A DNA stretch of 64,000 nt from Thermoplasmata archaeon. GTDB taxonomy: Archaea > Thermoplasmatota > Thermoplasmata > Lutacidiplasmatales > UBA184. The notes below the pieces were generated by a model. It was not told where the DNA came from. It did no database searches and saw only the letters and a list, made by a program, of their open reading frames with translations. The position numbers were made by a program, and so were the translations under genes. The stretch covers positions 169,202 to 233,201 of the forward strand of contig JAKASQ010000001.1 of the NCBI GenBank assembly GCA_021828195.1, in the 5' to 3' direction. This document shows, piece by piece, positions 1 through 64,000 of this stretch (position 1 is its first letter; the number at the start of each line of letters is the position of its first letter).

Positions 1-1145
1 GCCAGGGCGTCGCCACCTTGCTCAAGGCGGCCGGCGTGAGCGTCCTAGTCGGCGGGGCCAAGTTCACCGGCCCGAAGTCCGCGGAGTTCCAGGCGCCCGA
101 CGGCGGCTCCGAGCGGATCGATTTCGACAGCGCGATCGTCGCCACCGGCGCCGTCCCGGTCACGATCCCGGGCTTCGAGACGGACGGGAAGCGGGTCATC
201 AACTCCTGGGAGTTGCTCTCGCTGACCCAGCTGCCGAAGTCCCTCCTCGTCCTGGGGGGAGGAGTCAGTGGCTGCGAGCTCGGCGAGTTCATGGCCCGGG
301 TCGGGGTCTCCGTGACGATCGTCGAGCTGATGCCTCAGATCCTCCCCGGCCTCGACGCCGATCTCGCCCGGGAGCTCTCGAAGACCCTCGAAAAGTGGGG
401 CGTCGGCGTGCGAGTGGCCACCAAGGCCGTCCAGCTCGATCGGTCCGGCCCGGTGCTCGCGCTGACCGTGGAGGGCGCGAGCGGCCGCGAGACCCTGAGC
501 GCCGAGACGTTGTTCGTGACGGTCGGCAAACGGGCCGACAGTGCCCACCTCGGCCTCGACGATGCCGGTGTGCAGTTCGATCCCAAGAACGGGTTCATCG
601 CCGTCAACGATCGGATGCAGACCAACGTTCCCCACATCTACGCGGCCGGCGACGTCTGCCGGCCCCCGATGCTGGCTCACAAGGCCTACCGCGAAGGAAT
701 CGTGGCGGCGGAGGTCATCGCCGGCCGTACGACCCGGTTCGACTTCCAAGCGATCCCGTCGGTCGTCTTCACGACGCCCGAGCTCGCATCGGTCGGCCTG
801 ACGCTCGCCGAGGCCCAGAAGCAAGGACTGTCGGCCCGAGAGGCTCGCTTTCCGTTCGCCGCTCTCGGCCGTGCGCACGCGAACCATGCGACCGACGGCT
901 GGCTCAAGGTCGTCGGGGAGGACTCGACCGGTGCGTTCCTCGGTGGCCACGCCGCCGGCACCGCGGCGGGAGAGTACGCCGCGGAGTTCGCGCTGGCAAT
1001 CGAGATGGGCGCGACGATGCGCGATCTCGCGCAAACGATCCACCCCCACCCCACGTTCGCAGAGTCGATCGCGGAAGCGGCGCTCCTGTGGCTCGGCGAG
1101 CCCATGCACGTCGCCCGGAGAACGAGCGATGCCCGCGCACGTTGA
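1..1145 (+). CDS. lpdA: Dihydrolipoyl dehydrogenase (E3), 5'-partial (continues upstream of window)
   Basis: Translation shows FAD/NAD pyridine-nucleotide-disulfide oxidoreductase dimerisation region (GKRADSAHLGLD, HIYAAGDV, HPHPTFAE); ORF open to window start. Confidence 0.85.
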   Translation, partial: QGVATLLKAAGVSVLVGGAKFTGPKSAEFQAPDGGSERIDFDSAIVATGAVPVTIPGFETDGKRVINSWELLSLTQLPKSLLVLGGGVSGCELGEFMARVGVSVTIVELMPQILPGLDADLARELSKTLEKWGVGVRVATKAVQLDRSGPVLALTVEGASGRETLSAETLFVTVGKRADSAHLGLDDAGVQFDPKNGFIAVNDRMQTNVPHIYAAGDVCRPPMLAHKAYREGIVAAEVIAGRTTRFDFQAIPSVVFTTPELASVGLTLAEAQKQGLSAREARFPFAALGRAHANHATDGWLKVVGEDSTGAFLGGHAAGTAAGEYAAEFALAIEMGATMRDLAQTIHPHPTFAESIAEAALLWLGEPMHVARRTSDARAR

Positions 1146-1794
1146 CTGGGGGCGCCGGGAGTACCCGGCGTCGCTCGAAGCGATGCGTCGGCTGCGCGCG
1201 GAGCGCCGACGTGGGATGATCGGGGACACGCTCATCCTCGTGGAGCATCCGCCCGTGGTCACCGTTGGGGTCGAAGGGGACGACGGCGCGGCGATCACCT
1301 CCGGGCTTCCCGTGATCCGGGTGGAGCGCGGAGGGAAGAGCACCTATCACGGACCCGGCCAGCTCGTGGGGTACCCGATCGTGGACCTTGACGCGCGGGG
1401 CCGCGATGTGCGACGCTTCGTCCACCAGTTGGAGGAGATGCTGGTGAGCAGCGTCGCCGAGTTCGGAATCGTCGCCGGCCACGTATCCGGGCGGCGTGGC
1501 GTGTGGGTCGAGGGGGAGCGGAAGATCGCCTCCATCGGCATCGCCGTGGAGCAGTGGGTCACGTTCCACGGGTTCGCTCTGAACGTCGATGTCGACCTCG
1601 CGCCGTTCTCGATGTTCCATCCCTGTGGCTTCGACGGTCGCATCATGACCTCGATCGCGGAGGAGACCGGCCGGCCCGTGAGCATCGAGGAGGCGAAGGG
1701 ACCGGTCCTGCGGGCTTGGGCGGCCACCTTCGGGGTGGGAGGGATGCGGGCGCAGTCGGCTGCCGTGCCCTCGGCGGGTGCCCCAGCCGTATGA
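1129..1794 (+). CDS. lipB: Lipoyl(octanoyl) transferase LipB
   Basis: MPAHVDWGRREY...LILVEHPPVVTVG...HGPGQLVGYPI...KIASIGIAVEQWVTFHGFALNV typical LipB; start overlaps lpdA stop by 17 nt. Confidence 0.8.
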   Translation: MPAHVDWGRREYPASLEAMRRLRAERRRGMIGDTLILVEHPPVVTVGVEGDDGAAITSGLPVIRVERGGKSTYHGPGQLVGYPIVDLDARGRDVRRFVHQLEEMLVSSVAEFGIVAGHVSGRRGVWVEGERKIASIGIAVEQWVTFHGFALNVDVDLAPFSMFHPCGFDGRIMTSIAEETGRPVSIEEAKGPVLRAWAATFGVGGMRAQSAAVPSAGAPAV

Positions 1795-2708
1795 CCGCCC
1801 CGGACGGACGGCCGCTCCTCCTCCTCGTGGGAGGCGGAGGAGGATTGGTCGGACGCTCGGTGCTCGCCGAGTTCAAGACGGACTGGGCGATCCGCTCCGT
1901 TCACCGTCACCCGAGCCCGGAGGAGCAGCGCGGGGGTGTGGAGTGGATCGCTCAGGATGCCGGAGGGCTCGCGAACTGGGATCCGCTCCTGAAGGACGTC
2001 GATCTCGTCGTCACCCTGGCGTGGTACCGCCCCGGCCACGACCGTCGATTCGCGCCGCTCACTCAGGGATTGCTGCGGCTCTTGGAGGCCGCGAGCCGCT
2101 GCGCGATTCCGCGATTCGCCCACCTCAGCGTTCCGGACGCGCCCGCTCGCCTCGAGCAGGACCTGCCCTACCTTTCCCTGCGCCGACGCTTCGATCACGC
2201 GCTCGAACGGAGCGGGATCTCCCATGTGATCGTGCGGCCAACGATGCTCTTCGGCACCGGCGACCGCCTCCTGACGGTGATGCTTCGCCAGATGCGGCGC
2301 TACCGCTTCTTCCCGCTCTTCGGGGACGGCGAGTACCACGTCAGCCCGCTGGCCGTGCGCGACGTGGCCCGCATCCTGGCAACGGAGGTCGCCCGCCCGG
2401 GGAGCCGCAACGTCCTCGCGGGCGGACCCCGCCGTTGGCGGTACCGGGACCTCACGGACCGCATGTTCGAGGCGCTCGGCCAGCGACCCCGATACTGGCA
2501 CCTGTCCCCTCGGAACTCCGTGCGGCTCGCATCAGCGATCGAATGGCTCGGTTCCTCGCTGATCTACCGGTACGAGGTCGAGTGGCTGCTCTCCGACATG
2601 CTCGGCCTGCCTCCGTACGCGGGGCTCGATCCGCCCCTCGCCGATGTCGAGCCGTTCATCGTGGCCGAAGGAGCCCGCAGGCGCGCTCGCGGAGCACCCG
2701 CCGCCTAG
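1791..2708 (+). CDS. NAD(P)-binding Rossmann-fold protein, epimerase/dehydratase / NmrA-like family
   Basis: N-terminal LLLLVGGGGGLVGRSV glycine-rich dinucleotide motif; ATGA overlap with lipB stop; family assignment by general fold signature only. Confidence 0.55.
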   Translation: MTAPDGRPLLLLVGGGGGLVGRSVLAEFKTDWAIRSVHRHPSPEEQRGGVEWIAQDAGGLANWDPLLKDVDLVVTLAWYRPGHDRRFAPLTQGLLRLLEAASRCAIPRFAHLSVPDAPARLEQDLPYLSLRRRFDHALERSGISHVIVRPTMLFGTGDRLLTVMLRQMRRYRFFPLFGDGEYHVSPLAVRDVARILATEVARPGSRNVLAGGPRRWRYRDLTDRMFEALGQRPRYWHLSPRNSVRLASAIEWLGSSLIYRYEVEWLLSDMLGLPPYAGLDPPLADVEPFIVAEGARRRARGAPAA

Positions 2709-3000
2709 CGCGGCCGGTCGATCCCGTCCTACGCTCCCCCGGGAGTGCGGGGTCATGTCGGCACCGGCACGCGTGAGCGAGAGCGGCACGATCCTCGACG
2801 TAGAGAACGCACTCGCCGATCGAGAAGGCGAGCGGGGGATCCGGCTCGATGGAACGCGGCTCGTCCGCCGGCGCATGCGCGGACGGAGCGAGGAGGGGAA
2901 GCGCGCCCACTCCGATCGCTCGGTCCGGCGCACCAAGGCCTAGGTTCCGGCCCGGAAGTCCGGGTCGCTCTCCGGCTCGATCCCCCGGGGTGGGCGAATC

Positions 3001-3747
3001 CTACGCCATGCCCGGGGCGAAGATGTTCAGGAAGTAGCCCGCGAGGAAGCCCGCCCCGCCGGCTCCCAGGCCGATCAGCAGCATCCGAACCCCGCTCTCC
3101 CACACCGATCCGACGGTCGTGCGCGCCTCGTACCAGCCCACGAGGAAGAGCACGGCCGCGCTCAGCCCGATCGCGATGATCCCGGCGTCCAGGATCGACA
3201 GGTCGATCCCGAAGAGGAACGGGAGGAGGGGGATGATCGAGCCGACGAGGGTGGCGAGGAAGACCACGGACGCGCTGCGGCCGGGCTGGCTCGCTTGGAC
3301 CGGCGAGATGTGGAGCTCGAAGGCCATCATGAGATCGAGCATCATCTTCGGCTTCGCGATGATCTGGTCGAGCATCGACTCGACCTCGTCGCCGTGAAAG
3401 TCCCACTCGCGGAGGATCTCCCGGATCTCCTGCTTCTCCATGGCGGGGACGTGTTCCATCTCCCAGATCTCGCGTTGGCGCTCGGCGAGGTAGAGCTGGC
3501 GGCGTGCGCGCGTGGACGTGTACGCGACGGCGCCCATCGAGACCGATTCGGCCGCCAGCGCGGCCGCCGCCGCGACGATGATGATGAACCGGCCCTGACC
3601 GGTGGCGGCGAGCCCTAGAACGATCCCGAGGACATTGACGAGCCCATCTTGGCTTCCCAGGATGAAATCGGAGAGGAAGCCCGGCTCGGCGTGGGTCTCG
3701 CGAACCGGACTCCCCGGTGAGGTCGATGCCATCGAGCGCCGGAGCAC
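3001..3747 (-). CDS. VIT1/CCC1-family iron/manganese transporter
   Basis: Acidic helical N-domain (EIREILREWDFHGDEVE) followed by glycine-rich TM helices; architecture of VIT1/DUF125 proteins. Confidence 0.65.
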   Translation of the reverse strand: MLRRSMASTSPGSPVRETHAEPGFLSDFILGSQDGLVNVLGIVLGLAATGQGRFIIIVAAAAALAAESVSMGAVAYTSTRARRQLYLAERQREIWEMEHVPAMEKQEIREILREWDFHGDEVESMLDQIIAKPKMMLDLMMAFELHISPVQASQPGRSASVVFLATLVGSIIPLLPFLFGIDLSILDAGIIAIGLSAAVLFLVGWYEARTTVGSVWESGVRMLLIGLGAGGAGFLAGYFLNIFAPGMA

Positions 3748-3772
3748 CCGCGGTGGTTAAGGGATTGGCGCT

Positions 3773-4786
3773 TCAGGGCCGGGCGGGAGCCACCGAACGG
3801 GCCCGGTGCTGGAGGAGGAACCGAGAGAGCCCCCCCGGCCGCATGACCCCGACCGGGGTGACGAACCCCGTGACGTACTTCGCCGGAGTGATGTCGAAGG
3901 CCGGATTGCGGGCATGGCTCTTCTTCGGAGCGATCCGCTGCGTCCCGAGATCGAGCACCTCGGCTTCGTCCCGTTCCTCCACGGGGATCGTCGTACCGTC
4001 CTTCCGGGCCACGTCGAACGTGCTCCACGGCGCCGCGACGTAGAAGGGCACGCCGTTCTCGTGGGCGAGGACGGCCTTCTCGTACGTCCCGATCTTGTTC
4101 GCGAAGTCGCCGTTGCGCGCGATCCGGTCGGCACCGACGATGACCGCGTCGACGTCCCCGTTGCGCAGGTAGTAGCCCGCGGCATTGTCCGCGATGATCG
4201 CGTGGGGAATCTTCTCCTGGTCGAGCTCCCAAGCGGTGAGGCGAGAACCCTGCAGGAGCGGACGGGTCTCGTCCACCCAGACGAAGAGACGCACCCCCCG
4301 GTCGTGGGCGACGCGGATCGGCGCGAGGGCCGTGCCCCACTCCACGGTAGCGAGCGCTCCGGCGTTGCAGTGCGTGAGCACCTTGTTGGCCTGGCGGAAG
4401 AGCGGAGCCCCCGCCTCGCCGATCTTCCGGCATTCGCCGACGACCCGGGCGCAGTACGCGAGCGCGGCGGCCTCCGGGTCGTCGCCGCGGGCCCAGGCGC
4501 TTCGCACGACCTCGATTCCGACGAAGAGGTCGTAGGCCGTCGGTCGGGTCGCGCGCAGGAGCACCGCCGCCCGCGTGGGCGTCATCCCGCGTTGCCGCGA
4601 GGCGAGCGCCATCCCGTACGCCGCCGCCACGCCGATGGCCGGCGCTCCGCGGACCACCATCGTTCGGATCGCCTCCGCGGTGCCCTGGACCGTCCGCAGA
4701 TGACGAACGATGAGGTGGCCGGGCAGCCGGTGCTGATCGATGAGGTGGAGCGTGTGACGATCGTACCAAAGGGCGCGTACGGTCAT
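3773..4786 (-). CDS. eIF-2B alpha/beta/delta-family isomerase (methylthioribose-1-P or ribose-1,5-bisP isomerase)
   Basis: MTVRALWYDR...IDQ..LP...VRGAPAIGVAAAYG...THCNAGALAT...GADRIARNGD motifs of MtnA/aIF2B family. Confidence 0.75.
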   Translation of the reverse strand: MTVRALWYDRHTLHLIDQHRLPGHLIVRHLRTVQGTAEAIRTMVVRGAPAIGVAAAYGMALASRQRGMTPTRAAVLLRATRPTAYDLFVGIEVVRSAWARGDDPEAAALAYCARVVGECRKIGEAGAPLFRQANKVLTHCNAGALATVEWGTALAPIRVAHDRGVRLFVWVDETRPLLQGSRLTAWELDQEKIPHAIIADNAAGYYLRNGDVDAVIVGADRIARNGDFANKIGTYEKAVLAHENGVPFYVAAPWSTFDVARKDGTTIPVEERDEAEVLDLGTQRIAPKKSHARNPAFDITPAKYVTGFVTPVGVMRPGGLSRFLLQHRARSVAPARP

Positions 4787-4790
4787 CGAT

Positions 4791-5813
4791 TCACGCCTCG
4801 AAGGTGTGCAGGAGGTCGATCCACTCCGGGGGAACGAGCTTCGAGGTCCCCACGGCCTCCGCGAGAGGGATGCCGGTCACGTGGGCGCCTCGGAGGACGG
4901 CGACCTCACCGAACCGGCCGGTGAGCGCGAGGTCGACCGCCGCGGCCCCGAGGCGGGTCGCGAGGATTCGGTCGAAGAGCGTGGGCGCACCTCCGCGCTG
5001 GATGTGCCCGATCTGGGCGCTCCGCGCTTCGATGCCGGTCCTCTGCTCGATGCGGCGCGCGAGCTCCGCTCCCACCCCGCGCTCGCGCAGGAGCTCGTGG
5101 CCGAACTCGTCCTTTCCGCCGGTCGATCCGGCCTTCGAGCCGAGGTCGATCCCTTCGCTCACGACGACGAGGGCGTAGCCCCGTGCGTCGCACCCGGCGC
5201 GCACGTGGTCAAGGAGCCGCTCTTCACGATACGGTTCTTCCGGCAGCAACGTGACGTCGGCGCCGCCCGCGAGCCCGGTGGCGAGCGCGACCCACCCGGC
5301 GTTCCGCCCCATGACCTCGAGCACGATCACGCGATGGTGGCTCCCCGCGGTGTCGCGCAGCCGCTCGAGGGCGTCGACCGCGACCGAGGACGCCGAATCG
5401 AAGCCGAACGTCCAATCGGTCCCCGCGACGTCGTTGTCCATCGTTTTCGGTACGCCGATCACACGCCTCCCGTACGCGTGCAACGCCTTCGCGGCCCGGA
5501 GCGTATCGTCCCCGCCGATCGCGATCAGGACGTCGATACCGTTCGCTCTCAGGGTTTCCAGAACGGCGCGCGTGCTGGCCTCCTGGGAGAACGGATTCGT
5601 GCGAGAGCTTCCAAGGATCGTGCCGCCGCGGCCGACGATCAACGCCACGTCGGCCGGGAGGAGCGGGCGCGCGAGGTTGTCGCGCACCCCCTTCCAGCCA
5701 TCTAGGAATCCGAGGGTCGAGTGTCCGCGCTGCGCAGAGCGCAGGACGATCGCGCGGATCGCCGCGTTGAGCCCGGGGCAGTCGCCGCCCCCCGTGAGGA
5801 CACCGAACTTCAC
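4791..5813 (-). CDS. pfkA: 6-phosphofructokinase (PfkA family)
   Basis: GVKFGVLTGGGDCPGLNAAIRAIV, MGRNAGWVALA motifs; ORF extends to 5990 but upstream 59 aa are Arg/Gly-rich. Putative GTG start gives GTGA overlap with stop of upstream M24 peptidase. Confidence 0.7.
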   Translation of the reverse strand: MKFGVLTGGGDCPGLNAAIRAIVLRSAQRGHSTLGFLDGWKGVRDNLARPLLPADVALIVGRGGTILGSSRTNPFSQEASTRAVLETLRANGIDVLIAIGGDDTLRAAKALHAYGRRVIGVPKTMDNDVAGTDWTFGFDSASSVAVDALERLRDTAGSHHRVIVLEVMGRNAGWVALATGLAGGADVTLLPEEPYREERLLDHVRAGCDARGYALVVVSEGIDLGSKAGSTGGKDEFGHELLRERGVGAELARRIEQRTGIEARSAQIGHIQRGGAPTLFDRILATRLGAAAVDLALTGRFGEVAVLRGAHVTGIPLAEAVGTSKLVPPEWIDLLHTFEA

Positions 5814-6919
5814 GCCGAGACCTCGAGGTATCCCCGTGGAGCGGTGGTGAGGAAACGGTAGCCGTCCTTCGTGACCACTACGTCGTCCTCGATGCGGACG
5901 CCGCCGTGCCCGGAGAGGTAGATCCCCGGCTCGATGGTGATGGCCATCCCTTCCTCGATCGGTTCCTCGACCAGCTGGTTCATGCCCCATCCGTCGTGGA
6001 CGTTGAGACCGATGGAGTGGCCGAGCCCGTGCATGAACTTGCCCTTGTACGGAGAGGCATCGATGACCTTCGCCGCCGCGTTGTGGACGTCCTTTCCCGG
6101 CACGCCCGGTCGGAGCACGGCGAGCGCGGCCTGCTGCGCCTCCTCGACGAGCTCGTGGACCCTCTTCATCTCGTCATCGCGCTTTCCGAAGTGAAAGGAG
6201 CGCGTAATGTCGCTCGCGTACCGACGGTAGAACGCGCCGAAGTCGCAGACCATCGAGTCGCCGCTCTGGAGTTTGCGATCGCCGGCGAAGTAATGGGGCT
6301 CCGCGCCGTTCGGCCCGAAGCCGACGATCGTCGAGAAGGATGGGCCGCTCGCTCCGTGCTTCATCATGCGGTAGTTCATCTCGGTCGCTAGCGCGAGCTC
6401 GGTCATGTTCTCCTCGAGCATCCCCGGGATTTCGCGAGCGACGACGGAGCCGATGTCGGCGGCCTTCTGAAGGCGCCCGAGCTCCTCGGCGTCCTTCGTG
6501 ACCCTCGCGCGCTTGATCGCGCGGCTCGCGTCGACCCATCGAACCGACGGGAACATCTCTTCGAACCTCAGGAACTGCTGGTGGGTCAGCTCCTGGTAGT
6601 TCATGCCCACCGACGCCTTCGAGTCGAGCAACTTGTGGAGCGTCGCGTCGCTCTCCTCGCGGGAGGTCGGCACGTGCACCGTCAGGTGCCGGTCGGTCTT
6701 GGCCGCTAGGTGGGCGCTCGTGGCCTCGAGCGGCGAGCTCAGGACGTCGAGGTTCCCATCCGGGTACGCGACCGCGACCGAGCCCTCGAACAGCCCGCTT
6801 GGAACGTCGAACAGATAGAAGAAACTGCCATCGAGGTGGGGATCCACCGAGTTCGCCAGCAACAGGGCCTCCGGCTTCGGATCGAGATGCCCGAACACCT
6901 TCTCCACGCGCGCTTTCAT
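5810..6919 (-). CDS. Xaa-Pro aminopeptidase/dipeptidase (peptidase M24B)
   Basis: HGLGHSIGLNVHDGW and EPGIYL motifs (metal ligands of the pita-bread fold); start placed at MKARVEKV. Confidence 0.8.
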   Translation of the reverse strand: MKARVEKVFGHLDPKPEALLLANSVDPHLDGSFFYLFDVPSGLFEGSVAVAYPDGNLDVLSSPLEATSAHLAAKTDRHLTVHVPTSREESDATLHKLLDSKASVGMNYQELTHQQFLRFEEMFPSVRWVDASRAIKRARVTKDAEELGRLQKAADIGSVVAREIPGMLEENMTELALATEMNYRMMKHGASGPSFSTIVGFGPNGAEPHYFAGDRKLQSGDSMVCDFGAFYRRYASDITRSFHFGKRDDEMKRVHELVEEAQQAALAVLRPGVPGKDVHNAAAKVIDASPYKGKFMHGLGHSIGLNVHDGWGMNQLVEEPIEEGMAITIEPGIYLSGHGGVRIEDDVVVTKDGYRFLTTAPRGYLEVSA

Positions 6920-6984
6920 CGCCGGACCCACGGAGCTTGCCCGCTTGAAGCTTATTGGCCCCGTCGGGCCGTACGGGGAAGGCG

Positions 6985-8490
6985 CTACGGCGGTGCGGGC
7001 GTCGTCGCGGGCCGTCCCGCGGGCGCCGAGGGGACCGGGACCGTGCGCAGGTCTTTCCATGAGAGCTGGAGCTCGCGGGCGGCGCGCACCTCGTCCACGC
7101 GCCCGACGGAGAGGTTCTTCGGAGCCTCCCGCAGGTGCTGCGGGGTGTCGTGGATCGCGCGGTCGAACGCCTCCACGAACGCGTCGAGCTCGCGTCGGCT
7201 CTCTGTTTCCGGGAACTCGATCATGAGCGACTCCTCCACGAGCGAAGGGAAGTAAACGGTCGGGGCGTGTACGCCCTCGTCGAGCAGGCGCTTGGCGAGA
7301 TCGAGCGTCCGGACGCCTTCCTCCTTCAGCCGAGCACCGGAGAGGACGAACTCATGCTTGACGAGCTTGCCGAACGGTCGCGGGAGGAACTTCCCGAGCC
7401 GGTCGGCGAGGTAGTTCGAATTGAGGACCGCGCGTCGGGAGACGTGGGCGAGGCCCTCTTCGCCGTGGGAGAGGATGTAGACGTACGCGCGCAGGTCGAG
7501 GCCGAAGTTGCCGTAGCCGGTCTTGATCTTGCCGATCGATTTCGGCCGTTGGTAATCGAGGTAGTACCGGCGCTTGTCCTTGGCCACCCGGGGGACGGGA
7601 AGGTACGGAGCAAGCTCCTCCCCGGCGCCGAGGGCGCCGGCCCCGGGACCCCCGCCACCGTGGGGAGTGGCGAACGTCTTGTGCAGGTTCAGGTGCGCGA
7701 CATCGAACCCCATTCTTCCTGGGGACGAGACGCCCATGATCGCGTTGAGGTTCGCTCCGTCGTAGTAGAGCATCGCGCCCGCCTCGTGGACCGTGCGCGC
7801 GATCAACATGATGTCGGACTCGAACAGCCCGGCGGTGTTGGGGTTCGTGAGCATGAAGCACGCGGTCCTCTCCGAGATGGCCTCCTTGAGCCTCCCAAGG
7901 TCGACGCACCCGTTCTTCGACGGGATCTCGCGGGTGGTGAAGCCGGCCATCGCGGCCGAAGCGGGGTTGGTGCCGTGCGCCGTGTCGGGGAGGAGGACCT
8001 CCGTGCGCTGCCCGAGCTTCCCCTGGTCCTGGAAGTAGGCACGCACCATGAGCAGGGCCGCATACTCCCCGTGGGCCCCGGCCGCCGGCTGGAGGGACAC
8101 TTCGCGCAGCCCGGTGACCTTCGCGAGGAGCTTCTCCAGGCGATAGATGAGCTCGAGCGAACCCTGGACGGTGTTCTCGGGCTGGTACGGGTGGACATCG
8201 GCGGCGCCGGGCCGGCGGGCGAGCATCTCGGAGACCTTCGGATTGTACTTCATCGTGCACGAGCCGAGCGGATACGCCGAGGTCTCGATCCCGAAGTTCA
8301 TCTGGGAGAGCCGAGTGTAGTGACGTGCGATCTCGGGCTCGCTGAGCTCGGGCCATCGGAGGGCCGTCTGGCGCCGCCATCGGTCCGGCACTCCGGGGAG
8401 GGCGATCGCCGGGCCGTTCGTGGTCGCCGTCTTCGGCGGAGCGAGCTCCCACAGTGGGGGTTCGTCCCATCGCGCCTGGCGGAATGTCAT
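6985..8490 (-). CDS. gcvPB: Glycine dehydrogenase (decarboxylating) subunit 2
   Basis: Typical GcvPB N-terminus (MTFRQARWDEP...), PLP-fold; immediately downstream of gcvPA with 4-nt overlap. Confidence 0.9.
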   Translation of the reverse strand: MTFRQARWDEPPLWELAPPKTATTNGPAIALPGVPDRWRRQTALRWPELSEPEIARHYTRLSQMNFGIETSAYPLGSCTMKYNPKVSEMLARRPGAADVHPYQPENTVQGSLELIYRLEKLLAKVTGLREVSLQPAAGAHGEYAALLMVRAYFQDQGKLGQRTEVLLPDTAHGTNPASAAMAGFTTREIPSKNGCVDLGRLKEAISERTACFMLTNPNTAGLFESDIMLIARTVHEAGAMLYYDGANLNAIMGVSSPGRMGFDVAHLNLHKTFATPHGGGGPGAGALGAGEELAPYLPVPRVAKDKRRYYLDYQRPKSIGKIKTGYGNFGLDLRAYVYILSHGEEGLAHVSRRAVLNSNYLADRLGKFLPRPFGKLVKHEFVLSGARLKEEGVRTLDLAKRLLDEGVHAPTVYFPSLVEESLMIEFPETESRRELDAFVEAFDRAIHDTPQHLREAPKNLSVGRVDEVRAARELQLSWKDLRTVPVPSAPAGRPATTPAPP

Positions 8491-9896
8491 GGACCCCCCG
8501 CGGGACCGGGCGCGAGCGTCTCACGCACCGCCCTCACGTACTTGCGGATGTCCGCGGTGTCCGCGGCTTGGCTCGGAGCCACATGGACGAGCTCGGGCCC
8601 GGACTTCACGGCGCGGAGAGGATCGGAGAGGGAGTGGCCGGCCAGGACGCCCTTCGCGAGCATGCGGTCCAGGAATCCCACAGCGTTCCCGTGGGCGAGC
8701 TCCATCGTGAACTCGCCAAGGAATGGGGCGGTGAATCGAGGGACCTTGAGGCCCTCGAGGCCATGGAGGGCCGTCGCGAGCGCATGCGCCTTCTCCGCGA
8801 GTTCGGCCTGGAGCCGGGCGAGCCGCGTGGGTCCGACGCTCGAGGCGTACAGAACGAACGCGAGCGCGACGAGCGACTGGTTGGTGCAGATGTTGGACGT
8901 GGCTCGCGAACGGCGGATGTGCTGCTCGCGGGTCTGGAGGGTCAGGGTGTACGCACGCCGACCGTTCACGTCCTGCGTCGCCCCCACGAGACGGCCGGGC
9001 AGGAAGCGCACGTGCTCGCGCCGGCAGGCCATCAGGCCGAGGAGGGGCCCACCGAAGCTGGGAGGCATCCCGAATCCCTGGCCCTCCCCGACGACGATGT
9101 CGGCCCCGTACTCGCCCGGCGGCTGGAGCACGGTCAGTGCGAGCGGGTCGGCGCTCACCACGAGCGGGACGGTCCCGATGGCCGATTTGAGGTCGAGAAC
9201 GCGCTCATCCACGAGTCCGAAGCCGTTGGGAACATCCGCGAGCACCCCGAAGACGTCCCCCCGGCGCACCTCGCGGTCGATCCACTCCCCATCGAGCGTC
9301 CCGGTCACTGGGTCGAACGGGATCTCCGCGACCTTCAGGCCGAGCCCGACTCCGTAGTTCCCGAGGACGCTCTTCTCCTCCCAAGGCAGGCTCGCCGGAA
9401 CGAGGAAGCGATCTCCGGGGTGGATGCGTCGGCATAGGAGCATCGCCTCGCCGGCGGCCGTGGCGCCGTCGTACAGCGAGGCGTTCGCAACATCGAGGCC
9501 GGAGAGCTCGACCCACAGGCTCTGGAACTCGAAGAGGGCTTGGAGCATTCCCTGGCTCGCTTCGGGCTGGTACGGCGTGTACGAGGTCAGGAACTCGCTC
9601 CGTGAGATCAGCGCGTCGACGACGGCGGGGAGGTAGCGCGAGGAGATCCGGCCCCCGAGGAAGTTCGAGAAGCGGGAGGCCGGCTTGTTGCGCGCGAGGA
9701 TCTTGTCCACGTCGGCGACCACTTCCGGTTCCGTGCGACCCGGTCCGATGCCCATGCGGCCGACCCGGACCCCCTTCGGAATGTCGGCGAACAGCGCATC
9801 GAACGATGGGAGCCCGAGCGAGCGGAGCATCTCCGCCTCCTCCGCCGGGCTGTCCGGAATCCACCGCGACACGAGGCTCTCCCGGACCGGTCGCAA
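8487..9896 (-). CDS. gcvPA: Glycine dehydrogenase (decarboxylating) subunit 1
   Basis: YIP-type start (SRWIPDSP), SYTPYQPEASQG motif. Confidence 0.9.
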   Translation of the reverse strand: MRPVRESLVSRWIPDSPAEEAEMLRSLGLPSFDALFADIPKGVRVGRMGIGPGRTEPEVVADVDKILARNKPASRFSNFLGGRISSRYLPAVVDALISRSEFLTSYTPYQPEASQGMLQALFEFQSLWVELSGLDVANASLYDGATAAGEAMLLCRRIHPGDRFLVPASLPWEEKSVLGNYGVGLGLKVAEIPFDPVTGTLDGEWIDREVRRGDVFGVLADVPNGFGLVDERVLDLKSAIGTVPLVVSADPLALTVLQPPGEYGADIVVGEGQGFGMPPSFGGPLLGLMACRREHVRFLPGRLVGATQDVNGRRAYTLTLQTREQHIRRSRATSNICTNQSLVALAFVLYASSVGPTRLARLQAELAEKAHALATALHGLEGLKVPRFTAPFLGEFTMELAHGNAVGFLDRMLAKGVLAGHSLSDPLRAVKSGPELVHVAPSQAADTADIRKYVRAVRETLAPGPAGGP

Positions 9897-9995
9897 GTGG
9901 CTCTCGGATTAAAGCGGTTGGTGTCGGGATTCGCGCCGGCCCGCTCGATAGGACAAGCCTATGCGCCCGGTCCGGTGACACGCGGAGAGGAACCC

Positions 9996-11075
9996 ATGGC
10001 ACAAACCGCCCCCGCACGCCGGCCGTCCCGCTCCGGGGCGGAACGACCCTCCCCGGCGTCGGTCGAGATCCTCGACATCGCCTTCCACCGCGCGGACCTC
10101 TCCAACCCGAAGGGGCGCACGAAGGCCGAGCGCGACCGCCACCGGGCCGAGCTCAAGGTCGTCCGGAGCGCGGCGACGGTGATCCGGCTCCTTCAAGCGG
10201 AAACGCGCCGGTTCCGCCGCCCCCCGCTGACCGACTTCGAACGAGCCCTGATCGCCCGCCGGTTCGGCGAGGGGACGCTCGATCGATCGCTCACCCGAGT
10301 CGGACGTGCCGTGGACCGCATTCGGGGTCTGCAACGGGACTCCGAGCGGGCCGTCCATCACGCGGCGGGGGCCGACGAGCTCGGGGTCGAAGTTCGCCGG
10401 TTCTACGGTCGCATGGCGAGCCATGTGCGCGAGATCGACGCCGACCTCGCCCGGCTCAAGCAGCTCGATCGGTTCCGAGAGGACCGGCCCCGACTCGATC
10501 CGAACGCCCCCACGCTCGTCGTCGCGGGGTTCCCGAACGTTGGGAAGTCCTCGCTGGTCGCGCGCCTGTCTTCGGCGCACCCGAAGGTCGCCGACTATCC
10601 GTTCACCACGCTCGCGATCGCCGTGGGACACGCCGACCTCGGCTTCGACCGCTGGCAGGTGCTCGACACCCCGGGAGTCCTCGGCCGCTCCCACCGAGCG
10701 AACCCGGCCGAGGCCGAGGCGCGGACCGCCGTCGAGCGGGCCGCCAGCGTCGTGCTCTTCGTGCTCGATCCGACCCCCGGGGCCGAGCCACCGCTCGAGG
10801 AACAGGAAGAACTTCTCGCCCGCTGGAAGCGGGAACTGCCCGGTCGCCCGATCCTCGAGGTCGAGACGAAGGCCGATCTGTTTCGTCGCCCGGGAAGCGA
10901 GCGCCTCCACGTCTCTTCGGCCACGGGCGAGGGGCTCGACGAGCTCTGGGAGAGGATCCGAGGGATCTGGAGCTCGATGCCGCGACCCGAGCGCCTCCCC
11001 GAGGAAGAGGACGCGCCGGAGGACGAAGAGCGCCCGCGCGCCGGCGCCTATCGAGGGCGCCACGCGGCCCGGTAG
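9996..11075 (+). CDS. NOG1-family GTPase (archaeal/eukaryotic nucleolar GTP-binding protein homologue)
   Basis: VVAGFPNVGKSSLV (G1), DTPG (G3), TKADL (G4); alternative start at 9897. Confidence 0.7.
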   Translation: MAQTAPARRPSRSGAERPSPASVEILDIAFHRADLSNPKGRTKAERDRHRAELKVVRSAATVIRLLQAETRRFRRPPLTDFERALIARRFGEGTLDRSLTRVGRAVDRIRGLQRDSERAVHHAAGADELGVEVRRFYGRMASHVREIDADLARLKQLDRFREDRPRLDPNAPTLVVAGFPNVGKSSLVARLSSAHPKVADYPFTTLAIAVGHADLGFDRWQVLDTPGVLGRSHRANPAEAEARTAVERAASVVLFVLDPTPGAEPPLEEQEELLARWKRELPGRPILEVETKADLFRRPGSERLHVSSATGEGLDELWERIRGIWSSMPRPERLPEEEDAPEDEERPRAGAYRGRHAAR

Positions 11076-11339
11076 CCAAAGGATCGGTGCAAGCCCCGTA
11101 GTGGGGGAGGATACGGGGGTCTCCGCATCGAAGGTCCCACCGGGGGAGGTCGTGGGGGCGGTTGTGGAGGGAGTCCCGATCGTGCTCGTGAACTTCGGGG
11201 AGTCGATTCGAGCCCTGTAGGGAGAGCGCCCTCATCTCGGAGCCTCGCTCGCGGAGGGTTCTAACTGCTAATGGGAAAACACATGTATAGGCGTAAGGAC
11301 ATGTCGAGAACAATCCCTGGAAACGGGGAGGTGCGCCCG

Positions 11340-11620
11340 AGCAACCGAGTGAACTCGGGTGTAGATGGGCGGTATCCGGTTGTGCGCCCAGCACGTAAAA
11401 CCGCAAGGAATCTGGGCTGCAACAGGGCCGACGAAAACCAAGTCGGCCCGATGAAACTCCTCGACAACGAAGAGCGTCGCGGCCAGTTCGGCCGAGACGG
11501 AAAACGCCTGCGGAGGAAGGAGGTTCATGCCGAAGACGGCAGGTGCCTTCCAAGGAATCAGGAACCCAGCATCATCGGTGCTTGTCACCAATGTATAGGT
11601 ATGGGAGAACGGAACACTCG
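11340..11620 (+). ncRNA. Candidate structured ncRNA in a 720-bp GC-poorer spacer, with possible RNase P RNA-like P4 motifs. Strand and ends are uncertain
   Basis: No convincing ORF on either strand. Several perfect hairpins (GGGCCGAC-N9-GUCGGCCC; GCCG-AAGA-CGGC; GGAAGG...CCUUCC). GGAAUCUGGGCUG resembles RNase P CR-I (GGAAAGUCCGGGCUC). CAGGAACCCAGCAUCAUCGGUGCUUGUCACC resembles CR-V/P4-P2 3' strand (ACAGAACCCGGCUUAUCGGUCAGUUUCACC). I could not find CR-II/III. Confidence 0.25.
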
Positions 11621-11798
11621 TCGGCCGGCGGCTGACGTGCCTCCTGCACGAGGCGGCCTTCGACGCGGGCACCGGGGCGGTCCTGGCCGATCCGTTCGGG
11701 GCCGAATCCCCCGCGGGGGAGATCCCTGCGGCCCGCACCGATCCGGTCCGGATCGACGGCGACCGCGTCGGGGTCGATCTTCCGTAGACCCCGGGCGC

Positions 11799-13031
11799 TC
11801 AGATCGTGAAGGACTTCCCGTTCTCGGGGAGCACGACCTCGAACTCGGTCGCGAGGGCGTCGCGGAGCGGCTCGCGGTGATCGCCATGCATGAGCACGAT
11901 CTTGCGCGCGTGGGTACTGCGTGCGAGCTCCACGAGTTCCGAGTGCCCGGCGTGAGCGGAGAAGTCGTACTTCTGCACCTCGCACGCGGGCCGGATCGTC
12001 GTCTCGTCGATCGTCAGGGTCCCTTCGTCCATGAGCTGGCGGCCGTTCGATCCTTCGACCTGGAAGCCGGTCAGCAGGATCGAGGAGTTCGCGTCGCGAT
12101 ACAGCTCCCCGACATAGAACAGCACCGGGCCTCCGTCCATCATGCCGCCGGTCGTGACGATCACGTCGGCCTCCCGGACGGCGTGCCGTCGTTCGCCCTG
12201 GTGCTCGATGACGTGCACGGAGTCCATGGCCCGGCGGAATCGCTTCGGATCGGACAAGTACTCCGGAGCGGCGGCGTAGATCGAGTTCACCGCGCGAGCC
12301 ATCCCGTCGAGGTAGACCTCCAGCCCGGTTCCTCCGAGCGTCATCAGGACCTCCTGCGCTCGCCCGACGGCGAACGCCGGTACGATGACCTTGCCCCCTC
12401 GTTCGACCGTCTCGCGGACCTTGTCGCGGAACTGGTGCTCGGTCTGCTTGCGGTCCGGGTGCTCCTTTCCGGAGTAGGTCGACTCGAGGACAAGGATGTC
12501 GCACTCGAGCGGCTCGGCCCCCTTGACGAGGTGGGTGGGGATGGTCTGCACGTCGCCCGAGAACAGCACATCCTTCTCGCCTCGGTAGCGGAACATCGTC
12601 GCCCCGGGAATGTGCCCGGCCGGCGTGAGCTCGACCTCGATCCCGTGGTGGCGGAACGTCTCGTGGCGGCCCATGGCGGTCGCATGCGCATGGAGCGAGC
12701 CGATGTCCTGGGACTGGTACGGAGGCAAGTATCCCTCGAGACGAGCAATCTTGAGCGCATCGCGCGCGAGGAGGTTGGACACCGCGAGCGTGACGGGAGT
12801 CGCGATCACTCGGGCCTTGGGCAGCCGCGAGAGGATGGGGGTCATCCCCGAGTGGTCGAGGTGGGCGTGCGTGAGAAAGGCGACGTCTACGTTGTGCGGC
12901 ACGCGCAGCGGATACGAGGGCGGGTCGGTCGGCGTCATCCCGTAGTCGAAGAGCAGCGTGCGGCCCGCATCGCGGACGACGAGGCCGAGGGAGCCGACCT
13001 CCGACGCTCCCCCCAGGAATTGGAACTCCAT
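11799..13031 (-). CDS. Beta-CASP metallo-beta-lactamase ribonuclease (archaeal aCPSF2-like, no KH domains)
   Basis: HAHLDHSG MBL motif, beta-CASP region; start at MEFQFLGGASEVG. Confidence 0.8.
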   Translation of the reverse strand: MEFQFLGGASEVGSLGLVVRDAGRTLLFDYGMTPTDPPSYPLRVPHNVDVAFLTHAHLDHSGMTPILSRLPKARVIATPVTLAVSNLLARDALKIARLEGYLPPYQSQDIGSLHAHATAMGRHETFRHHGIEVELTPAGHIPGATMFRYRGEKDVLFSGDVQTIPTHLVKGAEPLECDILVLESTYSGKEHPDRKQTEHQFRDKVRETVERGGKVIVPAFAVGRAQEVLMTLGGTGLEVYLDGMARAVNSIYAAAPEYLSDPKRFRRAMDSVHVIEHQGERRHAVREADVIVTTGGMMDGGPVLFYVGELYRDANSSILLTGFQVEGSNGRQLMDEGTLTIDETTIRPACEVQKYDFSAHAGHSELVELARSTHARKIVLMHGDHREPLRDALATEFEVVLPENGKSFTI

Positions 13032-13206
13032 TGGCGGCACGAGCCGGGTCCGTGATTTAACGTAACGTGCGCTCACGAGAGGAGGCCGGTCGCGCGAGGG
13101 ACCCGGGATCCTCTCCGTGCGGCGGGTGCCCGCCGCTCCCCGCGCTCCGGCGGCCGGCTCGTAACCGTCAATACGGGATCCCGGATACGTCGTCGATTCC
13201 CGACGC

Positions 13207-13731
13207 ATGACGCACTGCTATCGCGCGAGCGTACGTTGGACCGGGAACCGGGGGACCGGCACGAGCTCCTACCGGGCGTACGGTCGCGACCATCTCATCG
13301 CTTTCGAGGGAAAGCCCGAGCTCCTCGGATCCTCGGACCCGGTCTTCCGCGGTGACCGGAGTCGGTACAATCCCGAAGAACTTCTGGTCGCCTCGCTGTC
13401 GGCGTGTCACATGCTCGGGTACCTGCACCTGTGCGCGGAGTCGGACCTCGTCGTGGAGACGTACTCGGACGAGGCGAGCGGGGCGATGGAAACAACCCCC
13501 GATGGATCGGGTCGGTTCGTCCTCGTGACCCTTCACCCGGCCGTTACGATCCGCAGCGGATCCCCCGATCGAGCGACGGAGCTCCACACGCGGGCCCACG
13601 AGATCTGCTTCATCGCGAACTCGGTGAACTTTCCGGTCCGGTGCGAGCCCACCGTTCGTCTCCTCTCCCAAGCGGACCGGGGAGCGACGCACGCGGAGGG
13701 CCGGGAGCCGGCGGGGCCAAAGGGGTCTTGA
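13207..13731 (+). CDS. OsmC/Ohr-family peroxiredoxin-like protein
   Basis: EELLVASLSACHMLGYLHLC and C-terminal ...HEICFIANSV conserved Cys pair arrangement of OsmC. Confidence 0.65.
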   Translation: MTHCYRASVRWTGNRGTGTSSYRAYGRDHLIAFEGKPELLGSSDPVFRGDRSRYNPEELLVASLSACHMLGYLHLCAESDLVVETYSDEASGAMETTPDGSGRFVLVTLHPAVTIRSGSPDRATELHTRAHEICFIANSVNFPVRCEPTVRLLSQADRGATHAEGREPAGPKGS

Positions 13732-13753
13732 GCCCTCCTCTCGTCCCTCCTCC

Positions 13754-14566
13754 GTGCCCGGCCTGACCTCGCCCGACCTCGAGATCCTCTTTCGCATCAC
13801 GGCCGCTGCCCATGCGGCGGTCCTCCAGGCCTCGAGCTCGCCCCACCGGGCGGACGTGGTGGCGATGGGGGCGGACGGATCCCCCACCGAGGAGCTCGAC
13901 CGCGTGGCCGAGGCCGAGATCCTCTCCGTGCTCGATCGCGAGGCCGTGGACTGGGATTTCCTGAGCGAGGAGATCGGCCACGTGCGACGCGGTGGAGACC
14001 GCACGCTCGTCGTCGATCCGATCGACGGGACTACGAACGCCTTGCGGGGACTGCCGTTCGCGGCGATCTCCCTCGCGCTCGGCCGCGAGCACCTCGACGG
14101 CATCGAGACCGGGGTCGTCTACGATCTCTACCGCGGGACCACGTACTGGGCGACCCGCGGGGGCGGCGCGTTCTGCGACGGCCGACCGATCCACGTGCGC
14201 CCCTGGAACGCGAAGGCCGAGCTCCTGTTCGCGAATCTCGGTCGGTACGCGAGCGATCGAACGGTCGAGATGTCCCGGCAGGCGCGTCGGATCCGCGCGC
14301 TGGGCTGCGCGTCGCTCGAGATCGCCAAGGTCGCGCAGGGCACCGCCGACGGTTACATCTTCGAGAACCTCCCGGCGAGCCGCAACCTCCGAGCCACGGA
14401 CATCGCGGCCGGTTACCGCATCCTGGTCGAGGCGGGAGGGGGCATCTCGGACTTCGAGGGCCGCCCGATCGGCCCCTTCCCGCTCACCGTCCAGGAACGG
14501 ACGAGCGTCCTCGCCTGGGGCGATGCCGAGTTCTTGAAGGCGCGTGCACCTCGGAGCCCCCCGTGA
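13754..14566 (+). CDS. suhB: Inositol monophosphatase / fructose-1,6-bisphosphatase family (archaeal IMPase/FBPase)
   Basis: FLSEE...VVDPIDGT...WDxxAG-like motifs (ATDIAAG). Confidence 0.8.
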   Translation: MPGLTSPDLEILFRITAAAHAAVLQASSSPHRADVVAMGADGSPTEELDRVAEAEILSVLDREAVDWDFLSEEIGHVRRGGDRTLVVDPIDGTTNALRGLPFAAISLALGREHLDGIETGVVYDLYRGTTYWATRGGGAFCDGRPIHVRPWNAKAELLFANLGRYASDRTVEMSRQARRIRALGCASLEIAKVAQGTADGYIFENLPASRNLRATDIAAGYRILVEAGGGISDFEGRPIGPFPLTVQERTSVLAWGDAEFLKARAPRSPP

Positions 14567-15447
14567 AGATCGCGATCACGGCGAACGCGGAGAAGCCGAG
14601 CGCTCTCGATCTCGTCCACCGCGCCATCGACCTGATCGGAGATCGGGCGGAGGTCGTCCTCGCGGAGGGCGCCCATCTCCCCATCGAGACCCCGCTCCGG
14701 CGCGCCCCGCTCGCCGACCTGACGGCCGACGCGATCGTCGCCATCGGCGGCGACGGGACGTATCTATCGACCCTCCAGCGGACCAACGTCCCGCTCCTCG
14801 CCGTGAACGCCGGGACCGTCGGTGTCCTCGCCGAGGTCGACGGACGGAACGAGACCGAGTTCGAGTCCGCGATCGGGAGGCTCCTACGGGGGTACTTCTT
14901 CGTCGAGGAACGGATGAAGCTCGCCGTCCAAGCGGCCGGCGTCGCGATGCCGGATGCGACGAACGAGGTGGTCATCCATTCCGGCCGCCCGGCGAAGATG
15001 GGACGCTTCGACATCATCCTCGACGGCCGACCTATCGGCCGGCTCCAGGCGGACGGCGTCATCATTGCGACCCCCACGGGTTCGACCGGGTACTCCCTGA
15101 GCGCGCTGGGTCCGATCGTCGAGACCGGGGTCGAGGGGATCGTCATCGTCGCGATCGCTCCGTTCCGCGCGGTCGCCCGCGCCATCGTGGTCGAGCCGCT
15201 CCACACGATCACGATCCGCCCCGTGAGCGGCGTGATCCATTCCCTCGCGGTCATCGACGGTCAGGTCGAGACCCGGATCGCGCCCGGTGGCTCGGTCCTC
15301 GCGTACCGTTCGCCGCGGCGCGCCCGGTTCATTCGCTTCGGGGCGACCAACCTCTCGCGCCTGCGCGGCAAGGGGATCCTACCGTGGGCCGAGGCCCCCG
15401 AGGAGAAGGAGGGACCGAACGGTGCCGATGTTCCGCCCCCAGCGTAA
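14563..15447 (+). CDS. nadK: NAD kinase
   Basis: GGDGT motif (AIVAIGGDGTYL), NEVVIHSG, ATPTGSTGYSLSA; GTG start overlapping IMPase stop. Confidence 0.85.
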   Translation: MKIAITANAEKPSALDLVHRAIDLIGDRAEVVLAEGAHLPIETPLRRAPLADLTADAIVAIGGDGTYLSTLQRTNVPLLAVNAGTVGVLAEVDGRNETEFESAIGRLLRGYFFVEERMKLAVQAAGVAMPDATNEVVIHSGRPAKMGRFDIILDGRPIGRLQADGVIIATPTGSTGYSLSALGPIVETGVEGIVIVAIAPFRAVARAIVVEPLHTITIRPVSGVIHSLAVIDGQVETRIAPGGSVLAYRSPRRARFIRFGATNLSRLRGKGILPWAEAPEEKEGPNGADVPPPA

Positions 15448-15940
15448 GCCGGCACCGGGAGCCACGGCTCGCCTCGGTGACACCCCTACCGTGATCACGC
15501 GCAATGCGCTCGACAGCGCGCTCGCCGCCGCCGGTTCTTCCTACCCCAACGAGTTCGGGGGGATGCTGCGGGCCGATCCTCCCGGGGTGATCTCCGAGCT
15601 CTTGCTTCTCCCGGGAACGACGGCGGGTCGCCGACACGCGAACTTCCAGTTCTGGATGCTCCCGGTCGATCTCGCGATCGTCGGAACCGTCCATTCGCAT
15701 CCCTCCGGCGCCCTGCACCCGTCGGACGCCGACCTCAACCTGTTTCGGACCTGGGGACGCCGGCACATCATCCTCGGCTACCCGTACGACAGCGGATGCT
15801 GGAGAGCGTACGACAGCAACGGCCGGGAGACCAAGCTCACGGTCCAAGGCCACGACACGATCGGGATGCGGCCCCGCCCCCTCAAGCCGGTCCACCGGCC
15901 CGTGGCGCAGGACGACCCCGATCGGTGGCGGCCGCCCTAG
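15428..15940 (+). CDS. JAMM/MPN+ metalloprotease (deubiquitinase/desampylase-like)
   Basis: E(NEFGG)...HSHPSGALHPSDAD = E-x(n)-H-x-H-x(7)-S-x2-D JAMM motif; overlaps nadK end by 20 nt. Confidence 0.65.
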   Translation: MFRPQRKPAPGATARLGDTPTVITRNALDSALAAAGSSYPNEFGGMLRADPPGVISELLLLPGTTAGRRHANFQFWMLPVDLAIVGTVHSHPSGALHPSDADLNLFRTWGRRHIILGYPYDSGCWRAYDSNGRETKLTVQGHDTIGMRPRPLKPVHRPVAQDDPDRWRPP

Positions 15941-15945
15941 CCGGC

Positions 15946-17538
15946 CTATTCCCGCACGGGGATCGTGGGGATCGGGAGCCGGTCCGGGTAGCGGTTCGGG
16001 TCCTCGATCGAACGGCCCGGCCGGTTCGCCGGGCTGTACAGGCCATGCATCTTCGCGATGAGCTCGAGGAACCCGATGAACCCGCGGAACGCCGACCGAT
16101 ACGCCGTGGTGTGCGCCCCTTCCCAATCGAAGAACTCCGTGAGGAGGCCCTTGGACTGGCGGATGCCGTGGGTGAGCGCGCGCTTGAGCAGCTCCTCCTG
16201 GACGTCGGAGAGCATATCGCGCTGGAACCAGTCCCGGGACTTCAGGTGGCCCAGGGGTACGAAGAACATCGGCACCAGGAGCGCCTTGAAATCCCAGAGG
16301 TCGTCGATCAGGTCGATCGTCTTCAAGACATCGTCCTCGGTCTCCTGAGGGAGCCCAACGATGAACGTGCACGCCGGATAGACGTGGTTGTCGTTCAGCA
16401 GGCCCGCCGCCTGGACCACGAGCTCGGGCCACTGGGAGGCCTTGAACGGGGCGACCTTGCCGGGCATGGCGGCGGTGATCATGTGCGGAGAGCCGGTCTC
16501 GACCCCGATCTCGACGCCCCACCACTTCTGCTTATCGTCGATGAGCACTTCGGCGCACTTCGGCAGGAGCTTCGGCTTGGTCATCAGCGAGGCGATGGCG
16601 ACGTGGCTCCACCCGACCTGCTCGTAGTAGCGTTTCGCGAGCTGGAGCAGCGGGATCAGCTTCTCCTCGCGGGGCATCACGTTCGGGCTGCCGTAGAAGA
16701 AGACGTCGTCCGAGTGCAGGATCCCCTTGCGGTTGTTGACCTTGGCGTTGACCCGAAGCTCCTCCTCGATCTTGTCGAGCCCGTACCACCGAGTGGGTCG
16801 CGTGGTCACCGAGCAGAACGAGCACCCACGGCAGCAGCCGCGGCCGATCTCGACGAGCCCGTTGACGCTGGCGTACTTGATCGTGGAGATCTGCTCGACC
16901 TTCGGCGCCTCCTTCGGGGTCATGATGACGTGGGGGGGCAGGTACTCATCGGCGAGCGCCTTCCGGACGATCTCCTTGACGTAGATGTCCCCCTCGCCCT
17001 CGACGACCGAGTCGATGCCACCGAAGGAGTCGACGAACTCCTGGATCCAAGGGAGCTTCATCCGCGTGGGCGGGGCGATCTGCCAGGCGCACGGTCCGCC
17101 GGCGATGATCTTCATGCCCTGCTTGCGGGCCTCGACGACCGCGGGCTGGGTCATCATCCGCTTGAAGTTGACGCAGTTGAGCGGGTCGCGGTGCATGACC
17201 CCGCCGAAGGTCGACGCCGGAGGGTTCAGGCCGAAGTAGTCGTGTCCCGAGATGAGGAGCACCTTCGCCGAGCCCGGCATGTAGCGGTCAAGGTGGGAGG
17301 GGTGGACGATGCGGGCGTCGAACCCGCCGTCGATGAGCGCCGCCTCGATCTTGCGCATCCCGTACGGCGCGGCCACCGGGAAGCCGTTCTCATCGACCGG
17401 CATGTCCGGATAGAACAGCCGCTTGTACACTCGCTCCGGAAGGACGTAAGCCGGAGTGGTGGTCCCGAAGCCGAGGAACTCCTTCCCATTGTGATTGCTC
17501 ATCATCGTCCAGTCGCAGGTGATGACCACTTCCGGCAT
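15946..17538 (-). CDS. B12-binding-domain radical SAM protein (class B)
   Basis: N-terminal cobalamin-binding Rossmann-like domain then GCCRGCSFC (CxxxCxxC) radical SAM cluster motif. Confidence 0.8.
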   Translation of the reverse strand: MPEVVITCDWTMMSNHNGKEFLGFGTTTPAYVLPERVYKRLFYPDMPVDENGFPVAAPYGMRKIEAALIDGGFDARIVHPSHLDRYMPGSAKVLLISGHDYFGLNPPASTFGGVMHRDPLNCVNFKRMMTQPAVVEARKQGMKIIAGGPCAWQIAPPTRMKLPWIQEFVDSFGGIDSVVEGEGDIYVKEIVRKALADEYLPPHVIMTPKEAPKVEQISTIKYASVNGLVEIGRGCCRGCSFCSVTTRPTRWYGLDKIEEELRVNAKVNNRKGILHSDDVFFYGSPNVMPREEKLIPLLQLAKRYYEQVGWSHVAIASLMTKPKLLPKCAEVLIDDKQKWWGVEIGVETGSPHMITAAMPGKVAPFKASQWPELVVQAAGLLNDNHVYPACTFIVGLPQETEDDVLKTIDLIDDLWDFKALLVPMFFVPLGHLKSRDWFQRDMLSDVQEELLKRALTHGIRQSKGLLTEFFDWEGAHTTAYRSAFRGFIGFLELIAKMHGLYSPANRPGRSIEDPNRYPDRLPIPTIPVRE

Positions 17539-17655
17539 TCGTACTACTCCTAGCTCGCCGATCCGATGGATACCACGAAAGCGGAGGCTCTTATTGGTTG
17601 CGTCGAGCCGGGCGCGACAATTCCGGCACCGTGGGTCCCGCCGAGGTCCGATTCC

Positions 17656-17931
17656 TCACTCGAAGGTGTTGTCCTCGTCATCGCGCGGGAGGACCCCGTC
17701 GAGCGATTCCGCCCCCTCGTCCGGAGCCTCGTCCGCCTCCCCGCCCATCTCCCGAAAGGCGGGGTCCCCCTGGATCAGGTGGATCCGGACGCAATCGCGA
17801 TGGGCGGGCCGCCCGTTCCAGGCGCTGGTCTCGGCGGGCAGGCCCAACGGCTCCCGACACAGGCAGCAGATCTCCGGTGGGGCGACGATCCACTCGGTGC
17901 GGCGAGGCATCGACATCGGGCGTACCCCCAA
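17656..17931 (-). CDS. Small hypothetical protein with Cys-Cys-x-Cys...His...Cys metal-binding-like motif and acidic tail
   Basis: PEICCLCREPLG...NGRPAHRDC; lies between radical SAM gene and regulator; coding status unproven. Confidence 0.3.
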   Translation of the reverse strand: MGVRPMSMPRRTEWIVAPPEICCLCREPLGLPAETSAWNGRPAHRDCVRIHLIQGDPAFREMGGEADEAPDEGAESLDGVLPRDDEDNTFE

Positions 17932-18065
17932 CGACGCGCCGGTGGATGTATCTTTCCGCGCGAGGGTGGATGGCCCTTCCGTCCTCGCTCCGACGCGAGG
18001 CGTTCGTGGGGAGGCCCCGGGCGGGCCGAGGAAAGCCCCATAAGAGCCCGACCGTCACCCTCCCT

Positions 18066-18650
18066 GTGGAATCCCTCGCCGAGATCCGCAAGCGCCGGCG
18101 CGCCCTCAGCATGCCCCTGGGGGAGCTCGCGAGAGCCGTGGGGCGCAGCGACGCCACGATCTCCCGGATCGAACGGGGCCAGATCCGGCCCTCGTACGAG
18201 CTCGTCCAGCGGATCGTTACGTACCTCGAAGCCCAGGAAGGGATCGCAACCCCCCGCCTGACCGCGCGAGACGTGATGACCCGCAACCTCGTCGTGATCG
18301 ACGCTTCTTCCCCTCTGCACGCGGCCGCGCAGTTGATGGAGCAGCGTGCGATCTCCCAGATCCCCGTGGTCGAAGGGGGGAAGGTGACCGGTTCGCTGTC
18401 GGAAGCGGCCCTCCTGCGCGCGTTGGGAGAGGGAGCCAGCTCGCGCTCCCGCGTGTGCGTCCGGGACGTCCAGGAGAGCGCCTACCCGCAGGTGGACACT
18501 GACTTCCCGGCCGACATTCTCGCGACCCTCCTGACCCAGATCCCGGCCGTCCTCGTCGCGCACCGAGGCACGCTTCAGGGGATCGTGACGAAGACCGATC
18601 TGATTCGGGGACTGCGCGGCACCACGATGCGGCGTGCCCCCGCACCCTAG
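18066..18650 (+). CDS. HTH (XRE-type) + CBS-domain transcriptional regulator
   Basis: LGELARAVGRSDATISRIERGQ HTH followed by tandem CBS-like segments (MTRNLVVID..., IPVVEGGKVTGSLS...); GTG start inferred. Confidence 0.65.
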   Translation: MESLAEIRKRRRALSMPLGELARAVGRSDATISRIERGQIRPSYELVQRIVTYLEAQEGIATPRLTARDVMTRNLVVIDASSPLHAAAQLMEQRAISQIPVVEGGKVTGSLSEAALLRALGEGASSRSRVCVRDVQESAYPQVDTDFPADILATLLTQIPAVLVAHRGTLQGIVTKTDLIRGLRGTTMRRAPAP

Positions 18651-19591
18651 GCGCTCGGGCGCACGGCCCGAGCGGCGACTTCGGAGGCCAGTTCCGCGGC
18701 GCGGACCCCGATTCGGTCGACGAGCTCCCCCGCGCGTCGCTCGAGGGGGAGGGCGGTCCGGTGCTCCGTCGAGGCTGCGAACACGAGATCGCCGTCGACC
18801 GAAGTGTGGAACGGGACGATGACGCGCGCCAGTCCCGCCGAGACGTTCGCCGCGATCCGCTGGAGTCCGGGCCGTCCGATCGCGAGATCGGTGACGGCGA
18901 TGGCCAGGGTGGTGTGCGAGTCGGTTCCCTCCACCGCCGTTCCAGACCGGGGTGGGGATATCCGACCGCTGCGGGCGCGAGCACCGGCGATCCAGGCGCC
19001 GTTGCGAGGATCGCGCACCGCCCCCACCGCGTTGACCACCACGAGGACACCTAGGGTGCCACCACGGGCGATCCGTACGGCCGCGCTCGCGAGGCCACCG
19101 CGCATCGCCCGAGACCGCCCCAGGTACTTGCCCACCGTCGCTCCGGCGCCGGCGCCTACGTGGCCGGAGGCCGCCGCCGAGCGGCCCGCGACCCGGGTCG
19201 CTTCGTACCCCAGCGGAAGGTAATCTGGGATCGCCGCGCTCTCCACGGGCAGGTCGAAGAGGGCGGCGCCGGCGATCGGGACCACCCGGCTCGGGCTCGC
19301 GAAGGCCGGCTGGCCCTCGCCCTCCTCCAGGATGCGGGTCCGGACCCCGCGTGCCGCGTCGAGACCGTAGAGGCTTCCGCCCGAAAGGAAGATCGCCCAC
19401 CGCCGTCCGAAGGTGGCATCGAGCGCGAGCGATGCGATGTCGTAGGTCGCCGACGCTCCGCCCCGCACGTCGACGACCACGGGGCGGGCGCGGTCGAACC
19501 GGACCACCGTCACGCCGCTCGCACCGTCGAGGGTCGTCGCGTGGCCGAGCCGAACGCCCGGTACGCGTGCAAAGGTGAGCGGGGGTGGCAT
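18647..19591 (-). CDS. DmpA/OAT-fold aminopeptidase family (peptidase S58 / P1 family)
   Basis: Ntn-hydrolase-like pattern with GTVVGKYLG, GGSLYGLDAA, GTDSHTTLAIA motifs; start at MPPPLTFARVPG. Confidence 0.65.
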   Translation of the reverse strand: MPPPLTFARVPGVRLGHATTLDGASGVTVVRFDRARPVVVDVRGGASATYDIASLALDATFGRRWAIFLSGGSLYGLDAARGVRTRILEEGEGQPAFASPSRVVPIAGAALFDLPVESAAIPDYLPLGYEATRVAGRSAAASGHVGAGAGATVGKYLGRSRAMRGGLASAAVRIARGGTLGVLVVVNAVGAVRDPRNGAWIAGARARSGRISPPRSGTAVEGTDSHTTLAIAVTDLAIGRPGLQRIAANVSAGLARVIVPFHTSVDGDLVFAASTEHRTALPLERRAGELVDRIGVRAAELASEVAARAVRPSA

Positions 19592-19707
19592 CCGATCTCC
19601 GTCGGGGCTAGGATTCGAAGGTATAGGAGAGCAGTCGGTCCCAGGGTGCGGCCGTTCACGAACCCGTCCGGTGGATTTTATCAGGGGAAGAGGTTCGGCT
19701 CCTCGCG

Positions 19708-20289
19708 ATGTCTCCCCCTGCGAAGCCGGCCTCGCCACGGGGGGAACCCCCGAAGGAATTCGAGATCCGGCGGGAGCTCCCCCTCGGTCGACACCCGATC
19801 CTCGGGGTCTTCCCGACCCTCGATCGTCTGCCGACCGCCCGCCGGCTCGAGCCGGATGCGGACAAGCGCGCAGCGCTGTTCCGATCCACCGAGATCGAGC
19901 TCGTCGCCGACGACATGTGGATGTACGTCGCCCCGAAGAAGAAGTTCCCGGGCGCTCCGCGCGGCTGGAAGCCGGTGGTCTCGCCGGCGTCCGACTGCAT
20001 CGTCGTCGGCGCCGCCCACCTCCGGAAAAGCTCGGCGACGATGCTGTTCATGGACATCTACCACGAGCTCTGCCATGTCCGCCAGCGTCGGGATGGGGCC
20101 GACCTGTACGATCGGTCCGTGGGGTATACCCAGCGATGGACGGAGGTCGAAGCATACCGGTTCGTGGTGGAAGAGGCCCGGCGGTTCGACGTCTCGGACG
20201 AGTACCTGCGCGACTACCTCAAGGTCGAGTGGATCTCCACGGAGGAGCATCGCTCCCTGCTCCACGAGCTCGGCGTTCCCGTGGCCTAG
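19708..20289 (+). CDS. Hypothetical protein with HExxH zinc-metallopeptidase-like motif
   Basis: MDIYHELCHVRQ single HExxH; otherwise no recognisable family. Confidence 0.45.
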   Translation: MSPPAKPASPRGEPPKEFEIRRELPLGRHPILGVFPTLDRLPTARRLEPDADKRAALFRSTEIELVADDMWMYVAPKKKFPGAPRGWKPVVSPASDCIVVGAAHLRKSSATMLFMDIYHELCHVRQRRDGADLYDRSVGYTQRWTEVEAYRFVVEEARRFDVSDEYLRDYLKVEWISTEEHRSLLHELGVPVA

Positions 20290-20394
20290 AGCCGCCGAGC
20301 GGCGGTCCGGCTCCCCCTGCTTCCTGAGTAACGGACGCTTTATGCCTCGGCCCCAAAGTCGAAGCGTTCGTCCGAAGGGCACTGGACGGCGGTC

Positions 20395-21948
20395 GTGGTC
20401 GACATCACCATCCACCAACCGATCCGGCCCTCGACGAGCGATCTCTGGTTCCTCGCCTACCTCCCGCTCGCCATCTCGGACGGGATCGCAACCCCGCTGA
20501 TCCCACTGCTCGCGCTCCAGCACTTCGGAGCCTCGGCGTTCGCCGTCACGATCATCATCGGCGCGAGCAGCATGAGCCAGGTCCCGTTCACGATCCTGTG
20601 GGGGAACCTGTCCGATCGCGTCGCCCACCGGAAGTACTTCCTCGTCGGATCGTTCCTCGCCACCGGCCTCAGCATCATCGCGATCGCGTTCGCCCCGGAC
20701 CTCTCCAGCTACTTCTGGCTCAACGTCGTCGAAGGGCTCGCCTGCGCCGCGAGCGCGCCGATCGGCACGATGCTCCTGTTGGAGACTCGCCACAAGCGAT
20801 GGTGGCCGGGGGACATCGGTCTCTTCGGTCTCATCTCGGGGATCGGCACGACGGTGGGGCTCGCCATCGGGATCGTCTGGCTGTTCGTCATCGGGGTCAA
20901 CCAGTCCGCCGTCCAGGTGATGACGGGGCTCCTCGTCGTCTCCGGGATCCTCGCGGTCGTCGGCGCGATCATCGCCTGGGCTTGGATCGAAGAGCCGACG
21001 AGCCGCATCGAGCGACGTGCCGTCGCCGAGCTCGTCAATCTGCATCGCGGGGTCGTCGAACGCTACCGCCACTTCCGCTCGCGCGTGCTCAACATCGTCG
21101 ACATCGCGCGAGGTCCCGTCGAGCGGTTGAAGGGGCGAGAGATCCTCTTCCTCGCGGCCCTCGGCGTGATGAGCGTCGGCTTTGACATGTTCTACGGACC
21201 ATTCCCGGTCTTCCTCTGGCAGAACGCTCAGCTGTCCGACGCGTCGATCTTCATTGTCTACCTCGGGTCCAGCGCGGCCGCGACCGCGCTGTTCTTCCAA
21301 TCGGGCCGGGCGGTCGAGACCCGCTCGCCGAAGTCGGTGTTCTTGGGCTCGCTCTTCGGTCGGGTGCTCTTGATGCTCCTGTTCCTGTGGGGGCCGATCT
21401 ACATCCTCCTGGGACGCGGCAGCCCCGCGCTCACGGGTTGGTTCACGCTGTTGAACGCCCTCCTCGGGGTCACGTGGGCCTTCATCAGCACCGCGAGCAC
21501 GCTTTTCCTGATGCGACTGGTCGGTCGATCGGCGCGCGGCCGCGCTCTCGGCCTGTACAACGCGATCGCCGGCCTTGGCGGGTTGTTCGGCACGGTGGCC
21601 GGAGGGTATCTCTTCTCGACCTACGGCGTCGGTCTCACCTACTCGCTCGCGGCGGGGATCGTTCTGTTCGGGATGGCCATGCTCGTCCCGATCCCCTACC
21701 ACTCCTTCCGTGTTCCGTACCGGGTCGTCTCCCATCGAAGCTGGGGTCGCGACATGCGCGGAACGACCGCTCCGCCCCGCGGAGGGCACTCTGCCGGCGA
21801 GCCGGGTTCCTCAGGGGGAAGGAGGGAGGGCGACGCGCACCCGCCCGCAAGGGCCCCACACGGTCCGCCCACCTCGGCCACGCACCCTAAAGACCCACCC
21901 CCTCGTGGCGCGGGCCGTGAGCGCGGACCTCCAGCCCCCCGAGAATGA
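20395..21948 (+). CDS. MFS-type transporter
   Basis: 12 predicted TM helices, two 6-helix halves with basic intracellular loops; disordered C-terminal tail overlaps truD start. Confidence 0.7.
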   Translation: MVDITIHQPIRPSTSDLWFLAYLPLAISDGIATPLIPLLALQHFGASAFAVTIIIGASSMSQVPFTILWGNLSDRVAHRKYFLVGSFLATGLSIIAIAFAPDLSSYFWLNVVEGLACAASAPIGTMLLLETRHKRWWPGDIGLFGLISGIGTTVGLAIGIVWLFVIGVNQSAVQVMTGLLVVSGILAVVGAIIAWAWIEEPTSRIERRAVAELVNLHRGVVERYRHFRSRVLNIVDIARGPVERLKGREILFLAALGVMSVGFDMFYGPFPVFLWQNAQLSDASIFIVYLGSSAAATALFFQSGRAVETRSPKSVFLGSLFGRVLLMLLFLWGPIYILLGRGSPALTGWFTLLNALLGVTWAFISTASTLFLMRLVGRSARGRALGLYNAIAGLGGLFGTVAGGYLFSTYGVGLTYSLAAGIVLFGMAMLVPIPYHSFRVPYRVVSHRSWGRDMRGTTAPPRGGHSAGEPGSSGGRREGDAHPPARAPHGPPTSATHPKDPPPRGAGRERGPPAPRE

Positions 21949-23230
21949 GCGGGCGGTGGGACTCGCGTTCTACGCGACCCGCGCCCACGGGGTGCCGGGG
22001 ACCCTCAAAGCCAACCCTGAATCCTTCCACGTACGCGAGATCTCCGCCTACCCGGTTCCGCAACCGGACGGACGCTTCGTCGTGGTCCGGATCGAGAGCC
22101 GAAACTGGGAACAGCACGAACTCGCGAGCGCGCTCGCCCGCAGGCTCGGCCTCGCTCCCAATTCGGTCCGGTGGGCCGGGACCAAGGATCGGCGCGCCCT
22201 CACCGAACGACTGTTCTCCTACGTGGGTCCCCTGCCCGCGGCCGATCTCCATCTTGCCGATGCGACGATCGTTGAGGCGTACCGCGCTCGGGACGGACTT
22301 TCCCTGGGGCACCATTATGGGAACTCGTTCGAGATCCGCGTCTCGGACCTTCCGATGTCGTCGGAGGAGGCGGTGCTCGCGTACGGCGCAGTCCTCCGAG
22401 AGCTCGAAGAGGCCGGCCGCTTTCCGGACCTCTTCGGCCTGCAGCGCTTCGGGGAGGTCCGTCCGGTGACCCACGAGGTCGGTCGCGCGCTCGTTCAGGG
22501 TCGAGTGGACGAGGCGGTGGAGATCTACCTCGCACGGATTCCTCCCGGAGACGATTCCTCCCGATCCCCCGCCCGCGCGGCTTATGCTGCGGACCACGAC
22601 GCGGTGCGAGCCCTCCGCGACTTCCCGCGCGAGTACCGGTTCGAGCGCTCGATGCTCGAACACTTGGCCCACGGCCATCCGCCCGAACGCGCCTTCCGCG
22701 CACTCAATCGCGAACTTCGCCTGCTCTTCGTCCATGCCTACCAATCCCTCCTGTTCAATCGCTGGGTCAGCCGGCGCCACTCGCTCGGAATCCCACTGAA
22801 CATGCCCGAGGAGGGCGACTACATCCTGCGGGTGGGGCGGGACGGCACGATGCGGGGGCAGGATGCGATCCCCGTCGATCGAGACAATGTTCCGGAATGC
22901 GCCGATCTCGTCCGCCGCGGGCGGGCGGTCGTCGCCGGCCCGCTCATCGGGTTCGAAACGCCGCGACGCGCGGGTCGGGCGGGGGAGCTCGTCGATCGGG
23001 TGCTCGCCGACGAAGGGGTCACGCCGAAGGAGTTCGAGCTTCCTCATACCCCCGACATCTCGAGCGCAGGATCGTGGCGCCCCGTGACCCTGGCCCTACC
23101 GCCGATCGGGATCTCTCCGGACCCTTCAGGGGAGGGAGGAGACGGAGTCTGGTTCCGGTTCGCGCTCCCGAAGGGCGCCTACGCGACCGTCCTGCTCCGG
23201 GAGTTCCTGAAAATCGGCTCGAGCGGGTAG
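21905..23230 (+). CDS. truD: tRNA pseudouridine(13) synthase TruD/Pus7 family
   Basis: WAGTKDRRALTERLFSYVG catalytic Asp motif, FGLQRFG; GTG start inferred. Confidence 0.8.
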   Translation: MARAVSADLQPPENERAVGLAFYATRAHGVPGTLKANPESFHVREISAYPVPQPDGRFVVVRIESRNWEQHELASALARRLGLAPNSVRWAGTKDRRALTERLFSYVGPLPAADLHLADATIVEAYRARDGLSLGHHYGNSFEIRVSDLPMSSEEAVLAYGAVLRELEEAGRFPDLFGLQRFGEVRPVTHEVGRALVQGRVDEAVEIYLARIPPGDDSSRSPARAAYAADHDAVRALRDFPREYRFERSMLEHLAHGHPPERAFRALNRELRLLFVHAYQSLLFNRWVSRRHSLGIPLNMPEEGDYILRVGRDGTMRGQDAIPVDRDNVPECADLVRRGRAVVAGPLIGFETPRRAGRAGELVDRVLADEGVTPKEFELPHTPDISSAGSWRPVTLALPPIGISPDPSGEGGDGVWFRFALPKGAYATVLLREFLKIGSSG

Positions 23231-23300
23231 CCCGCGCGCGCGTGGAGCCGCATCTACAAATACTGAGCATCGGGGTTGGAAGCGCGCGGAGCTCAGGTTC

Positions 23301-24215
23301 GTGGCGCTCGAGTCCCCCCGGCCATTCCTCATGGGCCCGGGCACCGTTCCTGCGACGGCCTCCGAGGCCGTTCGGGGTCCCGCCCGAGCGCCGACCGGGG
23401 TTCCCGACCTCGACTACCTGACGGGCGGGGTCCCGGCGGGATCGGTCATCCTGCTCCTGGGAGAGCCTGGAGCGGGGCACCCCGAGTTCGCGTTGACCTC
23501 GGCCGTCCACCTCATGCTTCATCGCGAGGATCCCTCCCAGCATCGGATCTACCTCGGCACGGCCCCCGGCCCGTTCGTCTACCCGGATGGCATCCTCTAC
23601 GTCAGCCTGACCCGATCCCGGGAGCAGATACTCGACGAGGCGCGTGCCGCGTTCGACTCGAGCTACCCGGACGCGCTCACGCGCCACCTCACCTTCCGAG
23701 ACCTCTCCTCCGCCTACTTCGCCGACACCGTCGTTCCCTCCGCGTGGGCCGCCGTGCCGAGCCCGCTCCTCGGAGGGGGCCCTCGGGGAGGGAGCGCGGA
23801 CGCGGGACCTCTCGCGGCTCTGGCCAACGCGCTCGAACCGGGAGGGCAATCGAACCTCGTCATCGTCGATTCCCTCACCGATCTCCTCGTGCGCCGGGGT
23901 GTCGAGCCCGGAGACCTCCTGACCCTCGTAAAGGGACTGCGCCGCCGGGCGAAGGAGTGGGGCGGCATCGTCTATCTCCTGCTCTCCCAAGGGGTCGCGG
24001 CGCCCGCCACGGAAGAGGCGATCATCGATTCGGTCGATGCCGTGTTCGCCTTCCGTTGGACGACCGCGCCGAACCGGACCCACCGGCAACGCGTGCTCCT
24101 CATCGAGAAGTCGATGCCCGTGCTCGCTCACCTCGCCGAGGAGTACCAGGGTCGGTTCGTCGTCCGCGTCCATCACCTGACGGGGCTGGTGACCACGCAG
24201 CATGAGCGGATCTGA
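23301..24215 (+). CDS. KaiC/RecA-superfamily protein with degenerate Walker A (probable pseudo-ATPase)
   Basis: GVPDLDYLTGGVPAGSVILLLGEPGAGHPEF - P-loop lacks the GK[T/S]; Walker B-like LVIVDSLTDLL retained. Confidence 0.6.
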   Translation: MALESPRPFLMGPGTVPATASEAVRGPARAPTGVPDLDYLTGGVPAGSVILLLGEPGAGHPEFALTSAVHLMLHREDPSQHRIYLGTAPGPFVYPDGILYVSLTRSREQILDEARAAFDSSYPDALTRHLTFRDLSSAYFADTVVPSAWAAVPSPLLGGGPRGGSADAGPLAALANALEPGGQSNLVIVDSLTDLLVRRGVEPGDLLTLVKGLRRRAKEWGGIVYLLLSQGVAAPATEEAIIDSVDAVFAFRWTTAPNRTHRQRVLLIEKSMPVLAHLAEEYQGRFVVRVHHLTGLVTTQHERI

Positions 24216-24930
24216 GCCGCCTCACCCCAAGGTCCCGACGGGGATCGCGGGTCTCGACCAGATGCTCCGGGGAGGTCTCCCCGCCGGGCACGTCGTGCTC
24301 GTGACCGGACTACCGGGGACCGGGAAGACCTGCTTCGGCCTGCAGTTCCTCATGGCCGGGGTCGCACGCGGCGAGACGGGCGTCTTCCTCTCCCTCGAGG
24401 AGGATGTCCCGCAACTCCTCGAAAGCGCCCGGCAGTTCGGCTGGCCGGTCGACGCGGCGGTGGAGCGCAAGACGCTCAATGTGATTCGGCTCGATCCGCG
24501 GGAGACGAAGCAGAGCATCCAGCGGATCCGCGGCGAGTTCGCGGGCGAGCTCGCGAAGATGAAGGCGCGGCGGATCGTGGTCGACTCGATTTCGCTGCTG
24601 CAGATGCTCAGCGATGACGAGACGGGCCGGCGCGAGACGCTCTTCGCCCTCGCCGGAGCGTGCCGGGCCTCCGGCGCGACGACGGTGTTCACCGCCGAGG
24701 CCGATCCGCGCCACCCCGGGGTGAGCCGCGACGGTCTCTCCGAGTACGTCGCCGATGGGGTCATCCTGCTCGGCTACTCCACCCCGGCGGAAGGCCGGAG
24801 GATCGATCTGTCGCTGCGGATCCTGAAGATGCGGCGCACGGATCACGCGCGATCGATCCAGCCGTACTGGATCCGCGCCGATGGGATCGAGGTCGACGCC
24901 CAGGCGATCGACTTCAGCCGGGGCGGCTAG
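24202..24930 (+). CDS. KaiC-like single-domain RecA-superfamily ATPase
   Basis: GIAGLDQMLRGGLPAGHVVLVTGLPGTGKTCFGLQF intact Walker A; RIVVDSISLL Walker B; overlaps previous gene by 14 nt. Confidence 0.75.
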   Translation: MSGSEPPHPKVPTGIAGLDQMLRGGLPAGHVVLVTGLPGTGKTCFGLQFLMAGVARGETGVFLSLEEDVPQLLESARQFGWPVDAAVERKTLNVIRLDPRETKQSIQRIRGEFAGELAKMKARRIVVDSISLLQMLSDDETGRRETLFALAGACRASGATTVFTAEADPRHPGVSRDGLSEYVADGVILLGYSTPAEGRRIDLSLRILKMRRTDHARSIQPYWIRADGIEVDAQAIDFSRGG

Positions 24931-24947
24931 TACCTCGGATCGCCCGA

Positions 24948-25502
24948 TCACGCGTCGCTCGAAGGGGGCGACCAACCCACCTTCTGAGACCACGAATGGG
25001 CCCGCACGAGCAAGCTCCAGAGCGTCGGCTCTTTGGCTGCGACGTACCCTTCCCGGTCCGTCCGGAAACGCTCCGCCAGCGACCGCTTTTCCGAAGCGTA
25101 GAGCTGCGCCGCCGCGGGCTCGGCCCTCAGGAAGTCCCGGAACAGTAAGTTGAGCTGCTCGTCGAAGCTCCCCTGCGCGCGAACGTGAACGTGGGTGCGG
25201 CGGCGCCCCTCCGGTTCACGGAAGTACCGTTGGGTCCGGTCGGGGTTCGCGGGGCGCAAGACATACCCGAGGGTCTCGAGCGGTCCGCGGATACGTCTTT
25301 CGGCCGTCCGTTGGGCCACCGAGATCTGAATGTCGATCACGTCCTTGGCCGCGAGCCCGGGTACGGCGGTCGATCCGACGTGATCGATGCGCGTCGCGAC
25401 CTTCCCCAGCTCGAGCCGCAGCGCCGTCGCGATCGCGCGGAACTCCTGCGGCCACCTCGGATCATACGGTACGATGATGATCGGATCGTCGTTCGGGGAC
25501 AT
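24948..25502 (-). CDS. GrpB/UPF0157 nucleotidyltransferase-fold protein
   Basis: PYDPRWPQEF...HVGSTAVPGL.AKDVIDIQI signature of GrpB family; start at MSPNDDP. Confidence 0.6.
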   Translation of the reverse strand: MSPNDDPIIIVPYDPRWPQEFRAIATALRLELGKVATRIDHVGSTAVPGLAAKDVIDIQISVAQRTAERRIRGPLETLGYVLRPANPDRTQRYFREPEGRRRTHVHVRAQGSFDEQLNLLFRDFLRAEPAAAQLYASEKRSLAERFRTDREGYVAAKEPTLWSLLVRAHSWSQKVGWSPPSSDA

Positions 25503-25913
25503 CGAGAGTGAACCGGGGCGAATCGCCCCACCGGTCACCGGCTCTTGAAACGGCCGGGATAGGCGCGCACTCCGTCCGACCGCGGGTCGGAGGCGGGCGC
25601 CACGGGCCCGCCGGAGAACCTTCCGTTGGAGAGGCGGGATGCGAGCGCCGACGGTAGGGAGCGGAGCGGCCCCGGTCATCCCATCTCCCGCCCGTCGAGG
25701 AGGGCCGAGCCCGCTCGACTGCGTTTGCTTAGCCGCGTTTCGCGCTACCGCCGACGAAGGCCGCATGGATCGAGGCGTACCCGGGCCCGTAGGGTGGGCC
25801 GGAACGCGGAATCGCCCTCGGTTCGAGGCTGCTCCTCGGCCCGCGCGGACCGCCGTCTGCCCTATCCGCGGCCCCCGCCTGCGGGGGCTGCCAAGAGGGA
25901 CGACCGGACAACC

Positions 25914-27545
25914 ATGAAGCGCCTCGAGGACGTCGCTGTCGATCTTGGCCTAACGCCGGGGGAGATCGTCCCATACGGTCCCGGCATCGCCAAGATCCCT
26001 TCCTCGGCCGTCCGCGCGCGGACAGGCCCCGCTCGGGCCAAGCTGATCCTCGTGACGTCCATGACTCCGACGGCTCATGGAGAGGGAAAGACCGTCACCG
26101 CGATCGGAACGGCGATGGCGCTCGTGCGTCAAGGGTTCCGGGCGGTCCCCTGCCTGCGGCAGCCATCGTTCGGCCCGGTCTTCGGCACCAAGGGAGGCGC
26201 GACAGGCGGCGGACGCGCCACGGTCGAGCCGGGCACGGAGATCAACCTCGGCCTGACCGGCGACCTGTACGCCATCGCCAGCGCTCAGAACCTTCTAGCG
26301 TCCATGGTCGACAACCACCTCCATTATGGCAACGATCTCGAGATCGATCCCGACCGGATCACGGTCCCTCGCGCGATCGATCTCGACGATCGGGCGCTGC
26401 GCCGCGTTCGCGTGGGGCTCGGCGGCACCGCGAGCGGTCCGGAGCGCTCGGATGGCTTTGTGATCGCGGCCGCCTCCGAGGTTGCAGCGATCCAATGCCT
26501 CTCGCGCAATCTCGACGACCTCCACACCCGGCTCGATGGAATGCTCGTGGGCTTCTCACGCGCGGGACGACCCATTCAGGCCTCGGACCTGGGCGCGGGC
26601 GGCGCGATGACGGCGATCCTCCGACACGCGATGGAGCCCAACTTGGTCCAGACCGCCGAGGGGACCCCGGCGCTCGTACACGCAGGGCCGTTCGCGAATC
26701 TGGGCCCCGGCACGGCGAGCGTGAGCTCGGTCCGGCTGGCCCTTTCGCTCGCGGATTACGTCCTGGTCGAGGCCGGGTTCGCTTCCGAGCTCGGAGCGGA
26801 AAAGTTCGTCGATCTCGTCGGGCCTACTGGCGGATTCCAACCTGTCGCCGCCATCGTCGTGGCCACGGTCGATGCTCTCCGCCACCACGGTCGGGCCCTT
26901 TCTTCGGATACTCCGGTGACGGGCCCGGACGCGATCCGGCGCGGGCTTGCCAACCTCGATCGGCATCTCGCCAACGTACGCACGCTCGGACTCGAACCGG
27001 TCGTCGCGGTGAACGAGCACCCTCACGACACGCCCGAGGAGCTCGCCGTTCTGGAAGAGCATCTCCGCTCCCAGGGGGTGCGCTGGGCACGCTCCACCGT
27101 GTACGCGGACGGTGGGGCCGGCGCGGAGGTCCTCGCCACGGAAGTGCGAGGCGTAGCCGCTCGAGGACGGGCCGCCCGTCCGATCTTTGCGGCGGACCTA
27201 GCGGTGACCGAGAAGCTTCTCACCGTCGCCCGAGCGCTCTATGGGGCCCGCGAGGTGGCCTCCCTACCCCAGGCGATGACGGACCTCGGGGCCCTCGAAT
27301 CGGTGGGGCTCGGCCGCGGGCCGCTGTGCGTCGCCAAGACCCAGCTTTCGCTGTCCGATGACGCGCATCTCCTCGGCGCACCGCAGGCCTTCGATGTCCG
27401 GATCCATTCCTGGCACCCGTGGACCGGGGCGGGGTTCGCGCTCGCATCGCTGGGAGAGATCCTTAGCATGCCGGGTCTTCCCCAGGACCCGGCGGCGCGG
27501 CATATCGGTGTGAACGGCACCGGAGAGGTCACCGGCCTTCTCTGA
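25914..27545 (+). CDS. fhs: Formate--tetrahydrofolate ligase
   Basis: MKRLEDVA...TPTAHGEGKTVT(A)IG, ...HAGPFANL conserved FTHFS motifs. Confidence 0.9.
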   Translation: MKRLEDVAVDLGLTPGEIVPYGPGIAKIPSSAVRARTGPARAKLILVTSMTPTAHGEGKTVTAIGTAMALVRQGFRAVPCLRQPSFGPVFGTKGGATGGGRATVEPGTEINLGLTGDLYAIASAQNLLASMVDNHLHYGNDLEIDPDRITVPRAIDLDDRALRRVRVGLGGTASGPERSDGFVIAAASEVAAIQCLSRNLDDLHTRLDGMLVGFSRAGRPIQASDLGAGGAMTAILRHAMEPNLVQTAEGTPALVHAGPFANLGPGTASVSSVRLALSLADYVLVEAGFASELGAEKFVDLVGPTGGFQPVAAIVVATVDALRHHGRALSSDTPVTGPDAIRRGLANLDRHLANVRTLGLEPVVAVNEHPHDTPEELAVLEEHLRSQGVRWARSTVYADGGAGAEVLATEVRGVAARGRAARPIFAADLAVTEKLLTVARALYGAREVASLPQAMTDLGALESVGLGRGPLCVAKTQLSLSDDAHLLGAPQAFDVRIHSWHPWTGAGFALASLGEILSMPGLPQDPAARHIGVNGTGEVTGLL

Positions 27546-27778
27546 GGGGCGGCGATCGCACGACGTAGCTCTCGGGGTAGGAACCGTAACGTCATCGGGC
27601 CGCGAGCGCGGCCGCCTCCTCGGGCGGTTCGACCGAAAGGCCCGAGGTGTTACAGGAATCTCGAGGTACACCCCGATCGACCACGGGCCGGGGACTCCGA
27701 TGGGTTCATCGTGCCCTCCTTCCCTCGCCTCTCCTTGGGGAACGCGGCCATGAGATGGGTCGTTTACATGTATGACCC

Positions 27779-27922
27779 ATGAATCAGGGGAAAAGAGGAA
27801 CCTCGTATGAGAAGGCGCTCGAGCGAGGAGGTTTCGCTCGGGACGACGAGGACGTGTGTCCGATCCGATGGGATGCGGATCGGAAGGTGGACGAGTTCCT
27901 TCGCTCGCGACGGCGGGCGTGA
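27779..27922 (+). CDS. Possible 47-aa small protein upstream of xpb (MNQGKRGTSYEKALERGGFARDDEDVCPIRWDADRKVDEFLRSRRRA)
   Basis: Only non-Arg/Pro-biased ORF in the 490-bp fhs-xpb spacer. Below ORF-track size cutoff; by-eye translation. Confidence 0.2.
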   Translation: MNQGKRGTSYEKALERGGFARDDEDVCPIRWDADRKVDEFLRSRRRA

Positions 27923-28038
27923 TTGGCGCCGCCTCATGAAGCATGATCCGCTGCCCTTCCTGTGCCAGTGTGTCGGCCGCGTAGGACGAGCGGGAGAGTC
28001 GCCTCACCTTTTTCAGCGGGACCGGCATCGCCCTCGCA

Positions 28039-29490
28039 ATGCCCGGCGCCAACCCTGCTGCCGTCCCGACGCTGTCGTTTGACAAGGGGACGTTGCTGGT
28101 CAAGGGCGCCCGGCCCCCCACGGGCCTGTGGGACGAGCGCGTGGGAGCGTATCGTGCCCTTGCGATAGCATACGCCGACCTCGCGGCGTGGGGGGCAACG
28201 CTCCCGGGCGGTTTCGAGGACCGGGCTCTCGACCCTCTCCCGGCACCTCGACTCGAGCATGCGGAGCGCCTGCGCCCGTACCAGAAGGAGGCGGTGGCGG
28301 CGTGGAAGGAGGGAGGCCGCCGGGGGGTCATCGTCCTGCCCACCGCCGCGGGGAAGACGCACGTCGCACTGGAGGCGATCCGCGAAGTGGGAGGATCGAC
28401 CCTCGTGGTCGTCCCGACCATCGACCTCATCGACCAGTGGGTGGCGAAGCTCGCCGAGGTCTTCGGCGTGGACGTGGGGCGCCTCGGCGGAGGCGTCGCG
28501 GACGTCAAGCCGATCATGGTATCGACCTACGATTCGGCGTTGATCCGGGCCGAGAGCCTGGGGAACCGGTTTCGTCTCCTGGTCGTCGACGAGGTCCACC
28601 ACCTCCCCTCGCCCCAGTACCGCCACATCGCCGAGATGTACTGCGCTCCGGCCCGCCTCGGCCTCACGGCGACGTACGAGCGGGCCGATCTCCTCCATCT
28701 CGAGCTCGAGACGCTCATGGGCGGCAAGCTGTTCGAACGCGGCTACGAGGAGCTCACCGACTACCTCGCCGACTTCACGCTCGTGAAGGTCAAGGTGGAG
28801 CTCTCGCCCGAGGAGCAGGAGGAGTACGAGACGACGCACGAGACGTTCCTGCGGTACCTGCGCTCGCGTCGGATGGTCCTGCGGGGTCCTTGGGACTTCG
28901 AGAAGTTCATCCGCCGTTCGTGGAACCCGGAGGGACGCGAAGCGCTGATGGCGTGGCGGCGCTCGCGCGAGCTCGCCTTCAACCCGCGGGCGAAGCTCGA
29001 GGCGGTGCGGACGGTCCTCTCCCGCCACCGTGGGGCGCGGACCCTGATCTTCGCAGAACAGACCGACCAGGTCTACGACCTCGGGAGAGCGCTGCTCGTT
29101 CCTTGCCTCACGTACAAGACCCCGGACGAGGAGCGCAAGGGGATCCTCGCCCGCTTCAAGGAGGGGAGGAACACGGTCCTCGCGACCTCCCGAGTGCTCG
29201 ACGAGGGGGTGGACGTTCCCGAGGCGTCGGTGGCGATCGTGCTGTCGGGGTCGGGCAGCCCCCGGCAGTTCCGCCAGCGGCTCGGGCGGATCCTCCGTCC
29301 CCGGGAGGGGAAGCAGGCGGTCCTCTACGAGGTGTTGTCGCGGGACACGAGCGAGATGGGGACGGCGGCCCGGAGGAAGCGCGGAATGGGGAATAGCGGA
29401 CGGGAGAACGAGGGCGACCCTCCGCCGGTGCCGACCCGGACGCGACGTGCGCCGCGGGGCCGTCCCCGTGGAGCCTCCGCTCCGGGGTAG
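28039..29490 (+). CDS. xpb: XPB/Rad25-type SF2 DNA repair helicase
   Basis: RPYQKEAV, VLPTAAGKTHVAL (motif I), LVVDEVHH (motif II), TATYER, helicase C-terminal domain. Confidence 0.85.
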   Translation: MPGANPAAVPTLSFDKGTLLVKGARPPTGLWDERVGAYRALAIAYADLAAWGATLPGGFEDRALDPLPAPRLEHAERLRPYQKEAVAAWKEGGRRGVIVLPTAAGKTHVALEAIREVGGSTLVVVPTIDLIDQWVAKLAEVFGVDVGRLGGGVADVKPIMVSTYDSALIRAESLGNRFRLLVVDEVHHLPSPQYRHIAEMYCAPARLGLTATYERADLLHLELETLMGGKLFERGYEELTDYLADFTLVKVKVELSPEEQEEYETTHETFLRYLRSRRMVLRGPWDFEKFIRRSWNPEGREALMAWRRSRELAFNPRAKLEAVRTVLSRHRGARTLIFAEQTDQVYDLGRALLVPCLTYKTPDEERKGILARFKEGRNTVLATSRVLDEGVDVPEASVAIVLSGSGSPRQFRQRLGRILRPREGKQAVLYEVLSRDTSEMGTAARRKRGMGNSGRENEGDPPPVPTRTRRAPRGRPRGASAPG

Positions 29491-29492
29491 CC

Positions 29493-31061
29493 GTGTTCCC
29501 GAGCGCGCTCCTCATCGCTCGGGCGTACAAGGATGGCGTGCGCCCGGTCTTCCTCGGCGAACCGATGCTGCCGCAGGCCGAGGCGGTCCTGCGGATCTAC
29601 CGCGAAGGCGTTGGGGGCACGAGGCGCGAACTCGTCACACGGGTCCGCGACCTCGAGGCGAAGGTCGACAAGTACAAGGTCGTCCGAGGGCTCGCGCTGC
29701 TGGTCGAACGCCGGTGCGCCTTCTCGCCCCGGGAGGGGCCGCCTCCGTCGGGACTGAGGGAACGGCTGTTCGACGAGACGAAGGGCGCCGCCGTCACCCC
29801 CGAGGAGCGTGACGCGGTCCTGGCGCGGCTGGCTCCGGAGTTCGGTCTTCCGCCCGAGCGGCTCGCCGACCATCTATGGAGCGATCTCGAGGAGGAAGAG
29901 GTTCTGCGCTCCGTTCCCGAGCTCGACCCCCGCGACCTGCTCCGACGGTTCAATCTCGGGCAGTGCCAGACGCTGCTGTTCAAGGCGGATCAGCTCTCCC
30001 TCACCTTCGGGACCTCCGAGGCGTATCGGGTCGCCGTCCGACGCGTCAAGCGTCACGGTCTGATGTTCACCGCGGAGGCGCCCAAAGGCGGGGAGAACCC
30101 GACCCTCCGAGTCGAGGGGGTCGTTGCTTTTCTCCGCTCCACGGAGCGGTACGGAACGCGTCTCGCGAGGCTCCTCCCCGACCTCCTCTCGTTGCCGGGG
30201 TGGAAGCTCGTGGCGAAGGTGCTCTACCGGGACTCCACAGGGCGGAAGCGTCACCTCGACTTCCGCTTGGACGAGGCGATGGCCGAGTATCTCGACGTCC
30301 CGGTCGAAGACCCCGGCGAACCCGCCTTCCCTCCGGTCCTGGAGGGTCTCGCCGCCGCGGCGGAACGCGACGGCTTCGCCGTGGACCGTCTCCCGCCTCC
30401 GCTCGCGATGGGAGGCGGCCTCGAGTATCCCGACCTCGCGCTCTCGCGGGATGGAACGACGGTGTATGTGGAGTCCGTGGGCTACTGGTCTCCCGCGTGG
30501 GTCGAGCGGAAGCTCGAGCGGACGGAGAGGGCACCGGGACCCTATCTCGTGGTGGCGCCGAAGGGCCTCGCGGTTGCGGAGGGGACCCGGCACGCGCGGT
30601 TACGGATCGTGAAGCCGAAGGGCCCGACGCTCGGAGAGCTGCGTCCCTTCTTGCCAAGATCGGGAGTGGTCGAGGAGCTTCCCCGTCGAGACCTTTCGCC
30701 CGAGATGCTGATCGTGCCGGACCGCGCCTCCTTGGTCGTCGCGGACGTGGCCCGGGCCAATCGCGTGCCGGTGGCTCAAGCGACGGAGCTCCTGGAGGCC
30801 CGGGGATTCCTCTGTGCGGGAGGCTTTGCCTTACGTCGCGAGCTCCTCCCCGAGGTTCTCGCGCGAGTCCGTTCGGCACTGCCCGACCTCGAACGCGTGG
30901 AACGCGCGCTCCGGGAGTGGGACCTCCCTCCGACCGTCCTCCCGGACCTCGGCTTCCAGGTGAAGTGGAAGGGTCTCGAAAGCGCGACCGTCCAGGAAGG
31001 GTCCTCCCGCTCCCGCGCGCTCCGCGCCGTTCGCTGGAATCGGAAGGTGCCCCCCTTGTAG
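29493..31061 (+). CDS. bax1: Bax1 (binds archaeal XPB) nuclease, DUF790
   Basis: Immediately downstream of xpb with 2-nt spacer, the conserved archaeal XPB-Bax1 arrangement; similar length (522 aa). Confidence 0.7.
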   Translation: MFPSALLIARAYKDGVRPVFLGEPMLPQAEAVLRIYREGVGGTRRELVTRVRDLEAKVDKYKVVRGLALLVERRCAFSPREGPPPSGLRERLFDETKGAAVTPEERDAVLARLAPEFGLPPERLADHLWSDLEEEEVLRSVPELDPRDLLRRFNLGQCQTLLFKADQLSLTFGTSEAYRVAVRRVKRHGLMFTAEAPKGGENPTLRVEGVVAFLRSTERYGTRLARLLPDLLSLPGWKLVAKVLYRDSTGRKRHLDFRLDEAMAEYLDVPVEDPGEPAFPPVLEGLAAAAERDGFAVDRLPPPLAMGGGLEYPDLALSRDGTTVYVESVGYWSPAWVERKLERTERAPGPYLVVAPKGLAVAEGTRHARLRIVKPKGPTLGELRPFLPRSGVVEELPRRDLSPEMLIVPDRASLVVADVARANRVPVAQATELLEARGFLCAGGFALRRELLPEVLARVRSALPDLERVERALREWDLPPTVLPDLGFQVKWKGLESATVQEGSSRSRALRAVRWNRKVPPL

Positions 31062-31085
31062 CACCTCACGTTTGCGGTCAGGTCA

Positions 31086-31424
31086 TCAGCCGCGCGCGTC
31101 CTTCGTCTCTCGGTGAGGAGGCCCCATCAACTCGATCCAAATGCCGTCAGGGTCGGTCACCATGGCAGCGCGGCCATCGAACCAAGGCTCCGGGGGGATT
31201 ACGACCTGGGTGTCGTACGGTGCCCACTTCACCTTCCCGCCAGCCCGAACCAACCTCCGGACCCAGCGGTCGACATCGTTGACCCAGAACCCGAAGTGGT
31301 CCATCTCGGACCCTTTGCGGTAAGGTTCGTAGACCCGGCTCCCACGGCGAAACCGATTCAACTCAATCGTGAACCGGCCTGTCGGGTGCTCGAGTTGCAC
31401 GAACTCGCCGATCTCGGTCCGCAA
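31086..31424 (-). CDS. Glyoxalase/VOC-family protein, possibly 5'-truncated by IS insertion
   Basis: HFGFWVNDVD...VTDPDGIWIEL VOC beta-alpha-beta-beta-beta module; ORF begins 20 nt from IS left end. Confidence 0.5.
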   Translation of the reverse strand: MRTEIGEFVQLEHPTGRFTIELNRFRRGSRVYEPYRKGSEMDHFGFWVNDVDRWVRRLVRAGGKVKWAPYDTQVVIPPEPWFDGRAAMVTDPDGIWIELMGPPHRETKDARG

Positions 31425-31444
31425 GCGGATAGTCTGTCCCGAGT

Positions 31445-33300
31445 TTGGAGACCGGGGGCGATTTCACCTCAGAAACGGTGTAAGGGGTACACGGTCAATT
31501 AGGGACGAATCGAGCCAGTCCTAACGCCTTCACGACCGCGGTCTGCTCGCGGTCCAGCTTCTGGAGCACCACCTTCATCTTCTTCGAGCCCGGGCGCGCC
31601 ATCGCCACCACCTGGATCCGATCCAGTCGACTCGCCAACTGACCGATCGGGATCGTTCCCTTCGTGGCGACCTCCACCCGCCGCTGGATCCACCGGTAGA
31701 ACAGCAACCCCACCACGCACAGGAACGCGTGCACCCGGATCCGTTTGTCCAGCCGGTGGAAGATCGGCATCACCGGCATCAGCAGCACGTCCTTCAGGAC
31801 GTGGAACTCCTCCTCCATCCCCGAGCGGGCGAAGTAGGTCCGCACGATCTGTTCGTCACTCCAGTCGACCCGGTCCGTGAAGACCACCGTCTTCCCAAAC
31901 CCCTCCTTCAGCTCCGCCTCGTGCTTCGCCTCGACCCATCCCGTCACCGTGAACTTGGGCGGGTCGTGGTCGAGCGTCGCCCCGACCCGATATTTGAACA
32001 CCCCCCGCCACTTCGGCGGTAGGGCATCCTCGATCCGCTCCGTCACGCTCTGCACGGTCGAGCGACGACCGCGGTGGGGCTTCGACATCTTCTCTGCCAC
32101 GCTCTGGCACGTCGCGAGGAACCGCTCCTTCGCCCGCTCGTAGTCCCTCGCCTGCCGCTTCCGAGCGCTCTCGTTGAACGCCACCACCACGACCCCGTCC
32201 ACCCCGAGCACCCGCCGCTTCGACCGGAACCCGTGGATTGCCTCCTCCTGCTCGGTCGTGTAGAGCGTTCGGTATGCGGTCCGGGGTTTCGCGAGGAGGT
32301 CCCGCACCTGGTTCCGTTTCAGTGAGGAGAGGAAGTGCACCTGCGCCGCTCGGATCGACTCCAGCCCGTCCTCGGAGTTCACTCCCTTGTCGAAGACGAA
32401 GGTGAGCTCCTCCGCCACCGCGCCGAACTTCCTCAACTGCTCGACCATCGTCCCGACCACCTCCTGAAACAGCCGCGCGTCGTTCTCGTTCCCGGGGTAG
32501 ATTCGGTGGTAGACCGGCAGATGCTGCTCGGTCACCGCCATGGCGAGCCCGACCAGCTTCGCCTGAAGGTTCCCGTCCTTCGCGTGGCCCGGACGAGGCA
32601 GAAGTCGGTCGGGGTCGTCCTCGTCGGGCTGCTGCTCGGTCGAGAAGTTCGTGGGATCGAAGAAGACGAGCGAGGGGCGGTGTCCCTTGCGGACCAGCTC
32701 CTCGCCGAGACGGAGGGTGATCTGCTCCACCACGTCGTCGGTCAGGAGGTCCATGCGCTCGAGGTAGCGACGGCAGGAGAGGGAGGGGAGGTCGGGAACG
32801 AACCGGAAGAGGGACCGGTGCGCCCACTCTGCCATCCCGTTCTTCGAAACCGGCTCGTGAGCACGTCCGGCGATGAAGGCGAGGAGACTCAGCGCGGTGG
32901 CCCGACTGCCCGTGAGTTCCTCGACGACCCTCGAGAAACCGAGCTCGGCGTCCGCGGCCAGGAACGCCGCGCTGGTGCCGAAGGGATAGGGGAGGAACTC
33001 GATCCCTTCAGCGAAGGCGTCCGGGTTCGTCAGGCGCTGGACGAGTTCCTCCTGGGTGCCGAGGTACATCTCGGCGACATTGACGACCTTGCCGTCACGG
33101 CGAGCCTTCTGGACGAGGTAGACGTAGGTGTGGGGGCCGCGTCGGCGAAAGCGGAACTGCACGCGTGCGATAATACCCCCAACATAATGAACATGTCGGT
33201 CGTTCTGCCGATATCACACTGCCCCATTGTCTAATTGATCCTGATGCCCCCAACTCCCTTCTGAGGTGGATCGGGCCTTACCGCCAAAGTGAGGTCTGGG
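31445..33300 (-). mobile_element. IS element, IS1634/IS4-like, with imperfect terminal inverted repeats
   Basis: Left end ...GATTTCACCTCAGAAACGGTGTAAGGGGTACACGGTCAATTAGGG. Reverse complement of right end is ...GATCCACCTCAGAAGGGAGTTGGGGGCATCAGGATCAATTAGACAATGGGG. Encloses a single transposase gene. Confidence 0.6.
31495..33162 (-). CDS. IS1634/IS4-family DDE transposase
   Basis: 555 aa; FVFDKGVNSEDGL..., C-terminal HVLKDVLLMPVMPIFHRLDKRIRVHAFLCVVGLLFYRWIQRRV typical of IS1634-type transposases. Confidence 0.75.
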   Translation of the reverse strand: MQFRFRRRGPHTYVYLVQKARRDGKVVNVAEMYLGTQEELVQRLTNPDAFAEGIEFLPYPFGTSAAFLAADAELGFSRVVEELTGSRATALSLLAFIAGRAHEPVSKNGMAEWAHRSLFRFVPDLPSLSCRRYLERMDLLTDDVVEQITLRLGEELVRKGHRPSLVFFDPTNFSTEQQPDEDDPDRLLPRPGHAKDGNLQAKLVGLAMAVTEQHLPVYHRIYPGNENDARLFQEVVGTMVEQLRKFGAVAEELTFVFDKGVNSEDGLESIRAAQVHFLSSLKRNQVRDLLAKPRTAYRTLYTTEQEEAIHGFRSKRRVLGVDGVVVVAFNESARKRQARDYERAKERFLATCQSVAEKMSKPHRGRRSTVQSVTERIEDALPPKWRGVFKYRVGATLDHDPPKFTVTGWVEAKHEAELKEGFGKTVVFTDRVDWSDEQIVRTYFARSGMEEEFHVLKDVLLMPVMPIFHRLDKRIRVHAFLCVVGLLFYRWIQRRVEVATKGTIPIGQLASRLDRIQVVAMARPGSKKMKVVLQKLDREQTAVVKALGLARFVPN

Positions 33301-33316
33301 AGGCGGACTGAGTCGG

Positions 33317-33778
33317 GTGGGGGCCGTGGTCTTCGCCCTGGTCGTGTACCTGCTCTACAACCTGGTCTATGCCGGGGTCAGCTTCCCGGTGGGGCGACTC
33401 GCGGATCGACGGCCGGGGGTCGGGCTGGTCGCGGCCAGCTATCTCCTGTTCCTCCCGGTGGACGTTCTTCTCATTCTCGAAAGCGGGATCGCCGGAGCCG
33501 TCGCCCTGATGGTCGGGGCCGGCCTCCAGATAGCCCTCCTCGACGTGGTCGAATCTACTTGGATATCCCGAGCGGTGCCGCGGGAGTTGACGGCCACGGC
33601 GTTCGGGTGGTTCGGCGTTCTCCGGGGTCTCGGGACCCTCGTAGGCTCCATCCTTGTCGGGGCGATCTGGGAGTATGTCTCTGTCTCCCTGGCGTTCGCG
33701 GTCTCGGCCGTGTTCGTGGTCGCAGCGACCGCTATCCTGCTCCTGAAGGTGAGGAGCACTGACGCCTCACTCTCGTGA
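33317..33778 (+). pseudogene. C-terminal fragment of an MFS transporter abutting IS right end
   Basis: Six TM helices (GRLADRRPG loop motif) without an N-terminal half; starts 17 nt after IS terminus. Confidence 0.45.
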
Positions 33779-34028
33779 GTGCGGCTCCGCGGGAAGTCGC
33801 GGCTTGGCCGTTCAATTCGGCGTCCACCGAAATCCGGAATCGAGACAGGCGAACGAGTCCCTCCATTCCATCGTGTTTCCATGGCCGGACCCACCCGAAC
33901 CGTGACCTAAGCCCACCCCCGGAATCCGCCCGTGTTGGCGTCTCAGTGTCCGAGGGGGTGCGATCGAACGGCTGCTTTTCGACAGGGTTGACTCTTCGAG
34001 CCTCTTGAGACGGGCCCGGGCCGCTCCG

Positions 34029-34535
34029 TTACCTCGCCCGGCCGCCTGCGATGAGGAGACTCAGAAAGGCCAGGGTGAACGCGAGCAGGAAGCCCACCGA
34101 CATCCCGTACGAGAAGGCGTTGTTCTGCCCGGAGAATAGAAACTCCATGCCGCTGATTCCCGCGCCCAGTACGGCGGCAAACGTTCCCCCGGTCGTGGCG
34201 AGGAGTAGTGTGTTTCGGGAGAGCGCGGATGCCGCGAAGGTGAGAAGGGCGAGGACGCCCAGGACCATGCCGGTGAGCATGTGGGCCATTACGGCCCCCA
34301 TTCCCGGTAGGAACATCAGCTGCATCATTCCGTACATCCCAAGAATGGGCGACGGAAGCGTTACATACAGGTTGACGAACATTCCCAGCACGAATTGGAG
34401 GGCCAACAAACCGAGCTCCACCGACACTAGGGCGACGAGAATCGGGTGACGGGTCCTCGCGACTCTGGGGGCTTCGCGCGTCGTGACGCGGATCGAATCG
34501 ACAGCAGCCGGCGGCATGGAGGAGAGCCTCGTCAT
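34029..34535 (-). CDS. Hypothetical polytopic membrane protein (Met/Gly-rich TM helices)
   Basis: Hydrophobic segments throughout; divergent from first paralog gene; no family recognised. Confidence 0.35.
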   Translation of the reverse strand: MTRLSSMPPAAVDSIRVTTREAPRVARTRHPILVALVSVELGLLALQFVLGMFVNLYVTLPSPILGMYGMMQLMFLPGMGAVMAHMLTGMVLGVLALLTFAASALSRNTLLLATTGGTFAAVLGAGISGMEFLFSGQNNAFSYGMSVGFLLAFTLAFLSLLIAGGRAR

Positions 34536-34644
34536 GGGGGAACGCCACACAGGCCTTAGACTTAACTCGGGACAACCCCAGTCCGCAGGCGGGCAGGCTT
34601 CTTCTCCTCTGACGACCTGTCGCCACCGGCGGTCTGGCTCCGGA

Positions 34645-35391
34645 ATGTCAGGACTGTTCGTACCGGCCGAGTTCGCCGCGATGTTCATGGCCGTCGTGGC
34701 GGTCGTTCTCGGGGTACTGTTCGCGTTTCCGACGACGTTTCGGCTGCGGTCTCCGGGAAGGCGTGTGGCCTTCCTCCGCCTCCTGGTTGGGACGGTCCTA
34801 GCCGTGGATGCGACTCTCCAGTTTCTGCCCGGAGCTTCCCCACAGGTGGCTTACCTGCTCGTGGTCGGAGCCGGTCAGGAACAGCCTGCGCTCTCCGGGT
34901 GGTTCTCGTACTGGGCCAGCGTCATCGCCGGAGACCCCGGATTCTGGTGGTATGGAACGGGAATCCTCATGGCGTGCCTCGCCACCTGCCTGATACTCGG
35001 AGTCGCCCGCAGGCTGGCGTATGTCACGGGGTCCTTCTTCGGCCTGTTGCTTTGGGCGATCCCGAACGGGTTCGGCGGTCCCTACGTCGCCCCCCACACC
35101 GACGTCGGCGCCGGCCTGCTTTACGCCCTCCTGTTCCTGTTCCTCCTCCAGATGGATTCGGTATCGGGCCCGGTCCGTCTTGCCGGCGACGTCATGCTCG
35201 AACGCAGGTGGCCGAAATGGCGAGTGCTCGGCGGCAGGTCATTTCGCCCGCTGCCGCCGCCCGAATCCTACGAGCGACGAGTGACCCGTGATCTATCCGC
35301 GGAGGACTACGTGCCGTCCCCGGATCCTTGCTTGACCGAAGACGCACCCAAGACGCTCGGTCCGCCACCGCAACTCGGGTCGAACCGATGA
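34645..35391 (+). CDS. Paralogous 4-5 TM membrane protein, copy 1 (FGGPY family; possibly DoxX/DoxD-like)
   Basis: LRLLVG..W..DA.LKFLP, WWYGTG, LWAIPNGFGGPYVAPHTDVGAGLLYALLFL conserved blocks shared with six other ORFs in the window. Confidence 0.6.
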   Translation: MSGLFVPAEFAAMFMAVVAVVLGVLFAFPTTFRLRSPGRRVAFLRLLVGTVLAVDATLQFLPGASPQVAYLLVVGAGQEQPALSGWFSYWASVIAGDPGFWWYGTGILMACLATCLILGVARRLAYVTGSFFGLLLWAIPNGFGGPYVAPHTDVGAGLLYALLFLFLLQMDSVSGPVRLAGDVMLERRWPKWRVLGGRSFRPLPPPESYERRVTRDLSAEDYVPSPDPCLTEDAPKTLGPPPQLGSNR

Positions 35392-35508
35392 TCGAGTCGT
35401 CGCTTCCGCGGGAAGGTGTCGCCGTTGTGGAGCGAGGCACGAAGCCGTGCGCCCTGAAGAGTGCAGAGGGTTCCACACCCGCCGAACGGGAATGGGAGTG
35501 ACCGACGA

Positions 35509-36246
35509 ATGAACGATATCGCCCTGGCCTTCGAGGTGGCCGTCCTGCTGTTCGTCGGCGTGACGGTGGGAGTCGCTTTGGCGGCTGCCGTGGGAGGACG
35601 GCTCCGAACGATCCTCACCCCGTCGGTTCGCACGACGGTACTTCGAATCTTGTTCGGGGCGGTCTGGATCGCGGATGGCCTGCTCCGCTTCGTTCCCGGG
35701 ACCTACGCGCAGCTTTCGTACTGGCAGGTCGTCATGATCGAGGACGGTCAGCCGCCTTGGCTTCTTGGTTGGCTCACTTTCTGGGCGGGCATCATCGCGG
35801 GTACTCCGGCCTTGTGGTGGTACGGGTTTGGGCTGATCGAGCTCGCGCTCGGCTTCTGCCTGTTCACGGGGTTCCTGCGCCGACCCATCTACCTTGTCGG
35901 TCTGGCCGTCAGCATCCTCCTCTGGACGGTCCCCCAAGCTTTCGGAGGACCCTACGGTCCCGGAAGCACCGACATGGGCACGGGGATCCTCTATGCCGTA
36001 ATCTTCCTCGCCTTACTCCATCTCGACTCGATTTCGGGACCGCCCCGGTTCACGCTCGACACGACCGTGGGACGGCAGTGGCCGGCGTGGCAACGGCTGG
36101 TCCAAGCCCGGGTCCCGACGCAGCCAGCCGCTGCACCGCGGGAATCCAGCGTCAGCCTCGGACGGTCAGCTGACCGTACATCCCTGATTGAGCGTGGCCC
36201 GGCATCATACAGAGATACCAGAACGTCCCCGGGCCCGCGAAGCTGA
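35509..36246 (+). CDS. Paralogous 4-5 TM membrane protein, copy 2
   Basis: LWTVPQAFGGPYGPGSTDMGTGILYAVIFLALLHLDS; same block order. Confidence 0.6.
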   Translation: MNDIALAFEVAVLLFVGVTVGVALAAAVGGRLRTILTPSVRTTVLRILFGAVWIADGLLRFVPGTYAQLSYWQVVMIEDGQPPWLLGWLTFWAGIIAGTPALWWYGFGLIELALGFCLFTGFLRRPIYLVGLAVSILLWTVPQAFGGPYGPGSTDMGTGILYAVIFLALLHLDSISGPPRFTLDTTVGRQWPAWQRLVQARVPTQPAAAPRESSVSLGRSADRTSLIERGPASYRDTRTSPGPRS

Positions 36247-36874
36247 GCGTGGCAGCGGTAGTCTCGTAGACCGGGTTGGCACTCGTTGCCGTCATTCCAT
36301 CGACCATCATCGACCCCACGGAAAGCCAGCAGCCGCTCCCGTCACCCATTCCCATCATCCCTCCCCCGCTCATCATCGGCATGTACGGATATGGCGGCGG
36401 CTGGGTTGTCAGGGCGAAGTCGTGGGACTCGTTGTCCATGTTGATGAATTCGAACCGCACCGGCTCTCCCGACGGCACGGAGACCTGCGGGTTCACGAGT
36501 CCGTAGCTCAGGAAGTAGTTCCCGGAGTGAGGATACCACACGGGCGCCCCCTCGACGAGCAACGTCGCCCCGGGGGCAGTGACCGTGATCGAGTTCATCG
36601 CCGGAGTTTCGCTGACCCCGGGGGGCAATGAGTTTTCTTCGGTGAACGTCTGATTGTTGATCGTTGAGACCGTCGGGTCGTGCTGAGCGACCGAGGAGCA
36701 TCCCGCCGGAGCCAGTGCCGGCTTCTCGACGATCATATAGGCAAAGGCAATCCCCGCGAGACCGACGAGGATCGCCACCACCAGAACGACGACCACGGGC
36801 CCGAGAGGACGACCCGGAGGGTGCCGGCCGGGCGCCGACGAGTCGATCGTGACATTCTCCGTGCCGGCCGTCAT
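36152..36874 (-). CDS. Membrane-anchored cupredoxin (type-1 copper site) with Met-rich segment
   Basis: N-terminal TM anchor; ESHDFAL (His1) ... FWYLCMMPGHAQSGMYGQLTV = C-x2-P-G-H-x3-G-M type-1 Cu ligands; PPYPYMPMMSGGGMMGMGDGSGCW Met-rich motif. Confidence 0.65.
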   Translation of the reverse strand: MTAGTENVTIDSSAPGRHPPGRPLGPVVVVLVVAILVGLAGIAFAYMIVEKPALAPAGCSSVAQHDPTVSTINNQTFTEENSLPPGVSETPAMNSITVTAPGATLLVEGAPVWYPHSGNYFLSYGLVNPQVSVPSGEPVRFEFINMDNESHDFALTTQPPPYPYMPMMSGGGMMGMGDGSGCWLSVGSMMVDGMTATSANPVYETTAATLSFAGPGTFWYLCMMPGHAQSGMYGQLTVRG

Positions 36875-37515
36875 GGGTTCTGCTGGCCCGGAGGAGTTGC
36901 TGGGACCTCATCAGGTCTGCGAGAGACCCTCTCCGAACGGCGGAATACCGAAGTAGAGACCTCCGCCCAGCGGGCCCAGCCCGGCCAACTGCGCTCGATC
37001 CAGCCGTCGACGGTCCCCACCTTCGCGGATGGGTCGGCGTCGAGCACCAACAGGAACAGGAATGCGATCGCGTAAATGACACCCACTCCCACGTCAAAAG
37101 TGCCGACGTCGTAAGGGCCCCCGAACCCATTGGGAACCGCCCAAATGAACAAGCTCAGGCCCATCCCCCCGAGGTAGGCTGTCTTTCTCAAGAGTCCCAG
37201 GGTGAGCGAAACGCACAACGCGAGCTCGAGAAAAGTGACGACCCCCACGTCCATTGCCGCGTATTGCTGGGATTGGACGACCCAGAAGGCATACCAGCCG
37301 GAGAGCCAGGAAGGCTGGCCGATGCTCGCGGCGAGAACGCTCTCGGAGAACCAGAACGGAGTCTGCGGGAAGAACGCGAGCGCGGCATCGATTCCCCAGA
37401 CGAATCCGAAGATCATACGGGCTGACCGACGAACCGCTCCGCGATGGCGGAGGATCCACCCCTCACCATGCTCCGCGACGCCGATCATCGCAGGATGTCT
37501 CCCTCGGGATTGCAA
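36871..37515 (-). CDS. Paralogous membrane protein, copy 3 (lacks first TM helix), co-oriented and overlapping with cupredoxin gene
   Basis: IFGFVWGIDAALAFFPQ...WAVPNGFGGPYDVGTFDVGVGVIYAIAFLFLL; 4-nt overlap with downstream cupredoxin. Confidence 0.55.
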   Translation of the reverse strand: MQSRGRHPAMIGVAEHGEGWILRHRGAVRRSARMIFGFVWGIDAALAFFPQTPFWFSESVLAASIGQPSWLSGWYAFWVVQSQQYAAMDVGVVTFLELALCVSLTLGLLRKTAYLGGMGLSLFIWAVPNGFGGPYDVGTFDVGVGVIYAIAFLFLLVLDADPSAKVGTVDGWIERSWPGWARWAEVSTSVFRRSERVSRRPDEVPATPPGQQNP

Positions 37516-37716
37516 CCACTCATCCCGCTACTTGTGGGGGCCGTATGAACCGCGGGGGCGGCGCCCGTCGTGTCCTCTGTTGGCACTTGTCGATGCGGCC
37601 GTCCAAGAGCCCGACCGTTCGGTGGGAGAATCCGTCCGTCGACTACTGGTGACCCAACACCTCGTTCCCGTCCGTTGCCCGCTCGCAGTCAATCTTTATA
37701 CCAGCCGTCCGGGTAG

Positions 37717-38577
37717 GTGCGACGCATGACCGACTGGGAGCGCGTCGAACAGCTTCGCGCCGACGGGGTCAGTTGGGACAAGGTAGCCAGTGATCGGAAG
37801 GCCGGTTTCCACCCCCCTCCGGGCGCCGACGCCGGCCGCGCCCTGCGGACTCTCTATTTCCAGCGTCGCTCCCGGAGCAGCCGTTCGGGGCCCCAAACTC
37901 CAGGAGGTTCCGAGCGCCGGGGAGACCGGGCCGGCAGAGGCGGACCGAAGCGATTGCGCTCGATCATAATCGGCGGTTCCGCCGTCACCGTGCTGATACT
38001 GGTGATCTACCTCATCCTCACGTCGGGTGTTCTCTTCGGGGGTCCGCCGAAGCCAGGAACCAACCCGGGTCCGGGGGCAGCTGGGACTCTTGCGGAGTTC
38101 AACTACCTCAGCCAACAATCCACCGACGCGTGTGTGTGGACGGGAGTCAACCTCGGCGATGAAACGTCGTACGTCAACTGGATCAACGGATTGGCGGATA
38201 ACACCTACATCCAAGGCTCGTGTTGTAGCCCGATGGATTTCACCCCCGACTATTCGTCCCAGATTCCCGGCCTCACGAGTTACGCCTCGATCTCCCTCAT
38301 CCCACCGGATCCCTACAATGTGGTCGCGCACACGGCGAAAGCCGATGTCGCCCATGCCGGTGACGCGCTCACCTCGAGCCAGCAATCCGTCTTCAACACG
38401 GCGGCGAGCAACACGAACGACAACGGCTGGTGCTGCTGCCAGTGCTGGGCCTACTACGCTCATGAGGGCCTGGCGAAGGCCCTGATCGTGCAGTACGGCT
38501 ACACTGCCCAGCAGGTGGACACGGTCATCAACCTCGAAGACTGCTGCGGCGGGCCCGGCCCGATGAACATGCCGTAA
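37717..38577 (+). CDS. TM-anchored Cys-rich protein of unknown function (CC, CCCxC, CC motifs)
   Basis: Basic cytoplasmic N-term, one TM helix (IIIGGSAVTVLILVIYLILTSGVLF), then extracytoplasmic Pro/Gly/Asn-rich domain containing GSCCSPMDF, NGWCCCQCWAYYAHEG, LEDCCGGPGPMNMP. Confidence 0.5.
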   Translation: MRRMTDWERVEQLRADGVSWDKVASDRKAGFHPPPGADAGRALRTLYFQRRSRSSRSGPQTPGGSERRGDRAGRGGPKRLRSIIIGGSAVTVLILVIYLILTSGVLFGGPPKPGTNPGPGAAGTLAEFNYLSQQSTDACVWTGVNLGDETSYVNWINGLADNTYIQGSCCSPMDFTPDYSSQIPGLTSYASISLIPPDPYNVVAHTAKADVAHAGDALTSSQQSVFNTAASNTNDNGWCCCQCWAYYAHEGLAKALIVQYGYTAQQVDTVINLEDCCGGPGPMNMP

Positions 38578-38622
38578 CCTCCCGGGGTCGCCCTGCCCCT
38601 CCTCGGAAGGTCGCAAGGAACC

Positions 38623-39213
38623 GTGTCGACCGCGGGTGTTCGGGACCGAACCCTGCCGACGTGGTTCTTCCACAATCCGCTTCGACGGTGGTTCAAGAAG
38701 CCGGGCCGCCTGATTGACTTCTGCCCGCCAAGGTCGGGGGACGTGGTCGCGGATCTTGGTGCCGGAGGCGGGTTTTTCCTGGCAGAGCTAAGTCGAAGAG
38801 TCGGGTCAGCGGGACGGATCTACGCCGTCGATATCGACGACGGCGCCCTGTCGTTGGCGCAGCGGGTCGCCACCACCTTGGAGGTGACGGACCGGGTGGA
38901 GTTCATCCATTCCTCCGCAGCTTCGGTGCCATCCATCCCTTCCGGCGGTGTGGATTACATCCTTTCGAACGGGCTCCTTTGTTGCCTGATCGACAAGGAG
39001 CGAGCGATGGAGGAGATGTGGCGAATCCTCAAGCCGGGTGGCCGTGCCTTGGTGACCTTCGTAACGATTGGTCCGCGCTTTACCGCCCGCGGTAGGGCCC
39101 TGCGGACATCGGAGCGGAGATTCCGCGAGTTGCTTTCGAGACGTTCGTGGGAGGTAATCCCAGGCAAAGCCAAGCCGTTCTCGCGGCGGTTCATCTTGAG
39201 GAAGTTCGGTTGA
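38623..39213 (+). CDS. Class I SAM-dependent methyltransferase
   Basis: VVADLGAGGGFF motif I, IYAVDIDD post-I, DYILSNGLLCCL motif II, LKPGGRALV motif III. Confidence 0.65.
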   Translation: MSTAGVRDRTLPTWFFHNPLRRWFKKPGRLIDFCPPRSGDVVADLGAGGGFFLAELSRRVGSAGRIYAVDIDDGALSLAQRVATTLEVTDRVEFIHSSAASVPSIPSGGVDYILSNGLLCCLIDKERAMEEMWRILKPGGRALVTFVTIGPRFTARGRALRTSERRFRELLSRRSWEVIPGKAKPFSRRFILRKFG

Positions 39214-39626
39214 CCCCCGTTGATAAGAAACCGGATGGACAAGGTCCGGCGCCGTCGCCATCGAACTCGGTCTCGGACCGCGGCTGCGTCAATCGGCAGT
39301 TCATCCGCAGTCGACTACTCTACAGGGAGGGCCGCCGACACTCCGGAGCGTACCGCTCAGCATCCGCAGGATCTCGAAGTAGGGGAGCGATGTGAGCGGT
39401 TCGCGCCGACCACGAGGGCCTCAACTCTGGGCTGACGGACCCGGTGAGGGCGTGCGCGATCCGCTGCACTCTTTCCCGGCGCCAATCTCCTGAGCGCCGT
39501 CGACCTGCGTGCCGTTCCGACGTGGTCAGCGAATGGGTTCGAGGCGGCCGCGGATTCCCGCCTCCAGAGTCGATTCTCGTGGACCGCGACGTCGAAGGAT
39601 GCGAACGCGACTGGAGGTCGGACCCT

Positions 39627-40217
39627 TCATTGCCGAGGCGCCGCCAGCCAGCGCGACAACCTTGAGAATCTCGCGCGTCCGGTCGCCCAGATCCAGTGGT
39701 CGACGGCCACGTACTTCCCAGCTCCTCCGGTGAAGAGAATCAGATAGATCAACAGGTAGAGCGGATGCGGTCCCACGTCGGTACCACCGGGAATCTGAAA
39801 CGTGCTCAGGAATTGGGTCGCGAGGAAGATGACAGAGGCTAGCCCGCCCACAATGCACGCCAAACGGGTGGTGACCCCGAGAACAAAGGCGATGGCGAGG
39901 TAGGCCGTGAGGAGGGCGGTCATCCATGCAAACGCGGTCGCATGGGCCGCAACAAAATTCGCGACACTGGGGCCTCCAAGACTCGTAGGTGCAAAGGAGA
40001 GCACAGTCTCCCGGAATGTGGGGAAGAACTGATTGGCCGGATCCACGATGAAGATCATGTTCAGGACCCAGACGAGGCCTACCCCCACGCGAAGAAGGTC
40101 GATGGACATCCCCTTTGGGTCGGATTGCCACAAGTCACGCAGGTGTCCGTACCAGGTCCGCCCGGACGGCCCGACGGAAGGGGATTCGGACTTGTTCTCG
40201 TCCCGACGGTTCACCAT
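39627..40217 (-). CDS. Divergent paralog of the FGGPY membrane family, copy 4
   Basis: TFQIPGGTDVGPHPLYLLIYLILF corresponds to FGGPY..TDxGxGxLYAxxFL block; downstream of second cupredoxin-like gene on same strand. Confidence 0.45.
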   Translation of the reverse strand: MVNRRDENKSESPSVGPSGRTWYGHLRDLWQSDPKGMSIDLLRVGVGLVWVLNMIFIVDPANQFFPTFRETVLSFAPTSLGGPSVANFVAAHATAFAWMTALLTAYLAIAFVLGVTTRLACIVGGLASVIFLATQFLSTFQIPGGTDVGPHPLYLLIYLILFTGGAGKYVAVDHWIWATGRARFSRLSRWLAAPRQ

Positions 40218-40360
40218 TCCACCGCTGGACGACTTGACAAGCGAAAACCCCTTGGGTCGACGTCCGACCAGCGTAGCGCTCTCTGTTCAACTACCGGTGA
40301 GTGAGGGCCGGGTGCTCGCGACCGAGTCTCGGCGCACCTTCGTGTCGCTTCGGTACAAAG

Positions 40361-40930
40361 CTACGAGACGGTCATCGTGCCGCTCATGTACCCGGGAGTG
40401 CTCATTGGTCCCCCCGTGAATCCCCCCGGGCCGGTTCCGCATGGCGACATGCAGAACCACGAGAACGTCCCGGCGTTGGTGACGTCGACTGTGAACGACA
40501 CGACGCTCTGCCCCGGACTCAGAACGTTCAAGCCGAACGCTGGAATCGAGAACGTGTGCGCGACATTGGAGATCGGGACCGTGCTGTACGGCGTGCCGTT
40601 GATCGTCTCCACTCCGTTAACGGTCCCCTTTACGGCACACGGGCACCCCGTCCACTCCGCGACGGCGTCGTGATCGGTGATCGTAAAGGCGACCTTTCCC
40701 TGGGGGACGTCAAAGCTCGTGGGGGAATACTGGGGCCAGCCGGTCGTGGTGTTGAACGAGACCGTGAGGTTGACGTACGACGTCTGACCCGAGGTCGACG
40801 TGGTCGTCGCCGGACCTGCGGCACTGGGAAACGTCACCAGCAAGACACCCGCCGAAACCACGACGGCAATTGCCAACACGCCTGCGACGGCGTTGAAGTA
40901 ATCCTGATCCTTCATCGTTCTTCCCTCCAC
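40361..40930 (-). CDS. Secreted/anchored cupredoxin-like protein with atypical Cys motif
   Basis: Signal/TM anchor, Thr/Ser-rich linker (GPATTTSTSGQTS), beta-rich domain with AHTFSIPAFG and FSWFCMSPCGTGPGGFTGGPMSTPGYMSGTM (C-x3-C-G as in CuA, but no His-x2-Met directly after). Confidence 0.45.
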   Translation of the reverse strand: MEGRTMKDQDYFNAVAGVLAIAVVVSAGVLLVTFPSAAGPATTTSTSGQTSYVNLTVSFNTTTGWPQYSPTSFDVPQGKVAFTITDHDAVAEWTGCPCAVKGTVNGVETINGTPYSTVPISNVAHTFSIPAFGLNVLSPGQSVVSFTVDVTNAGTFSWFCMSPCGTGPGGFTGGPMSTPGYMSGTMTVS

Positions 40931-41487
40931 TTACCGGATTCCCTGAGGCGGTCCTTCGCGGAACAAGAGCGACTGTACGGGCACGTATTCTATGCCCGCG
41001 TACGGGGATAACCTCTCCCACTCGCATTCTCGGGGTTGAGAACGATGGGTCCCGAACCGGTCGACGGGACGGACCAGGACCGGTTGACCGCCATCCCCCG
41101 GGAAGGGGTCAAACCGCTGGCGAAGATGGTCCGGGTGACGTCCCTCCATTCCAGGCCCTGTGTCTCGACCTTCACCGGGCTCCCTCGTTCGGCAGTTCCC
41201 GCCGGCAAAGGCGCCCTCCATCGCAGTCGAGAGCTCGAATGTCTCCGGGACCACTAAAGGCGGGTGAGCGACCTGGGCACTCCGGGTTGGCTCCCAACCC
41301 AGGACTTTCGACGCACGTCCACGGTTCACTCTCTGACGAGAAACGGACCCGGAGGTCGCGCCGTAAGTGCTGGTCTCGTTCCCATAGCGTCAGTCTCTGT
41401 GAGCGGATCGTTGTTGAAGAGGCGCCCCGTTGGTCAGGGGGGCCCGGGGACGGGTGGTGGGGACGCCCGTTCGGAGTAGCCCGCAAG

Positions 41488-42384
41488 TCAGTGCGGCTGA
41501 CCTCCGCAAGTGCAATCGGGAGCTTCCACCTGGATCGTCACATGTCGTATCCGAAAACGCTGGCGGACGATGTCCTGGGCGACGTGAGTCACGTGATCGT
41601 CTTTGGGTTCCGCCTCGAGCACTAGGTGGACGCTCATCGCCTCCGAGCCGGAAGTGAGCGTCCAGACGTGGAGGTCGTGGACCGCCCGCACGCCCGGGAG
41701 GTCGCTCAACGAGTTTTCGACCTCTGCCGGGTTGATGTGCGTCGGCGTCCCCTCGAGCAAGATAGTGAGCGTGTCCCGGGAAAGCCGGAAGGCGAAGACC
41801 CCAATCAGCGCCGCGACGAAGAGGGTCGCCACAGGGTCCGCAATCTCAATCCCTCCAAATAGGATCAGGGCCCCGGCGACCACTGCGCTGAGTGAACCGA
41901 GCACGTCAGAGAGGATGTGCAGGTACGCCGCGCGAATGTTGATGTTCAATCGGCCTCGGACGCGGAGGACGCGGGCGATGGCGAGATTGGCGACCAGGGA
42001 GAGCGCGCCCACGACCAGCACGACCGGACCATGAACGGGCGCGGGTGTTCGGAAGCGCAGGTATCCCTCGACGACGAAGAGGGCGGCCAAACCCCAGAGG
42101 ATGAGGGCATTCGCAAACGCGGCGACTACCTCGCCCCGGCCGTGGCCGAACGAGTGGGCCGAGTCGGCCGGTCGGCTCGCCCAAGTGACAGCAAGGAGCG
42201 CGAGCCCTAGGGCGGCCAGGTCGGTGAGGTAGTGACCGGCATCCGCCAATAGGACGAGGGAGTTGGCCGCGAACCCACCGATGAGCTCTATCACCATGAT
42301 TACCGACCCGGCGGCGACTACCCAGAGGAGTTGCCGCCGATTTTCCCGGGCGAAGGCGCGAAGGTGCTCGGATTCGTTGCCCAT
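41488..42384 (-). CDS. Cation diffusion facilitator (CDF) family metal efflux transporter
   Basis: LLADAGHYLTDL, HSFGHGR, HILSDVLGS motifs; C-terminal cytoplasmic domain ending in CTCGGQPH; start at MGNESEHLR. Confidence 0.85.
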   Translation of the reverse strand: MGNESEHLRAFARENRRQLLWVVAAGSVIMVIELIGGFAANSLVLLADAGHYLTDLAALGLALLAVTWASRPADSAHSFGHGRGEVVAAFANALILWGLAALFVVEGYLRFRTPAPVHGPVVLVVGALSLVANLAIARVLRVRGRLNINIRAAYLHILSDVLGSLSAVVAGALILFGGIEIADPVATLFVAALIGVFAFRLSRDTLTILLEGTPTHINPAEVENSLSDLPGVRAVHDLHVWTLTSGSEAMSVHLVLEAEPKDDHVTHVAQDIVRQRFRIRHVTIQVEAPDCTCGGQPH

Positions 42385-42720
42385 GGAATGCTGGTCGCTC
42401 CCAGTGCCGCCGAACCGCTTTAACCGAGACGGTCCGGGAGAGATCCCCTCCTCCGTGTTCAGCTTCGACCGCGATCTCTCGGTGTCATTCCTAGGCTTCC
42501 TCTCCCCCCAAGCCCACCGTTGATTCTCGGGGCCGGTCCCACGAGGGATGGGGTACAGGTCTACAGGGGTCCGCGCCGGCCCCCCAGTCAAGAGCATTGG
42601 TGAGGCCGGGGGATGGCCTCGTGCCGTCGGCACGGGAGGCGCCCGAGGAGGGGCCGTCGGAGTCCATGCGCGACTCTCTTCAGCCTCGTGGCCCTCTCCC
42701 AAGGCGGGGTTAACCGAGGG

Positions 42721-43437
42721 ATGACAGTTCTCTTCCTGCCGGCCGAGGTCCTGGCAGTTTTTGTTGCAATCTCAGCCGCTGGACTCGGCGTACTCCTCAC
42801 TGCCCCCGAGACCTTCCGCCTCCGCTCTCCGGGAGGTCGAGTTGCCTTGCTTCGAGTGCTCGTCGGCGCCCTTTGGGCCACCGATGCCACGCTCAAGTTC
42901 CTACCGAGAGCCCCTCCCGTACTCGCATATTGGCTTGTGGTCGGCGCGGGCCAGGATCAACCGGGGCTCTCTTGGTGGTTTTCATACTGGGCTGGCGCAG
43001 TTGGTGCGAATCCTGCCCTCTGGTGGTACGGCACCGGTGCGCTCGAGGCGCTCTTGGCGACTGCCCTGCTGCTCGGATTCGCCCGCCGCCTTGCATATGT
43101 TGCCGGATTCCTTCTCAGCCTCTCCCTATGGGCAATCCCAGAGGGATTTGGCGGCCCCTACCTTTCGAGCACGACCGATGTCGGCGCGGGCCTGCTTTAC
43201 GCGCTTCTGTTCTTGATGCTCCTTCAGATGGATTCCGTCTCGGGTCCGGCACGGTACGCGGTCGACGCAGCCTTGGGGCGCCGCTGGCCCAGTTGGCGCT
43301 TCATCGGAGGCGGTTCCTCCCGTGTCGTTTCGGCCCACGGCAGCGAAAGCCGCGAGCAGGCGTCCCCTCCGCTCGTGGCGGATCCGATCATCGAGGGTCG
43401 CCGGGGAGAGGTTCCCAGAGCGGGTGCAGACCGATGA
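42721..43437 (+). CDS. Paralogous membrane protein, copy 5
   Basis: LWAIPEGFGGPYLSSTTDVGAGLLYALLFLMLLQMDS; most similar to copy 1 (same block order and near-identical C-terminal motif). Confidence 0.6.
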   Translation: MTVLFLPAEVLAVFVAISAAGLGVLLTAPETFRLRSPGGRVALLRVLVGALWATDATLKFLPRAPPVLAYWLVVGAGQDQPGLSWWFSYWAGAVGANPALWWYGTGALEALLATALLLGFARRLAYVAGFLLSLSLWAIPEGFGGPYLSSTTDVGAGLLYALLFLMLLQMDSVSGPARYAVDAALGRRWPSWRFIGGGSSRVVSAHGSESREQASPPLVADPIIEGRRGEVPRAGADR

Positions 43438-43551
43438 CCCATACTCCTCGCCCTTCGGCGATCCACGTAGCCGGCCTCCCAGCTCCCGGCCCGCCCGTGC
43501 CGCTGGGGACCTCTTCGCGCCGCCGGCAAGCCAGGTTCGGGTGACAAGAAC

Positions 43552-44232
43552 ATGGGCGTAGTCGTTCTTGCGTTCGATGTTTTCCTCCTCCTGACGATGG
43601 GCACGATAGTGTCGATAGCCCTGGTGGCGGGCTTCGAGAAGGAACTGAAGACTATCTTCTCCCCGTCGGGCCGGACGGGCTTCCTACGGATTCTCTTCGG
43701 TGGGGTCTGGCTGGTTGACGGCCTGCTCAGGTTCCAAGCGGGAGCGTCCCCGCAGCTCTCCTATTGGATGGTCGTCATGGCCGGCCAGGGACAGCCCGCA
43801 TGGCTCTCGGGGTGGTATGCCTACTGGACAGGCTTCATTGGCGGCGCCCCGACATTCTGGTGGTACGGGGTCGGCTCCATCGAACTCGTGATCGCGGTCT
43901 GTCTTATCGCGGGATTCCTCCGCAAGCCGGTGTATCTCGTCGGCCTGTGTCTCAGCCTCTTCCTCTGGACGGTGCCCGAAGGTTTTGGTGGACCCTACGC
44001 TCCCGGGAGCACCGACATGGGGGCTGGAATCCTGTACGCCGTCGTGTTTCTCGCCTTGCTGCATCTCGACTCGGTTTCGAGTCCCCCCCGGTTCGCTCTC
44101 GACACGGTGATCGCGCGGCGGTGGCCGACGCGGAGACGGCACGTCCCGGCCGAAGTCTCGATTTCGGCGGTCGTCGCACAGGAGGATTCCGTACTCGCCG
44201 TCGGCTCGTCGGAAACCGGTACGTACCGGTGA
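43552..44232 (+). CDS. Paralogous membrane protein, copy 6
   Basis: LWTVPEGFGGPYAPGSTDMGAGILYAVVFLALLHLDS; most similar to copy 2. Confidence 0.6.
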   Translation: MGVVVLAFDVFLLLTMGTIVSIALVAGFEKELKTIFSPSGRTGFLRILFGGVWLVDGLLRFQAGASPQLSYWMVVMAGQGQPAWLSGWYAYWTGFIGGAPTFWWYGVGSIELVIAVCLIAGFLRKPVYLVGLCLSLFLWTVPEGFGGPYAPGSTDMGAGILYAVVFLALLHLDSVSSPPRFALDTVIARRWPTRRRHVPAEVSISAVVAQEDSVLAVGSSETGTYR

Positions 44233-44331
44233 GCCCTCCGGGCGGAGCATCCAAACCCGCCTAGGGACCCCTTGCTACCTCTGACCGCGGGTAGCCCTGG
44301 CTCAGCCACGGTTCCAGCCGGTCCCATCCCC

Positions 44332-44850
44332 TCAGCCGCCTCCCATATCCCCGTCCGCAGTCGAGCGGCGTTGCGGAACTACTTCGGCCCACCGGTCCCA
44401 GCCGGGTATCCTCCGCTCGATCCGGGCATCCAGAGTTCCCCGGCTCGAATCGTGGCTGACCTCCAGGGCCAGGAGGAGTAGGAACGCGAGGGCGTAGACG
44501 AGCCCGGTTCCGATATCGAAGCTACCGGGGACGTACGGACCGCCAAACCCCTCCGGCACGGCCCAGATGAGGAGACTGAGGGCGATGCCGCCGATGTAGG
44601 CGAGCTTCCTCAGGAACCCGGTGAACAGCGCGAACGCCAAGGCGAACTCGAGGCCGGTGACGAGGGAGACATCGAGTGCCGCGCTCGCGCTCGTCTGGTG
44701 GACCCAGAAGGCGAACCAGCTACCGAGCTAGGCCGGCTGGCCGATGCTCGCTGCCAGGACCCTCTCGGAGAACCAGAAGGGGGTCTGGGGCAGGAACTTG
44801 AGCGCCGCATCGAGCCCCCAAACGAGTCCGAAGAGTTTCCGGAGGGAGGA
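44332..44850 (-). pseudogene. Paralogous membrane protein, copy 7, disrupted by in-frame TAG (minus-strand codon at 44728-44730) and lacking a start
   Basis: By-eye translation KLFGLVWGLDAALKFLPQTPFWFSERVLAASIGQPA*LGSWFAFWV...WAVPEGFGGPYVPGSFDIGTGLVYALAFLLLL; stop replaces the conserved Trp (SIGQPSWLSGWY in copy 3). Confidence 0.55.
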
Positions 44851-45387
44851 TCGTATTTGGCCAAGGTTCCGTTCGGCCCATTCATCCTCGGATACCAAGG
44901 GACCGCTCCGACCGCGGAGACGGGGCGGGCCGCTTATACGAGCGATGTCCGAATCGGATCGCGACAGCGGTGCTTTACTGTTGACCGCCGAGAGATCGGC
45001 CGCCTTCAGGCCGTGGTGACGTGGGTCGGAGCGACCGGAGTATCAACACGACGAGAAAGGCGATGAGAAGCCCGCCGATTGCCACACCAATGAGCATGTA
45101 CACCCACATGAGGGCCGACATGGCGGGACCGGTCATGCCGAAACCCATGGCCCCACCCGCGAGGACATGTCGCACATCGCGAGCGAGATGGCCGTGGCAA
45201 TAGAAGCCTCTTGCGGAACTCACGACCAAGCTTGAGACCGGGGCCGGCCCGCGGGACTCGGGAACACGGCGATTGCCCATGGCGGAATGCAGGGCGCGCT
45301 CTTCCTTGCCTAGACTATCTCCAACCCGGGACTTGGCGAACCAGAGTGGCCTCTGCCAGCCAGCGACCCGAACACGGGGATCGAGTT

Positions 45388-45465
45388 ACATGCTCATCGC
45401 GCCGGGTCCACCGCAGCAGTCTTCAAGGACCAAGACCGCAGCCACCTGCTGGGAATCATACCCCT
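45388..45465 (-). repeat. Inverted ~78-bp copy of the 3' end of the Cys-rich gene (38521-38600), encoding ...KGYDSQQVAAVLVLEDCCGGPGAMSM* with no upstream gene body
   Basis: Direct by-eye comparison: GTTAC.CATG.TCATCG.GCCGGG.CC.CCGCAGCAGTCTTC.AGG...GACCG...CCACCTGCTGGG shared. Upstream in-frame TGA ~40 codons before stop. Confidence 0.5.
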
Positions 45466-45786
45466 TTCCGGTTCCGACCCTTGCCGGTTCGGGTAACGGA
45501 GCCTCCCTTCAGGAAGTACCAATACGAACCGCGAGTTCTTAGCGGGGGTCCCCGGTCGGTCGCCGAACGGAAATGGGGGTGAGCCGGGAAGTCCTCTTAC
45601 AATGTCCCATCCCCCGCGATTCTTGCCGTCAGGTCCCCCGGCTTCTTCGAGGTAGGGCATGAACGATCTGCTGCCCGCCCTGACCTGGCTTCACGTCTTC
45701 TCCGTGATTCCCAACGATGGCAGAGCGGGGTTTGAGAACGAGGCGTAGCTCACGACTCGTGTGATCCCGGTCTCGGATCAAACGGC

Positions 45787-46140
45787 TCAGCTGACGACTC
45801 GGATTCCTTCGCGGATGGTTTGAATGAGCTTTTCCTGCTCGGCCTTGGGCGTGTTCTCTAGAGCCTCAAGCATGTCCTCGAGAATCAGCCCGGTCGCCTT
45901 CTCGAGCGCCCCCCGAACGGCCATCAACTGGAGAAGGACGTCGGCGTACGGCTGATTCTCATCCAGCATACGAATCACGGCATCGAGATGTCCACTCGCG
46001 CGAGACATCCTACCCCGCACAGCACCTTGCAAGTGATGCTCCATACGGCCATCCCCATGCCGGGAGGGGGATTTACCCTTTTTTCCTGTCGCCCTCCTGC
46101 GCAGAAGAAGGTCAAGTTCGTTCCCTTGTCCTTCCGTCAA
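45787..46140 (-). CDS. CsoR/RcnR (DUF156)-family regulator-like protein lacking the canonical Cys/His metal ligands
   Basis: HLQGAVRGRMSRASGHLDAVIRMLDEN.PYADVLLQLMAVRGALEKATGLILEDML resembles CsoR helical core, but Ala replaces the conserved Cys (YCID position) and no HxxxC/H at C-terminus; real start may be M33 (46044). Confidence 0.45.
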   Translation of the reverse strand: MTEGQGNELDLLLRRRATGKKGKSPSRHGDGRMEHHLQGAVRGRMSRASGHLDAVIRMLDENQPYADVLLQLMAVRGALEKATGLILEDMLEALENTPKAEQEKLIQTIREGIRVVS

Positions 46141-46220
46141 TGCCTCGGCCGCATCCTGGCCCTCGGCACGATGGGTTTCCTCGGAAGTAGTTTATAGTTC
46201 ATTCGAATCCCCTGGGGGGG

Positions 46221-47117
46221 ATGGTTGCCGTGGCGGCAGTGGGAGGCCGCGGATCCCAGTCACAGCCGGAGCCGCGTTCCAGGACTCCCACGTTAGGGAC
46301 CACTGGAGCGCTCTCGGCAGAAACTCTTGAGATCAACCGGGCCGCGATCGAGCTCGAGTGTACCCGTCTCTCGTACTCGTACCCGGCGATCAAGGGCTCA
46401 CCCGCGAAACCTGTCTTCCACGGCATCGACATCAAAGTGTGCAAGAATGAACTCGTGGCCATCGTCGGGCCCACGGGCGCAGGGAAGTCCACGATCCTCC
46501 GTTGCCTCGGGGGATTCGTTCACCCGAACGAGGGGCACGTCTACCTGCACGGACAAGAAGTCCTCCGCCCTTCGTCGAAGATCGTCCTCATCCACCAGTC
46601 AATCGCCACGTTCCCGTGGATGACGGCCTTGGACAATGTGAAGCTCGCTCTGACCTGCAAGAAGGTGGATGAGAAAGAAGCGGAACGAACGGCGGCCGCG
46701 ATGCTCGACCTCGTCGGACTAGGCGCCAACAAGTCGAGTTACCCGAAGGAACTAAGCGGCGGGATGCGGCAGAAGGTGGCGGTCGCGAGAGCGCTCGCCG
46801 CGTCCCCATCGATCCTGTTGATGGACGAGCCGTTCGTCCATCTGGACGAGATCGCGGCGGAGGAGCTGCGTCGGGAGATTCACTCCCTGGTCTTCAACCC
46901 CGAAAGCACGCTGGATGCGGTCGTTCTCGTCTCCCACAACCTGACCGAGGTGGTCGAGCTCGCGGACCGCGTCTACGTGATGAATGGTTCGCCCGCAACC
47001 GTGATCGACGAGTTCGGCATCGACCTCCCGCGTCCGCGAGCCTTGCGGGACTCCTCCTTCCTTCTCAGCGTTGACCACCTGATGGGCGACCTGAACACCC
47101 CGAAAACGAAACCGTAG
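46221..47117 (+). CDS. ABC transporter ATP-binding protein (NitT/TauT-like importer family)
   Basis: GPTGAGKSTIL Walker A, LSGGMRQKVAVARAL signature, LLMDEPF Walker B, H-loop VSHN. Confidence 0.85.
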   Translation: MVAVAAVGGRGSQSQPEPRSRTPTLGTTGALSAETLEINRAAIELECTRLSYSYPAIKGSPAKPVFHGIDIKVCKNELVAIVGPTGAGKSTILRCLGGFVHPNEGHVYLHGQEVLRPSSKIVLIHQSIATFPWMTALDNVKLALTCKKVDEKEAERTAAAMLDLVGLGANKSSYPKELSGGMRQKVAVARALAASPSILLMDEPFVHLDEIAAEELRREIHSLVFNPESTLDAVVLVSHNLTEVVELADRVYVMNGSPATVIDEFGIDLPRPRALRDSSFLLSVDHLMGDLNTPKTKP

Positions 47118-47128
47118 GGACCACCGCC

Positions 47129-48745
47129 ATGGAGCCGGTACTCGTCGTTCTGGCCACCCTCGCGACGTTGGGTCGGGTATGGCTCCTCATCGGTCTCTCC
47201 ATCCTCTCCGGATGGGCCTTGGCATTTCTCTCGATCCGAAGTCGGGCCTTCGAAACGGTCTACGTCCCGCTGGTGAACGCGTTCGAGTCCATCCCGGTCA
47301 TCGCGTTCCTTCCCATCGTCCTGGTGGTCTTTGTCTCTCGGCTCGGTGGCCCCCTCGGGAGCGAGCTCGCCGCCGACTTCCTCGTTTTCGACGCGGTTGC
47401 CTGGAACGTCTGGATCGGAGCCTACCAGAGCTTCAAGACCGTTCCGGAACACCTCGGGGAAGTCGCGGAGAACTACAACTTCGGCGTGGTGCGAACTCTC
47501 TGGAACCTCTTCATCCCACACTCGATCCCGCGCATAACCTCCAATCTCTTCTCGAGCTTCGCGGATGCCCTGTTCTACATCTCCGTCAGCGAGGTCTTCA
47601 CCATCGGGCTTCACACCTACTCGACCTTCGGGATTGGGACCCTCATCGTCATGTTCACCGCGAACGGCGATATATCCGACCTGATCCTGGCCTTGACAGC
47701 GATCGGAGTCGCGGTCATCCTCACCACGCTGGCCCTCACTCGCCTCTCCCGGAAGGCCGTGGCCCGCTACGGTCTCGATACGCGGGGAGACATCACGACC
47801 CGACCGGGACCCGCGAACGCTCGGTCGCGCTGGCTCCGCGCGTTCGGGGGCCCGAGACGCAGGATCTCGGCTCGCCTCACCCGGACCGCCGCCGAACGAG
47901 ACCTGCGAACCGGCGCGCCGACACCGACGAAAACCGGAATGCTGGTTAAGTGGGGGGTTTACGCCATTTTGCTGGGCATAGCGGCCTACATCCTCTACGG
48001 TGCGGCCCAATTGATCGTCTCGGTGCCGGGGACGGAGTGGAACTCGCTGTTCGCGCAAACCCCCTTCTTGCTCCTTTCGATGGGTGCCGATTACCTTCGG
48101 GTCTTCGCGGTCGCGGGTGCCGCGCTCGCCGTGTCGATCACGCTGGGATACTACCTCGCGACCCACCCTCGCGCGAATGAGTTCGTTGCTCCTGTAGTTC
48201 AGACGGTCGCCGCGTACCCGGCCCCGACGTACTTCCCACTCTTTGTGGGCGCCACCATCGGGTTCCTCGTCGTCGCCTTCCCTTTCGGGTACGTCGAGTT
48301 GTACGTGTTCATCCTGGGTTTCCTGGCCTGCTTCTACTACGTCTTTTTCGACTTCTGGATCGGCGTGCAAGCCATCCCTTCGGAGTTCTGGGAGGTGATG
48401 GAAAACCATGAGCTCACGTTCCGCCAGCGGATGCGACGGGTCATCCTACCCGCGACCTTCCCGTACCTGATCACGGGGATATCTAGCACGATCAACAGCG
48501 CCTGGGCGGGAATCGCCATCGGCGAGTTCTGGCCGAATATCGTCGGAAATCGAACCCTGGTCGTACAGATCGGGATGATGAAGTTCATCGGCGAGAATCT
48601 GGCGGCCGGGAACGTCGCCTCGGCCGCCTGGGTCTCCTTGCTGTTCGCCGTCGTCGTCGTGATCTACGGCCTCTTCTTCACGCGGAACCTGATGGACCTC
48701 GCCCGTCGTCGGTACGTGGTCGAAGAGGGCGTCTACGCCGGGTGA
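47129..48745 (+). CDS. ABC transporter permease with two fused transmembrane domains
   Basis: 538 aa; two successive ~250-aa permease-like halves each with 5-6 TM segments (second begins MLVKWGVYAILLG). Confidence 0.7.
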   Translation: MEPVLVVLATLATLGRVWLLIGLSILSGWALAFLSIRSRAFETVYVPLVNAFESIPVIAFLPIVLVVFVSRLGGPLGSELAADFLVFDAVAWNVWIGAYQSFKTVPEHLGEVAENYNFGVVRTLWNLFIPHSIPRITSNLFSSFADALFYISVSEVFTIGLHTYSTFGIGTLIVMFTANGDISDLILALTAIGVAVILTTLALTRLSRKAVARYGLDTRGDITTRPGPANARSRWLRAFGGPRRRISARLTRTAAERDLRTGAPTPTKTGMLVKWGVYAILLGIAAYILYGAAQLIVSVPGTEWNSLFAQTPFLLLSMGADYLRVFAVAGAALAVSITLGYYLATHPRANEFVAPVVQTVAAYPAPTYFPLFVGATIGFLVVAFPFGYVELYVFILGFLACFYYVFFDFWIGVQAIPSEFWEVMENHELTFRQRMRRVILPATFPYLITGISSTINSAWAGIAIGEFWPNIVGNRTLVVQIGMMKFIGENLAAGNVASAAWVSLLFAVVVVIYGLFFTRNLMDLARRRYVVEEGVYAG

Positions 48746-48831
48746 TCATGCTGCGGCTTGGCCACAGGACGCTCCGGACCGTCCTAAACCTGGTACGCCG
48801 ACCCTTTCAGCCCGGTCGAGATGGTGTCCGT

Positions 48832-49434
48832 ATGCCCCGAAGGAGCCCCTCCTCGCCGCGTCGCCGGGGGGGTTCCCGGCGGCCCCGAACCCTTTCCGCC
48901 GCCACGGCGTGGGACGCCCACACGAGCGCCGAGTTCGCCGCCCACGATGTGGACGCGACGATGCGCACCATGACCCGCCGACCTCACAACCTCCACATCC
49001 CGACCCTGGCGGGAGGGGCGAGCCGGGCGGAGATCCGCCGGTTCTACACCCACCACTTCATCCCGCACCTCCCGGCCGACATCCGTCTCGAACTCCTCTC
49101 CCGTACCGTCTCCCCGGATCGGGTGGTCGACGAGTTCATCCTCGAATTCACCCACGATCGGGTCATGGACTTCATCTTCCCGGGAATCGCCCCCACCTTC
49201 CGCCGGGTCTCCCTGCCGACCGTAGCCGTGGTGGGCATCCGAGACGGCCGGGTGGACTACGAGCACATCTACTGGGACCAGGCTTCCGCGCTCCGGCAGA
49301 TTGGAAAGCTGGAGGCGGCCGGCCTCCCCGTGGTCGGGGCGGAGGCCTCGGATCAACTCCGCCGGCTTCTGCGGCCCTCCTTACGTCGTCGCCCCGGATC
49401 CCCGAGGTCCGGGACGGGAAGGTCCAGAACTTGA
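48832..49434 (+). CDS. NTF2-like/SnoaL-like domain protein (hypothetical)
   Basis: AEFAAHDVDATMRTMTRRPHNLHIP...EIRRFYTHHF...VVDEFILEFTHDRVMDFIF...HIYWDQASALRQIG pattern of SnoaL-like cyclase/NTF2 fold; start uncertain. Confidence 0.4.
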   Translation: MPRRSPSSPRRRGGSRRPRTLSAATAWDAHTSAEFAAHDVDATMRTMTRRPHNLHIPTLAGGASRAEIRRFYTHHFIPHLPADIRLELLSRTVSPDRVVDEFILEFTHDRVMDFIFPGIAPTFRRVSLPTVAVVGIRDGRVDYEHIYWDQASALRQIGKLEAAGLPVVGAEASDQLRRLLRPSLRRRPGSPRSGTGRSRT

Positions 49435-49555
49435 TGCCGACGCCTTGCCGGGTCGGGTGGGAATCCCCCGTCGTCCCATCGATCTCATGAATCCCGGGAC
49501 CTCACGTCGTGGGCGAACTCCTCCCCGACCCGTTCGCCTTCCGGAGCCGAAGGAT

Positions 49556-49960
49556 ATGACTTCCGAGCGGGCCGGTGCGACGATGCGGACGCTCGAGGAG
49601 TTCTGGAGCCGCATCGGGCTCCCACCGAGCGAACTCCCACGCCAACGGTTCAACCGGCGTCGCTACCTGCCGCTGCTTGATTTCGTGGATCCCACCCCCG
49701 ACGCGACGATCTTGGATGTGGGTGCCGGAATCGGGAACCTGTGCGTCGCGATGCATGCGCCCTACGGGGGTGTCTTCCATTACGCCGACTTCGCATTGCC
49801 GTCGCCCGCCCATCAGGAGAGCCTGCGAAGCCATGGCGTTGAACGGTTCTTCGCCGTGAACCTCGCCGATGCGGATCCGTTCCGGGCGATGCCCGGCGGG
49901 TATGACTGGGTCCTCTTTACCGAGGTCATGGAGCGCCTTGCGGGCAAGGGGGTGCGGTCG
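49556..49960 (+). pseudogene. Class I SAM-dependent methyltransferase, apparently 3'-truncated at the left boundary of an integrated element
   Basis: ILDVGAGIGNL motif I and YDWVLFTEVMERL motif II present. Reading frame then runs antisense through the recombinase gene with Arg/Pro-rich nonsense. Confidence 0.45.
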
Positions 49961-50665
49961 CTATACACTGGGGGTAGCCACCCCCGATTCCGACCCTTTT
50001 CCGCACACCGAGTTTTGCGCCGGCGGGCGCGGGACCCGGACCTTCCGGCACGTTCCCGCAGGCAACCCTACGTGTTGGGCGACCACCTTCCATGGAAGAC
50101 CCCGCTCGCGGAGACCCCGAATCTTCGCGGCCAGCTCGGCCGTGACACGCCGCGGGCGTCCCGGTGGCCTCCCACTCCGCGTTCGCCGTCGTCCCGACTT
50201 GATCTCCTGCATGGCGACCCGCACCCGCTCCGATCGGCGCTGGGACTCGAACGACGCGATCACTGGGAGCAGAGCGAGCAGCACGTCCCGACCGAGGTTC
50301 GGCTTCCCGTCTCCGGGGGTGTCGAGCGTCGGCTCCCTCAAGCTGTGGAACGAGACACCGAGTCGCTCGAGGTCGAGGACCGCTTGCGTGGCTCGGGTGA
50401 ACGTCGCCTCTCGGCTGAATCGGTCAAGCGCCCAGACGAGGAGGTGATTCCAAGGGCGGTGGCGCAGGTTGGCCTCCGCGAGGAGCCGGTCATACTCGCG
50501 GCGTTCCACCTTCCCGGTCCCGCTGACCTTCTCGGCGTAGACCTTGACCACGTCCCAGGCGCGCCGCTCCGCCTCGGCCCGGAGCTCCCGCTCCTGGCCA
50601 TCGAGATCCTGGTCCTCGGTGCTGACCCGGGCGTAGATCGCGACGGACGTTGGCGGGGTGGTCAT
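49961..50665 (-). CDS. Serine recombinase (resolvase/invertase family)
   Basis: VAIYARVSTEDQDLDGQ catalytic Ser motif, C-terminal HTH (LPWKVVAQHVGLPAGTCRKV). Confidence 0.8.
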   Translation of the reverse strand: MTTPPTSVAIYARVSTEDQDLDGQERELRAEAERRAWDVVKVYAEKVSGTGKVERREYDRLLAEANLRHRPWNHLLVWALDRFSREATFTRATQAVLDLERLGVSFHSLREPTLDTPGDGKPNLGRDVLLALLPVIASFESQRRSERVRVAMQEIKSGRRRTRSGRPPGRPRRVTAELAAKIRGLRERGLPWKVVAQHVGLPAGTCRKVRVPRPPAQNSVCGKGSESGVATPSV

Positions 50666-50853
50666 GGATCTCCTGTCAGCTGGTCGGCGGTGACAAAGCC
50701 CGGCAGATCGGAGGACCCGCGGGGCTTCGGCCGATCGGTGAACCACCGGCGACAGATCCGGCAGACGCGCACGACCCTCGGGCCCCGACGTATCCGATAG
50801 GCTCGAGTCCTCGAGTGACCGCACGGCAACCGTGGTTCATCAGGCTCGGTCAT
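50662..50853 (-). CDS. Small zinc-ribbon protein
   Basis: PCGHSRTRAYRIRRGPRVVRVCRICRRWF (C-x-H...C-x2-C). Confidence 0.35.
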   Translation of the reverse strand: MTEPDEPRLPCGHSRTRAYRIRRGPRVVRVCRICRRWFTDRPKPRGSSDLPGFVTADQLTGDP

Positions 50854-51080
50854 GGTGATTCCCCCTCCTCCCCACCCGGACGCTCTTGGGTGCCACCCGA
50901 AAGCGTCCGGGGCGGGGGCATCCCCCGATTCAAGGACCCCGACCTCTTGCCCGTCCGACGATCTTCCCCGTCCGTCTCCACGGAGGCCGGCTCCGCGTCT
51001 ACGACGAACCGTTCGAACTGGCGGTCGAGGGAGGCCGGGTCGCTCAAGCCCCGCCCCCCTCGGGCCGCGCCCGGGCGCGG
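50850..51080 (-). pseudogene. Remnant encoding a paralogous C-terminal segment of the element helicase (…DPASLDRQFERFVVDAEPASVETDGEDRRTGKRS)
   Basis: Amino-acid match to helicase C-terminus (…DPERLDRQFERFVVDAESKRGRFPDASRQRT) with diverged DNA; upstream part of ORF is Arg/Gly-rich nonsense. Confidence 0.35.
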
Positions 51081-51212
51081 TCCCTGGACGGGACGCTCCA
51101 GTTGCGCTCCTCCTCCATGACTGGGCTCGATTGAGAAGGTGGAGCGCGGTTGAGGTAGCGGCCTTCCGACTCCGACCCTCACGAGACCCACCATCCCCGG
51201 CCGCTCGTGCCT

Positions 51213-51246
51213 TTCGGGAGTACGCGCGCAGGCGCGCGCGCGTGTG
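51213..51246. repeat. Alternating purine-pyrimidine (CG/CA) tract, Z-DNA-prone
   Basis: ACGCGCGCAGGCGCGCGCGCGTGTGCGCGCGCG read directly. Confidence 0.6.
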
Positions 51247-51376
51247 CGCGCGCGTTCTACTCTTGATACCGGAACGGGCCGAGTGGTGCCAAGACGGACC
51301 GGGGCGGCGTGTCCGAGGAGCCTCCGAGAGAAGCCCCCCGGACCGGCGCCGCCAAACCCCGCGGGTGGCACGCCGT

Positions 51377-52444
51377 TCATGCCCCCCCGGTGGCTCCGTC
51401 TTTGGCGGCCGACTCCGCTTCGGAGGTAGCAGGAGTCGGGTCGGGGTCGGTCGGTCTTGGGGCCGTGGAGGTCGGGGCGTCCGGCGTCTCCCTCTTGCGG
51501 TCTCCCATCTCGCGGCGGACGCGATGGATGCGCGAGACCCCCACCTTGTAGGTTTGCTGAATGTCCCGGCGCGGGTTGCCGGCGGCGAGTTCGATCGCGA
51601 TGTATCGGTCCACCTCCCTTTCCGCCCAGGGCTTGCCTCGATTCCCCCTTACTTTCCGCACGTGACCTTCGCGGGCATGCACCTGAGTTAGCGACACTCC
51701 CTCCGAAGCGACGAGTGAGTGCACGTAGTCGGCCCCCTCGCCGCACCAGAACTGCAAGTCGATGCTGTCCTGCCTTCGCGCGAGCGCTTCCTGCTCTCGG
51801 GCACGGGCCAGCTCGCTCCTCGCCTTCGCCGATTCGGTTTGCAAGCGCCCGAGCTCCGCGGCCGCCTGATCGAGTTTCCCGACGAACTCCCGACGCTGTC
51901 CCGCGAGTTGCTCACACTCCGCGAGGAGGGAGGCGCGCTTGCGCCCGAGCTCCACGACTTGATCCCGAAGGCGGCCCATCTCCGATTCGAAGCGCCTGCG
52001 GACCGGTTCGATCTCGGCCTGGACCCGGGCCTCTGCTTCCGCCTGGGCCCCTGTGGCGCGTTGCTCGGCCTCCGCCCGATCGGTCTCGAGTTGGGCGATC
52101 CGCACCTTGAGCTCCTGCGCCTGCTCCGACAGGGTCCGCACAATGGCGGCGCGTTGGCGGCCGGCCGACGTGGGCACCATCCGGCCTGTCGTGGCGGAGT
52201 AAGTTGCGATCGCAGCGGCGATCACGAGGGCGCCCCACACCAGAGCCACGAGCCAAGCCGACACCCAGTGATCGGACACGACCAGGGCCCCGACCACGGC
52301 GCTGAGACCCCCAAAGGCGACGGGTTGACCCCAATCAACGCGGCCGCGGACGAAACGCGCGTCTGGCTCAGGACTCGTGAACACGGCTTCGTCCGTTGGG
52401 GCCGGAACCGGGGCAACCCGAACGGACGGTTGCCCACTCATGCG
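51377..52444 (-). CDS. Element-encoded membrane/coiled-coil protein with C-terminal HTH-like segment (hypothetical)
   Basis: Two TM segments, long Ala/Glu/Arg/Gln coiled-coil (RIAQLETDRAEAEQRATGAQAEAEARVQAEIEP...), then REVDRYIAIELAAGNPRRDIQQTYKVGVSRIHRVRREMG. Confidence 0.4.
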   Translation of the reverse strand, partial: RMSGQPSVRVAPVPAPTDEAVFTSPEPDARFVRGRVDWGQPVAFGGLSAVVGALVVSDHWVSAWLVALVWGALVIAAAIATYSATTGRMVPTSAGRQRAAIVRTLSEQAQELKVRIAQLETDRAEAEQRATGAQAEAEARVQAEIEPVRRRFESEMGRLRDQVVELGRKRASLLAECEQLAGQRREFVGKLDQAAAELGRLQTESAKARSELARAREQEALARRQDSIDLQFWCGEGADYVHSLVASEGVSLTQVHAREGHVRKVRGNRGKPWAEREVDRYIAIELAAGNPRRDIQQTYKVGVSRIHRVRREMGDRKRETPDAPTSTAPRPTDPDPTPATSEAESAAKDGATGGA

Positions 52445-53208
52445 TCTGCTCCCGTGCAGAACCCCGCGTCTTCCCGCTCCGCGCCCCCGTGTAGCGGGGG
52501 TTTCCGCACGCCCCGACAGGCCCAACGGACCGAGGAGAGTGCGCGGGGTGGCAGGCGCAGCGTGCGCAGGATCCCGCGCCAGGACTCTCCGCCGGCACGG
52601 AGCCGTCGGGCGTCGTCCCGGCTGTAGATGTAAGACCAGGGGCGCCCACCATCGCCCGGGGTTCCGACGGCGTCACGCCCCCAGAAGACCCATCCCTTCG
52701 GGGGTCTTCCCCTCGCGAACAGTTCGATGTACGAGTGAGCCCACCGACGGGTCAGCCGCCGAATGAGATCGCGCACTTGGGGGGGCTTCTGACTGTGGAC
52801 GCTCGACCGGGGGTACATCAAGACCGAGGGCGGTCGGATGCTCTGAGGTTGAGGCGTAGGGGCGTCCCCGCGCGTCGCGATGAGGAGGAGTTCGTGCCGT
52901 GCCCGGGACCACCAACCACCTCCCTGGTGCTGCTTGTCCCAGACAATCTGCGACTTGTAGTCGAATCCCCACGCGTCGATGACCAGGAACGCCTCTCGGT
53001 TCTTCGGGCCCGGGACCCACAGGAACAGCACGGAGCGCGGGGCCGCTATCTGGCGGATCGGGAGCGTGCAGATCTCCTCGAGTGACATGGTCGGGTAGTG
53101 CGCGTCGACTGACTTCACCTCCCCAATCGACCAATCGTACCTCCAGGGCGGGTCCGCGTAGACCACGTCGAAGGGACCCGGGGGGAGCGAGGGTGTCGCG
53201 GCCCTCAT
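52438..53208 (-). CDS. MT-A70-family N6-adenine DNA methyltransferase
   Basis: VVYADPPWRY (DPPW catalytic motif), LFLWV, phage/plasmid-type orphan methylase. Confidence 0.75.
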   Translation of the reverse strand: MRAATPSLPPGPFDVVYADPPWRYDWSIGEVKSVDAHYPTMSLEEICTLPIRQIAAPRSVLFLWVPGPKNREAFLVIDAWGFDYKSQIVWDKQHQGGGWWSRARHELLLIATRGDAPTPQPQSIRPPSVLMYPRSSVHSQKPPQVRDLIRRLTRRWAHSYIELFARGRPPKGWVFWGRDAVGTPGDGGRPWSYIYSRDDARRLRAGGESWRGILRTLRLPPRALSSVRWACRGVRKPPLHGGAEREDAGFCTGADA

Positions 53209-53726
53209 GCGGGCTCACCCCCGGTTGCTCCCGCTTTCGCGGCCGAGCCCCCCGCGGAGGTATCAGGAGCCGAGGCGAGGGCGGTCGGTCTTGACGCTCG
53301 GAGATCCCGACCCGAAACGCGAGCGGTCAGGTAGGCGCAGAGGGTCGTGGTCTCGCCCCCGGTTACAGGCTCGCTCGGGGCGGGGAGTGTGGGTGTGTGG
53401 GCCGGGACCTCCGGGACCGTTCGACGCTCGGCCGGTGCAAGGGCACGGGTCTCGGCGGTTGGGTGGGCCCTCCCCGTCGTGCAGCACTCCGTGGGGCAGA
53501 AGGCCGTGCAGATCTGGCACCACCGCCTTCCGAGGTGGCCGCGGAAGCGCCGGTCCTTGGAGTCGTACCAGTGGAACCGCGTGATGTGGCCGCACGCCGT
53601 GCACCGGCGGAGCGAGGAGTCGCCCTCGCGGTACGGGACCGGGGCGATCCGTCCCGCCTTGCCGAGCTCCCGGGTCTTGGCCGCATTTCGCTCCGCGAGA
53701 GTGAGGGGGCGCGGGGGCGCGGTCAT
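53205..53726 (-). CDS. Element-encoded Cys-rich hypothetical protein
   Basis: RRCTACGHITRFHWYDSKDRRFRGHLGRRWCQICTAFCPTECC; no family recognised. Confidence 0.3.
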   Translation of the reverse strand: MTAPPRPLTLAERNAAKTRELGKAGRIAPVPYREGDSSLRRCTACGHITRFHWYDSKDRRFRGHLGRRWCQICTAFCPTECCTTGRAHPTAETRALAPAERRTVPEVPAHTPTLPAPSEPVTGGETTTLCAYLTARVSGRDLRASRPTALASAPDTSAGGSAAKAGATGGEPA

Positions 53727-55654
53727 GATGGTTCTCCATCAGTGGAGTCGCCCTTCTTCCGATGGCCGGCTTCGTCAGAGAGCGCGTTTCCGGGGGTATA
53801 CGGGGTTATGGGCGGACCACTTTGGCCAGTCGGGCCACCTTGCGGGGAAGGGTGGCCCGACTGGCCCGGTTGGCTCGCCGCAACCCCCGTCGCCCCCGGG
53901 ATTCCGCTGCCTCCGTCAGAGCAGTCGAACGTTCTCTGACGAGAAGCGTCGGGGAAGCGGCCGCGCTTCGACTCCGCATCGACAACGAAGCGCTCGAATT
54001 GTCGATCGAGACGCTCGGGGTCGAGTACCCGGACGATTCCCTTGTACCGCCTCCCGTCAATCTCCTTTCGAGGGTGGATCCCGAACTGAAGCCCGCGGAG
54101 CCAGCGGGCACACTCACTGAACGTGATGGTCTGGCCAAGAGACTCGACTATCGTCTTGACGGTGAGCGGGACGCGGCGCTCCTCCGTCTGCTCCTCTACC
54201 CTGCCATCTTTGACGACCTGCTTCTTGCCGCCGATCCTCCGCTCGAGGCGGAAGCCAGTCCCGTCCGTCACGACCTCACAGTCGTTGTCGAGCCACTCGT
54301 AAACGACGTTGAGGATCAAGCCCTCGATAGAGTCCGAATTCTGCCGAACGAGGCGCTGTTGAAGTTCCTCGCCGACGGATCGGACTACCTCCATCACCGC
54401 CGGCTCTTCTGCGCCGAGTGCGGCCAGTACGAGAAGAGCCTCCTTCACTCGGTGCGCCTTGACGTTGGCGAGGTCGAGCCTGCTCGGGACCCGGAGCTCG
54501 CCGCGCCGAATCCGAACGAGTGTTCGAAGTCTCCAGAGGAGCAACTTGCGCCGTAAGGCCCGGGCTCTCTCGGCCCATCCGTTCGTCAGGATCAGATCGA
54601 GGTCCTTCGCCGTCGATTCGGCGCTCAGCGGGGTCGTCCTCGAGATTGTCCCGGTGTCGCTGTAGGTCTTGCGAAGCGCGAGGCACGTGATCCCGAACGA
54701 CAGGAAGTTGTCGTTCCGCCCTTTCTCGGAACTGTACCGAGGGATCGTAGCTCCGTCGGCCCTGCTGTTGAGGAACTGGATGAAGTCCGCGGCCTCGCCG
54801 GAGTCGTATACGTCCGCCTCGTCGAGGATCAAGAAGACCGTCCCCCAGGGGTCGATGGCGCGGTAGAGACTCGGAGCGCGGGTTGTCTTGAGGAAGTAGA
54901 GTGCGCGGTATGAGATCCCGCGCATCATGGAGAGCGCCCGTTTCTTTCCCGAACCCGACGGCCCGATCACGGCGAGGATCGGGAGGAACCGTTCGGGGAG
55001 ATTCGCGAAGAGGTCGGCAGCCACCCACGAGGCGATCCCGTTCAGGACCCAGAGCTTCCAGATCGGCGTCTCGGTCTTCGAGCCGGGGTCGTACACCTCC
55101 TCCGTGAGTTTCTGGGCCTCCTGGATGAGTTCGGCGAGCGAGTCGTATTCGGCAACCCCGTCGGGCAGTGTCAGCGCGTTCCGAAGCTTGTCGTCCACCG
55201 GGATGGGCCGGTACGTCGTCCCTTCGACCTCAATCTCGGGGACGATCTCCCAGGACTCGGGGGATGGCGTATAGACAAGGAGCGCCGGACCCGCGTCGGT
55301 GTAAATCTCCTCGACGAATCTGCAGTCGGGTAGCCTCTCGGAACTCGTCGTGACGACGGACGGTCGGAAGACCTCGAGCGCCCAGTCCTTGAGTCGCGGT
55401 CTGGCCTCCCCCTTCTTCTTCGGCCCAAAGTAGAAAGCGTCCCTCGCCTTGACGGGTTGGAGCTCGACCAGCACACCGTAGAGCGCAGTGTAAAGCCGGT
55501 CGAAAACGTAGGTGTACTTCTCGGGGACGAGTTTCTCCTTCTCCCAAACACGCACGGCGAGCTCGTCCGGTGTGAGGTCCAGCAATCCGGCCTTCTCCTC
55601 GACGATCTTGCGGACTGGACCGGGCAGCCGTCGGAGCGAGTCGCTCGCCGTCAT
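53723..55654 (-). CDS. P-loop NTPase / replicative helicase-like protein of the integrated element
   Basis: AVIGPSGSGKKRAL Walker A, VFLILDEAD Walker B; 643 aa; follows PrimPol gene with 4-nt overlap. Confidence 0.6.
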   Translation of the reverse strand: MTASDSLRRLPGPVRKIVEEKAGLLDLTPDELAVRVWEKEKLVPEKYTYVFDRLYTALYGVLVELQPVKARDAFYFGPKKKGEARPRLKDWALEVFRPSVVTTSSERLPDCRFVEEIYTDAGPALLVYTPSPESWEIVPEIEVEGTTYRPIPVDDKLRNALTLPDGVAEYDSLAELIQEAQKLTEEVYDPGSKTETPIWKLWVLNGIASWVAADLFANLPERFLPILAVIGPSGSGKKRALSMMRGISYRALYFLKTTRAPSLYRAIDPWGTVFLILDEADVYDSGEAADFIQFLNSRADGATIPRYSSEKGRNDNFLSFGITCLALRKTYSDTGTISRTTPLSAESTAKDLDLILTNGWAERARALRRKLLLWRLRTLVRIRRGELRVPSRLDLANVKAHRVKEALLVLAALGAEEPAVMEVVRSVGEELQQRLVRQNSDSIEGLILNVVYEWLDNDCEVVTDGTGFRLERRIGGKKQVVKDGRVEEQTEERRVPLTVKTIVESLGQTITFSECARWLRGLQFGIHPRKEIDGRRYKGIVRVLDPERLDRQFERFVVDAESKRGRFPDASRQRTFDCSDGGSGIPGATGVAASQPGQSGHPSPQGGPTGQSGPPITPYTPGNALSDEAGHRKKGDSTDGEPS

Positions 55655-56712
55655 AGCCTCCTCCGCGCGTTTCCGTAGGCCCAGCGGGCGAGTTCCGGAT
55701 CGAGAACCGGGCGGACCGGTTCGGACGGACGCGCCGCGAACCTTTCCGTCTTGAGCGCGCGGAAGGCCGCCGCGCCCTCAACGTGCTTCAGCAGGCTTTG
55801 GACCCCCGCGGCCCGTGCGAGCTTGATCGTCACGACCTTCCACGCCGGCCAGTACGGGCAGCCTACGACCTCCGCCGCTTGGTCCGCGCTCGCGCCGGCC
55901 TCGAGCGCATGAACGACGAGTTTCGGGCAGAGGTCCCAATCTCGCGACTTCCCGTCGGTATGCTCGCAGATCCAGGCGGCGGTCTTCCCGGCGTCGCTCG
56001 CCCGGCGCATACGATCCCGGACATCCGCAGTGCTCGCCGCCGGAGCGACCTTCCGCGCGACGACCTGCGTTCCTCCGGCAGGCGGCTCGCTCCGTTCGGA
56101 GGCACCCCGCCAAGCCTGGTAGAGCCAGTCAGCCCACCGCGCGACCGGTTCGCCAATCCCGGAGAAGACCGGTATCGGGCCGCCGGTGAGGACGCGACAC
56201 GCCCCACCGTCAGAGCCGTCCGGTTTCACGAAGTGGCTCGGCGCGCAGAAGAGGATCCCTCGGGCTAGAACATCGACGTACCCACAGAGCGAAGTCCAAC
56301 GGCCCCCAACCCACTCGGGAATCGAAGTCGTGTACGCCGCGAGGTAGTGCCTCCCGTCGGATTTTGAGCTCTCAGCGTACTGTCCGCCGAACGGCCGAGG
56401 GATCGGGCGACCCTCGGGGGCTACCCCGCCGGGAAGCTTCTTGGTGTCCACGTCGCAGCAGACGAGTTTGAGGCCCTCGTTCTCGAGGACGATGGCGAGC
56501 TGGTCGTCCGGGTGCGTCGACCAGTGGGCCCGGACTTGCTCTTCGGTTCGGAGCGAGCCGTCACGCTGCCAGCGGATCGTCGGGATCGGTGCGAACTTCC
56601 ATGTCCTCGTCTTTGGCTCAAGCACAGCGTTGAGCGTACGAGAGACGGGCACGGCGCTGATCCCTCGGCGGACCCGGGCGACGGCTGTTTCAAGGACCAA
56701 TGGGTCGCTCAC
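55651..56712 (-). CDS. PrimPol-domain (bifunctional primase-polymerase N-terminal domain) protein
   Basis: LAIVLENEGLKLVCCDVDTKK (DxD catalytic motif) and downstream SHF-like segment, typical of pRN1-type plasmid/integrated-element replicases. Confidence 0.55.
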   Translation of the reverse strand: MSDPLVLETAVARVRRGISAVPVSRTLNAVLEPKTRTWKFAPIPTIRWQRDGSLRTEEQVRAHWSTHPDDQLAIVLENEGLKLVCCDVDTKKLPGGVAPEGRPIPRPFGGQYAESSKSDGRHYLAAYTTSIPEWVGGRWTSLCGYVDVLARGILFCAPSHFVKPDGSDGGACRVLTGGPIPVFSGIGEPVARWADWLYQAWRGASERSEPPAGGTQVVARKVAPAASTADVRDRMRRASDAGKTAAWICEHTDGKSRDWDLCPKLVVHALEAGASADQAAEVVGCPYWPAWKVVTIKLARAAGVQSLLKHVEGAAAFRALKTERFAARPSEPVRPVLDPELARWAYGNARRRL

Positions 56713-56924
56713 TGGTTCCTCGCCTCCGCGACGATTGTGAGCCGTCCCGGGCTGGTCTTCGTATAGACGATTAGAAGGTCCTCGCGGGCTGCGATCGGGC
56801 CGACTGCTGCCAGGAAGTTTTCGATGCGGTCAATTCGGCCGCGAACGACAAGCGCAGCTGTCCGTTTCGGCGCGAGAAAGTCACTCGATTCGCGCATGGG
56901 GTCCTTCCTTCGGAGTCGCGGCAA
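56709..56924 (-). CDS. Small hypothetical protein (element)
   Basis: 71-aa ORF in stop/start-overlap chain. Confidence 0.25.
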   Translation of the reverse strand: MPRLRRKDPMRESSDFLAPKRTAALVVRGRIDRIENFLAAVGPIAAREDLLIVYTKTSPGRLTIVAEARNQ

Positions 56925-57066
56925 GCACGAGAATCGACGGGCCGATCGCGGTGAACTCCTCTGCCGTCAGCGTGTCGGGCAGGTTCTCAAGTAGGACGCG
57001 GACGGGGTGGCCGCCCGGGAAGGCGGCTCGCGCCTTCGCACGGAGCGCGGGAAGGTCGGGCGTCAT
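56881..57066 (-). CDS. Small hypothetical protein (element)
   Basis: 61-aa ORF in overlap chain. Confidence 0.2.
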   Translation of the reverse strand: MTPDLPALRAKARAAFPGGHPVRVLLENLPDTLTAEEFTAIGPSILVLAATPKEGPHARIE

Positions 57067-57308
57067 GCGCCGCCCTCGTTCGCCAGTGGTCCGTCATCCA
57101 AGTCCTCGGTGTTAGTGAGCCCCGAGGGCCGGCGCTCGGCCATGTCAATCAGCCGAAGCCAGTCTCCGACTCGGGCTAGAAACACGTCAGCTGGGAGGGA
57201 GGCGGGTTGAGACAGAATCAACCGCTGAAGCGGGTCGGTAGGATCCAGCTCTCGGCGTGCGATCGTCTTGATGTCACGCAGGGGAACTCGTTCGCTTGCC
57301 CGCATCAC
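57063..57308 (-). CDS. Small hypothetical protein (element)
   Basis: 81-aa ORF, 4-nt overlap with downstream ORF. Confidence 0.25.
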   Translation of the reverse strand: MMRASERVPLRDIKTIARRELDPTDPLQRLILSQPASLPADVFLARVGDWLRLIDMAERRPSGLTNTEDLDDGPLANEGGA

Positions 57309-57364
57309 CGAGACTATGGGCGCGCCAGGTGCCTACCCTTCCGAAATGGGGGGTTTCCGCGTGT

Positions 57365-58408
57365 TTAAGTACCCCTTCGAGCGCGTGCTTGGAGGTACGC
57401 CTGTCTGACGTGGGCGCGCGACGGGGGCCGGCGGCCGCTCCTCCGCTCTTCAGTTTGCACGTCGCGGAGCACAGTATCGAAAGAAGCCTCGGGCCTCTTC
57501 TCAAGCACCTTGACGACGAGGACGAGCGCCTGCTTGAGAGCCTGCCTGTGTGGTTCGACGACTATGGCGCGTGGTGGCCGGCCAACGAGGTGGCCGCGCT
57601 CCTCGCTCTCCCGTCGGGCGCGCTCCGCTCGTTGTTTCAAAGCGTTGTGCTCTTTCTGTATGCCGTCGAAGTCCTGAAGTACGCTGTCGTGCGGACTCGC
57701 GGGGCGTCCGAGTTCGGCACAGTCGGCCCAGTACCCCGTCACGTTATGGGAGTCGATTCCAGCGGGCATCGAGAACATCTCGTCCCATTCCATTTCCTCC
57801 TCCCCGATCTCATCCCAGTAAGCCCTGAGAACGTCGCGACGTCGCCTGATTCTCTCCGGCTTGCTCGCCCCGGCTGGGCCCGGGACCTTGCCGTTGCGCG
57901 GGGTGCTCTCATACGTTGCCTCGTACCTGCCTACAATCCTCTCGTGCTCCTCATTCTTCCGCCGACAGACATACTTGAGGGCGCCCAGGGCGGCCATGAC
58001 TCGCTGGGAGGCACCCCCTCTCTGTCGAATCTCGGCATCGAGGAGGTCTGCCATGCCTTTGGACTTGCTCTGCAGGAGAATCCATCCACGCTCCGTCCGC
58101 CTTGCCGTCGGCCACAGAGCTCTCGCTTCATAGTCGGGAGCGCGAACCGCCACTCCTAGGTCGCTCAGGGTGGAGTTGTTCGTAACCCCGGCCGTGCGCA
58201 CCGACTCGAAGACGCCCATGAGTCGAGCCCGCTCCTCTTCCTTCCTAGATGCGTACCAGTCGGAGATGAGGCCGCGGAGTTGCGGGCCGACTGCGTAGCG
58301 GGCGGCATCAATCAGATACTCATCGAGAACGTCATTCATGTGCACCGGCCCCGCCACCGCACATGTCGTCGCAGTGTGGTTCGCCACCGGGTCGCCAGCC
58401 ACCGTCAT
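57365..58408 (-). CDS. Element-encoded hypothetical protein
   Basis: 348 aa, normal composition, ATGA overlap with integrase stop; no family recognised. Confidence 0.4.
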   Translation of the reverse strand: MTVAGDPVANHTATTCAVAGPVHMNDVLDEYLIDAARYAVGPQLRGLISDWYASRKEEERARLMGVFESVRTAGVTNNSTLSDLGVAVRAPDYEARALWPTARRTERGWILLQSKSKGMADLLDAEIRQRGGASQRVMAALGALKYVCRRKNEEHERIVGRYEATYESTPRNGKVPGPAGASKPERIRRRRDVLRAYWDEIGEEEMEWDEMFSMPAGIDSHNVTGYWADCAELGRPASPHDSVLQDFDGIQKEHNALKQRAERARRESEERGHLVGRPPRAIVVEPHRQALKQALVLVVKVLEKRPEASFDTVLRDVQTEERRSGRRPPSRAHVRQAYLQARARRGT

Positions 58409-59790
58409 GCACCGGCTCCCCCTTGCGGAGAAGACTGAGGCGCCAGCGTGGTAGCTGTCGGCGCCCGCATGACGAGCCGTCCGTCGGGTAGGGCGGTAGT
58501 CGCTTCCCATCCCGAGGCGAGCAGCCCCTCCGCCTCACTGACGCTCACGATTCGACCGGCGCGGCTCGGGCCTCGGAGCCGGTCGCGAACGTATTCACCG
58601 ACCTCGCTCGGCGACATCCCCTCCATCTTCGACTTGTCAGCGTCGGACAGCCCGAGCATGGACGCGACCATGTCCCGGAACTCGCTTCGGGCCTGGGTAC
58701 TGTCGTCGCGGGCGGAGAGATTCGTAAGGTACCGTTCACATCGCTTGTAGGACGCGCGCATCTTCTCCACGGTCGATGCTTCGAGCTTTCGCCGGCTTGA
58801 GTAGAGGGCCGATATGCCGGCGTTGTGGCCCAGGATCGCCTCCCGTGTTTGAAAGTCGATAGCTCCATCCATCGACGCCTCCCAGAGACGAGTCGAGCAG
58901 TACGACCTTAGGACGTAAGGAACCCAGTTCACCGTTTCGGGCTTTGCCCGCGCGATCGCGCTTGACAGTTCGACCATGATCGCCTTCTCGCTGACGAACT
59001 TTCCTAGTTGGTCGTACCGCTCGCCCGTAACGAGCGGCGAGTCGCGGGCAAGCTTCTCCCCCGGGAGTTTCGTCGGGACGAACCGCCCCGCGTCGCCCTC
59101 CCTGCGCCGATAGACCATCTGAATCCCCCGCCGCTGTCGAAGGTACTCGATGATTCGGTCGGCGAGGACTTTCGTCCCGAACGTCAGGTACGCCCGTCGG
59201 TTCTTTGAGATCGCCCCCGGGACCTCGATGATGAACGGAACCGTCGAGAAAGTGAGCGTCTTTACGTCTAGCTCGGGGAGGTTGCGGAGGCGAAGGGCCT
59301 CGCCTTCCCGATAGAAGCCGAGAGTGCCGGGCCGAAGCCCGGCGTGCGCCATCAGGAGCGCAACGACCTTGCCCCGAGGAGTGGAAATCGCCTCAACGAT
59401 TCGCTGGAGCTCATCCACGGTCGGAACCCGCTCTCCGACTACCGTCTCCCCGCCGATTTGGACGACACGGGGAAAGCCATCGAACGCGACGTGCTGCGAT
59501 CGGAACCACGCCCGGAGCGCGGCCACGACGACAGCCGTGTAAGCCGAGGCGTGACCCGCCTTCCTGTCCTCGGTGATGAAATCGACCAGGAGGGCTTCGA
59601 GTTTCCGGGGGTTCGCGACGGCTAGAGCGGCGAGCTCGTTCGGAGAAAGCCCGAGCGAGCGAGAGAGAATGCCGAGCCGAACGACGCTACCGTCGGCCGT
59701 TCGCAGCGAGCGGGCCGCCATGCTCTTGTGCCACTCCGCGATTCGCTCGTCCCTGAGCAGATCGTGGAGCCGTCCAGCTTTCCGCGCCAT
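58405..59790 (-). CDS. Tyrosine recombinase / phage-type integrase
   Basis: N-terminal SAM-like core-binding domain; C-terminal catalytic domain with GLRPGTL (Arg), HNAGISALY, LRSYCSTRL (Arg/Tyr region). Confidence 0.7.
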   Translation of the reverse strand: MARKAGRLHDLLRDERIAEWHKSMAARSLRTADGSVVRLGILSRSLGLSPNELAALAVANPRKLEALLVDFITEDRKAGHASAYTAVVVAALRAWFRSQHVAFDGFPRVVQIGGETVVGERVPTVDELQRIVEAISTPRGKVVALLMAHAGLRPGTLGFYREGEALRLRNLPELDVKTLTFSTVPFIIEVPGAISKNRRAYLTFGTKVLADRIIEYLRQRRGIQMVYRRREGDAGRFVPTKLPGEKLARDSPLVTGERYDQLGKFVSEKAIMVELSSAIARAKPETVNWVPYVLRSYCSTRLWEASMDGAIDFQTREAILGHNAGISALYSSRRKLEASTVEKMRASYKRCERYLTNLSARDDSTQARSEFRDMVASMLGLSDADKSKMEGMSPSEVGEYVRDRLRGPSRAGRIVSVSEAEGLLASGWEATTALPDGRLVMRAPTATTLAPQSSPQGGAGA

Positions 59791-59814
59791 CTCCTAACAG
59801 AAGAGACGCCTCCG

Positions 59815-59821
59815 TATAAAG
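59815..59821 (+). promoter_or_regulatory. TATA-box-like element (TATAAAG) 36 nt upstream of dinB start codon
   Basis: Only AT-rich heptamer in the spacer; spacing compatible with a short or leaderless archaeal transcript. Confidence 0.25.
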
Positions 59822-59856
59822 AGTATCCCTTTTCCCATAGGACGTGGATTCTCTAC

Positions 59857-60972
59857 ATGGACATGGACGCCTTCTACGTCTCCTGCGAGCTGCGGGATCG
59901 CCCCCAGGATCGGGGCAAGCCGGTCATCGTCGGCCCGTCTCCGAAGATCGAGCGGACCCGCGGGGTCGTCCTCTCCGCCAGCTACGAGGCCCGCCGCTTT
60001 GGTGTTCACAGTGCGCAGCCGGTCGGAGAGGCCGATCGCCGGTGTCCGGAGGCGATCTGGATCTCTCCGGACCATGCCAAGTACGCTCGGATCTCCGACG
60101 AGGTGCGGGTCTGGCTCTCCGCACGCTTCGACCCGGTCGTCGCGCACAGCATCGACGAGTTCGCCTTTCTCCTGGACGTCAACACCGCGGAGGAGGCCCG
60201 CGCTCGGGCGGAAGAGTTCCAGCGGGGTTTCCGGGAGGAGCAGGGACTGCCGTCCTCGATCGGGATCGCTTCGCACCGCATCCTCGCGAAGATCGCGAGC
60301 GACCGGGCCAAGCCCGGCGGGATCGTGCTCGTGCCGATGGATCCCGAGTCGATCCAGACCTTTCTCGGCCCGCTCTCCGTCCGCGCGATCCCGGGAGTCG
60401 GACCGAAGACCGAGGAGCGACTCCGCTCGCTCGGGATCGAACATGTCGAGGATCTCGCCCGCCATCGCCGCGCGGAACTACGGGCGGCCGTGGGAGAGTG
60501 GGCAGAGGAATTGCTCGCTCTTGCCGCCGGTCACCCGCGACCCGATCCCGTGGAACGCGACGGTCCGCGGTCCCGCTCGACCGATCGGACCTTGCCGGAG
60601 GACATCGACGACCCCCTCGAGATCGAGGGAATCGTTCGGGAACTCTCCCGGTCCCTCGCGTCGACGCTCGCCCAGGAACGACTGCGCTACGGACGCGGGG
60701 GGGTCGGGATCAAGTGGGCCGACTTCACACGCGTGACCCGGACGCGGGCCCTTCCCGGGCGGGTCGAAGGCCCCGAGCCGCTCGAAGAGACCGCCGTCCG
60801 CCTCGTCCGCGAACTCCTCGCGGAAGAGCGGCTCGGTCGCCGACGCAAGGTGCGCCTCCTGTCGGTGCGCGTCGAGCGGCTCGCGCCGGCGCTGCACCAC
60901 CCGCCCTCGCTCGACCGGTTCGACGCGGAGGTTCCCCCGCAGAGTAATAGCGCGCGGCGACCGTTCGACTGA
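59857..60972 (+). CDS. dinB: Y-family DNA polymerase IV (Dpo4/Dbh/DinB)
   Basis: MDMDAFYVSCE (catalytic Asp pair), SIDEFAF, GIASHRILAKIASD, little-finger domain. Confidence 0.85.
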   Translation: MDMDAFYVSCELRDRPQDRGKPVIVGPSPKIERTRGVVLSASYEARRFGVHSAQPVGEADRRCPEAIWISPDHAKYARISDEVRVWLSARFDPVVAHSIDEFAFLLDVNTAEEARARAEEFQRGFREEQGLPSSIGIASHRILAKIASDRAKPGGIVLVPMDPESIQTFLGPLSVRAIPGVGPKTEERLRSLGIEHVEDLARHRRAELRAAVGEWAEELLALAAGHPRPDPVERDGPRSRSTDRTLPEDIDDPLEIEGIVRELSRSLASTLAQERLRYGRGGVGIKWADFTRVTRTRALPGRVEGPEPLEETAVRLVRELLAEERLGRRRKVRLLSVRVERLAPALHHPPSLDRFDAEVPPQSNSARRPFD

Positions 60973-60977
60973 ATCCC

Positions 60978-62303
60978 ATGCCGAGCATCGCGGAGTCGGT
61001 CCAGAACCTCGTTCGGCCCCGCTCCGGGCTCGACCTGCCTCTGCCCGCGTACGACGGCGCCAGCCTGGCGAACGTGTTTCCCACCGTCTTCGAACGTCTC
61101 GATCGTCCCCCTGCGGCGGGACCCATGCTCGCTCCGGCGCTGCGCGGGGATCTGGACCCGTGGGGTGGCGCGACCCCTCCCGGACCGGTGCTCGTGTTCC
61201 TGATCGATGGGTTCGGCTGGCTCGCCGAACAGCGATGGGCCGCCGAAGCTCCCGGTTCCGCTTCCCGCGCGTGGGCGGAACACTCCCGGCCCATCACGAC
61301 CGTCTTCCCGACCACCACCACGGCCGCTCTCACCGCGTTGTGCACCGGAACGCCGCCGGCCCGGAACGGGGTCGTCGGGTACCGGCAGTTCCTCCCCCGG
61401 TTCGGCGTGGTCGCGGATCTGCTGAAGATGTCCCCGCTCGGGGCGGCCGCCTTCGGGACCCTGATCGGCCCGGATTGGACCCCGGATCTCATTTCCTCGG
61501 CGCCGCCGGTCTTCTCCCGCGGATTGAGGAGCACCGTGCTCACGCGCGAGGCGTTCCAAGGGAGCGGACTCTCGCGCGTTCTGTACGACGGGGCCGAGTT
61601 TGTCGGCTACACGACGGCCTCCGAGCTGGCCCACCAGCTGATCCAGATCCTCGGTCGCTCCACGCCGCCCGAGGTCGTCTTCGCGTACTGGGACGAGCTC
61701 GACACCGTCCAGCATCGTCGCGGACCCACCTCCGCGCTGTTCGCGTTCGAAGCGGATCGGCTGGCCCACCTCGTCGCCTATGTGGCGCGGGGACTTTCCC
61801 CGGAACGCGCGCGTTCGACGACACTTCTCGCCACGGGCGACCACGGCCAGGTCCCTTCGGAGCTCGACCGGCAGACCTGGATCGACCGCATCCCCGAGAT
61901 CATGCAGGAGATGGCGTGTCCGCTCGCCGGTGATCGCCGGTGCGGATACTTCTCCGCCCGGCCCGGCCGGGTCGACGCGCTACGCCGCGCGCTCGAGCGA
62001 CACCTGCCCTCGGGATCCCGGATCGTCGATATGAACGCGGCGCTCGACGCGGGCCTCTTTGGCCCGCCGCCGTACCACGCCGAGGTCCACGAGCGCCTCG
62101 GGGATCTGCTCGCGCTCGTGCCGGTTCCGTACGGCCTCGCTTACCTCGTCCCCGGAACGCCGCCGCCCCGGCGCCATCTGGACGGCTCCCATGGGGGGCT
62201 GGAGACGGCCGAGCTCCTCGTCCCGCTCGTCAGCGGGCCGCTCCGCGACTTCGGCTCCTTCTCCCCGGAGCGCACCGCGCTCGAGGGTGTCGGGCAACGG
62301 TAA
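60978..62303 (+). CDS. Alkaline-phosphatase-superfamily protein (type I phosphodiesterase / nucleotide pyrophosphatase / PglZ-like)
   Basis: VLVFLIDGFGW, TVFPTTTTAALTALCTG (catalytic Thr region), LATGDHG metal-ligand motif. Confidence 0.55.
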   Translation: MPSIAESVQNLVRPRSGLDLPLPAYDGASLANVFPTVFERLDRPPAAGPMLAPALRGDLDPWGGATPPGPVLVFLIDGFGWLAEQRWAAEAPGSASRAWAEHSRPITTVFPTTTTAALTALCTGTPPARNGVVGYRQFLPRFGVVADLLKMSPLGAAAFGTLIGPDWTPDLISSAPPVFSRGLRSTVLTREAFQGSGLSRVLYDGAEFVGYTTASELAHQLIQILGRSTPPEVVFAYWDELDTVQHRRGPTSALFAFEADRLAHLVAYVARGLSPERARSTTLLATGDHGQVPSELDRQTWIDRIPEIMQEMACPLAGDRRCGYFSARPGRVDALRRALERHLPSGSRIVDMNAALDAGLFGPPPYHAEVHERLGDLLALVPVPYGLAYLVPGTPPPRRHLDGSHGGLETAELLVPLVSGPLRDFGSFSPERTALEGVGQR

Positions 62304-62328
62304 AGAGCCGCCATCGGTCGATGGGTAC

Positions 62329-64000
62329 ATGGCCGCGCTGCGAGAGCCGATCGTCAGCGTGATGGGTCATGTCGACCACGGCAAGACCACGCTGCTCGAT
62401 CGCATCTCGGGCTCGGTCCGCGCCTCGCAGGAGGCGGGCGGGATCACCCAGCACATCGGCGCGATCGAGGTCCCCGGAGAGGTCGTTCGCCGACTGTGCG
62501 AGGGCGTCCTGCGCTCCGAGCAGATGCACGTTCCGGGACTCCTGTTCATCGACACCCCCGGACACCGCTCCTTCGAGACGATGCGTCGACGCGGAGGCGC
62601 GCTCGCCGATCTCGCGATCCTCGTCGTCGATGTGCGCGAGGGGCTCATGCCCCAGACCCGGGAGTCGATCCAGATCCTGCGGCACGAGAAGACGCCGTTC
62701 GTCATCGCGCTCACCAAGATCGATCTCCTGGCCGGCTGGCGCAAGCCGACCGGCCGCGTACCGCTGCTCGATCAGATCGCGAAGGGAGGACCCGAGTTCG
62801 GCCGCACCCTCGATCAGCACCTGTACGAGGTCGCCCAGCAGCTCGACCAGATCGGATTCTCCACCGAGCGCTACGATCGCGTGAGCGACTTCACGCGGAA
62901 CGTGGGCATCGTACCGATCTCCGCGAAGTCCGGCGCGGGGATCCCGGAACTCCTCGCTCTCCTCGTGGGGCTCTCCCAACGCTTCCTTGGGGAGGAGCTG
63001 GTCCTCGTCGAGGAGGGGGGCGAAGGCACCGTCCTCGAGCGGAGCGACCAGAAGGGCGTCGGGCCGGTCGGGGATGTCATCGTCTACCGCGGTCGCATCG
63101 CGGTCGGCGACGAGATCGTGGTCACCGGCCGGGACGAGCCGTTCACGACACGCATCCGCGGCATCTACCGTCCGGCCGTGTCGCGCACGGGAAAGACGCC
63201 CAAGGTGCCCAAGCTCGACTCCCTGTCGTCCGTCGAGGCGGCGGCCGGAGTGTACCTCGCCGCCACCGGCATCGAAGGCGCCCTGCCCGGAGGACTGCTC
63301 AAGGTCGTCCGCACGCCGGAGGAAGCCGCGCAGGTCCGCTCGGATCTCGCCCGCGAGAGCCATCCGGTGGCGGAGATCGCTGAAAGCGGCGTGGCGATCG
63401 CCGCCGACACCCTGGGCGGGCTGGAGGCGTTGGCCTTCGAGTGCCGGGAGGCGAAGATCCCGATCCACGAAGCGTCGGTGGGCCCGATCGGCCGACCGAC
63501 CGTGATCCGCGTCGCCACGGTGAAGGAGCCGACCCACCGGGCCGTGCTCGCGTTCAACGTGCCCGTCCTCCCGGATGCCCAACCCGAGGGCGAGGCCGGG
63601 CCGGTTCGGATCTTCCGCAGCGAGGTGATGTACCGGGTGATCGAGGAGTACGGGAAATGGCGGGAAGAGCGCCAGCGCGCGCTCCAGGTCCAGCGCCGCC
63701 TCGAGCTCGTCCACCCGGCCAAGCTCCAGATACTTCCCGGGAACGTCTTCCGCGCGTCGAAACCCGCGATCGTCGGGGTCCGGGTGATCGGAGGAACTCT
63801 CCGCGCGGGCGTCCGGCTCATGCGCCTCGATGGCACCGAGATCGGCATGCTCCGCAGTCTCCAACGAGAGGGGACCTCGGTCGCCCAGGCGGAAGAGGGC
63901 TCCGAGCTCGCCGCGGCGATCGAAGGGGCGATCGTCGGCCGCAACGTCCAGGAAGGGGATCTCCTTCTGGTCGCCGTGCCGGAGTCCGCCGCACGGATCC
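62329..64000 (+). CDS. infB: Translation initiation factor aIF5B (IF2 family), 3'-partial (runs off window end)
   Basis: MAALREPIVSVMGHVDHGKTTLLDRISG...GGITQHIGA...DTPGH...LTKID; no stop before 64000 so absent from ORF track. Confidence 0.85.
   Translation, partial: MAALREPIVSVMGHVDHGKTTLLDRISGSVRASQEAGGITQHIGAIEVPGEVVRRLCEGVLRSEQMHVPGLLFIDTPGHRSFETMRRRGGALADLAILVVDVREGLMPQTRESIQILRHEKTPFVIALTKIDLLAGWRKPTGRVPLLDQIAKGGPEFGRTLDQHLYEVAQQLDQIGFSTERYDRVSDFTRNVGIVPISAKSGAGIPELLALLVGLSQRFLGEELVLVEEGGEGTVLERSDQKGVGPVGDVIVYRGRIAVGDEIVVTGRDEPFTTRIRGIYRPAVSRTGKTPKVPKLDSLSSVEAAAGVYLAATGIEGALPGGLLKVVRTPEEAAQVRSDLARESHPVAEIAESGVAIAADTLGGLEALAFECREAKIPIHEASVGPIGRPTVIRVATVKEPTHRAVLAFNVPVLPDAQPEGEAGPVRIFRSEVMYRVIEEYGKWREERQRALQVQRRLELVHPAKLQILPGNVFRASKPAIVGVRVIGGTLRAGVRLMRLDGTEIGMLRSLQREGTSVAQAEEGSELAAAIEGAIVGRNVQEGDLLLVAVPESAARI

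Follow-up and report, generated by a model that had tools for sequence, protein, structure and literature searches.

IS607-family transposons, such as IS607 of Helicobacter pylori and an element of Clostridium botulinum, follow published rules that include a strict GG core, a 5'-TGGG-3' target doubling as the TAM of TnpB, and a guide-RNA scaffold that ends in ...UCGG-3' (Zedaveinyte et al., bioRxiv 10.1101/2023.11.20.567912). In published descriptions of the omegaRNA architecture, the first (nexus) stem-loop forms a pseudoknot with the 3' end of the scaffold. PATEs are gene-less derivatives of IS200/IS605 that carry omegaRNAs used in trans (Meers et al., PMC10055086). They rely on a Y1 tyrosine transposase and single-strand movement; their palindromes are subterminal and their TAMs rich in AT (TTGAT, for example). 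IStrons join a group I intron to an IS605 or IS607 element (Tourasse et al., PMC4227781; Zedaveinyte et al.). In these composite elements the extra structured RNA lies on the left and the omegaRNA on the right, and they can sit in sense orientation inside genes. In archaea, sotRNAs have reportedly been found for IS1341-type tnpB of Halobacterium (work cited in PMC10055086); these non-coding RNAs share the strand of the gene and overlap its 3' end, but they belong to another transposon family with full-length tnpB genes.

The locus lies in the window, by which is meant the whole 64,000-nt stretch of Thermoplasmata DNA that was analysed. What had been taken for a spacer is very probably a Rieske pseudogene split by a gene-less IS607-family transposon with a TnpB-type guide-RNA scaffold (Table 1). 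The element resembles the IS607 elements in its homologous ends, its GG crossover and NGGG target/TAM, and in a guide scaffold that overlaps the 3' end of tnpB and finishes in ...CGG at the right boundary. It differs from them in being protein-free, with only a 40-codon tnpB tail and stop left, in containing a structured domain of about 165 nt, in having A rather than T as the -4 TAM base, and in residing in archaeal (Thermoplasmata) hosts and their mobile elements. With the PATEs it has in common a minimal, non-autonomous form and two transposon ends, and with many of them a guide RNA (putative here) for a TnpB encoded elsewhere, whereas its IS607-type ends and GG/AGGG junctions imply a serine recombinase and a double-stranded circle.

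Table 1. Features of the split Rieske locus and of the element within it (window positions)
Feature	Coordinates	Strand	Basis or remark
Rieske [2Fe-2S] pseudogene, N-terminal half	11101-11258	+	translation, Pfam, orthologues in relatives
AGGG target site / TAM-like motif	11255-11258	+	adjoins left end
Gene-less (non-autonomous) IS607-family element	11259-11612	+	354 nt; absent from L002 site; recurs elsewhere
Left end, terminus TTCTAACTGCTAATGG and TATA-like box ATGTATAG at 11283-11290	11259-11300	+	alignment with L139, L108
Middle domain (about 165 nt), conserved and structured like an RNA	11301-11465	+	compensatory changes
3' module, putative omegaRNA/reRNA scaffold	11466-11612	+	ends at right boundary ...GGTATGGGAGAACGG
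tnpB remnant, last 40 codons (VAASSAETENACGGRRFMPKTAGAFQGIRNPASSVLVTNV) and stop TAG 11596-11598	11476-11598	+	translation, tblastn
Predicted guide, about 16-20 nt directly 3' of scaffold	11613-11632	+	inferred from TnpB/omegaRNA mechanism
Rieske pseudogene, C-terminal half (TLVGRRLTCLLHEAAFDAGTG...VGVDLP, then stop)	11613-11787	+	stop TAG 11785-11787

The ancestral locus is shown to have carried a small gene for a Rieske-domain protein, flanked by the genes of the NOG1 GTPase and the beta-CASP RNase. In 18 relatives (the closest one with data, L002, and 17 further Thermoplasmata genomes), the Rieske gene occupies the same locus uninterrupted by the insertion. The initial annotation had seen no credible ORF here, but the two Rieske halves are both present, with periodic codon-position GC in each. 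The two together score 36.4 bits against Pfam PF00355 (E=5e-9; cutoff 20.3); the N-terminal half alone corresponds to profile positions 8-54, and the C-terminal half, which aligns to L002 and to intact orthologues, to positions 53-80. The 39-codon GTG ORF that had been noted as also possible is the N-terminal Rieske part up to a premature in-frame TAG at 11218-11220. The first Cys ligand of the Rieske cluster is replaced by Arg (codon CGC at 11227-11229, giving RPH and not CPH). The CxH...CxxH ligand set is incomplete, the frame is interrupted by the TAG and by the 354-nt insertion, and the gene is a pseudogene. The gene is shown to have been already decaying in the window's lineage; the Cys-to-Arg change is common to the window and L002.

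The orthologous site of L002 lacks the 354-nt insertion, as do all 80 syntenic loci, and excision of the 354 nt in silico restores the Rieske reading frame. The element lies in sense orientation at ...GCGGAGGG/AACACTC... (here and in the junctions below, a slash marks the boundary), and its GC content is 56.5% against 67.1% for the window. The description of the region as GC-poor and hairpin-rich stands, with a GC fraction of 0.56-0.61 over about 11175-11624 and of 0.65-0.77 in the flanks. The insertion length equals 118 codons, and an intein or another in-frame coding insert was considered and rejected, given the stop codons that the host frame meets throughout the insert and the lengths of 345, 356 and 357 nt in other copies.

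The element is also present in eight other contigs, at about 80-85% identity and with unrelated flanks; across L081-L084 and L164-L168, the identity ranges over 70-84%. Its copies (the window copy, L081, L082/L083/L084, L164, L165, L166, L167 and L168) have sharp common ends and lengths of 354, 356, 357 or 345 nt, and some of the contigs that bear them are virus- or plasmid-like. The equal architecture of 345-357 nt at several unrelated sites shows that it is the mini form that spreads. Within the window there is no tRNA or tmRNA, and the 64 kb hold no tnpA or tnpB. Searches of the window by blastn, nhmmer and a covariance model gave no second copy, and related loci totalling about 800 kb hold none either. 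Plasmid and phage collections contained no match to the element, IMG/VR and the JGI metagenomes none to its + frame as probe, and IMG/VR none to a middle-domain probe; a search for further copies through protein space (P0006) was likewise negative. Of the short exact probes, a 17-mer returned 79 loci, with L108, L139 and L152 as the only true relatives, and the 32 viral matches to a 16-mer were all due to chance.

The origin of the element is indicated by two full-length relatives, L139 and L108, each of 1,881 nt, which have their ends in common with the mini-element and encode TnpA and TnpB. The L139 TnpA scores 177 bits against the IS607 transposase model NF033518 (cutoff 110) and has Resolvase and MerR domains, and the TnpB of the full-length relatives scores 338 bits against NF040570, with OrfB_IS605 and Cas12f1-like TNB domains. 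The left end of the element, TTCTAACTGCTAATGG, aligns with CTTTAGCTGCTAA(C/T)GG of L139 and L108, and its last approximately 145 nt are 77-80% identical to their right ends. By these sequence comparisons the element is a derivative of IS607, and since it carries no TnpA gene of its own it is classed as non-autonomous. At the position of the TATA-like box, L081 and L082 have a perfect TATATATA. Downstream of the box, an ATG at 11301-11303 is invariant in the alignment and sits where the full-length elements start tnpA, and the box is a candidate promoter.

The junctions also agree with IS607. In the window they read GAGGG/TTCT...AACGG/AACACTC, and the empty site of L002 reads GAGGG/AACGCTC. All copies have GG at the left junction and ...CGG at the right end, and no target duplication extends beyond the GG; the left junction is AGGG at six of seven independent insertion sites and GGGG at the seventh. 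The final GG of AGGG is the crossover dinucleotide, which leaves an ambiguity of 2 nt in the insertion boundary. At position -4 of the TAM, the base is A here, as against T in the one characterised system.

Other readings of the boundaries were rejected. The 9-mer ATGTATAGG does occur at 11283 and 11591, as the initial annotation had noted, but both occurrences lie inside the element and do not flank it, and they are non-identical in other copies. An exact 9-mer repeat is expected by chance in 723 nt, at least one being found in 1550 of 2000 shuffles. The 9-mer is thus not a target-site duplication, as both copies are internal and the repeat is at chance level and not conserved. A duplicated TGGGARAAC ('WEN') likewise lies inside the element. 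A terminal inverted repeat was absent among the 21 inverted pairs found. A classical MITE is rejected since there are no terminal inverted repeats and no fixed-length target-site duplication, only the GG common to the junctions; the likeness to a MITE is limited to miniature size and the gene-less state.

The right-hand part of the element has homology with L139, L108 and L169, over the 3' end of their tnpB and their right end. In the full-length relatives, this 3' module overlaps the 3' end of tnpB and stops at ...GAGAACGG; in L139 the module occupies 6424-6567, the tnpB stop 6551-6553, and the element ends at 6567. A tblastn comparison of residues 365-405 of the L139 TnpB with the window aligns 11476-11595 at 58.5% identity (E=1.4e-4). 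Folding of 12 sequences by RNAalifold, with tnpB-coding copies included, gives 30 pairs for the module, 11 of them with compensatory changes. The fold consists of consecutive conserved stem-loops upstream of the guide, and a covariance model scores the module at 178.5 bits. The invariant first loop AGUUC (nexus GUUC) can pair with the 3'-terminal GAAC in nine of nine copies, with one U.G pair; as both sides are invariant, this pairing gives no covariation signal. Every copy ends in ...GAGRACGG, and the sequence beyond differs, with the similarity stopping exactly after ...ACGG. The 3' module is therefore a putative TnpB guide-RNA scaffold, the architecture of which matches published omegaRNA features. 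Placed after AGGG, the predicted guide would spell the empty Rieske site, AGGG+AACACTCGTCGGCCGGCGGC.

The initial annotation had proposed a candidate ncRNA, with a minimal RNase P RNA or an SRP RNA in mind. The proposal of a structured RNA holds, in that there is covariation across nine copies on the + strand, and that of a free-standing cellular ncRNA gene does not. Such a gene, encoding a minimal RNase P RNA, an SRP RNA or another housekeeping RNA, has next to no probability. It would account for a hairpin-rich region whose folding is more stable than that of shuffled sequence (z = -4.1 for either strand), and strings that resemble RNase P CR-I and CR-V do exist, within a multi-helix RNA of similar size. 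Nevertheless, Rfam holds nothing relevant, whether for the whole window at gathering score, for 10900-12000 at E<=10, or for six other copies at E<=5. RNase P RNA (RF00373, RF00010, RF00011, RF02357, RF00009) and SRP RNA (RF01857, RF00169) were both without match, so that the Rfam comparison once suggested as a check went against the proposal. The string read as the P4/P2 3' strand is the most conserved part of the putative TnpB guide scaffold and overlaps the tnpB 3' end in the full-length relatives. The P4-like pairing CUGGG/CCCAG is itself contradicted by covariation: a G-to-A change in L166 and L167 would leave an A.C mismatch there, and it is compensated by a C-to-U change in the local partner GCCCAG. 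Conservation of the RNA at the locus, which the proposal implied, is lacking, as the insert is absent from the site in the closest relative and in all 80 relatives; nor does a conserved single-copy housekeeping gene such as that for RNase P fit a mobile sequence that is missing from about 800 kb of related loci and lies on virus- or plasmid-like contigs.

Comparative alignment, also suggested as a check, did reveal covariation. The fold of the whole element across nine copies has 83 pairs, with 96% of the cells paired as against 34-44% when the partners are slid. Double changes occur in 15 pairs as against 2-3 when slid, and the observed score is reached by none of 500 shuffles, statistics that overstate independence given that there are only about five or six independent mini-element lineages, which are mutually related. 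By strand, 96.0% of the cells are paired on + and 86.3% on -. Folding of the element as a + strand RNA is supported. The helices named in the initial annotation are found in the sequence, namely GGGCCGAC/GTCGGCCC at 11425-11432/11442-11449, GCCG-AAGA-CGGC within GGAAGG/CCTTCC, and CCCGAG/CTCGGG, and they are kept through compensatory changes in the copies.

These changes also bear on whether the element could be a small protein gene, a barely credible reading in which the frame from the conserved ATG (11301) encodes a 112-aa protein, found as the P0001 cluster in other assemblies. The frame can be read through the whole element in the window, in L081-L084 and in L168, and it is predicted by gene callers; it is broken in L164 and L165, and the lengths of the elements differ by non-multiples of 3. 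Without a stop inside the element, the ORF runs into unrelated flanks, and it has no Pfam match; the substitutions compensate one another within RNA helices. The tnpB-tail remnant explains the periodic codon-position GC at about 11390-11570.

The middle domain is conserved at least as well as the guide scaffold, with hardly any difference between the window and L081 over its core (11329-11422). Its helices include CCCGAG/CUCGGG, GCGGU/ACCGC and GGGCCGAC/GUCGGCCC, and there is a hairpin with a local pseudoknot, GCCCAG/CUGGGC; compensatory changes fall in helices 3, 6, 7 and 8 and in the local pseudoknot. The domain is not consistently open for translation. The full-length elements have no counterpart to it, and therefore the mini-element is not a simple internal deletion. 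Neither is the domain a tnpB or tnpA coding remnant, since it has no similarity to the full-length elements and no Pfam match, nor a diverged duplicate of the 3' scaffold, with an alignment score no better than that of shuffled sequence. It has no Rfam match. That it is a new structured RNA module, acquired by gene-less IS607 derivatives and fused to the TnpB guide RNA, is a doubtful proposition. Such a module could release the guide, or excise the element from transcripts of the host, as a ribozyme or processing element. Alternatively, it could serve to recruit a factor of the host or of a virus, such that the protein-free element persists and spreads in Thermoplasmata and their viruses or plasmids.

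A specific form of the ribozyme proposal would make the element IStron-like, with a self-splicing middle domain that removes it from host transcripts. IS607 IStrons exist, with splice sites that coincide with the transposon ends, and here too the element is sense-oriented in a reading frame that its precise removal restores, with an additional structured domain to the left of the putative guide scaffold; the domain is, moreover, conserved, structured, pseudoknotted and without explanation. However, group I introns follow a 5' exon that ends in U, which pairs with an internal guide, and the base before the left boundary of the element is G in all copies. No model of a group I or group II intron or of a self-cleaving ribozyme matches any copy (RF00028 gave none, at E<=10 for the window and E<=5 for the other copies), and the domain, at approximately 165 nt, falls far short of the 581 bp of the left end tested for CboIStron. 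In any case the host gene is dead, and most of the other copies examined appear to lie between genes. Self-splicing of this kind is accordingly very improbable.

Under the preferred reading, a gene-less IS607 derivative within a Rieske pseudogene, the following mechanism is proposed. An IS607 serine recombinase (TnpA) would move the element in trans as a double-stranded circle, and the crossover would take place at the GG beside the AGGG target. Crossover by TnpA at GG would explain both why the junctions are ambiguous and why no longer target duplication is seen. Transcription from the old tnpA promoter would then produce a + strand RNA of about 310 nt, the 3' part of which would serve as the TnpB guide scaffold, with the adjacent approximately 16-20 nt of flank as the guide. 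TnpB made elsewhere could cut the empty site, where AGGG is followed by a match to the guide, and thereby favour retention or homing of the element. The middle domain would act as RNA; as a 5' extension it might, for example, contribute to the stability, processing or regulation of the guide RNA.

The window copy may be inactive, with no tnpA or tnpB in the window and no second copy there or in about 800 kb of related loci. A somewhat unlikely account goes further and regards the 354 nt as an inert relic, a dead transposon remainder or captured foreign DNA whose structure reflects a role in active relatives. The element does lie in a pseudogene, where selection is absent, and its identity to any other known copy is no more than 70-84%. 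Nonetheless, in the window copy the two termini, the ATG, every helix and the invariant core are all intact, with perfect pairing in the helices named initially and 96% pairing in the alignment as a whole, and the recurrent architecture at unrelated sites shows that the mini form spreads. The account of an inert relic concerns present activity and not identity, and is compatible with the element being a gene-less IS607 derivative.

For annotation, the consequence is that a 720-bp 'spacer' becomes a pseudogene and a mobile element, and that a tempting RNase P or SRP call is wrong. Natural, protein-free IS607 derivatives that keep the TnpB guide scaffold would correspond, on the side of the serine recombinases, to the PATEs of IS200/IS605. 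The guide RNA would then be selfish in its own right, in archaea as well as on their viruses or plasmids. The middle domain, if functional, would be a new accessory module for omegaRNAs.

The stretch at 11076-11798 had been described in the initial annotation as an intergenic spacer without a credible ORF and as a candidate RNase P-like or SRP RNA. The flanking genes are those it named, and the stretch is GC-poorer (0.56-0.61 GC across ~11175-11624, in a window of 67% GC), but the supposed spacer is a broken Rieske gene. GC content by codon position shows periodicity over 11090-11270 and over 11600-11800, with identical phase. The first half of the frame reads VGEDTG...FGESIRAL*GERPHLGASLAEG and is followed by ~118 stop-rich codons and then by TLVGRRLTCLLHEAAFDAGTG...VGVDLP*. 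The joined halves match the Pfam Rieske profile PF00355 (E=5e-9, 36.4 bits, cutoff 20.3), and either half by itself matches its own half of the profile. A Rieske gene lies between beta-CASP and NOG1 in 18 of 80 syntenic loci, fetched from Thermoplasmata MAGs via the beta-CASP protein, and intact orthologues read ...CPHLGGLLADGTLAGRRLTCPLH....

In L002, the closest relative with sequence at the site (beta-CASP 94% and NOG1 90% identical), both Rieske halves are contiguous. Comparison with L002 places the insertion between ...GCGGAGGG and AACACTC..., with a boundary that is ambiguous by 2 nt as the insert, too, terminates in GG; in silico removal of the 354 nt restores the Rieske sequence ...LAEGTLVGRRLTCLLH.... 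The interrupted host gene is a pseudogene, with an in-frame TAG and with Arg in place of the first Cys ligand. Given that the Arg is common to L002 (ERPY), which also has its own stop and frameshift, decay of the Rieske gene probably began before the element inserted; alternatively, the element may have been precisely excised in the L002 lineage. An apparently intact ~110-aa Rieske gene that keeps the CPH...CPxH motifs is found in 17 more distant relatives, and many other relatives have no Rieske gene between NOG1 and beta-CASP.

Positions of features in the window and in related loci
Feature	Sequence	Positions	Strand	Length	Remarks
NOG1-type GTPase gene	window	9897-11075	+		Pfam
In-frame TAG of Rieske pseudogene	window	11218-11220
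Mini-element	window	11259-11612	+	354 nt
Middle domain	window	11301-11465		~165 nt	between left end and scaffold
3' module (putative omegaRNA scaffold)	window	11466-11612
beta-CASP RNase gene	window	11799-13208	-		Pfam
Open frame antisense to beta-CASP	window	11271-13055	+	594 codons
Long ORF	window	7135-9357	+	740 aa	no Pfam match at E<=0.01
Long ORF	window	13168-14103	-	311 aa	no Pfam match at E<=0.01
Contiguous Rieske halves	L002	6281-6610	-
Mini-element copy	L164	445-800	-
Mini-element copy	L165	880-1236	-
Solo 3' module	L170	484-631	-
tRNA-Val gene	L170	672-747	-
Guanidine-III match	L081	2808-2869	-

The inserted sequence is a mobile element. The window contains just this one copy, and no match was found in the 80 syntenic loci, in plasmid and phage collections, or, with a frame-based probe, in IMG/VR and JGI metagenomes. 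A search of 5.8 billion predicted proteins with its open + frame returned one cluster, P0001, whose contigs hold the insert sequence at 84-86% DNA identity, with homology that ends exactly at ...GGGAGAACGG. HMMER, run exhaustively with the - frame, added seven further spurious ORFs, on contigs L164-L170; the mini-element is complete in L164, L165, L167 and L168, cut by the contig end in L166, and represented by its 3' part alone in L169 and L170. Copies are 345-357 nt long, all start with YTYTARCTGCTAAYGG and end with GGTATGGGAGRACGG, and their flanks are unrelated. The hosts are Thermoplasmata archaea and their virus- or plasmid-like elements. The L082 copy sits between two methyltransferase genes; L082 (1-13550) is part of a 24.9-kb contig (ENA ERZ27237359 k141_948024) that, like L081, L083 and L084, looks like an archaeal virus or plasmid. 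It encodes a Prim-Pol/D5_N primase-helicase, a ResIII helicase, an HNH nuclease and DNA methyltransferases of the N6/N4 and C5 types, and has an array of small ORFs that all lie on one strand.

Several copies differ in their surroundings. L081 and L082 have a common right flank (C5 methylase) and differ in left flank and left-end variant, which would fit recombination at the element or inside it. The L164 and L165 copies, 98% identical, have a common left flank, with a 116-aa ORF whose stop is the first TAA of the element, and wholly different right flanks, a pattern that points to rearrangement mediated by the element or to nesting in another mobile context. L170, an archaeal chromosome fragment (GCA_027387215.1, DAHXSK010000003.1) that also has ribosomal protein and RNA polymerase subunit N genes, holds a solo scaffold module, without left end, middle domain or tnpB, ~40 nt downstream of tRNA-Val. 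In the small-ORF array of the virus-like L081 contig there is a sub-threshold Rfam Guanidine-III riboswitch match (25.3 bits, gathering score 36; E=0.067), which is probably noise.

The insert is of IS607 origin. Exact matching of a 17-mer taken from its most conserved stretch retrieved 79 loci, and profile filtering retained L108, L139 and L152. In these, the insert's last ~145 nt align to the 3' terminus of a 405-aa gene and the next 14 nt. By Pfam and NCBIfam, the 405-aa product is a TnpB RNA-guided endonuclease (OrfB_IS605, Cas12f1-like TNB, HTH_OrfB_IS605; NF040570, 338 bits), and the product of the 199-aa gene upstream is an IS607-family serine transposase (Resolvase and MerR; NF033518 equivalog, 177 bits, cutoff 110). 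The full-length elements span 1,881 nt; their left end, GGG|CTTTAGCTGCTAAYGG and then, ahead of the tnpA start, a TATA-like box, is homologous to that of the mini-elements. The window insert holds the last 40 codons and the stop of TnpB, VAASSAETENACG...GIRNPASSVLVTNV*. For IS607, Zedaveinyte et al. described a core dinucleotide that is strictly GG, a preference for 5'-TGGG-3' as target, with this motif serving as TnpB TAM as well, and an omegaRNA whose scaffold finishes in ...UCGG-3' where the element has its right boundary. Of seven independent sites here, six have AGGG and one has GGGG as left flank, and ...ACGG is the right terminus of every copy; these junctions fit the published mechanism.

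The hairpins of the initial annotation are present, and its idea of a structured RNA stands. Compared with shuffled sequence, the fold of a 361-nt core is better by 4 standard deviations, whichever strand is taken. RNAalifold on nine mini-element copies gave 83 pairs, 15 with compensatory double changes; when partners were slid 1-3 columns, pairs changed on both sides fell to 2-3, and cells forming a standard pair fell from 96% to 34-44%. The observed covariation score was reached by 0/500 shuffles, a figure that is not a probability, given that the sequences are related. The structure is 96.0% paired on + and 86.3% on - (81 G.U cells), and therefore the folded strand is the sense strand of the former tnpB. 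For the 3' module, an alignment of 12 sequences, including three tnpB-coding copies, gave 30 pairs in consecutive stem-loops, 11 with compensatory changes. In all copies the invariant loop of the first, AGUUC, is able to pair with the 3'-terminal GAAC, a putative pairing that would agree with omegaRNAs in general, which have a nexus stem-loop, a pseudoknot and three stem-loops. A covariance model of the module found only known copies in the window and ~855 kb of loci.

Neither the RNase P reading nor the SRP reading holds. Strings resembling CR-I and P4 do occur, but in L166 and L167 a G->A change disrupts the proposed P4 pairing CUGGG/CCCAG and is compensated in the local partner rather than the P4 partner, and what was taken for a P4 strand is the invariant core of the TnpB scaffold. 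Rfam reports no family at gathering score in the whole window; a permissive scan of 10900-12000 gave two noise hits (E=5.6 and 7.6), and neither RNase P nor SRP RNA was matched. Absence from relatives argues likewise. ARAGORN found 0 tRNA and 0 tmRNA in the window. The 594-codon frame that starts inside the mini-element and crosses the entire beta-CASP gene resembles the shadow ORFs that are common opposite GC-rich genes rather than a real gene; in other assemblies, equivalent ORFs over the element were called as genes (P0001-P0008).

The middle domain has no counterpart in the full-length elements and no match in Rfam, and its identity as a scaffold duplicate was rejected on comparison. Its core is near-identical in the window and L081, and it is 75-84% conserved in other lineages, L168 excepted. 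It contains covarying helices and a local pseudoknot, GCCCAG/CUGGGC, maintained via C-G->U-A and A-U->G.U changes, and it is not consistently translatable across copies. It would act as RNA, extending the guide transcript on its 5' side.

IS607 elements with TnpB and omegaRNA are already known, as are IS607 IStrons, which carry a group I intron in addition; PATEs are gene-less IS200/IS605 derivatives that carry omegaRNAs, used in trans. The mini-element is the IS607 counterpart of a PATE, and, unlike in IStrons, its extra conserved RNA domain is not a group I intron. The mini-element would be transcribed and mobilised in trans by TnpA, and its RNA may be used by TnpB.

Follow-up and report, generated by a model that had tools for sequence, protein, structure and literature searches.

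A probably mobile island of a Thermoplasmata archaeon combines DoxX-like membrane proteins with cupredoxins: a tentative copper/redox-stress module

Within the window (the whole 64,000-nucleotide stretch that was analyzed) resides an accessory island of a Thermoplasmata archaeon from soil or a mine, whose genes were characterized by homology, gene order, translational coupling, domain fusions, ligand conservation and neighborhood statistics (Table 1). According to the GC profile of the window, GC is 0.639 at 33.3-49.5 kb versus 0.687 upstream and 0.690 downstream, and GC3 is ~0.78 in the island versus ~0.86 in the flanks. The region is bordered by the genes for an IS1634-family transposase (NCBIfam IS1634 235 bits, exceeding the cut-off of 100) and for a serine recombinase. 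The lower GC and the preceding IS element described in a sequence-only reading of this DNA were thus borne out, and every open reading frame of its list was found at identical coordinates. Together with the rearrangement of the gene module in related MAGs, these features indicate that the island is probably mobile.

Table 1. Genes and features of the island and its borders.
Feature	Position	Strand	Remarks
IS1634-family DDE transposase	31495..33162	-	left edge of lower-GC region; Pfam DDE_Tnp_1 7e-11
TM162, Met-rich four-helix membrane protein	34029..34517	-	divergent from M1
M1, DoxX-like, module A	34534..35391	+	ORF opens 34483; 55% identical to M5
M2, DoxX-like, module A	35509..36246	+	ORF opens 35461; 56% identical to M6
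cup1, membrane-anchored rusticyanin-like type-1 cupredoxin	36152..36874	-	Met-rich loop (PYMPMMSGGGMMGMG...SMMVDGM)
M3, DoxX-like, module A	36871..37488	-	ORF opens 37515; 56% identical to M7
CysRich	37726..38577	+	cytoplasmic helical N-domain, one TM helix, extracytoplasmic domain
Class I SAM-dependent methyltransferase	38623..39213	+	directly after CysRich; Pfam Methyltransf_31/11/25 at 1e-18
M4, distant DoxX-like paralog	39627..40217	-	separate small subfamily, TDVG.HPLY motif
cup2, membrane-anchored CuA-type (COX2-like) cupredoxin	40361..40915	-	ORF opens 40930
CDF cation efflux transporter, ZitB-like	41488..42384	-	Pfam Cation_efflux 1.6e-40 and ZT_dimer
M5, DoxX-like, module B	42613..43437	+	partner of M1 by identity and tree
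M6, DoxX-like, module B	43552..44232	+	56% identical to M2
M7, module B	44332..44889	-	partner of M3; in-frame TAG at 44728-44730
Remnant of second CysRich gene (C-terminus, 25 residues)	45389..45463	-	tblastn 68% identity to CysRich residues 261-285
CsoR/RcnR-family (PF02583) regulator	45787..46044	-	ORF opens 46140; Pfam 1.5e-14
ABC ATPase	46221-47117	+	NitT/TauT-like
ABC double permease	47129-48745	+	NitT/TauT-like
Serine recombinase/resolvase	49961..50824	-	right edge, GC back to 0.69; Pfam Resolvase 1.3e-26

Six of the membrane proteins, M1, M2, M3, M5, M6 and M7, are clearly homologous (33-56% identity) and have the block LW(A/T)(V/I)P.GFGGPY..TD.G.G in common. Seven paralogs sharing three blocks had been proposed earlier; however, the WWYG block occurs in four copies only (M1, M2, M5 and M6), and the seventh protein, M4, is distant, with 20-28% identity to the other six. 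Because the six paralogs fall into three pairs (M1/M5, M2/M6 and M3/M7) at 55-56% identity, the locus goes back to an old event in which a module of three genes was duplicated; it consists of two module copies plus M4 and is not a simple seven-fold expansion. The main subfamily is characterized by the invariant motifs GQPAWL and WAVPEGFGGPYGPGSTDIGTG, which are not covered by Pfam DoxX. Sub-threshold DoxX matches were obtained for M6 and M4, many homologs at 45-50% identity have stored PF07681 matches, and the best solved-fold match is NACHO/TMEM35A, which UniProt places in the DoxX family. The sequence-only reading had proposed to check for a DoxX affinity, and the membrane family is DoxX-like. 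The best 80 genome matches to the main family are all archaeal; the M2 ortholog P0005 comprises 245 amino acids. No Cys, His or Met residue is conserved in the family alignment, and thus direct Cu(I) handling by the main family is unlikely; to our knowledge, it also has no redox cofactor. Module B (M5-M6-M7) is decaying: the TAG of M7 sits at the position of a Trp codon and is identical in five independent metagenome contigs (L001-L005), so that M7 is a pseudogene or a split gene, and the module B copy of CysRich is reduced to a remnant, which an inverted repeat (I1) pairs with positions 38507-38571.

The gene following M3 had been read as that of a cupredoxin, which is well founded. cup1 matches rusticyanin (TIGR03095; 2.6e-23, 82.9 bits, cut-off 146.7), CopI (NF051440; 2.7e-5, 24 bits, cut-off 280) and sulfocyanin SoxE (21.8 bits, cut-off 168.4; Pfam SoxE 1e-6), and aligns over the full length with the PDB rusticyanin 1gy1 (1e-11), all four type-1 copper ligands (His/Cys/His/Met) being present. 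The stop codon of M3 and the start codon of cup1 overlap as ATGA, and both genes are translationally coupled. The second cupredoxin assignment also held, cup2 being CuA-type, while its co-transcription with M4 is plausible, given the gap of 143 bp upstream of M4. When the cup2 family profile was compared to the PDB, 47 sequences were matched, predominantly COX2/CuA chains, with 4.7e-6 for the best match. H125, C160, C164, M176 and M182 (His, CxxxC and two Met) are invariant in the family; the second CuA His is missing from the window copy. Further cup2-M4 pairs occur in L158, L014 and L042. In a set of 1.84 billion proteins, the M4 subfamily accounts for 71 representative clusters; several of these carry fusions to cupredoxin domains, which arose in several independent genes. 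In P0311 (380 aa, on 7 contigs), a TM helix connects an M4-like domain to a cup2-like domain, an architecture shared by the ORF at 4636-5847 of L041; in P0329, two cupredoxin domains (Cu-oxidase_3 48.7 bits, SoxE 30.1 bits) precede the M4-like domain, and P0307 is a fusion as well. An R-rich linker and an extra TM helix before the outside cupredoxin of P0311 would put DoxX loops 1 and 3 outside. The gene fusions support a functional tie between DoxX-like proteins and cupredoxins for the M4 subfamily and, as they are found in other archaea, suggest that copper redox proteins are the direct working partners of this unstudied family of membrane proteins.

The similarity of cup1 to rusticyanin and of cup2 to the CuA domain of cytochrome oxidase subunit II, along with weak DoxD and DoxX matches of M4 relatives, might also point to respiration. 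cup1, cup2 and the DoxD/DoxX-like proteins would then form a side branch of an electron chain that conserves energy. Either quinol-to-blue-copper transfer would feed a terminal oxidase, like Alternative Complex III with auracyanin, or quinone would take up electrons from Fe(II) or reduced sulfur compounds, for which the DoxDA thiosulfate:quinone oxidoreductase is a model. The main family is concentrated in archaeal MAGs with mine-, acid-drainage- and soil-like isolate names, from which we take these habitats, and the genomic context of P0311 is housekeeping rather than a resistance island, both of which would fit. The same applies to a Haloferax DoxX protein that is induced during extracellular electron transfer (up 12.6-fold in Fe(III)-reducing growth; PMC13104607). 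Nevertheless, a respiratory role is unlikely: the island has no haem-copper oxidase subunit I, cytochrome, Rieske/cyt b or DoxA, and the module travels with IS elements and CDF, ChrB, MerR and ArsP-type genes. Decay of one copy is unusual for a core bioenergetic function, and a Met-rich loop with a Cys-rich partner is a hallmark of metal handling.

This partner, the TM-anchored protein with CC/CCCxC/CC motifs, is present as noted earlier and is a member of an archaeal family that has not been described so far, encoded next to DsbA-like and copper-resistance genes. Its ectodomain has nine invariant Cys residues (C139, CC169-170, CCCxC239-243 and CC276-277). The 150 neighboring ORFs at 55 metagenome loci of the family include 12 DsbA/Thioredoxin_4, 4 AhpC/Redoxin, 3 CopC, 2 CopD, 3 P-type ATPase, 3 NikR and 2 ArsR genes. 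A Cu-ATPase, YHS and PadR adjoin the homolog in L097, the gene immediately after it in L126 encodes a canonical C-H-C CsoR, and cup1-like cupredoxins adjoin it in three other lineages (L093, the DPANN archaeon ARMAN-4; L095; L139). The methyltransferase has weak ArsM- and UbiE-like matches, far under the cut-offs; in L095, a PEMT-type methyltransferase follows the CysRich homolog. The DsbA-like and cupredoxin neighbors, as well as a weak HvfX match of M4 (6.6e-4), would agree with a module in which the DoxX-like proteins and the Cys-rich ectodomain mature exported cupredoxins by copper delivery and thiol/disulfide control outside the cell, like Sco/PCuAC for CuA, MauE/MauD, or HvfX-type DoxX proteins, which NCBIfam names as Cu-binding RiPP maturation proteins. 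We consider such a biogenesis role to be slightly less probable than a respiratory one. A permanent fusion of maturation factor and client (P0311, P0329) would be unusual, the DoxX-like family has no metal ligands, cupredoxin genes do not adjoin the family in most of the genomes that have it, and a chaperone would hardly account for three distinct paralogs per module.

For three further gene products previously associated with metals, the assignments stand in part. The CDF transporter (NCBIfam CDF 258 bits; ZitB 210 bits, under the ZitB cut-off) is present, but is predicted to be of the divalent-cation type and not a Cu(I) exporter. Similarly, the regulator is a member of the CsoR/RcnR family (FrmR and RcnR matches weak), but alignment to InrS and CsoR placed Tyr, Met and Leu at the Cu(I) ligand positions; as it has no Cys at all, it is not a canonical copper sensor. 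The ABC importer genes exist, but are not obviously metal-related, and it is doubtful that they are part of the system. A copper P-type ATPase, a CopA-type oxidase and a copper chaperone are absent from the island.

M1, M2, cup1, M3 and TM162 stay together in related MAGs (L012, L013, L014 and L042), which harbor orthologs of M1 and keep TM162, a protein with zero Pfam or NCBIfam matches and hence no family assignment, at the same position (56-84% identity). CysRich follows this set in L012 and L042. Module A (TM162-M1-M2-cup1-M3) thus recurs in rearranged form, accompanied by CysRich and the methyltransferase on contigs that extend far enough, and the order M1-M2-cup1-M3 is found in four MAGs other than that of the window, down to ~77% DNA identity. 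In L012 the module lies beside an ISL3 element, ChrB genes and an IS of the same type as that of the window, the IS1634-type copy (83% DNA identity) being on the opposite side of the module. In other archaeal genomes, the main family is present as a single copy at 77 of 80 loci, and clustering is unusual. No family is enriched among the immediate neighbors in 77 other archaeal genomes (the commonest accounts for 5 of 143), and the 25 commonest neighbor families include no cupredoxin family. The link between M1-M3 and cup1 is therefore confined to one Thermoplasmata clade; conservation of the cupredoxin pairing in other genomes, which had been set as a test, was not observed for the main family. 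It might be argued that there is no system at all, but a junkyard of mobile cargo with a duplicated membrane family and coincidental adjacency of the cupredoxin, CDF, CsoR-like and ABC genes. The island is indeed a mosaic (the CDF of L012 is 99% identical, M1 only 74%), IS elements occupy varying positions around the module, one gene is a pseudogene and another has been reduced to a remnant, the CDF, ABC and CsoR-like genes are not retained with the module in relatives, and neighborhoods across the wider family are random. However, the conserved order in four MAGs with CysRich following in two, the coupling of M3 and cup1, and the linkage of CysRich with cup1-like genes in several other archaeal lineages, including ARMAN-4, speak against this view, and the independent DoxX-cupredoxin fusions argue strongly against coincidence for the core genes. 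We rate it the least probable of the alternatives.

We tentatively favor, at a probability of roughly 0.4, an extracytoplasmic copper/redox-stress module, bundled with unrelated cargo (the ZitB-like CDF and the ABC transporter), whose DoxX-like proteins exchange electrons with the cupredoxins. The core unit would be module A, comprising TM162, M1-M2, cup1-M3 and CysRich-methyltransferase, with cup2-M4 as a second pair beside it. cup1, with its type-1 site under the Met-rich loop, the CuA-like cup2 and the nine-Cys ectodomain would act on the outer membrane face, where they may bind or oxidize Cu(I) and buffer thiol/metal stress. The two most conserved loops of the DoxX-like four-helix proteins would lie on the same face, and these proteins might serve as membrane redox partners by which electrons pass between the cupredoxin copper centers and the quinone pool; a similar coupling of extracytoplasmic substrates to quinone is assumed for other DoxD/DoxX proteins. 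The DoxX genes of copper-induced bufferin/GIG clusters and the Haloferax DoxX protein mentioned above are precedents for this reading. That the stressor is copper, that electrons are transferred and that quinone takes part are inferences. Quinone could not be reduced by a type-1 copper of high potential, which counts against this mechanism; electrons might thus flow in either direction. Copper chemistry is favored by the ligands and Met-rich loop of cup1, its weak CopI match, and the His, CxxxC and two Met of cup2, whereas the Cys-less regulator, the predicted divalent-cation CDF and the closeness of cup1 to an electron carrier of iron respiration rather than to a resistance protein count against copper stress. 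The earlier suggestion of Cu(I) handling or extracytoplasmic electron transfer is thus supported in part.

Several known systems resemble the proposed copper/redox-stress module in part. cup1 shares the rusticyanin-type fold and His-Cys-His-Met site over its full length with rusticyanin, SoxE and CopI, and a Met-rich segment near the copper site with CopI and CueO; it differs in scoring under all three NCBIfam cut-offs, in its membrane anchor, in its coupling to a DoxX-like gene, and in having no adjoining cytochromes or oxidase. In CopC-CopD pairs and YcnJ-type fusions, an outside beta-sandwich copper protein is likewise paired or fused with a small polytopic membrane protein. However, these proteins belong to unrelated families, His ligands are conserved in CopD but not in the main DoxX-like family, and CopCD is an importer. 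Alternative Complex III passes electrons from quinol to the cupredoxin auracyanin with no bc1 complex involved and is a precedent in this respect, but it is a multi-subunit haem and Fe-S complex, whereas the window set has no cofactor-bearing subunit. Members of the DoxX/DoxD family (Pfam PF07681/PF04173), such as DoxD of the Acidianus thiosulfate:quinone oxidoreductase, DoxX of the M. tuberculosis DoxX-SseA-SodA complex and B. subtilis MhqP/YphA, are, like the window proteins, small four- to five-helix membrane proteins with an assumed common role as redox partners of extracytoplasmic proteins. In contrast, the window set has cupredoxins as partners instead of DoxA, SseA or SodA, and its subfamily is archaeal in the best 80 genome matches and has its own invariant motifs. 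Our literature search found no report of DoxX together with a cupredoxin or sulfocyanin. DoxX genes are core members of the copper-induced bufferin/GIG clusters (precursor, MNIO DUF692, DUF2063 and DoxX), in which their neighbor is likewise a Cys-rich extracytoplasmic protein with a signal or anchor, encoded in an often mobile copper-stress locus (PMC11626156, PMC12452194, PMC5413113); the one bufferin system that has been tested did not require its DoxX gene (PMC11626156). The island differs in its archaeal host, its cupredoxins and the absence of MNIO and DUF2063, and CysRich, instead of being a RiPP precursor, is a folded domain of 200 residues from an unrelated family. The sequence-only reading had not recognized the combination as a described system: the gene set is indeed without precedent, but its theme has one, as DoxX in copper-stress operons has already been described (PMC11626156, PMC12452194).

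Module A and the pair formed by the CuA-like cupredoxin cup2 and the membrane protein M4 constitute the robust core of the island. Six of its DoxX-like membrane proteins are clearly homologous to each other (33-56% identity) and fall into the pairs M1/M5, M2/M6 and M3/M7 at 55-56% each, whereas M4 shares 20-28% identity with the other paralogs. Thus, the seven paralogs recognised in the sequence-only reading represent a duplicated three-gene set and a distant M4 rather than one even family. Four related MAGs (L012, L013, L014 and L042) keep orthologs of TM162, M1, M2, the rusticyanin-like cupredoxin cup1 and M3 together; in L012 and L042, an ortholog of the TM-anchored protein CysRich comes next. 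In an NJ tree built from tblastn-anchored ORFs, M5, M6 and M7 branch outside the module-A orthologs of these MAGs; the split between modules A and B therefore predates these lineages. Module B is decaying: it contains no cupredoxin gene, and M7 carries an in-frame TAG at the position of a Trp in its paralogs (QPA*LGSW versus QPSWLSGW). Since this codon is identical in five independent metagenome assemblies, we regard it as a fixed nonsense allele; sequencing error and pyrrolysine were both rejected, given the five assemblies, the conserved-Trp position and the one-base change from TGG to TAG. Of a second CysRich gene, 25 residues survive, which match the CysRich C-terminus at 68% identity and lie in an inverted repeat with window positions 38507-38571, indicating that module B formerly had its own CysRich gene and was later rearranged.

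Features of the island and its surroundings, in window numbering
Feature	Position	Strand	Remark
Formate-tetrahydrofolate ligase	25626-27545		flank, archaeal housekeeping, ~7 kb left of island
XPB helicase and DUF790 partner	28039-31061		flank, archaeal housekeeping
IS1634-family transposase	31495-33162		left edge; Pfam DDE_Tnp_1; NCBIfam 235 bits
Truncated MFS gene			left edge of island
Island	33.3-49.5 kb		lower GC
Module A			TM162 (-) / M1 M2 (+) / cup1 M3 (-) / CysRich methyltransferase (+)
TM162	34029-34517	-	Met-rich four-helix protein
cup1	36152-36874	-	rusticyanin-like cupredoxin
CysRich	37726-38577	+	TM-anchored nine-Cys protein
Inverted-repeat partner of CysRich remnant	38507-38571
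cup2	40361-40930	-	CuA-like cupredoxin, upstream of M4
Module B			CDF (-) / M5 M6 (+) / M7 (-)
M7	44332-44889	-	DoxX-like
In-frame TAG of M7	44728-44730
CysRich remnant	45389-45463	-
CsoR/RcnR-family protein	45787-46140	-
Serine recombinase	49961-50824		right edge of island
Second lower-GC stretch	53500-60000		GC 0.648
Large ORFs of this stretch	53723-55654, 55651-56712, 57365-58510, 58405-59790	-	four ORFs

Windowed GC amounts to 0.639 within the island versus 0.687 upstream and 0.690 just downstream (window average ~69%), and third-position GC to ~0.69-0.83 in island genes and ~0.76-0.93 in long flank ORFs. Both the lower GC content and the preceding IS element, which were noted earlier from the sequence, are thus borne out, the latter as the transposase marking the left edge. 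Part or all of the island is present, on contigs of 3-16 kb, in six independent soil/metagenome assemblies at 99.7-100% identity, and its nearest genome matches are Thermoplasmata MAGs. The window lacks tRNA genes, and the flanks of the island show no convincing direct repeats of the att type that would mark an integration site. In L012 (GCA_027376735.1), compared with window positions 31483-42423, the CDF protein is 99% and cup1, M3 and CysRich are 95-97% identical, M1 and M2 only 74% and 81%; an element of the IS type found in the window (83% identity in DNA) flanks the module on its opposite side, beside a shortened methyltransferase gene, with ChrB genes and an ISL3 element nearby. This comparison shows the island to be a mosaic. 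A second lower-GC stretch of the window may be another accessory region; its four large ORFs yielded no Pfam match at 1e-5.

DoxX proteins occur widely across all three domains of life, NACHO being a eukaryotic example, and turn up repeatedly in loci of copper, thiol and oxidative stress; to our knowledge, no molecular function has been established for them so far. Against Pfam DoxX (PF07681), M6 scored 20.1 bits (gathering cut-off 23.6) and M4 13.7 bits, both sub-threshold, and M1, M2, M3, M5 and M7 gave no match. However, among the 120 listed of the 267 database homologs of M6, stored PF07681 matches were recorded for about 25, with identities of 44-53%, which makes transitive membership in the DoxX superfamily likely. 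Several M6 homologs are named YphA (DoxX/SURF4) by JGI. Under the name 'nitrite reductase (NO-forming)', the same source has several DoxX-like proteins 177-206 residues long (e.g. P0032, P0034, P0046 and P0105); this label likely came by annotation transfer from a reference protein in which DoxX and cupredoxin are fused. The family has a four-helix membrane bundle resembling that of a solved DoxX-family member; its sequence profile found no match in the PDB. The main-family alignment (M1-M3, M5-M7 type) contains strong invariant motifs and no conserved Cys, His or Met, and direct Cu(I) handling by these membrane proteins is unlikely. When a single genome for each species was scanned, 373 relatives came to light; the best 80 are all archaeal (Thermoplasmata, Micrarchaeota, Bathyarchaeia, Nitrososphaeria, Marsarchaeota, Nano- and Woesearchaeota) and, by their isolate names, look like mostly mine, acid-drainage or soil MAGs.

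Gene associations were sampled at 80 genome loci for the main family, at 58 metagenome loci for CysRich and in the 71 representative clusters of the M4 subfamily. For the main family, pairing with cupredoxins is not conserved, an outcome that the sequence-only reading had itself named as refuting its proposal: the gene is single-copy in 77 of the 80 genome loci, no Pfam family is enriched among the 143 immediate neighbours of these 77 (maximum 5/143), and the 25 most frequent neighbour families include no cupredoxins. In four Thermoplasmata MAGs (L017, L019, L040 and L071), the single-copy gene adjoins formate-tetrahydrofolate ligase, as downstream gene; the window carries this ligase gene ~7 kb left of the island, a resemblance that may reflect ancestral synteny or mere chance. 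In a Marsarchaeota genome (L007:1496-6543, GCA_027354455.1), it lies directly downstream of a Yip1 and beta-propeller membrane protein and at most 2.5 kb from a YHS-domain copper P-type ATPase and a small YHS protein.

In contrast, the proposed tie finds support in the M4 subfamily, which has no more than 71 representative clusters in a set of 1.84 billion proteins; several of these clusters are fusions. P0311 (380 aa), found on seven contigs in a housekeeping context, joins an M4-like domain, a TM helix and a cup2-like domain, and an ORF of the same architecture in L041 (4636-5847) has a main-family gene after it. A variant of the fusion, P0307, lacks Cys and is rich in Met, and in P0329 two cupredoxin domains (Cu-oxidase_3, 48.7 bits; SoxE, 30.1 bits) precede the M4-like domain. 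Three further proteins (P0291, P0292 and P0298) combine an M4-type domain and an extra TM helix with a different C-terminal outside domain of ~130 residues, in which CxxC is conserved (GCFICAQ, GCWRCAY, CAECPM) and Pfam recognises no family. L158, L014 and L042 have cup2 and M4 as an unfused pair, and L157 and L159 have cup2 alone. The cupredoxin fusions carry an R-rich linker and the extra TM helix ahead of the outside cupredoxin, an arrangement that, in P0311, would turn the two conserved DoxX-domain loops to the outside.

Of the two cupredoxins, cup1 aligned with rusticyanin (PDB 1gy1) across the whole domain (1e-11; residues 89-238 to 22-154), with a rusticyanin-type fold and the type-1 ligands His, Cys, His and Met kept; its ESHDF corresponds to GHDF and its LCMMPGHAQSGM to VCQIPGHAATGM of 1gy1, and a Met-rich segment takes the place of a rusticyanin loop. 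Its scores stay below the equivalog cut-offs for rusticyanin (TIGR03095; 82.9 bits versus 146.7) and CopI (NF051440; 24 bits versus 280) and below the curated cut-off for sulfocyanin; with CopI, a copper-resistance cuproprotein, cup1 has solely its Met-rich character in common. The M3 stop and the cup1 start overlap in ATGA. The cup2 family has 47 homologs, the few with source names being from Thermoplasmata, and its profile matched 47 PDB sequences, mostly CuA domains of oxidase subunit II/COX2 (best 4.7e-6). His125, Cys160, Cys164, Met176 and Met182 are invariant and a CxC pair nearly so; the second CuA His is missing from cup2 of the window and not conserved in the family, while present in L041. 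These affinities to rusticyanin and CuA, together with the housekeeping context of P0311, would suit an accessory respiratory branch, an explanation we consider unlikely; no haem-copper oxidase subunit I gene was found near cup2.

CysRich represents an unannotated family of 133 homologs, the source-named ones being archaeal and including ARMAN-4, Micrarchaeota and Nitrososphaerales, with nine invariant Cys residues in the motifs GSCCSPMD, GWCCCQCW and LEDCCGG. The window protein has an additional cytoplasmic helical N-domain of ~60 residues that weakly resembles HTH domains in structure and has no Pfam match. Among 150 neighbouring ORFs from 55 metagenome loci, the most frequent families were DsbA/Thioredoxin_4 (12), AhpC/Redoxin (4), CopC (3), CopD (2), P-type ATPase (3), NikR (3) and ArsR (2). 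Homologs are located beside a cup1-like cupredoxin in ARMAN-4 (L093), L095 and L139, and beside a copper ATPase, YHS and PadR genes in L097; in L126 a canonical Cys-His-Cys CsoR gene lies immediately 3'. The methyltransferase that follows CysRich in the window has a counterpart in L095, there of an unrelated PEMT type. A membrane-anchored His-rich protein of ~200 residues (HIHAHLDIF...PVHTHDASGIIHIE), absent from the window and with no Pfam match, recurs beside CysRich homologs, namely in L095 (4380-4988) and nine of the 58 metagenome loci (e.g. L153:5386-5949 and L129:699-1163). Extracellular copper and thiol mechanisms in archaea of acidic, metal-rich habitats are poorly known. Its spread from Thermoplasmata to DPANN and its links to DsbA-like and copper-resistance genes make the family a candidate for handling copper or thiols outside the cell in such archaea. 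A role of the module in cupredoxin biogenesis or thiol control might likewise be considered, at rather low odds.

The remaining genes are less firmly attached. The CsoR-like regulator is indeed a PF02583 member (54.5 bits, cut-off 22.8), but it lacks the Cys-His-Cys Cu(I) triad: an alignment with InrS (5fmn) and, for the first position, Mtb CsoR (2hh7) places Tyr, Met and Leu at the ligand positions of a protein that has no Cys and begins with MEHH. A canonical copper sensor is thereby excluded, and similarity to FrmR and RcnR is weak only. The CDF exporter was correctly recognised, with Cation_efflux (139.5 bits) and ZT_dimer (47.8 bits) above their cut-offs and TIGR01297 at 258.6 bits (cut-off 82.35); it is ZitB-like, yet below the cut-off of the ZitB equivalog. 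The ABC system is NitT/TauT-like. In relatives, the CsoR-like, CDF and ABC genes are not kept with module A, the CDF in L012 being the sole exception. That the module as a whole is coincidental cargo appears improbable to us.

The core joins two recurrent associations. In one, for which the fusions argue, DoxX-like proteins go with cupredoxins; in the other, CysRich goes with a cupredoxin of rusticyanin type, with a DsbA-like protein or with genes for copper resistance. Based on these associations, on the Met-rich cup1 loop, on contexts that are mobile and resemble resistance islands, and on the DoxX genes of bufferin/GIG clusters, we favour, with a probability of about 0.4, an extracytoplasmic copper/redox-stress unit in which the DoxX-like proteins would serve as membrane redox partners of the cupredoxins. 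The two would then exchange electrons, in a direction and with a quinone involvement that we only infer. More speculatively, and with low expectation, archaeal DoxX-like proteins might be cofactor-free, quinone-coupled gates that dock blue-copper or CuA-type domains at the outer face, that is, a minimal quinol:cupredoxin (or cupredoxin:quinone) oxidoreductase, elaborated in this clade into a three-paralog hetero-complex with a new nine-Cys copper/thiol ectodomain. If so, the DoxX superfamily would gain its first defined redox partner, and the extracytoplasmic copper or electron-transfer systems of archaea would gain a new kind. The fusions and the translationally coupled pair of a DoxX-like and a rusticyanin-like protein point to a concrete, testable partner for DoxX proteins.

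With respect to known systems, thiosulfate:quinone oxidoreductase DoxDA was excluded, as no island ORF matched DoxA in Pfam. Copper-induced bufferin/GIG clusters contain DoxX genes (PMC11626156, PMC12452194, PMC5413113); a RiPP cluster of this type was ruled out, since neither DUF692 (MbnB_TglH_ChrH; MNIO) nor DUF2063 was detected by Pfam among the island ORFs. The literature searched yielded no paper on DoxX with cupredoxin or sulfocyanin, or with Thermoplasmata. Each part is either a member of a known superfamily or a plain unknown, and DoxX in copper loci has precedent. New, relative to the searched literature, in which we did not find them described, are the DoxX-cupredoxin coupling with its fusions, the conserved three-paralog module and the nine-Cys ectodomain family, which is conserved from Thermoplasmata to DPANN and linked to DsbA-like and copper-resistance genes.

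Follow-up and report, generated by a model that had tools for sequence, protein, structure and literature searches.

The gene at 36152..36874 on the minus strand of the window (the whole stretch of 64,000 nucleotides of Thermoplasmata DNA analysed here) encodes a rusticyanin-like type-1 cupredoxin with a Met-rich loop directly after the first copper ligand. We consider it somewhat probable (roughly 0.55) that this predicted extracytoplasmic protein of the rusticyanin lineage functions in copper homeostasis or resistance of its acidophilic Thermoplasmata host, and not as a respiratory electron carrier. The following parts of the gene are relevant to this assignment.

36152..36874, minus strand: gene of the membrane-anchored, rusticyanin-like type-1 cupredoxin, 240 aa (ORF, ATG to stop)
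36731..36805, minus strand: N-terminal transmembrane anchor, residues 24-48, LGPVVVVLVVAILVGLAGIAFAYMI (translation; helix in the AF2 model)
36416..36433, minus strand: first copper ligand strand NESHDF, with H151 (translation, alignment)
36293..36397, minus strand: Met-rich loop PPYPYMPMMSGGGMMGMGDGSGCWLSVGSMMVDGM, residues 160-194 (translation, conservation)
36179..36211, minus strand: C-terminal ligand loop CMMPGHAQSGM, with C222, H227 and M232 (translation, alignment)

The ORF is judged to be a real gene because it has 44 homologues, 28-95% identical, in Thermoplasmata and Nitrososphaerota assemblies, and because a profile search of cluster representatives (50% identity) yielded 616 matches, of which 198 had E <= 1e-10. 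The strings ESHDFAL, FWYLCMMPGHAQSGMYG and PPYPYMPMMSGGGMMGMGDGSGCW, quoted in an earlier note that claimed a type-1 copper ligand set for this protein, are all found in the translation, and the claim is borne out: H151, C222, H227 and M232 align with the rusticyanin ligands H85, C138, H143 and M148. Across 136 family representatives, the last three of these residues are conserved in 100% and H151 in 99%, and the ligand set, as predicted from the alignment, is complete. The AF2 model (pLDDT 77.8 overall, mostly 84-95 in the domain) adopts the Greek-key beta-sandwich cupredoxin fold, and its Foldseek matches include rusticyanin, auracyanin and the cupredoxin domains of nitrite reductase. From the positive-inside rule, we infer that the Arg/His-rich N-terminus probably lies inside the cell and the cupredoxin domain outside.

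By sequence and predicted fold, the closest family is apparently rusticyanin. The NCBIfam rusticyanin model TIGR03095 is matched over 148/148 model positions (82.9 bits, E 2.6e-23), which is below the cut-off of 146.7, so that membership in this equivalog was rejected. Rusticyanin is matched in the PDB at E 1e-11, with the S86D mutant 1gy1 at the top, and the Foldseek search retrieves rusticyanin 2cak (E 6e-12, target-normalised TM-score (TMt) 0.81). With the Acidithiobacillus ferrooxidans rusticyanin (PDB 1RCY/2CAK), the protein shares the ligand spacing H...C-x4-H-x4-M, an N-terminal extension, the PPY motif and one Met, and both come from acidophiles. Rusticyanin, however, is soluble and carries Ser86, to which a part in acid stability and redox potential is ascribed, whereas the protein analysed here is membrane-anchored and has, in the alignment, Asp152 in this position beside the first His ligand. 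No rus-operon, respiratory or iron-oxidation genes (cyc2, cyc1, cox or equivalents) were detected in the neighbourhood of the cupredoxin in the window. The earlier note had proposed a comparison with CopI, sulfocyanin and halocyanin. Membership in all three families was rejected in favour of the rusticyanin-like assignment, given that the CopI model NF051440 scores 24 bits against a cut-off of 280 and NF047895 (cut-off 200) gives no match; the sulfocyanin model TIGR03094 scores 21.8 bits against 168.4, and the sulfocyanin motif FNFNGTS is absent; and the halocyanin model TIGR03102 gives no match at E <= 0.1. The Pfam SoxE match (28.7 bits, gathering score 21) is a general domain match only. 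Sulfocyanin (SoxE) and halocyanin, too, are archaeal membrane-attached type-1 cupredoxins, but belong to respiratory complexes.

The Met-rich loop follows directly after the first His ligand, the same place that the alignment shows for the His/Met-rich segment of a CopI-like protein. This comparison protein is encoded on a Mesorhizobium plasmid, adjoining a copper oxidase, and is itself below the CopI cut-offs (113.6 bits for NF051440, 78.7 for NF047895). The cupredoxin contains 16 Met among its 240 residues, and 9 of these fall within the 30 residues 165-194, compared to 1.9% Met in 14 neighbouring ORFs, in agreement with the Met-rich segment claimed previously. Met is a single-codon residue, and in a 68% GC setting this enrichment is extreme; 8 Met in 27 residues have a binomial tail probability of 2.5e-8, which rises to ~5e-6 after correction for all positions that a stretch of this length can take. 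The loop consists of two layers, a PPYxYMxMM core and a Gly/Met insertion. The core is kept across the wider rusticyanin-like family, with Met at the positions of M165, M167 and M168 in 63%, 73% and 57%, respectively, of the 136 distant representatives, whereas the insertion is present in about 20% of the representatives and varies in length and sequence. Rusticyanin itself retains PPY and one motif Met (M99, equivalent to M165), for which a literature search found no role, compared to the nine loop Met and Gly/Met insertion of the present protein. The earlier note is corrected here in that part of the Met motif is a family-wide feature. The alternative that the note itself named, a linker with no conserved Met positions, does not agree with the alignment of 19 sequences, down to 41% identity, in which M167 and M168 never vary and M173, M174 and M189 are kept in 90% or more; within the clade, the Met residues of the insertion are invariant while the flanking residues vary. 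The loop contains no His. It might be flexible at residues 169-180, as suggested by the low AF2 confidence of this part of the model. In Nitrososphaerota homologues, Gly/Met/Tyr low-complexity linkers are also found N-terminal to the cupredoxin domain.

CopI (of Rubrivivax gelatinosus, Pseudomonas and Cupriavidus), which is encoded among copper-resistance genes, similarly consists of a single domain with a His-Cys-His-Met site and a flexible Met-containing segment after the first His. The CopI segment is His/Met-rich, whereas the loop described here is composed of Met and Gly, lacks His and shows no sequence similarity to the CopI segment; moreover, CopI has an N-terminal His-rich Cu(II) site where the archaeal protein has a membrane anchor without a His-rich stretch, and its partners are CopA(MCO)/CopB-type periplasmic proteins as opposed to the DoxX and Met-loop membrane proteins of the archaeal locus. 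The CopI segment is reported to be essential for copper resistance, and the proposal has been made that it binds Cu(I) before this is oxidised by the cupredoxin site (PMC13308877). For the Met-rich domain of CueO, recruitment of the Cu(I) that is to be oxidised has been reported (PMC11494321). CueO and the archaeal cupredoxin have in common a disordered Met-rich segment beside the type-1 copper centre, but CueO passes electrons to O2 via a trinuclear cluster, whereas the archaeal protein is a single domain with no evident O2-reducing site.

We infer, with slightly better than even confidence, that the cupredoxin is best understood as a CopI-like protein that handles Cu(I) outside the cytoplasm. 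Anchored in the membrane and exposed on its outer side, it would capture Cu(I) through the thioether sulfurs of the flexible Met/Gly loop, by analogy with CopI, which serves as the working model, and with the Met-rich domain of CueO. Unlike His, which would be protonated under acidic conditions, thioethers would still be good ligands, which would fit a loop without His. From the loop, Cu(I) might then pass to the type-1 centre and be oxidised there to Cu(II), which is less toxic, or the loop would at least act as a Cu(I) buffer; the complete sequence of capture and oxidation is a tentative proposal that we regard as possible but doubtful. The candidate partners are the putatively co-transcribed DoxX protein, the Met-loop membrane protein and a nearby COX2-like cupredoxin, which are encoded in the window along with other neighbours as follows.

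34029..34517, minus strand: four-helix membrane protein with an invariant M-x-G-M-M-Q-x-M loop and H79-M80 (tblastn synteny, alignment)
34483..35391, plus strand: DoxX-like paralogue A
35461..36246, plus strand: DoxX-like paralogue B, convergent with the cupredoxin gene, the 3' ends overlapping by 95 nt
36871..37515, minus strand: DoxX-family membrane protein, C-type paralogue (true start probably 37488)
38623..39213, plus strand: class-I SAM methyltransferase (Pfam Methyltransf_31, E 1e-18)
40364..40930, minus strand: second membrane-anchored cupredoxin, COX2/CuA-like, with H...C-x3-C-G and without the second His
41488..42702, minus strand: CDF-family cation efflux transporter (Pfam Cation_efflux, E 1.6e-40; NCBIfam CDF, 257 bits)

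The stop codon of the C-type DoxX gene overlaps the start codon of the cupredoxin gene (ATGA), and the cupredoxin is predicted to be translationally coupled to this membrane protein. The two genes are fused in one metagenomic gene call (P0010), and their synteny is kept in the relatives L001-L007. The window copy of this DoxX protein has no direct Pfam match; its homologues (40-48% identity) carry PF07681 and the NCBI name DoxX family, and a further paralogue at 43552..44232 matches Pfam DoxX at E 1e-3. Both the Met-loop membrane protein and the methyltransferase accompany the cupredoxin as conserved neighbours in two Thermoplasmata clades that have diverged from one another. Searches of Pfam and NCBIfam produced no family match for the former, and its AF2 model (pLDDT 55) was too poor for a fold search, so that only the helix positions were used; for the latter, assignment as a quinone or arsenite methyltransferase was rejected, with all matches far below the cut-off (the best, to the NCBIfam ArsM-like model, at 74 bits). 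The COX2-like cupredoxin, which matches CyoA in the PDB (E 6e-3) and CoxB TIGR02866 (E 5e-4), is kept near the cupredoxin in L001, L002 and L017; its part in the same system is uncertain. The CDF exporter is a marker of a metal-handling region, and CDF genes are also found near the relatives in L001 and L009. The region around the cupredoxin has a lower GC content and is bordered by a transposase. Cu-specific genes (CopA, CopZ, TRASH) were not found in the 64-kb window, with CopA searched by tblastn using two archaeal CopA proteins. A CsoR-family repressor at 45787..46140 lacks Cys and was not counted as a copper sensor.

The neighbourhoods of relatives connect the cupredoxin with copper more directly. 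A P1B ATPase is encoded within 5 kb of the cupredoxin in 12/59 distinct metagenomic lineages, and some copper marker is present in 15/59; among the lineages whose contigs reach 8 kb or more, the marker is found in 11/32, and about two thirds have none. Within 5 kb, at least 12 lineages, plus further genome-derived relatives, link the cupredoxin with Cu(I) P-type ATPases, CopZ/HMA or TRASH/YHS proteins. All complete neighbouring ATPases contain a CPC or CPH motif, and the full Cu(I) signature (CPC + YN(x4)P + MxxSS) is present in 6 of the 10 ATPases examined. In L009 and L011, the gene order is CopA (YHS + P-type ATPase), TRASH regulator, DUF302, cupredoxin, methyltransferase, Met-loop membrane protein and CDF, and in L020 it is HMA, DUF7343 regulator, cupredoxin, YHS, DUF6114, CopA and HMA. 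The L102 cupredoxin lies between a TRASH regulator/CopA pair and an HMA + MerA-like gene, and in L017, a zf_CopZ + BFD + HMA protein adjoins the 63% identical homologue. Elsewhere, the cupredoxin is usually accompanied by a DUF7343 or CopY-family regulator of its own, which fits the expectation for an inducible stress gene. A respiratory cluster around the cupredoxin was identified in 1/59 lineages, L092 (COX2-like, haem-copper oxidase subunit I, Rieske and cytochrome b-like), and the loop of this cupredoxin is Met-poor, with a single Met. Taken with the conservation and the CopI-like position of the loop, the Cu(I)-related neighbourhoods of the relatives support the preference of the earlier note for a copper role over pure electron transfer.

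Genes of this type have been reported in comparable settings. The mobile island of Cuniculiplasma divulgatum S5, an archaeon that does not oxidise iron, encodes a 'rusticyanin/sulfocyanin homolog', metal ATPases, metallochaperones, COX2-family cupredoxins and multipass membrane proteins (PMC5155288). The S5 gene CSP5_0076, which PM4 lacks, may belong to the clade described here. The composition of this island, genomic island 1 of C. divulgatum S5 / 'G-plasma', matches that of the window and of L009-L013/L031, a likeness that is drawn from the published descriptions; in the respective papers (PMC5155288, PMC3750248), the blue-copper protein has no assigned function and a Met-rich loop is not described. 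In Sulfobacillus, a rusticyanin gene is located in a metal-resistance region with CDF, CopZ, CopA and CsoR (PMC6803676). Our literature search found no paper describing archaeal Met-rich cupredoxins in cop loci.

Several observations count against copper handling. Rusticyanin, the best match by sequence and fold, is an electron carrier, and because it keeps PPY and M99, the core Met residues could be structural; the DoxX partner, the COX2-like cupredoxin and the Rieske protein found near the cupredoxin in L001/L002 are proteins of redox type; and Cu-specific genes are missing from the 64-kb window, as are copper markers from most of the long-contig relatives. The protein could be a respiratory blue-copper carrier, an analogue of rusticyanin or sulfocyanin that passes electrons from Fe(II), or from a membrane module oxidising quinol (DoxX, Rieske), to a terminal oxidase, with the Met-rich loop only tuning hydrophobicity, redox potential or partner docking. 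Such a carrier, which we consider unlikely, would agree with the membrane anchor expected of archaeal carriers, with the inclusion of quinone-linked proteins in the family of the co-transcribed DoxX protein, with the acid-mine source, where such homologues were read as iron-oxidation genes (PMC3750248), and with the SoxM-like oxidase cluster to which at least one family member, that of L092, belongs. The window, however, has no haem-copper oxidase subunit I, cytochrome b or Rieske gene near the cupredoxin, and linkage to an oxidase in one lineage, where the loop is Met-poor, stands against linkage to Cu(I) ATPases in 12. The replacement of Ser86 by Asp152, the score under the rusticyanin equivalog cut-off and the Cuniculiplasma homologue, on a metal island in a host without iron oxidation, argue in the same direction.

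A non-catalytic copper chaperone or buffer is distinctly unlikely in our view. In this reading, Cu(I)/Cu(II) would be sequestered on the surface of the cell by the Met loop, perhaps together with the type-1 site, or copper would be passed on to cuproproteins, for instance the COX2-like neighbour, in either case with no redox turnover. Rusticyanin and AcoP have been proposed to trap excess copper, a modular copper buffer has been described from work on CopI peptides, CopZ- and HMA-type chaperones adjoin the relatives, and the nearby Met-loop membrane protein and COX2-like cupredoxin could be a hand-off partner or metallation target. Against this, the complete type-1 redox site, invariant family-wide, is more than a chaperone needs, and a membrane-bound protein that binds copper stoichiometrically could sequester only little of it; the present data do not separate buffering from copper handling with oxidation. 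Even less credible is a Met-rich segment with no copper role at all, the PPYxYMxMM core being structural, the Gly/Met run a tolerated low-complexity insertion and the protein engaged in some other redox job. The family-wide core, partly kept in rusticyanin, the variable insertion in about a fifth of the representatives and its low AF2 confidence, and the N-terminal linkers of the Nitrososphaerota homologues are all compatible with a neutral segment. The invariance of the insertion Mets between variable flanks, the extreme enrichment of a single-codon residue at 68% GC, the coincidence with the functional loop of CopI and the linkage to copper genes, which is specific to the sampled Met-rich members, argue against it.

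Copper handling by the cupredoxin could also take a more elaborate form, in which the DoxX protein, the Met-rich cupredoxin, the Met-loop protein and perhaps the COX2-like cupredoxin constitute a new archaeal membrane-bound cuprous oxidase, a conjecture that we consider quite improbable. Cu(I) expelled by CopA would be caught by the Met loops and oxidised at the type-1 centre, and the electrons would enter the membrane (quinone pool or oxidase). Were this the case, the job of CueO/CopI would be performed without a multicopper oxidase, and copper detoxification might be tied to respiration at low pH.

In metagenome studies of acidophilic archaea, iron oxidation is widely deduced from matches to 'rusticyanin' or 'sulfocyanin'; the present observations suggest that 'rusticyanin' matches in such genomes should not be read in this way. 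The neighbourhoods indicate that copper-export and chaperone genes and dedicated regulators are the more frequent companions of a large, Met-rich branch of the family, which occurs in Thermoplasmata and Nitrososphaerota. The Met count of the loop may separate copper from respiratory roles, with the Met-poor variants sampled at n=4. How archaea otherwise detoxify copper outside the cytoplasm is poorly defined, and the present cupredoxin is a candidate counterpart of CopI/CueO with Met-only chemistry suited to acid pH, which makes the question directly testable and offers the DoxX paralogues and the Met-loop membrane protein as new partner proteins.

Two further features of the locus were evaluated. 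A sigma-70 promoter scan was discounted as not meaningful for an archaeon. The string 'LAPAGC' (C59) was considered as a possible lipobox. The Cys is located 10 residues past the helix and is strictly paired with C182, in one clade only; a C59-C182 disulfide is at least as likely as lipidation.

Judging by sequence, the Met-rich cupredoxin gene is real and conserved. Translation confirmed the coordinates of its sub-features, and all the strings quoted in the earlier note (ESHDFAL, FWYLCMMPGHAQSGMYG and PPYPYMPMMSGGGMMGMGDGSGCW) are present in the product. We identified 44 homologues with 28-95% identity, and a profile search covering 1.8 billion cluster representatives yielded 616 matches, 198 of these with E <= 1e-10; the nearest relatives come from uncultured Thermoplasmata genomes and the remoter ones from Nitrososphaerota.

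Features of the window discussed in the text.
31495..33162, (-) strand: DDE transposase gene, marking the start of a lower-GC stretch
34029..34517, (-) strand: Met-loop protein, a small four-helix membrane protein of no known family
34483..37515: DoxX-like module 1, with the cupredoxin
36152..36874, (-) strand: Met-rich rusticyanin-like cupredoxin, intact ORF from ATG to stop, 240 aa
37717..38577, (+) strand: Cys-rich membrane-anchored protein with CC, WCCCQCW and CC motifs; probable start at 37726 or 37954
39627..40217: further DoxX-like paralogue
40364..40930, (-) strand: second membrane-anchored cupredoxin, COX2/CuA-type, H...C-x3-C-G without the second His (FSWFCMSPCGTGPGGFTGGPM)
42613..44886: DoxX-like module 2, without a cupredoxin; C-type copy (44332..44886) frameshifted
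45787..46140, (-) strand: CsoR/RcnR/FrmR-family metal-sensing repressor (Pfam E 1.5e-14), zero cysteines

The canonical type-1 ligand set is indeed there: in the alignment H151, C222, H227 and M232 correspond to H85, C138, H143 and M148 of rusticyanin, and their conservation among 136 representatives is 99-100%. The top NCBIfam model is rusticyanin, matched over its full length (82.9 bits, E 2.6e-23) below the equivalog cut-off of 146.7 bits; Pfam yields a weak SoxE domain match and nothing else. A sequence comparison with solved structures puts rusticyanins alone at the top (E 1e-11). The AlphaFold2 model has a mean pLDDT of 77.8, with most domain blocks at 84-95; in a Foldseek comparison it matches rusticyanin 2cak with E 6e-12 and a target-normalised TM-score of 0.81. 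Because of these model and structure matches and the ligands, we classify the protein as rusticyanin-like type-1, not as a rusticyanin equivalog. Of the families that the earlier note proposed for alignment, none claims the protein as a member: in NCBIfam, CopI scored 24 bits (cut-off 280), sulfocyanin 21.8 (cut-off 168.4), and halocyanin gave no match. Unlike rusticyanin, the protein carries Asp152 at the position of Ser86, a residue cited as important to redox potential and acid stability. Residues 24-48 form a predicted helix (AlphaFold2 and translation), and, because Arg/His residues precede it, an N-in, C-out membrane anchor is predicted. The protein is an anchored type-1 cupredoxin, outward-facing on the predicted topology, with a conserved, probably flexible Met-rich loop.

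Residues 165-194 hold nine of the 16 Met, whereas Met makes up 1.9% of 14 neighbouring ORFs; eight Met in 27 residues correspond to a binomial tail of 2.5e-8 (~5e-6 corrected for window positions), and the surrounding DNA is 64-70% GC. The loop consists of two layers. The PPYxYMxMM motif begins nine residues past the His ligand and is well conserved among the 136 representatives (P160 97%, P161 98%, Y162 78%, M165 63%, M167 73%, M168 57%); rusticyanin retains PPY and one Met (M99, corresponding to M165). The Gly/Met insertion (residues 173-180) is found in ~20% of representatives and varies in length, but almost every member that carries it has Met at positions 174 and 175. Within the query's clade (78-95% identity), M165, 167, 168, 173, 174, 176, 189 and 190 are all unchanged and the flanks vary. 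In sequences as distant as 41% identity, M167 and M168 never change, and conservation of M173, M174 and M189 is at least 90%. The earlier note would have taken a common low-complexity linker without conserved Met positions as refutation; this does not hold, because the loop Met residues are conserved both in the clade and in the family. AlphaFold2 confidence falls to ~50 at residues 169-180, which suggests that this part of the modelled loop is flexible. The loop contains no His; at acid pH, His would be protonated, and Met thioethers would still be able to bind Cu(I).

A CopI-like protein from a Mesorhizobium plasmid (NF051440, 113.6 bits), adjoining copper oxidase and TolC genes, carries a His/Met-rich stretch (HEFVMDTHEAVMEHKEVMAKFPEMEHDD) that aligns in the same loop, immediately past the first His ligand in both proteins. 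A published study of Rubrivivax gelatinosus CopI describes this internal region as conserved and crucial to copper resistance, and proposes that it binds Cu(I) before the cupredoxin centre oxidises it (PMC13308877); Cu(I) is likewise recruited by the Met-rich domain of CueO (PMC11494321). The PPYxYMxMM core is a family trait that could be partly structural, and a loop with no copper role would agree with this; given the conserved Met positions and the CopI-like placement, we regard such a loop as quite improbable.

The family is repeatedly linked to genes for Cu(I) export, chaperones and regulators. A scan of metagenome contigs covered 79 loci with 59 distinct loop variants. A P1B ATPase is encoded in 12 of the 59, always within 5 kb of the cupredoxin, and some copper marker in 15, or in 11 of the 32 variants on contigs of at least 8 kb; by a rough estimate, if a 2-3 Mb genome has one or two such genes, closeness by chance would be ~1%. 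Every complete ATPase near the relatives has a CPC or CPH motif, with YHS or HMA N-termini, and six of ten examined carry CPC, YN(x4)P and MxxSS, the Cu(I) signature of P1B-1 pumps. A 63% identical homologue (L017) has genes for a zf_CopZ + BFD + HMA protein and a COX2-like cupredoxin on its flanks; around a 47% identical one the order is HMA, DUF7343 regulator, cupredoxin, YHS, DUF6114, CopA, HMA; and at locus L102 a TRASH regulator/CopA lies on one side of the cupredoxin and an HMA + MerA-like gene on the other. In a divergent low-GC Thermoplasmata clade (L008-L014 and L031; 38-43% identity), DUF302 and a methyltransferase-like gene come before the cupredoxin, and a methyltransferase, the Met-loop protein and a further membrane protein after it; L009 also has a CDF gene (with a weak CDF match in L031), and 2.7 kb upstream in L009 and L011 are a YHS-type P1B ATPase followed by a DoxX paralogue, and a TRASH regulator.

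The cupredoxin lies among respiratory genes (COX2-like, oxidase subunit I, Rieske and cytochrome b-like) in one variant only, the SoxM-like cluster L092:9746-16326, whose family member is Met-poor, with a single Met in the loop; it is an internal example of the family's respiratory branch. The six marker-free loci examined (L042, L059, L071, L076, L080, L087) contained no respiratory genes, the cupredoxin lying among unrelated genes in all six, with its own DUF7343 winged-helix regulator in three and a CopY/BlaI-family regulator and DsbD-like protein beside it in one. With this distribution, and despite the rusticyanin-like fold, a respiratory carrier seems unlikely for the query. The preference of the earlier note for a copper role over pure electron transfer is backed by the relatives adjoining Cu(I) export and chaperone genes; the 64 kb of the window itself contain no CopA, CopZ or TRASH genes. 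Overall, we put the probability of a copper-handling role at roughly 55%. By analogy with CopI, the Met loop might capture Cu(I), for example, expelled by CopA or from acid mine water, and the type-1 centre would then oxidise it to Cu(II), a two-step scheme that we offer tentatively. Alternatively, the protein would merely buffer copper or pass it on; a non-redox chaperone or buffer of this kind accords with the Met loop, would not need the near-invariant type-1 ligands, and appears to us less probable still than a respiratory carrier.

Rusticyanin-like genes of the AMD Thermoplasmata 'A-plasma' and 'G-plasma' were taken as iron-oxidation genes (PMC3750248), and cultured Cuniculiplasma divulgatum (= G-plasma) showed no iron oxidation; the 'rusticyanin/sulfocyanin homolog' of this organism is encoded on an island specific to the strain, together with metal ATPases, metallochaperones, heavy-metal reductases, COX2-family cupredoxins and multipass membrane proteins (PMC5155288). 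This content matches that of the query region and makes the gene a candidate member of the clade. A part in determining copper resistance has been proposed for both rusticyanin and AcoP (Navarro 2016, as cited in PMC5328820), and a Sulfobacillus rusticyanin gene lies within a metal-resistance region (PMC6803676). Cupredoxin-based copper resistance (CopI), a proposed copper role of rusticyanin and, descriptively, the Cuniculiplasma co-location were already on record; our literature search found no description of the Met-rich loop and no function assigned to the archaeal Met-rich group. What this analysis adds is that the rusticyanin-like family has a large Met-rich branch in archaea, that the loop of this branch is topologically equivalent to the CopI functional region, and that DoxX paralogues and the Met-loop membrane protein are its conserved partners; we also suggest that copper-handling and respiratory members may be told apart by the Met content of the loop.

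The cupredoxin is co-transcribed with a DoxX membrane protein: the stop of the upstream gene, identified through homologues with PF07681, overlaps the cupredoxin start in ATGA (36871-36874), and the two are fused in one metagenomic gene call. DoxX genes are also known from operons for copper stress, the bufferin clusters, in which DoxX was dispensable (PMC11626156). The stretch from 34.4 to 44.9 kb has seven DoxX-like paralogues, of which one is frameshifted and the others are intact. Six of them are arranged as two modules of three genes each (A, B and C types), and the cupredoxin belongs to the first only. In the close relatives (L001-L007), the order DoxX-C, cupredoxin, DoxX-B, DoxX-A, Met-loop protein is conserved. 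In the Met-loop protein, the M-x-G-M-M-Q-x-M loop is invariant and helix 2 contains an H-M pair; two divergent Thermoplasmata clades keep its gene beside those for the cupredoxin and a methyltransferase. Its AlphaFold2 model was too weak for a fold search. SAM methyltransferase and CDF exporter genes also lie near the cupredoxin in the window. The COX2/CuA-like cupredoxin is kept nearby in L001, L002 and L017, following a Rieske protein (two ORFs in L001) in L001 and L002; Rieske is absent from the window. The Cys-rich protein, without a family match, is divergent from the DoxX-cupredoxin pair, with a TATA-like TTTATA ~27 nt ahead of the ATG at 37726. The CsoR-family repressor lacks Cys, so effector binding through the usual Cys ligands is impossible. 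GC is 63-65% in 32000..48000 versus 68-70% elsewhere, dropping past the transposase, consistent with horizontal acquisition.

C59 and C182 (window about 36698-36700 and 36329-36331) co-occur in 13 of 13 members of the query's clade and together in none of 157 other sequences examined. C59 lies directly past the anchor in a lipobox-like LAPAGC and C182 within the Met loop, which suggests, from sequence context, a disulfide tying down the loop or a lipid-attachment site. Six Nitrososphaerota homologues (P0015, P0018, P0020, P0026, P0030 and P0034; alignment A2) carry additional GGMMGG / GYGGMM repeats in the anchor-domain linker, a second Met-rich region at a position other than the Met loop. 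The cupredoxin and DoxX-B genes are convergent and share 95 nt at their 3' ends (36152..36246), an overlap also present in the gene calls of L001. Several stand-alone DoxX-C homologues (~188 aa) are labelled 'nitrite reductase (NO-forming)' by JGI, an annotation that may have been carried over from DoxX-cupredoxin fusion proteins.
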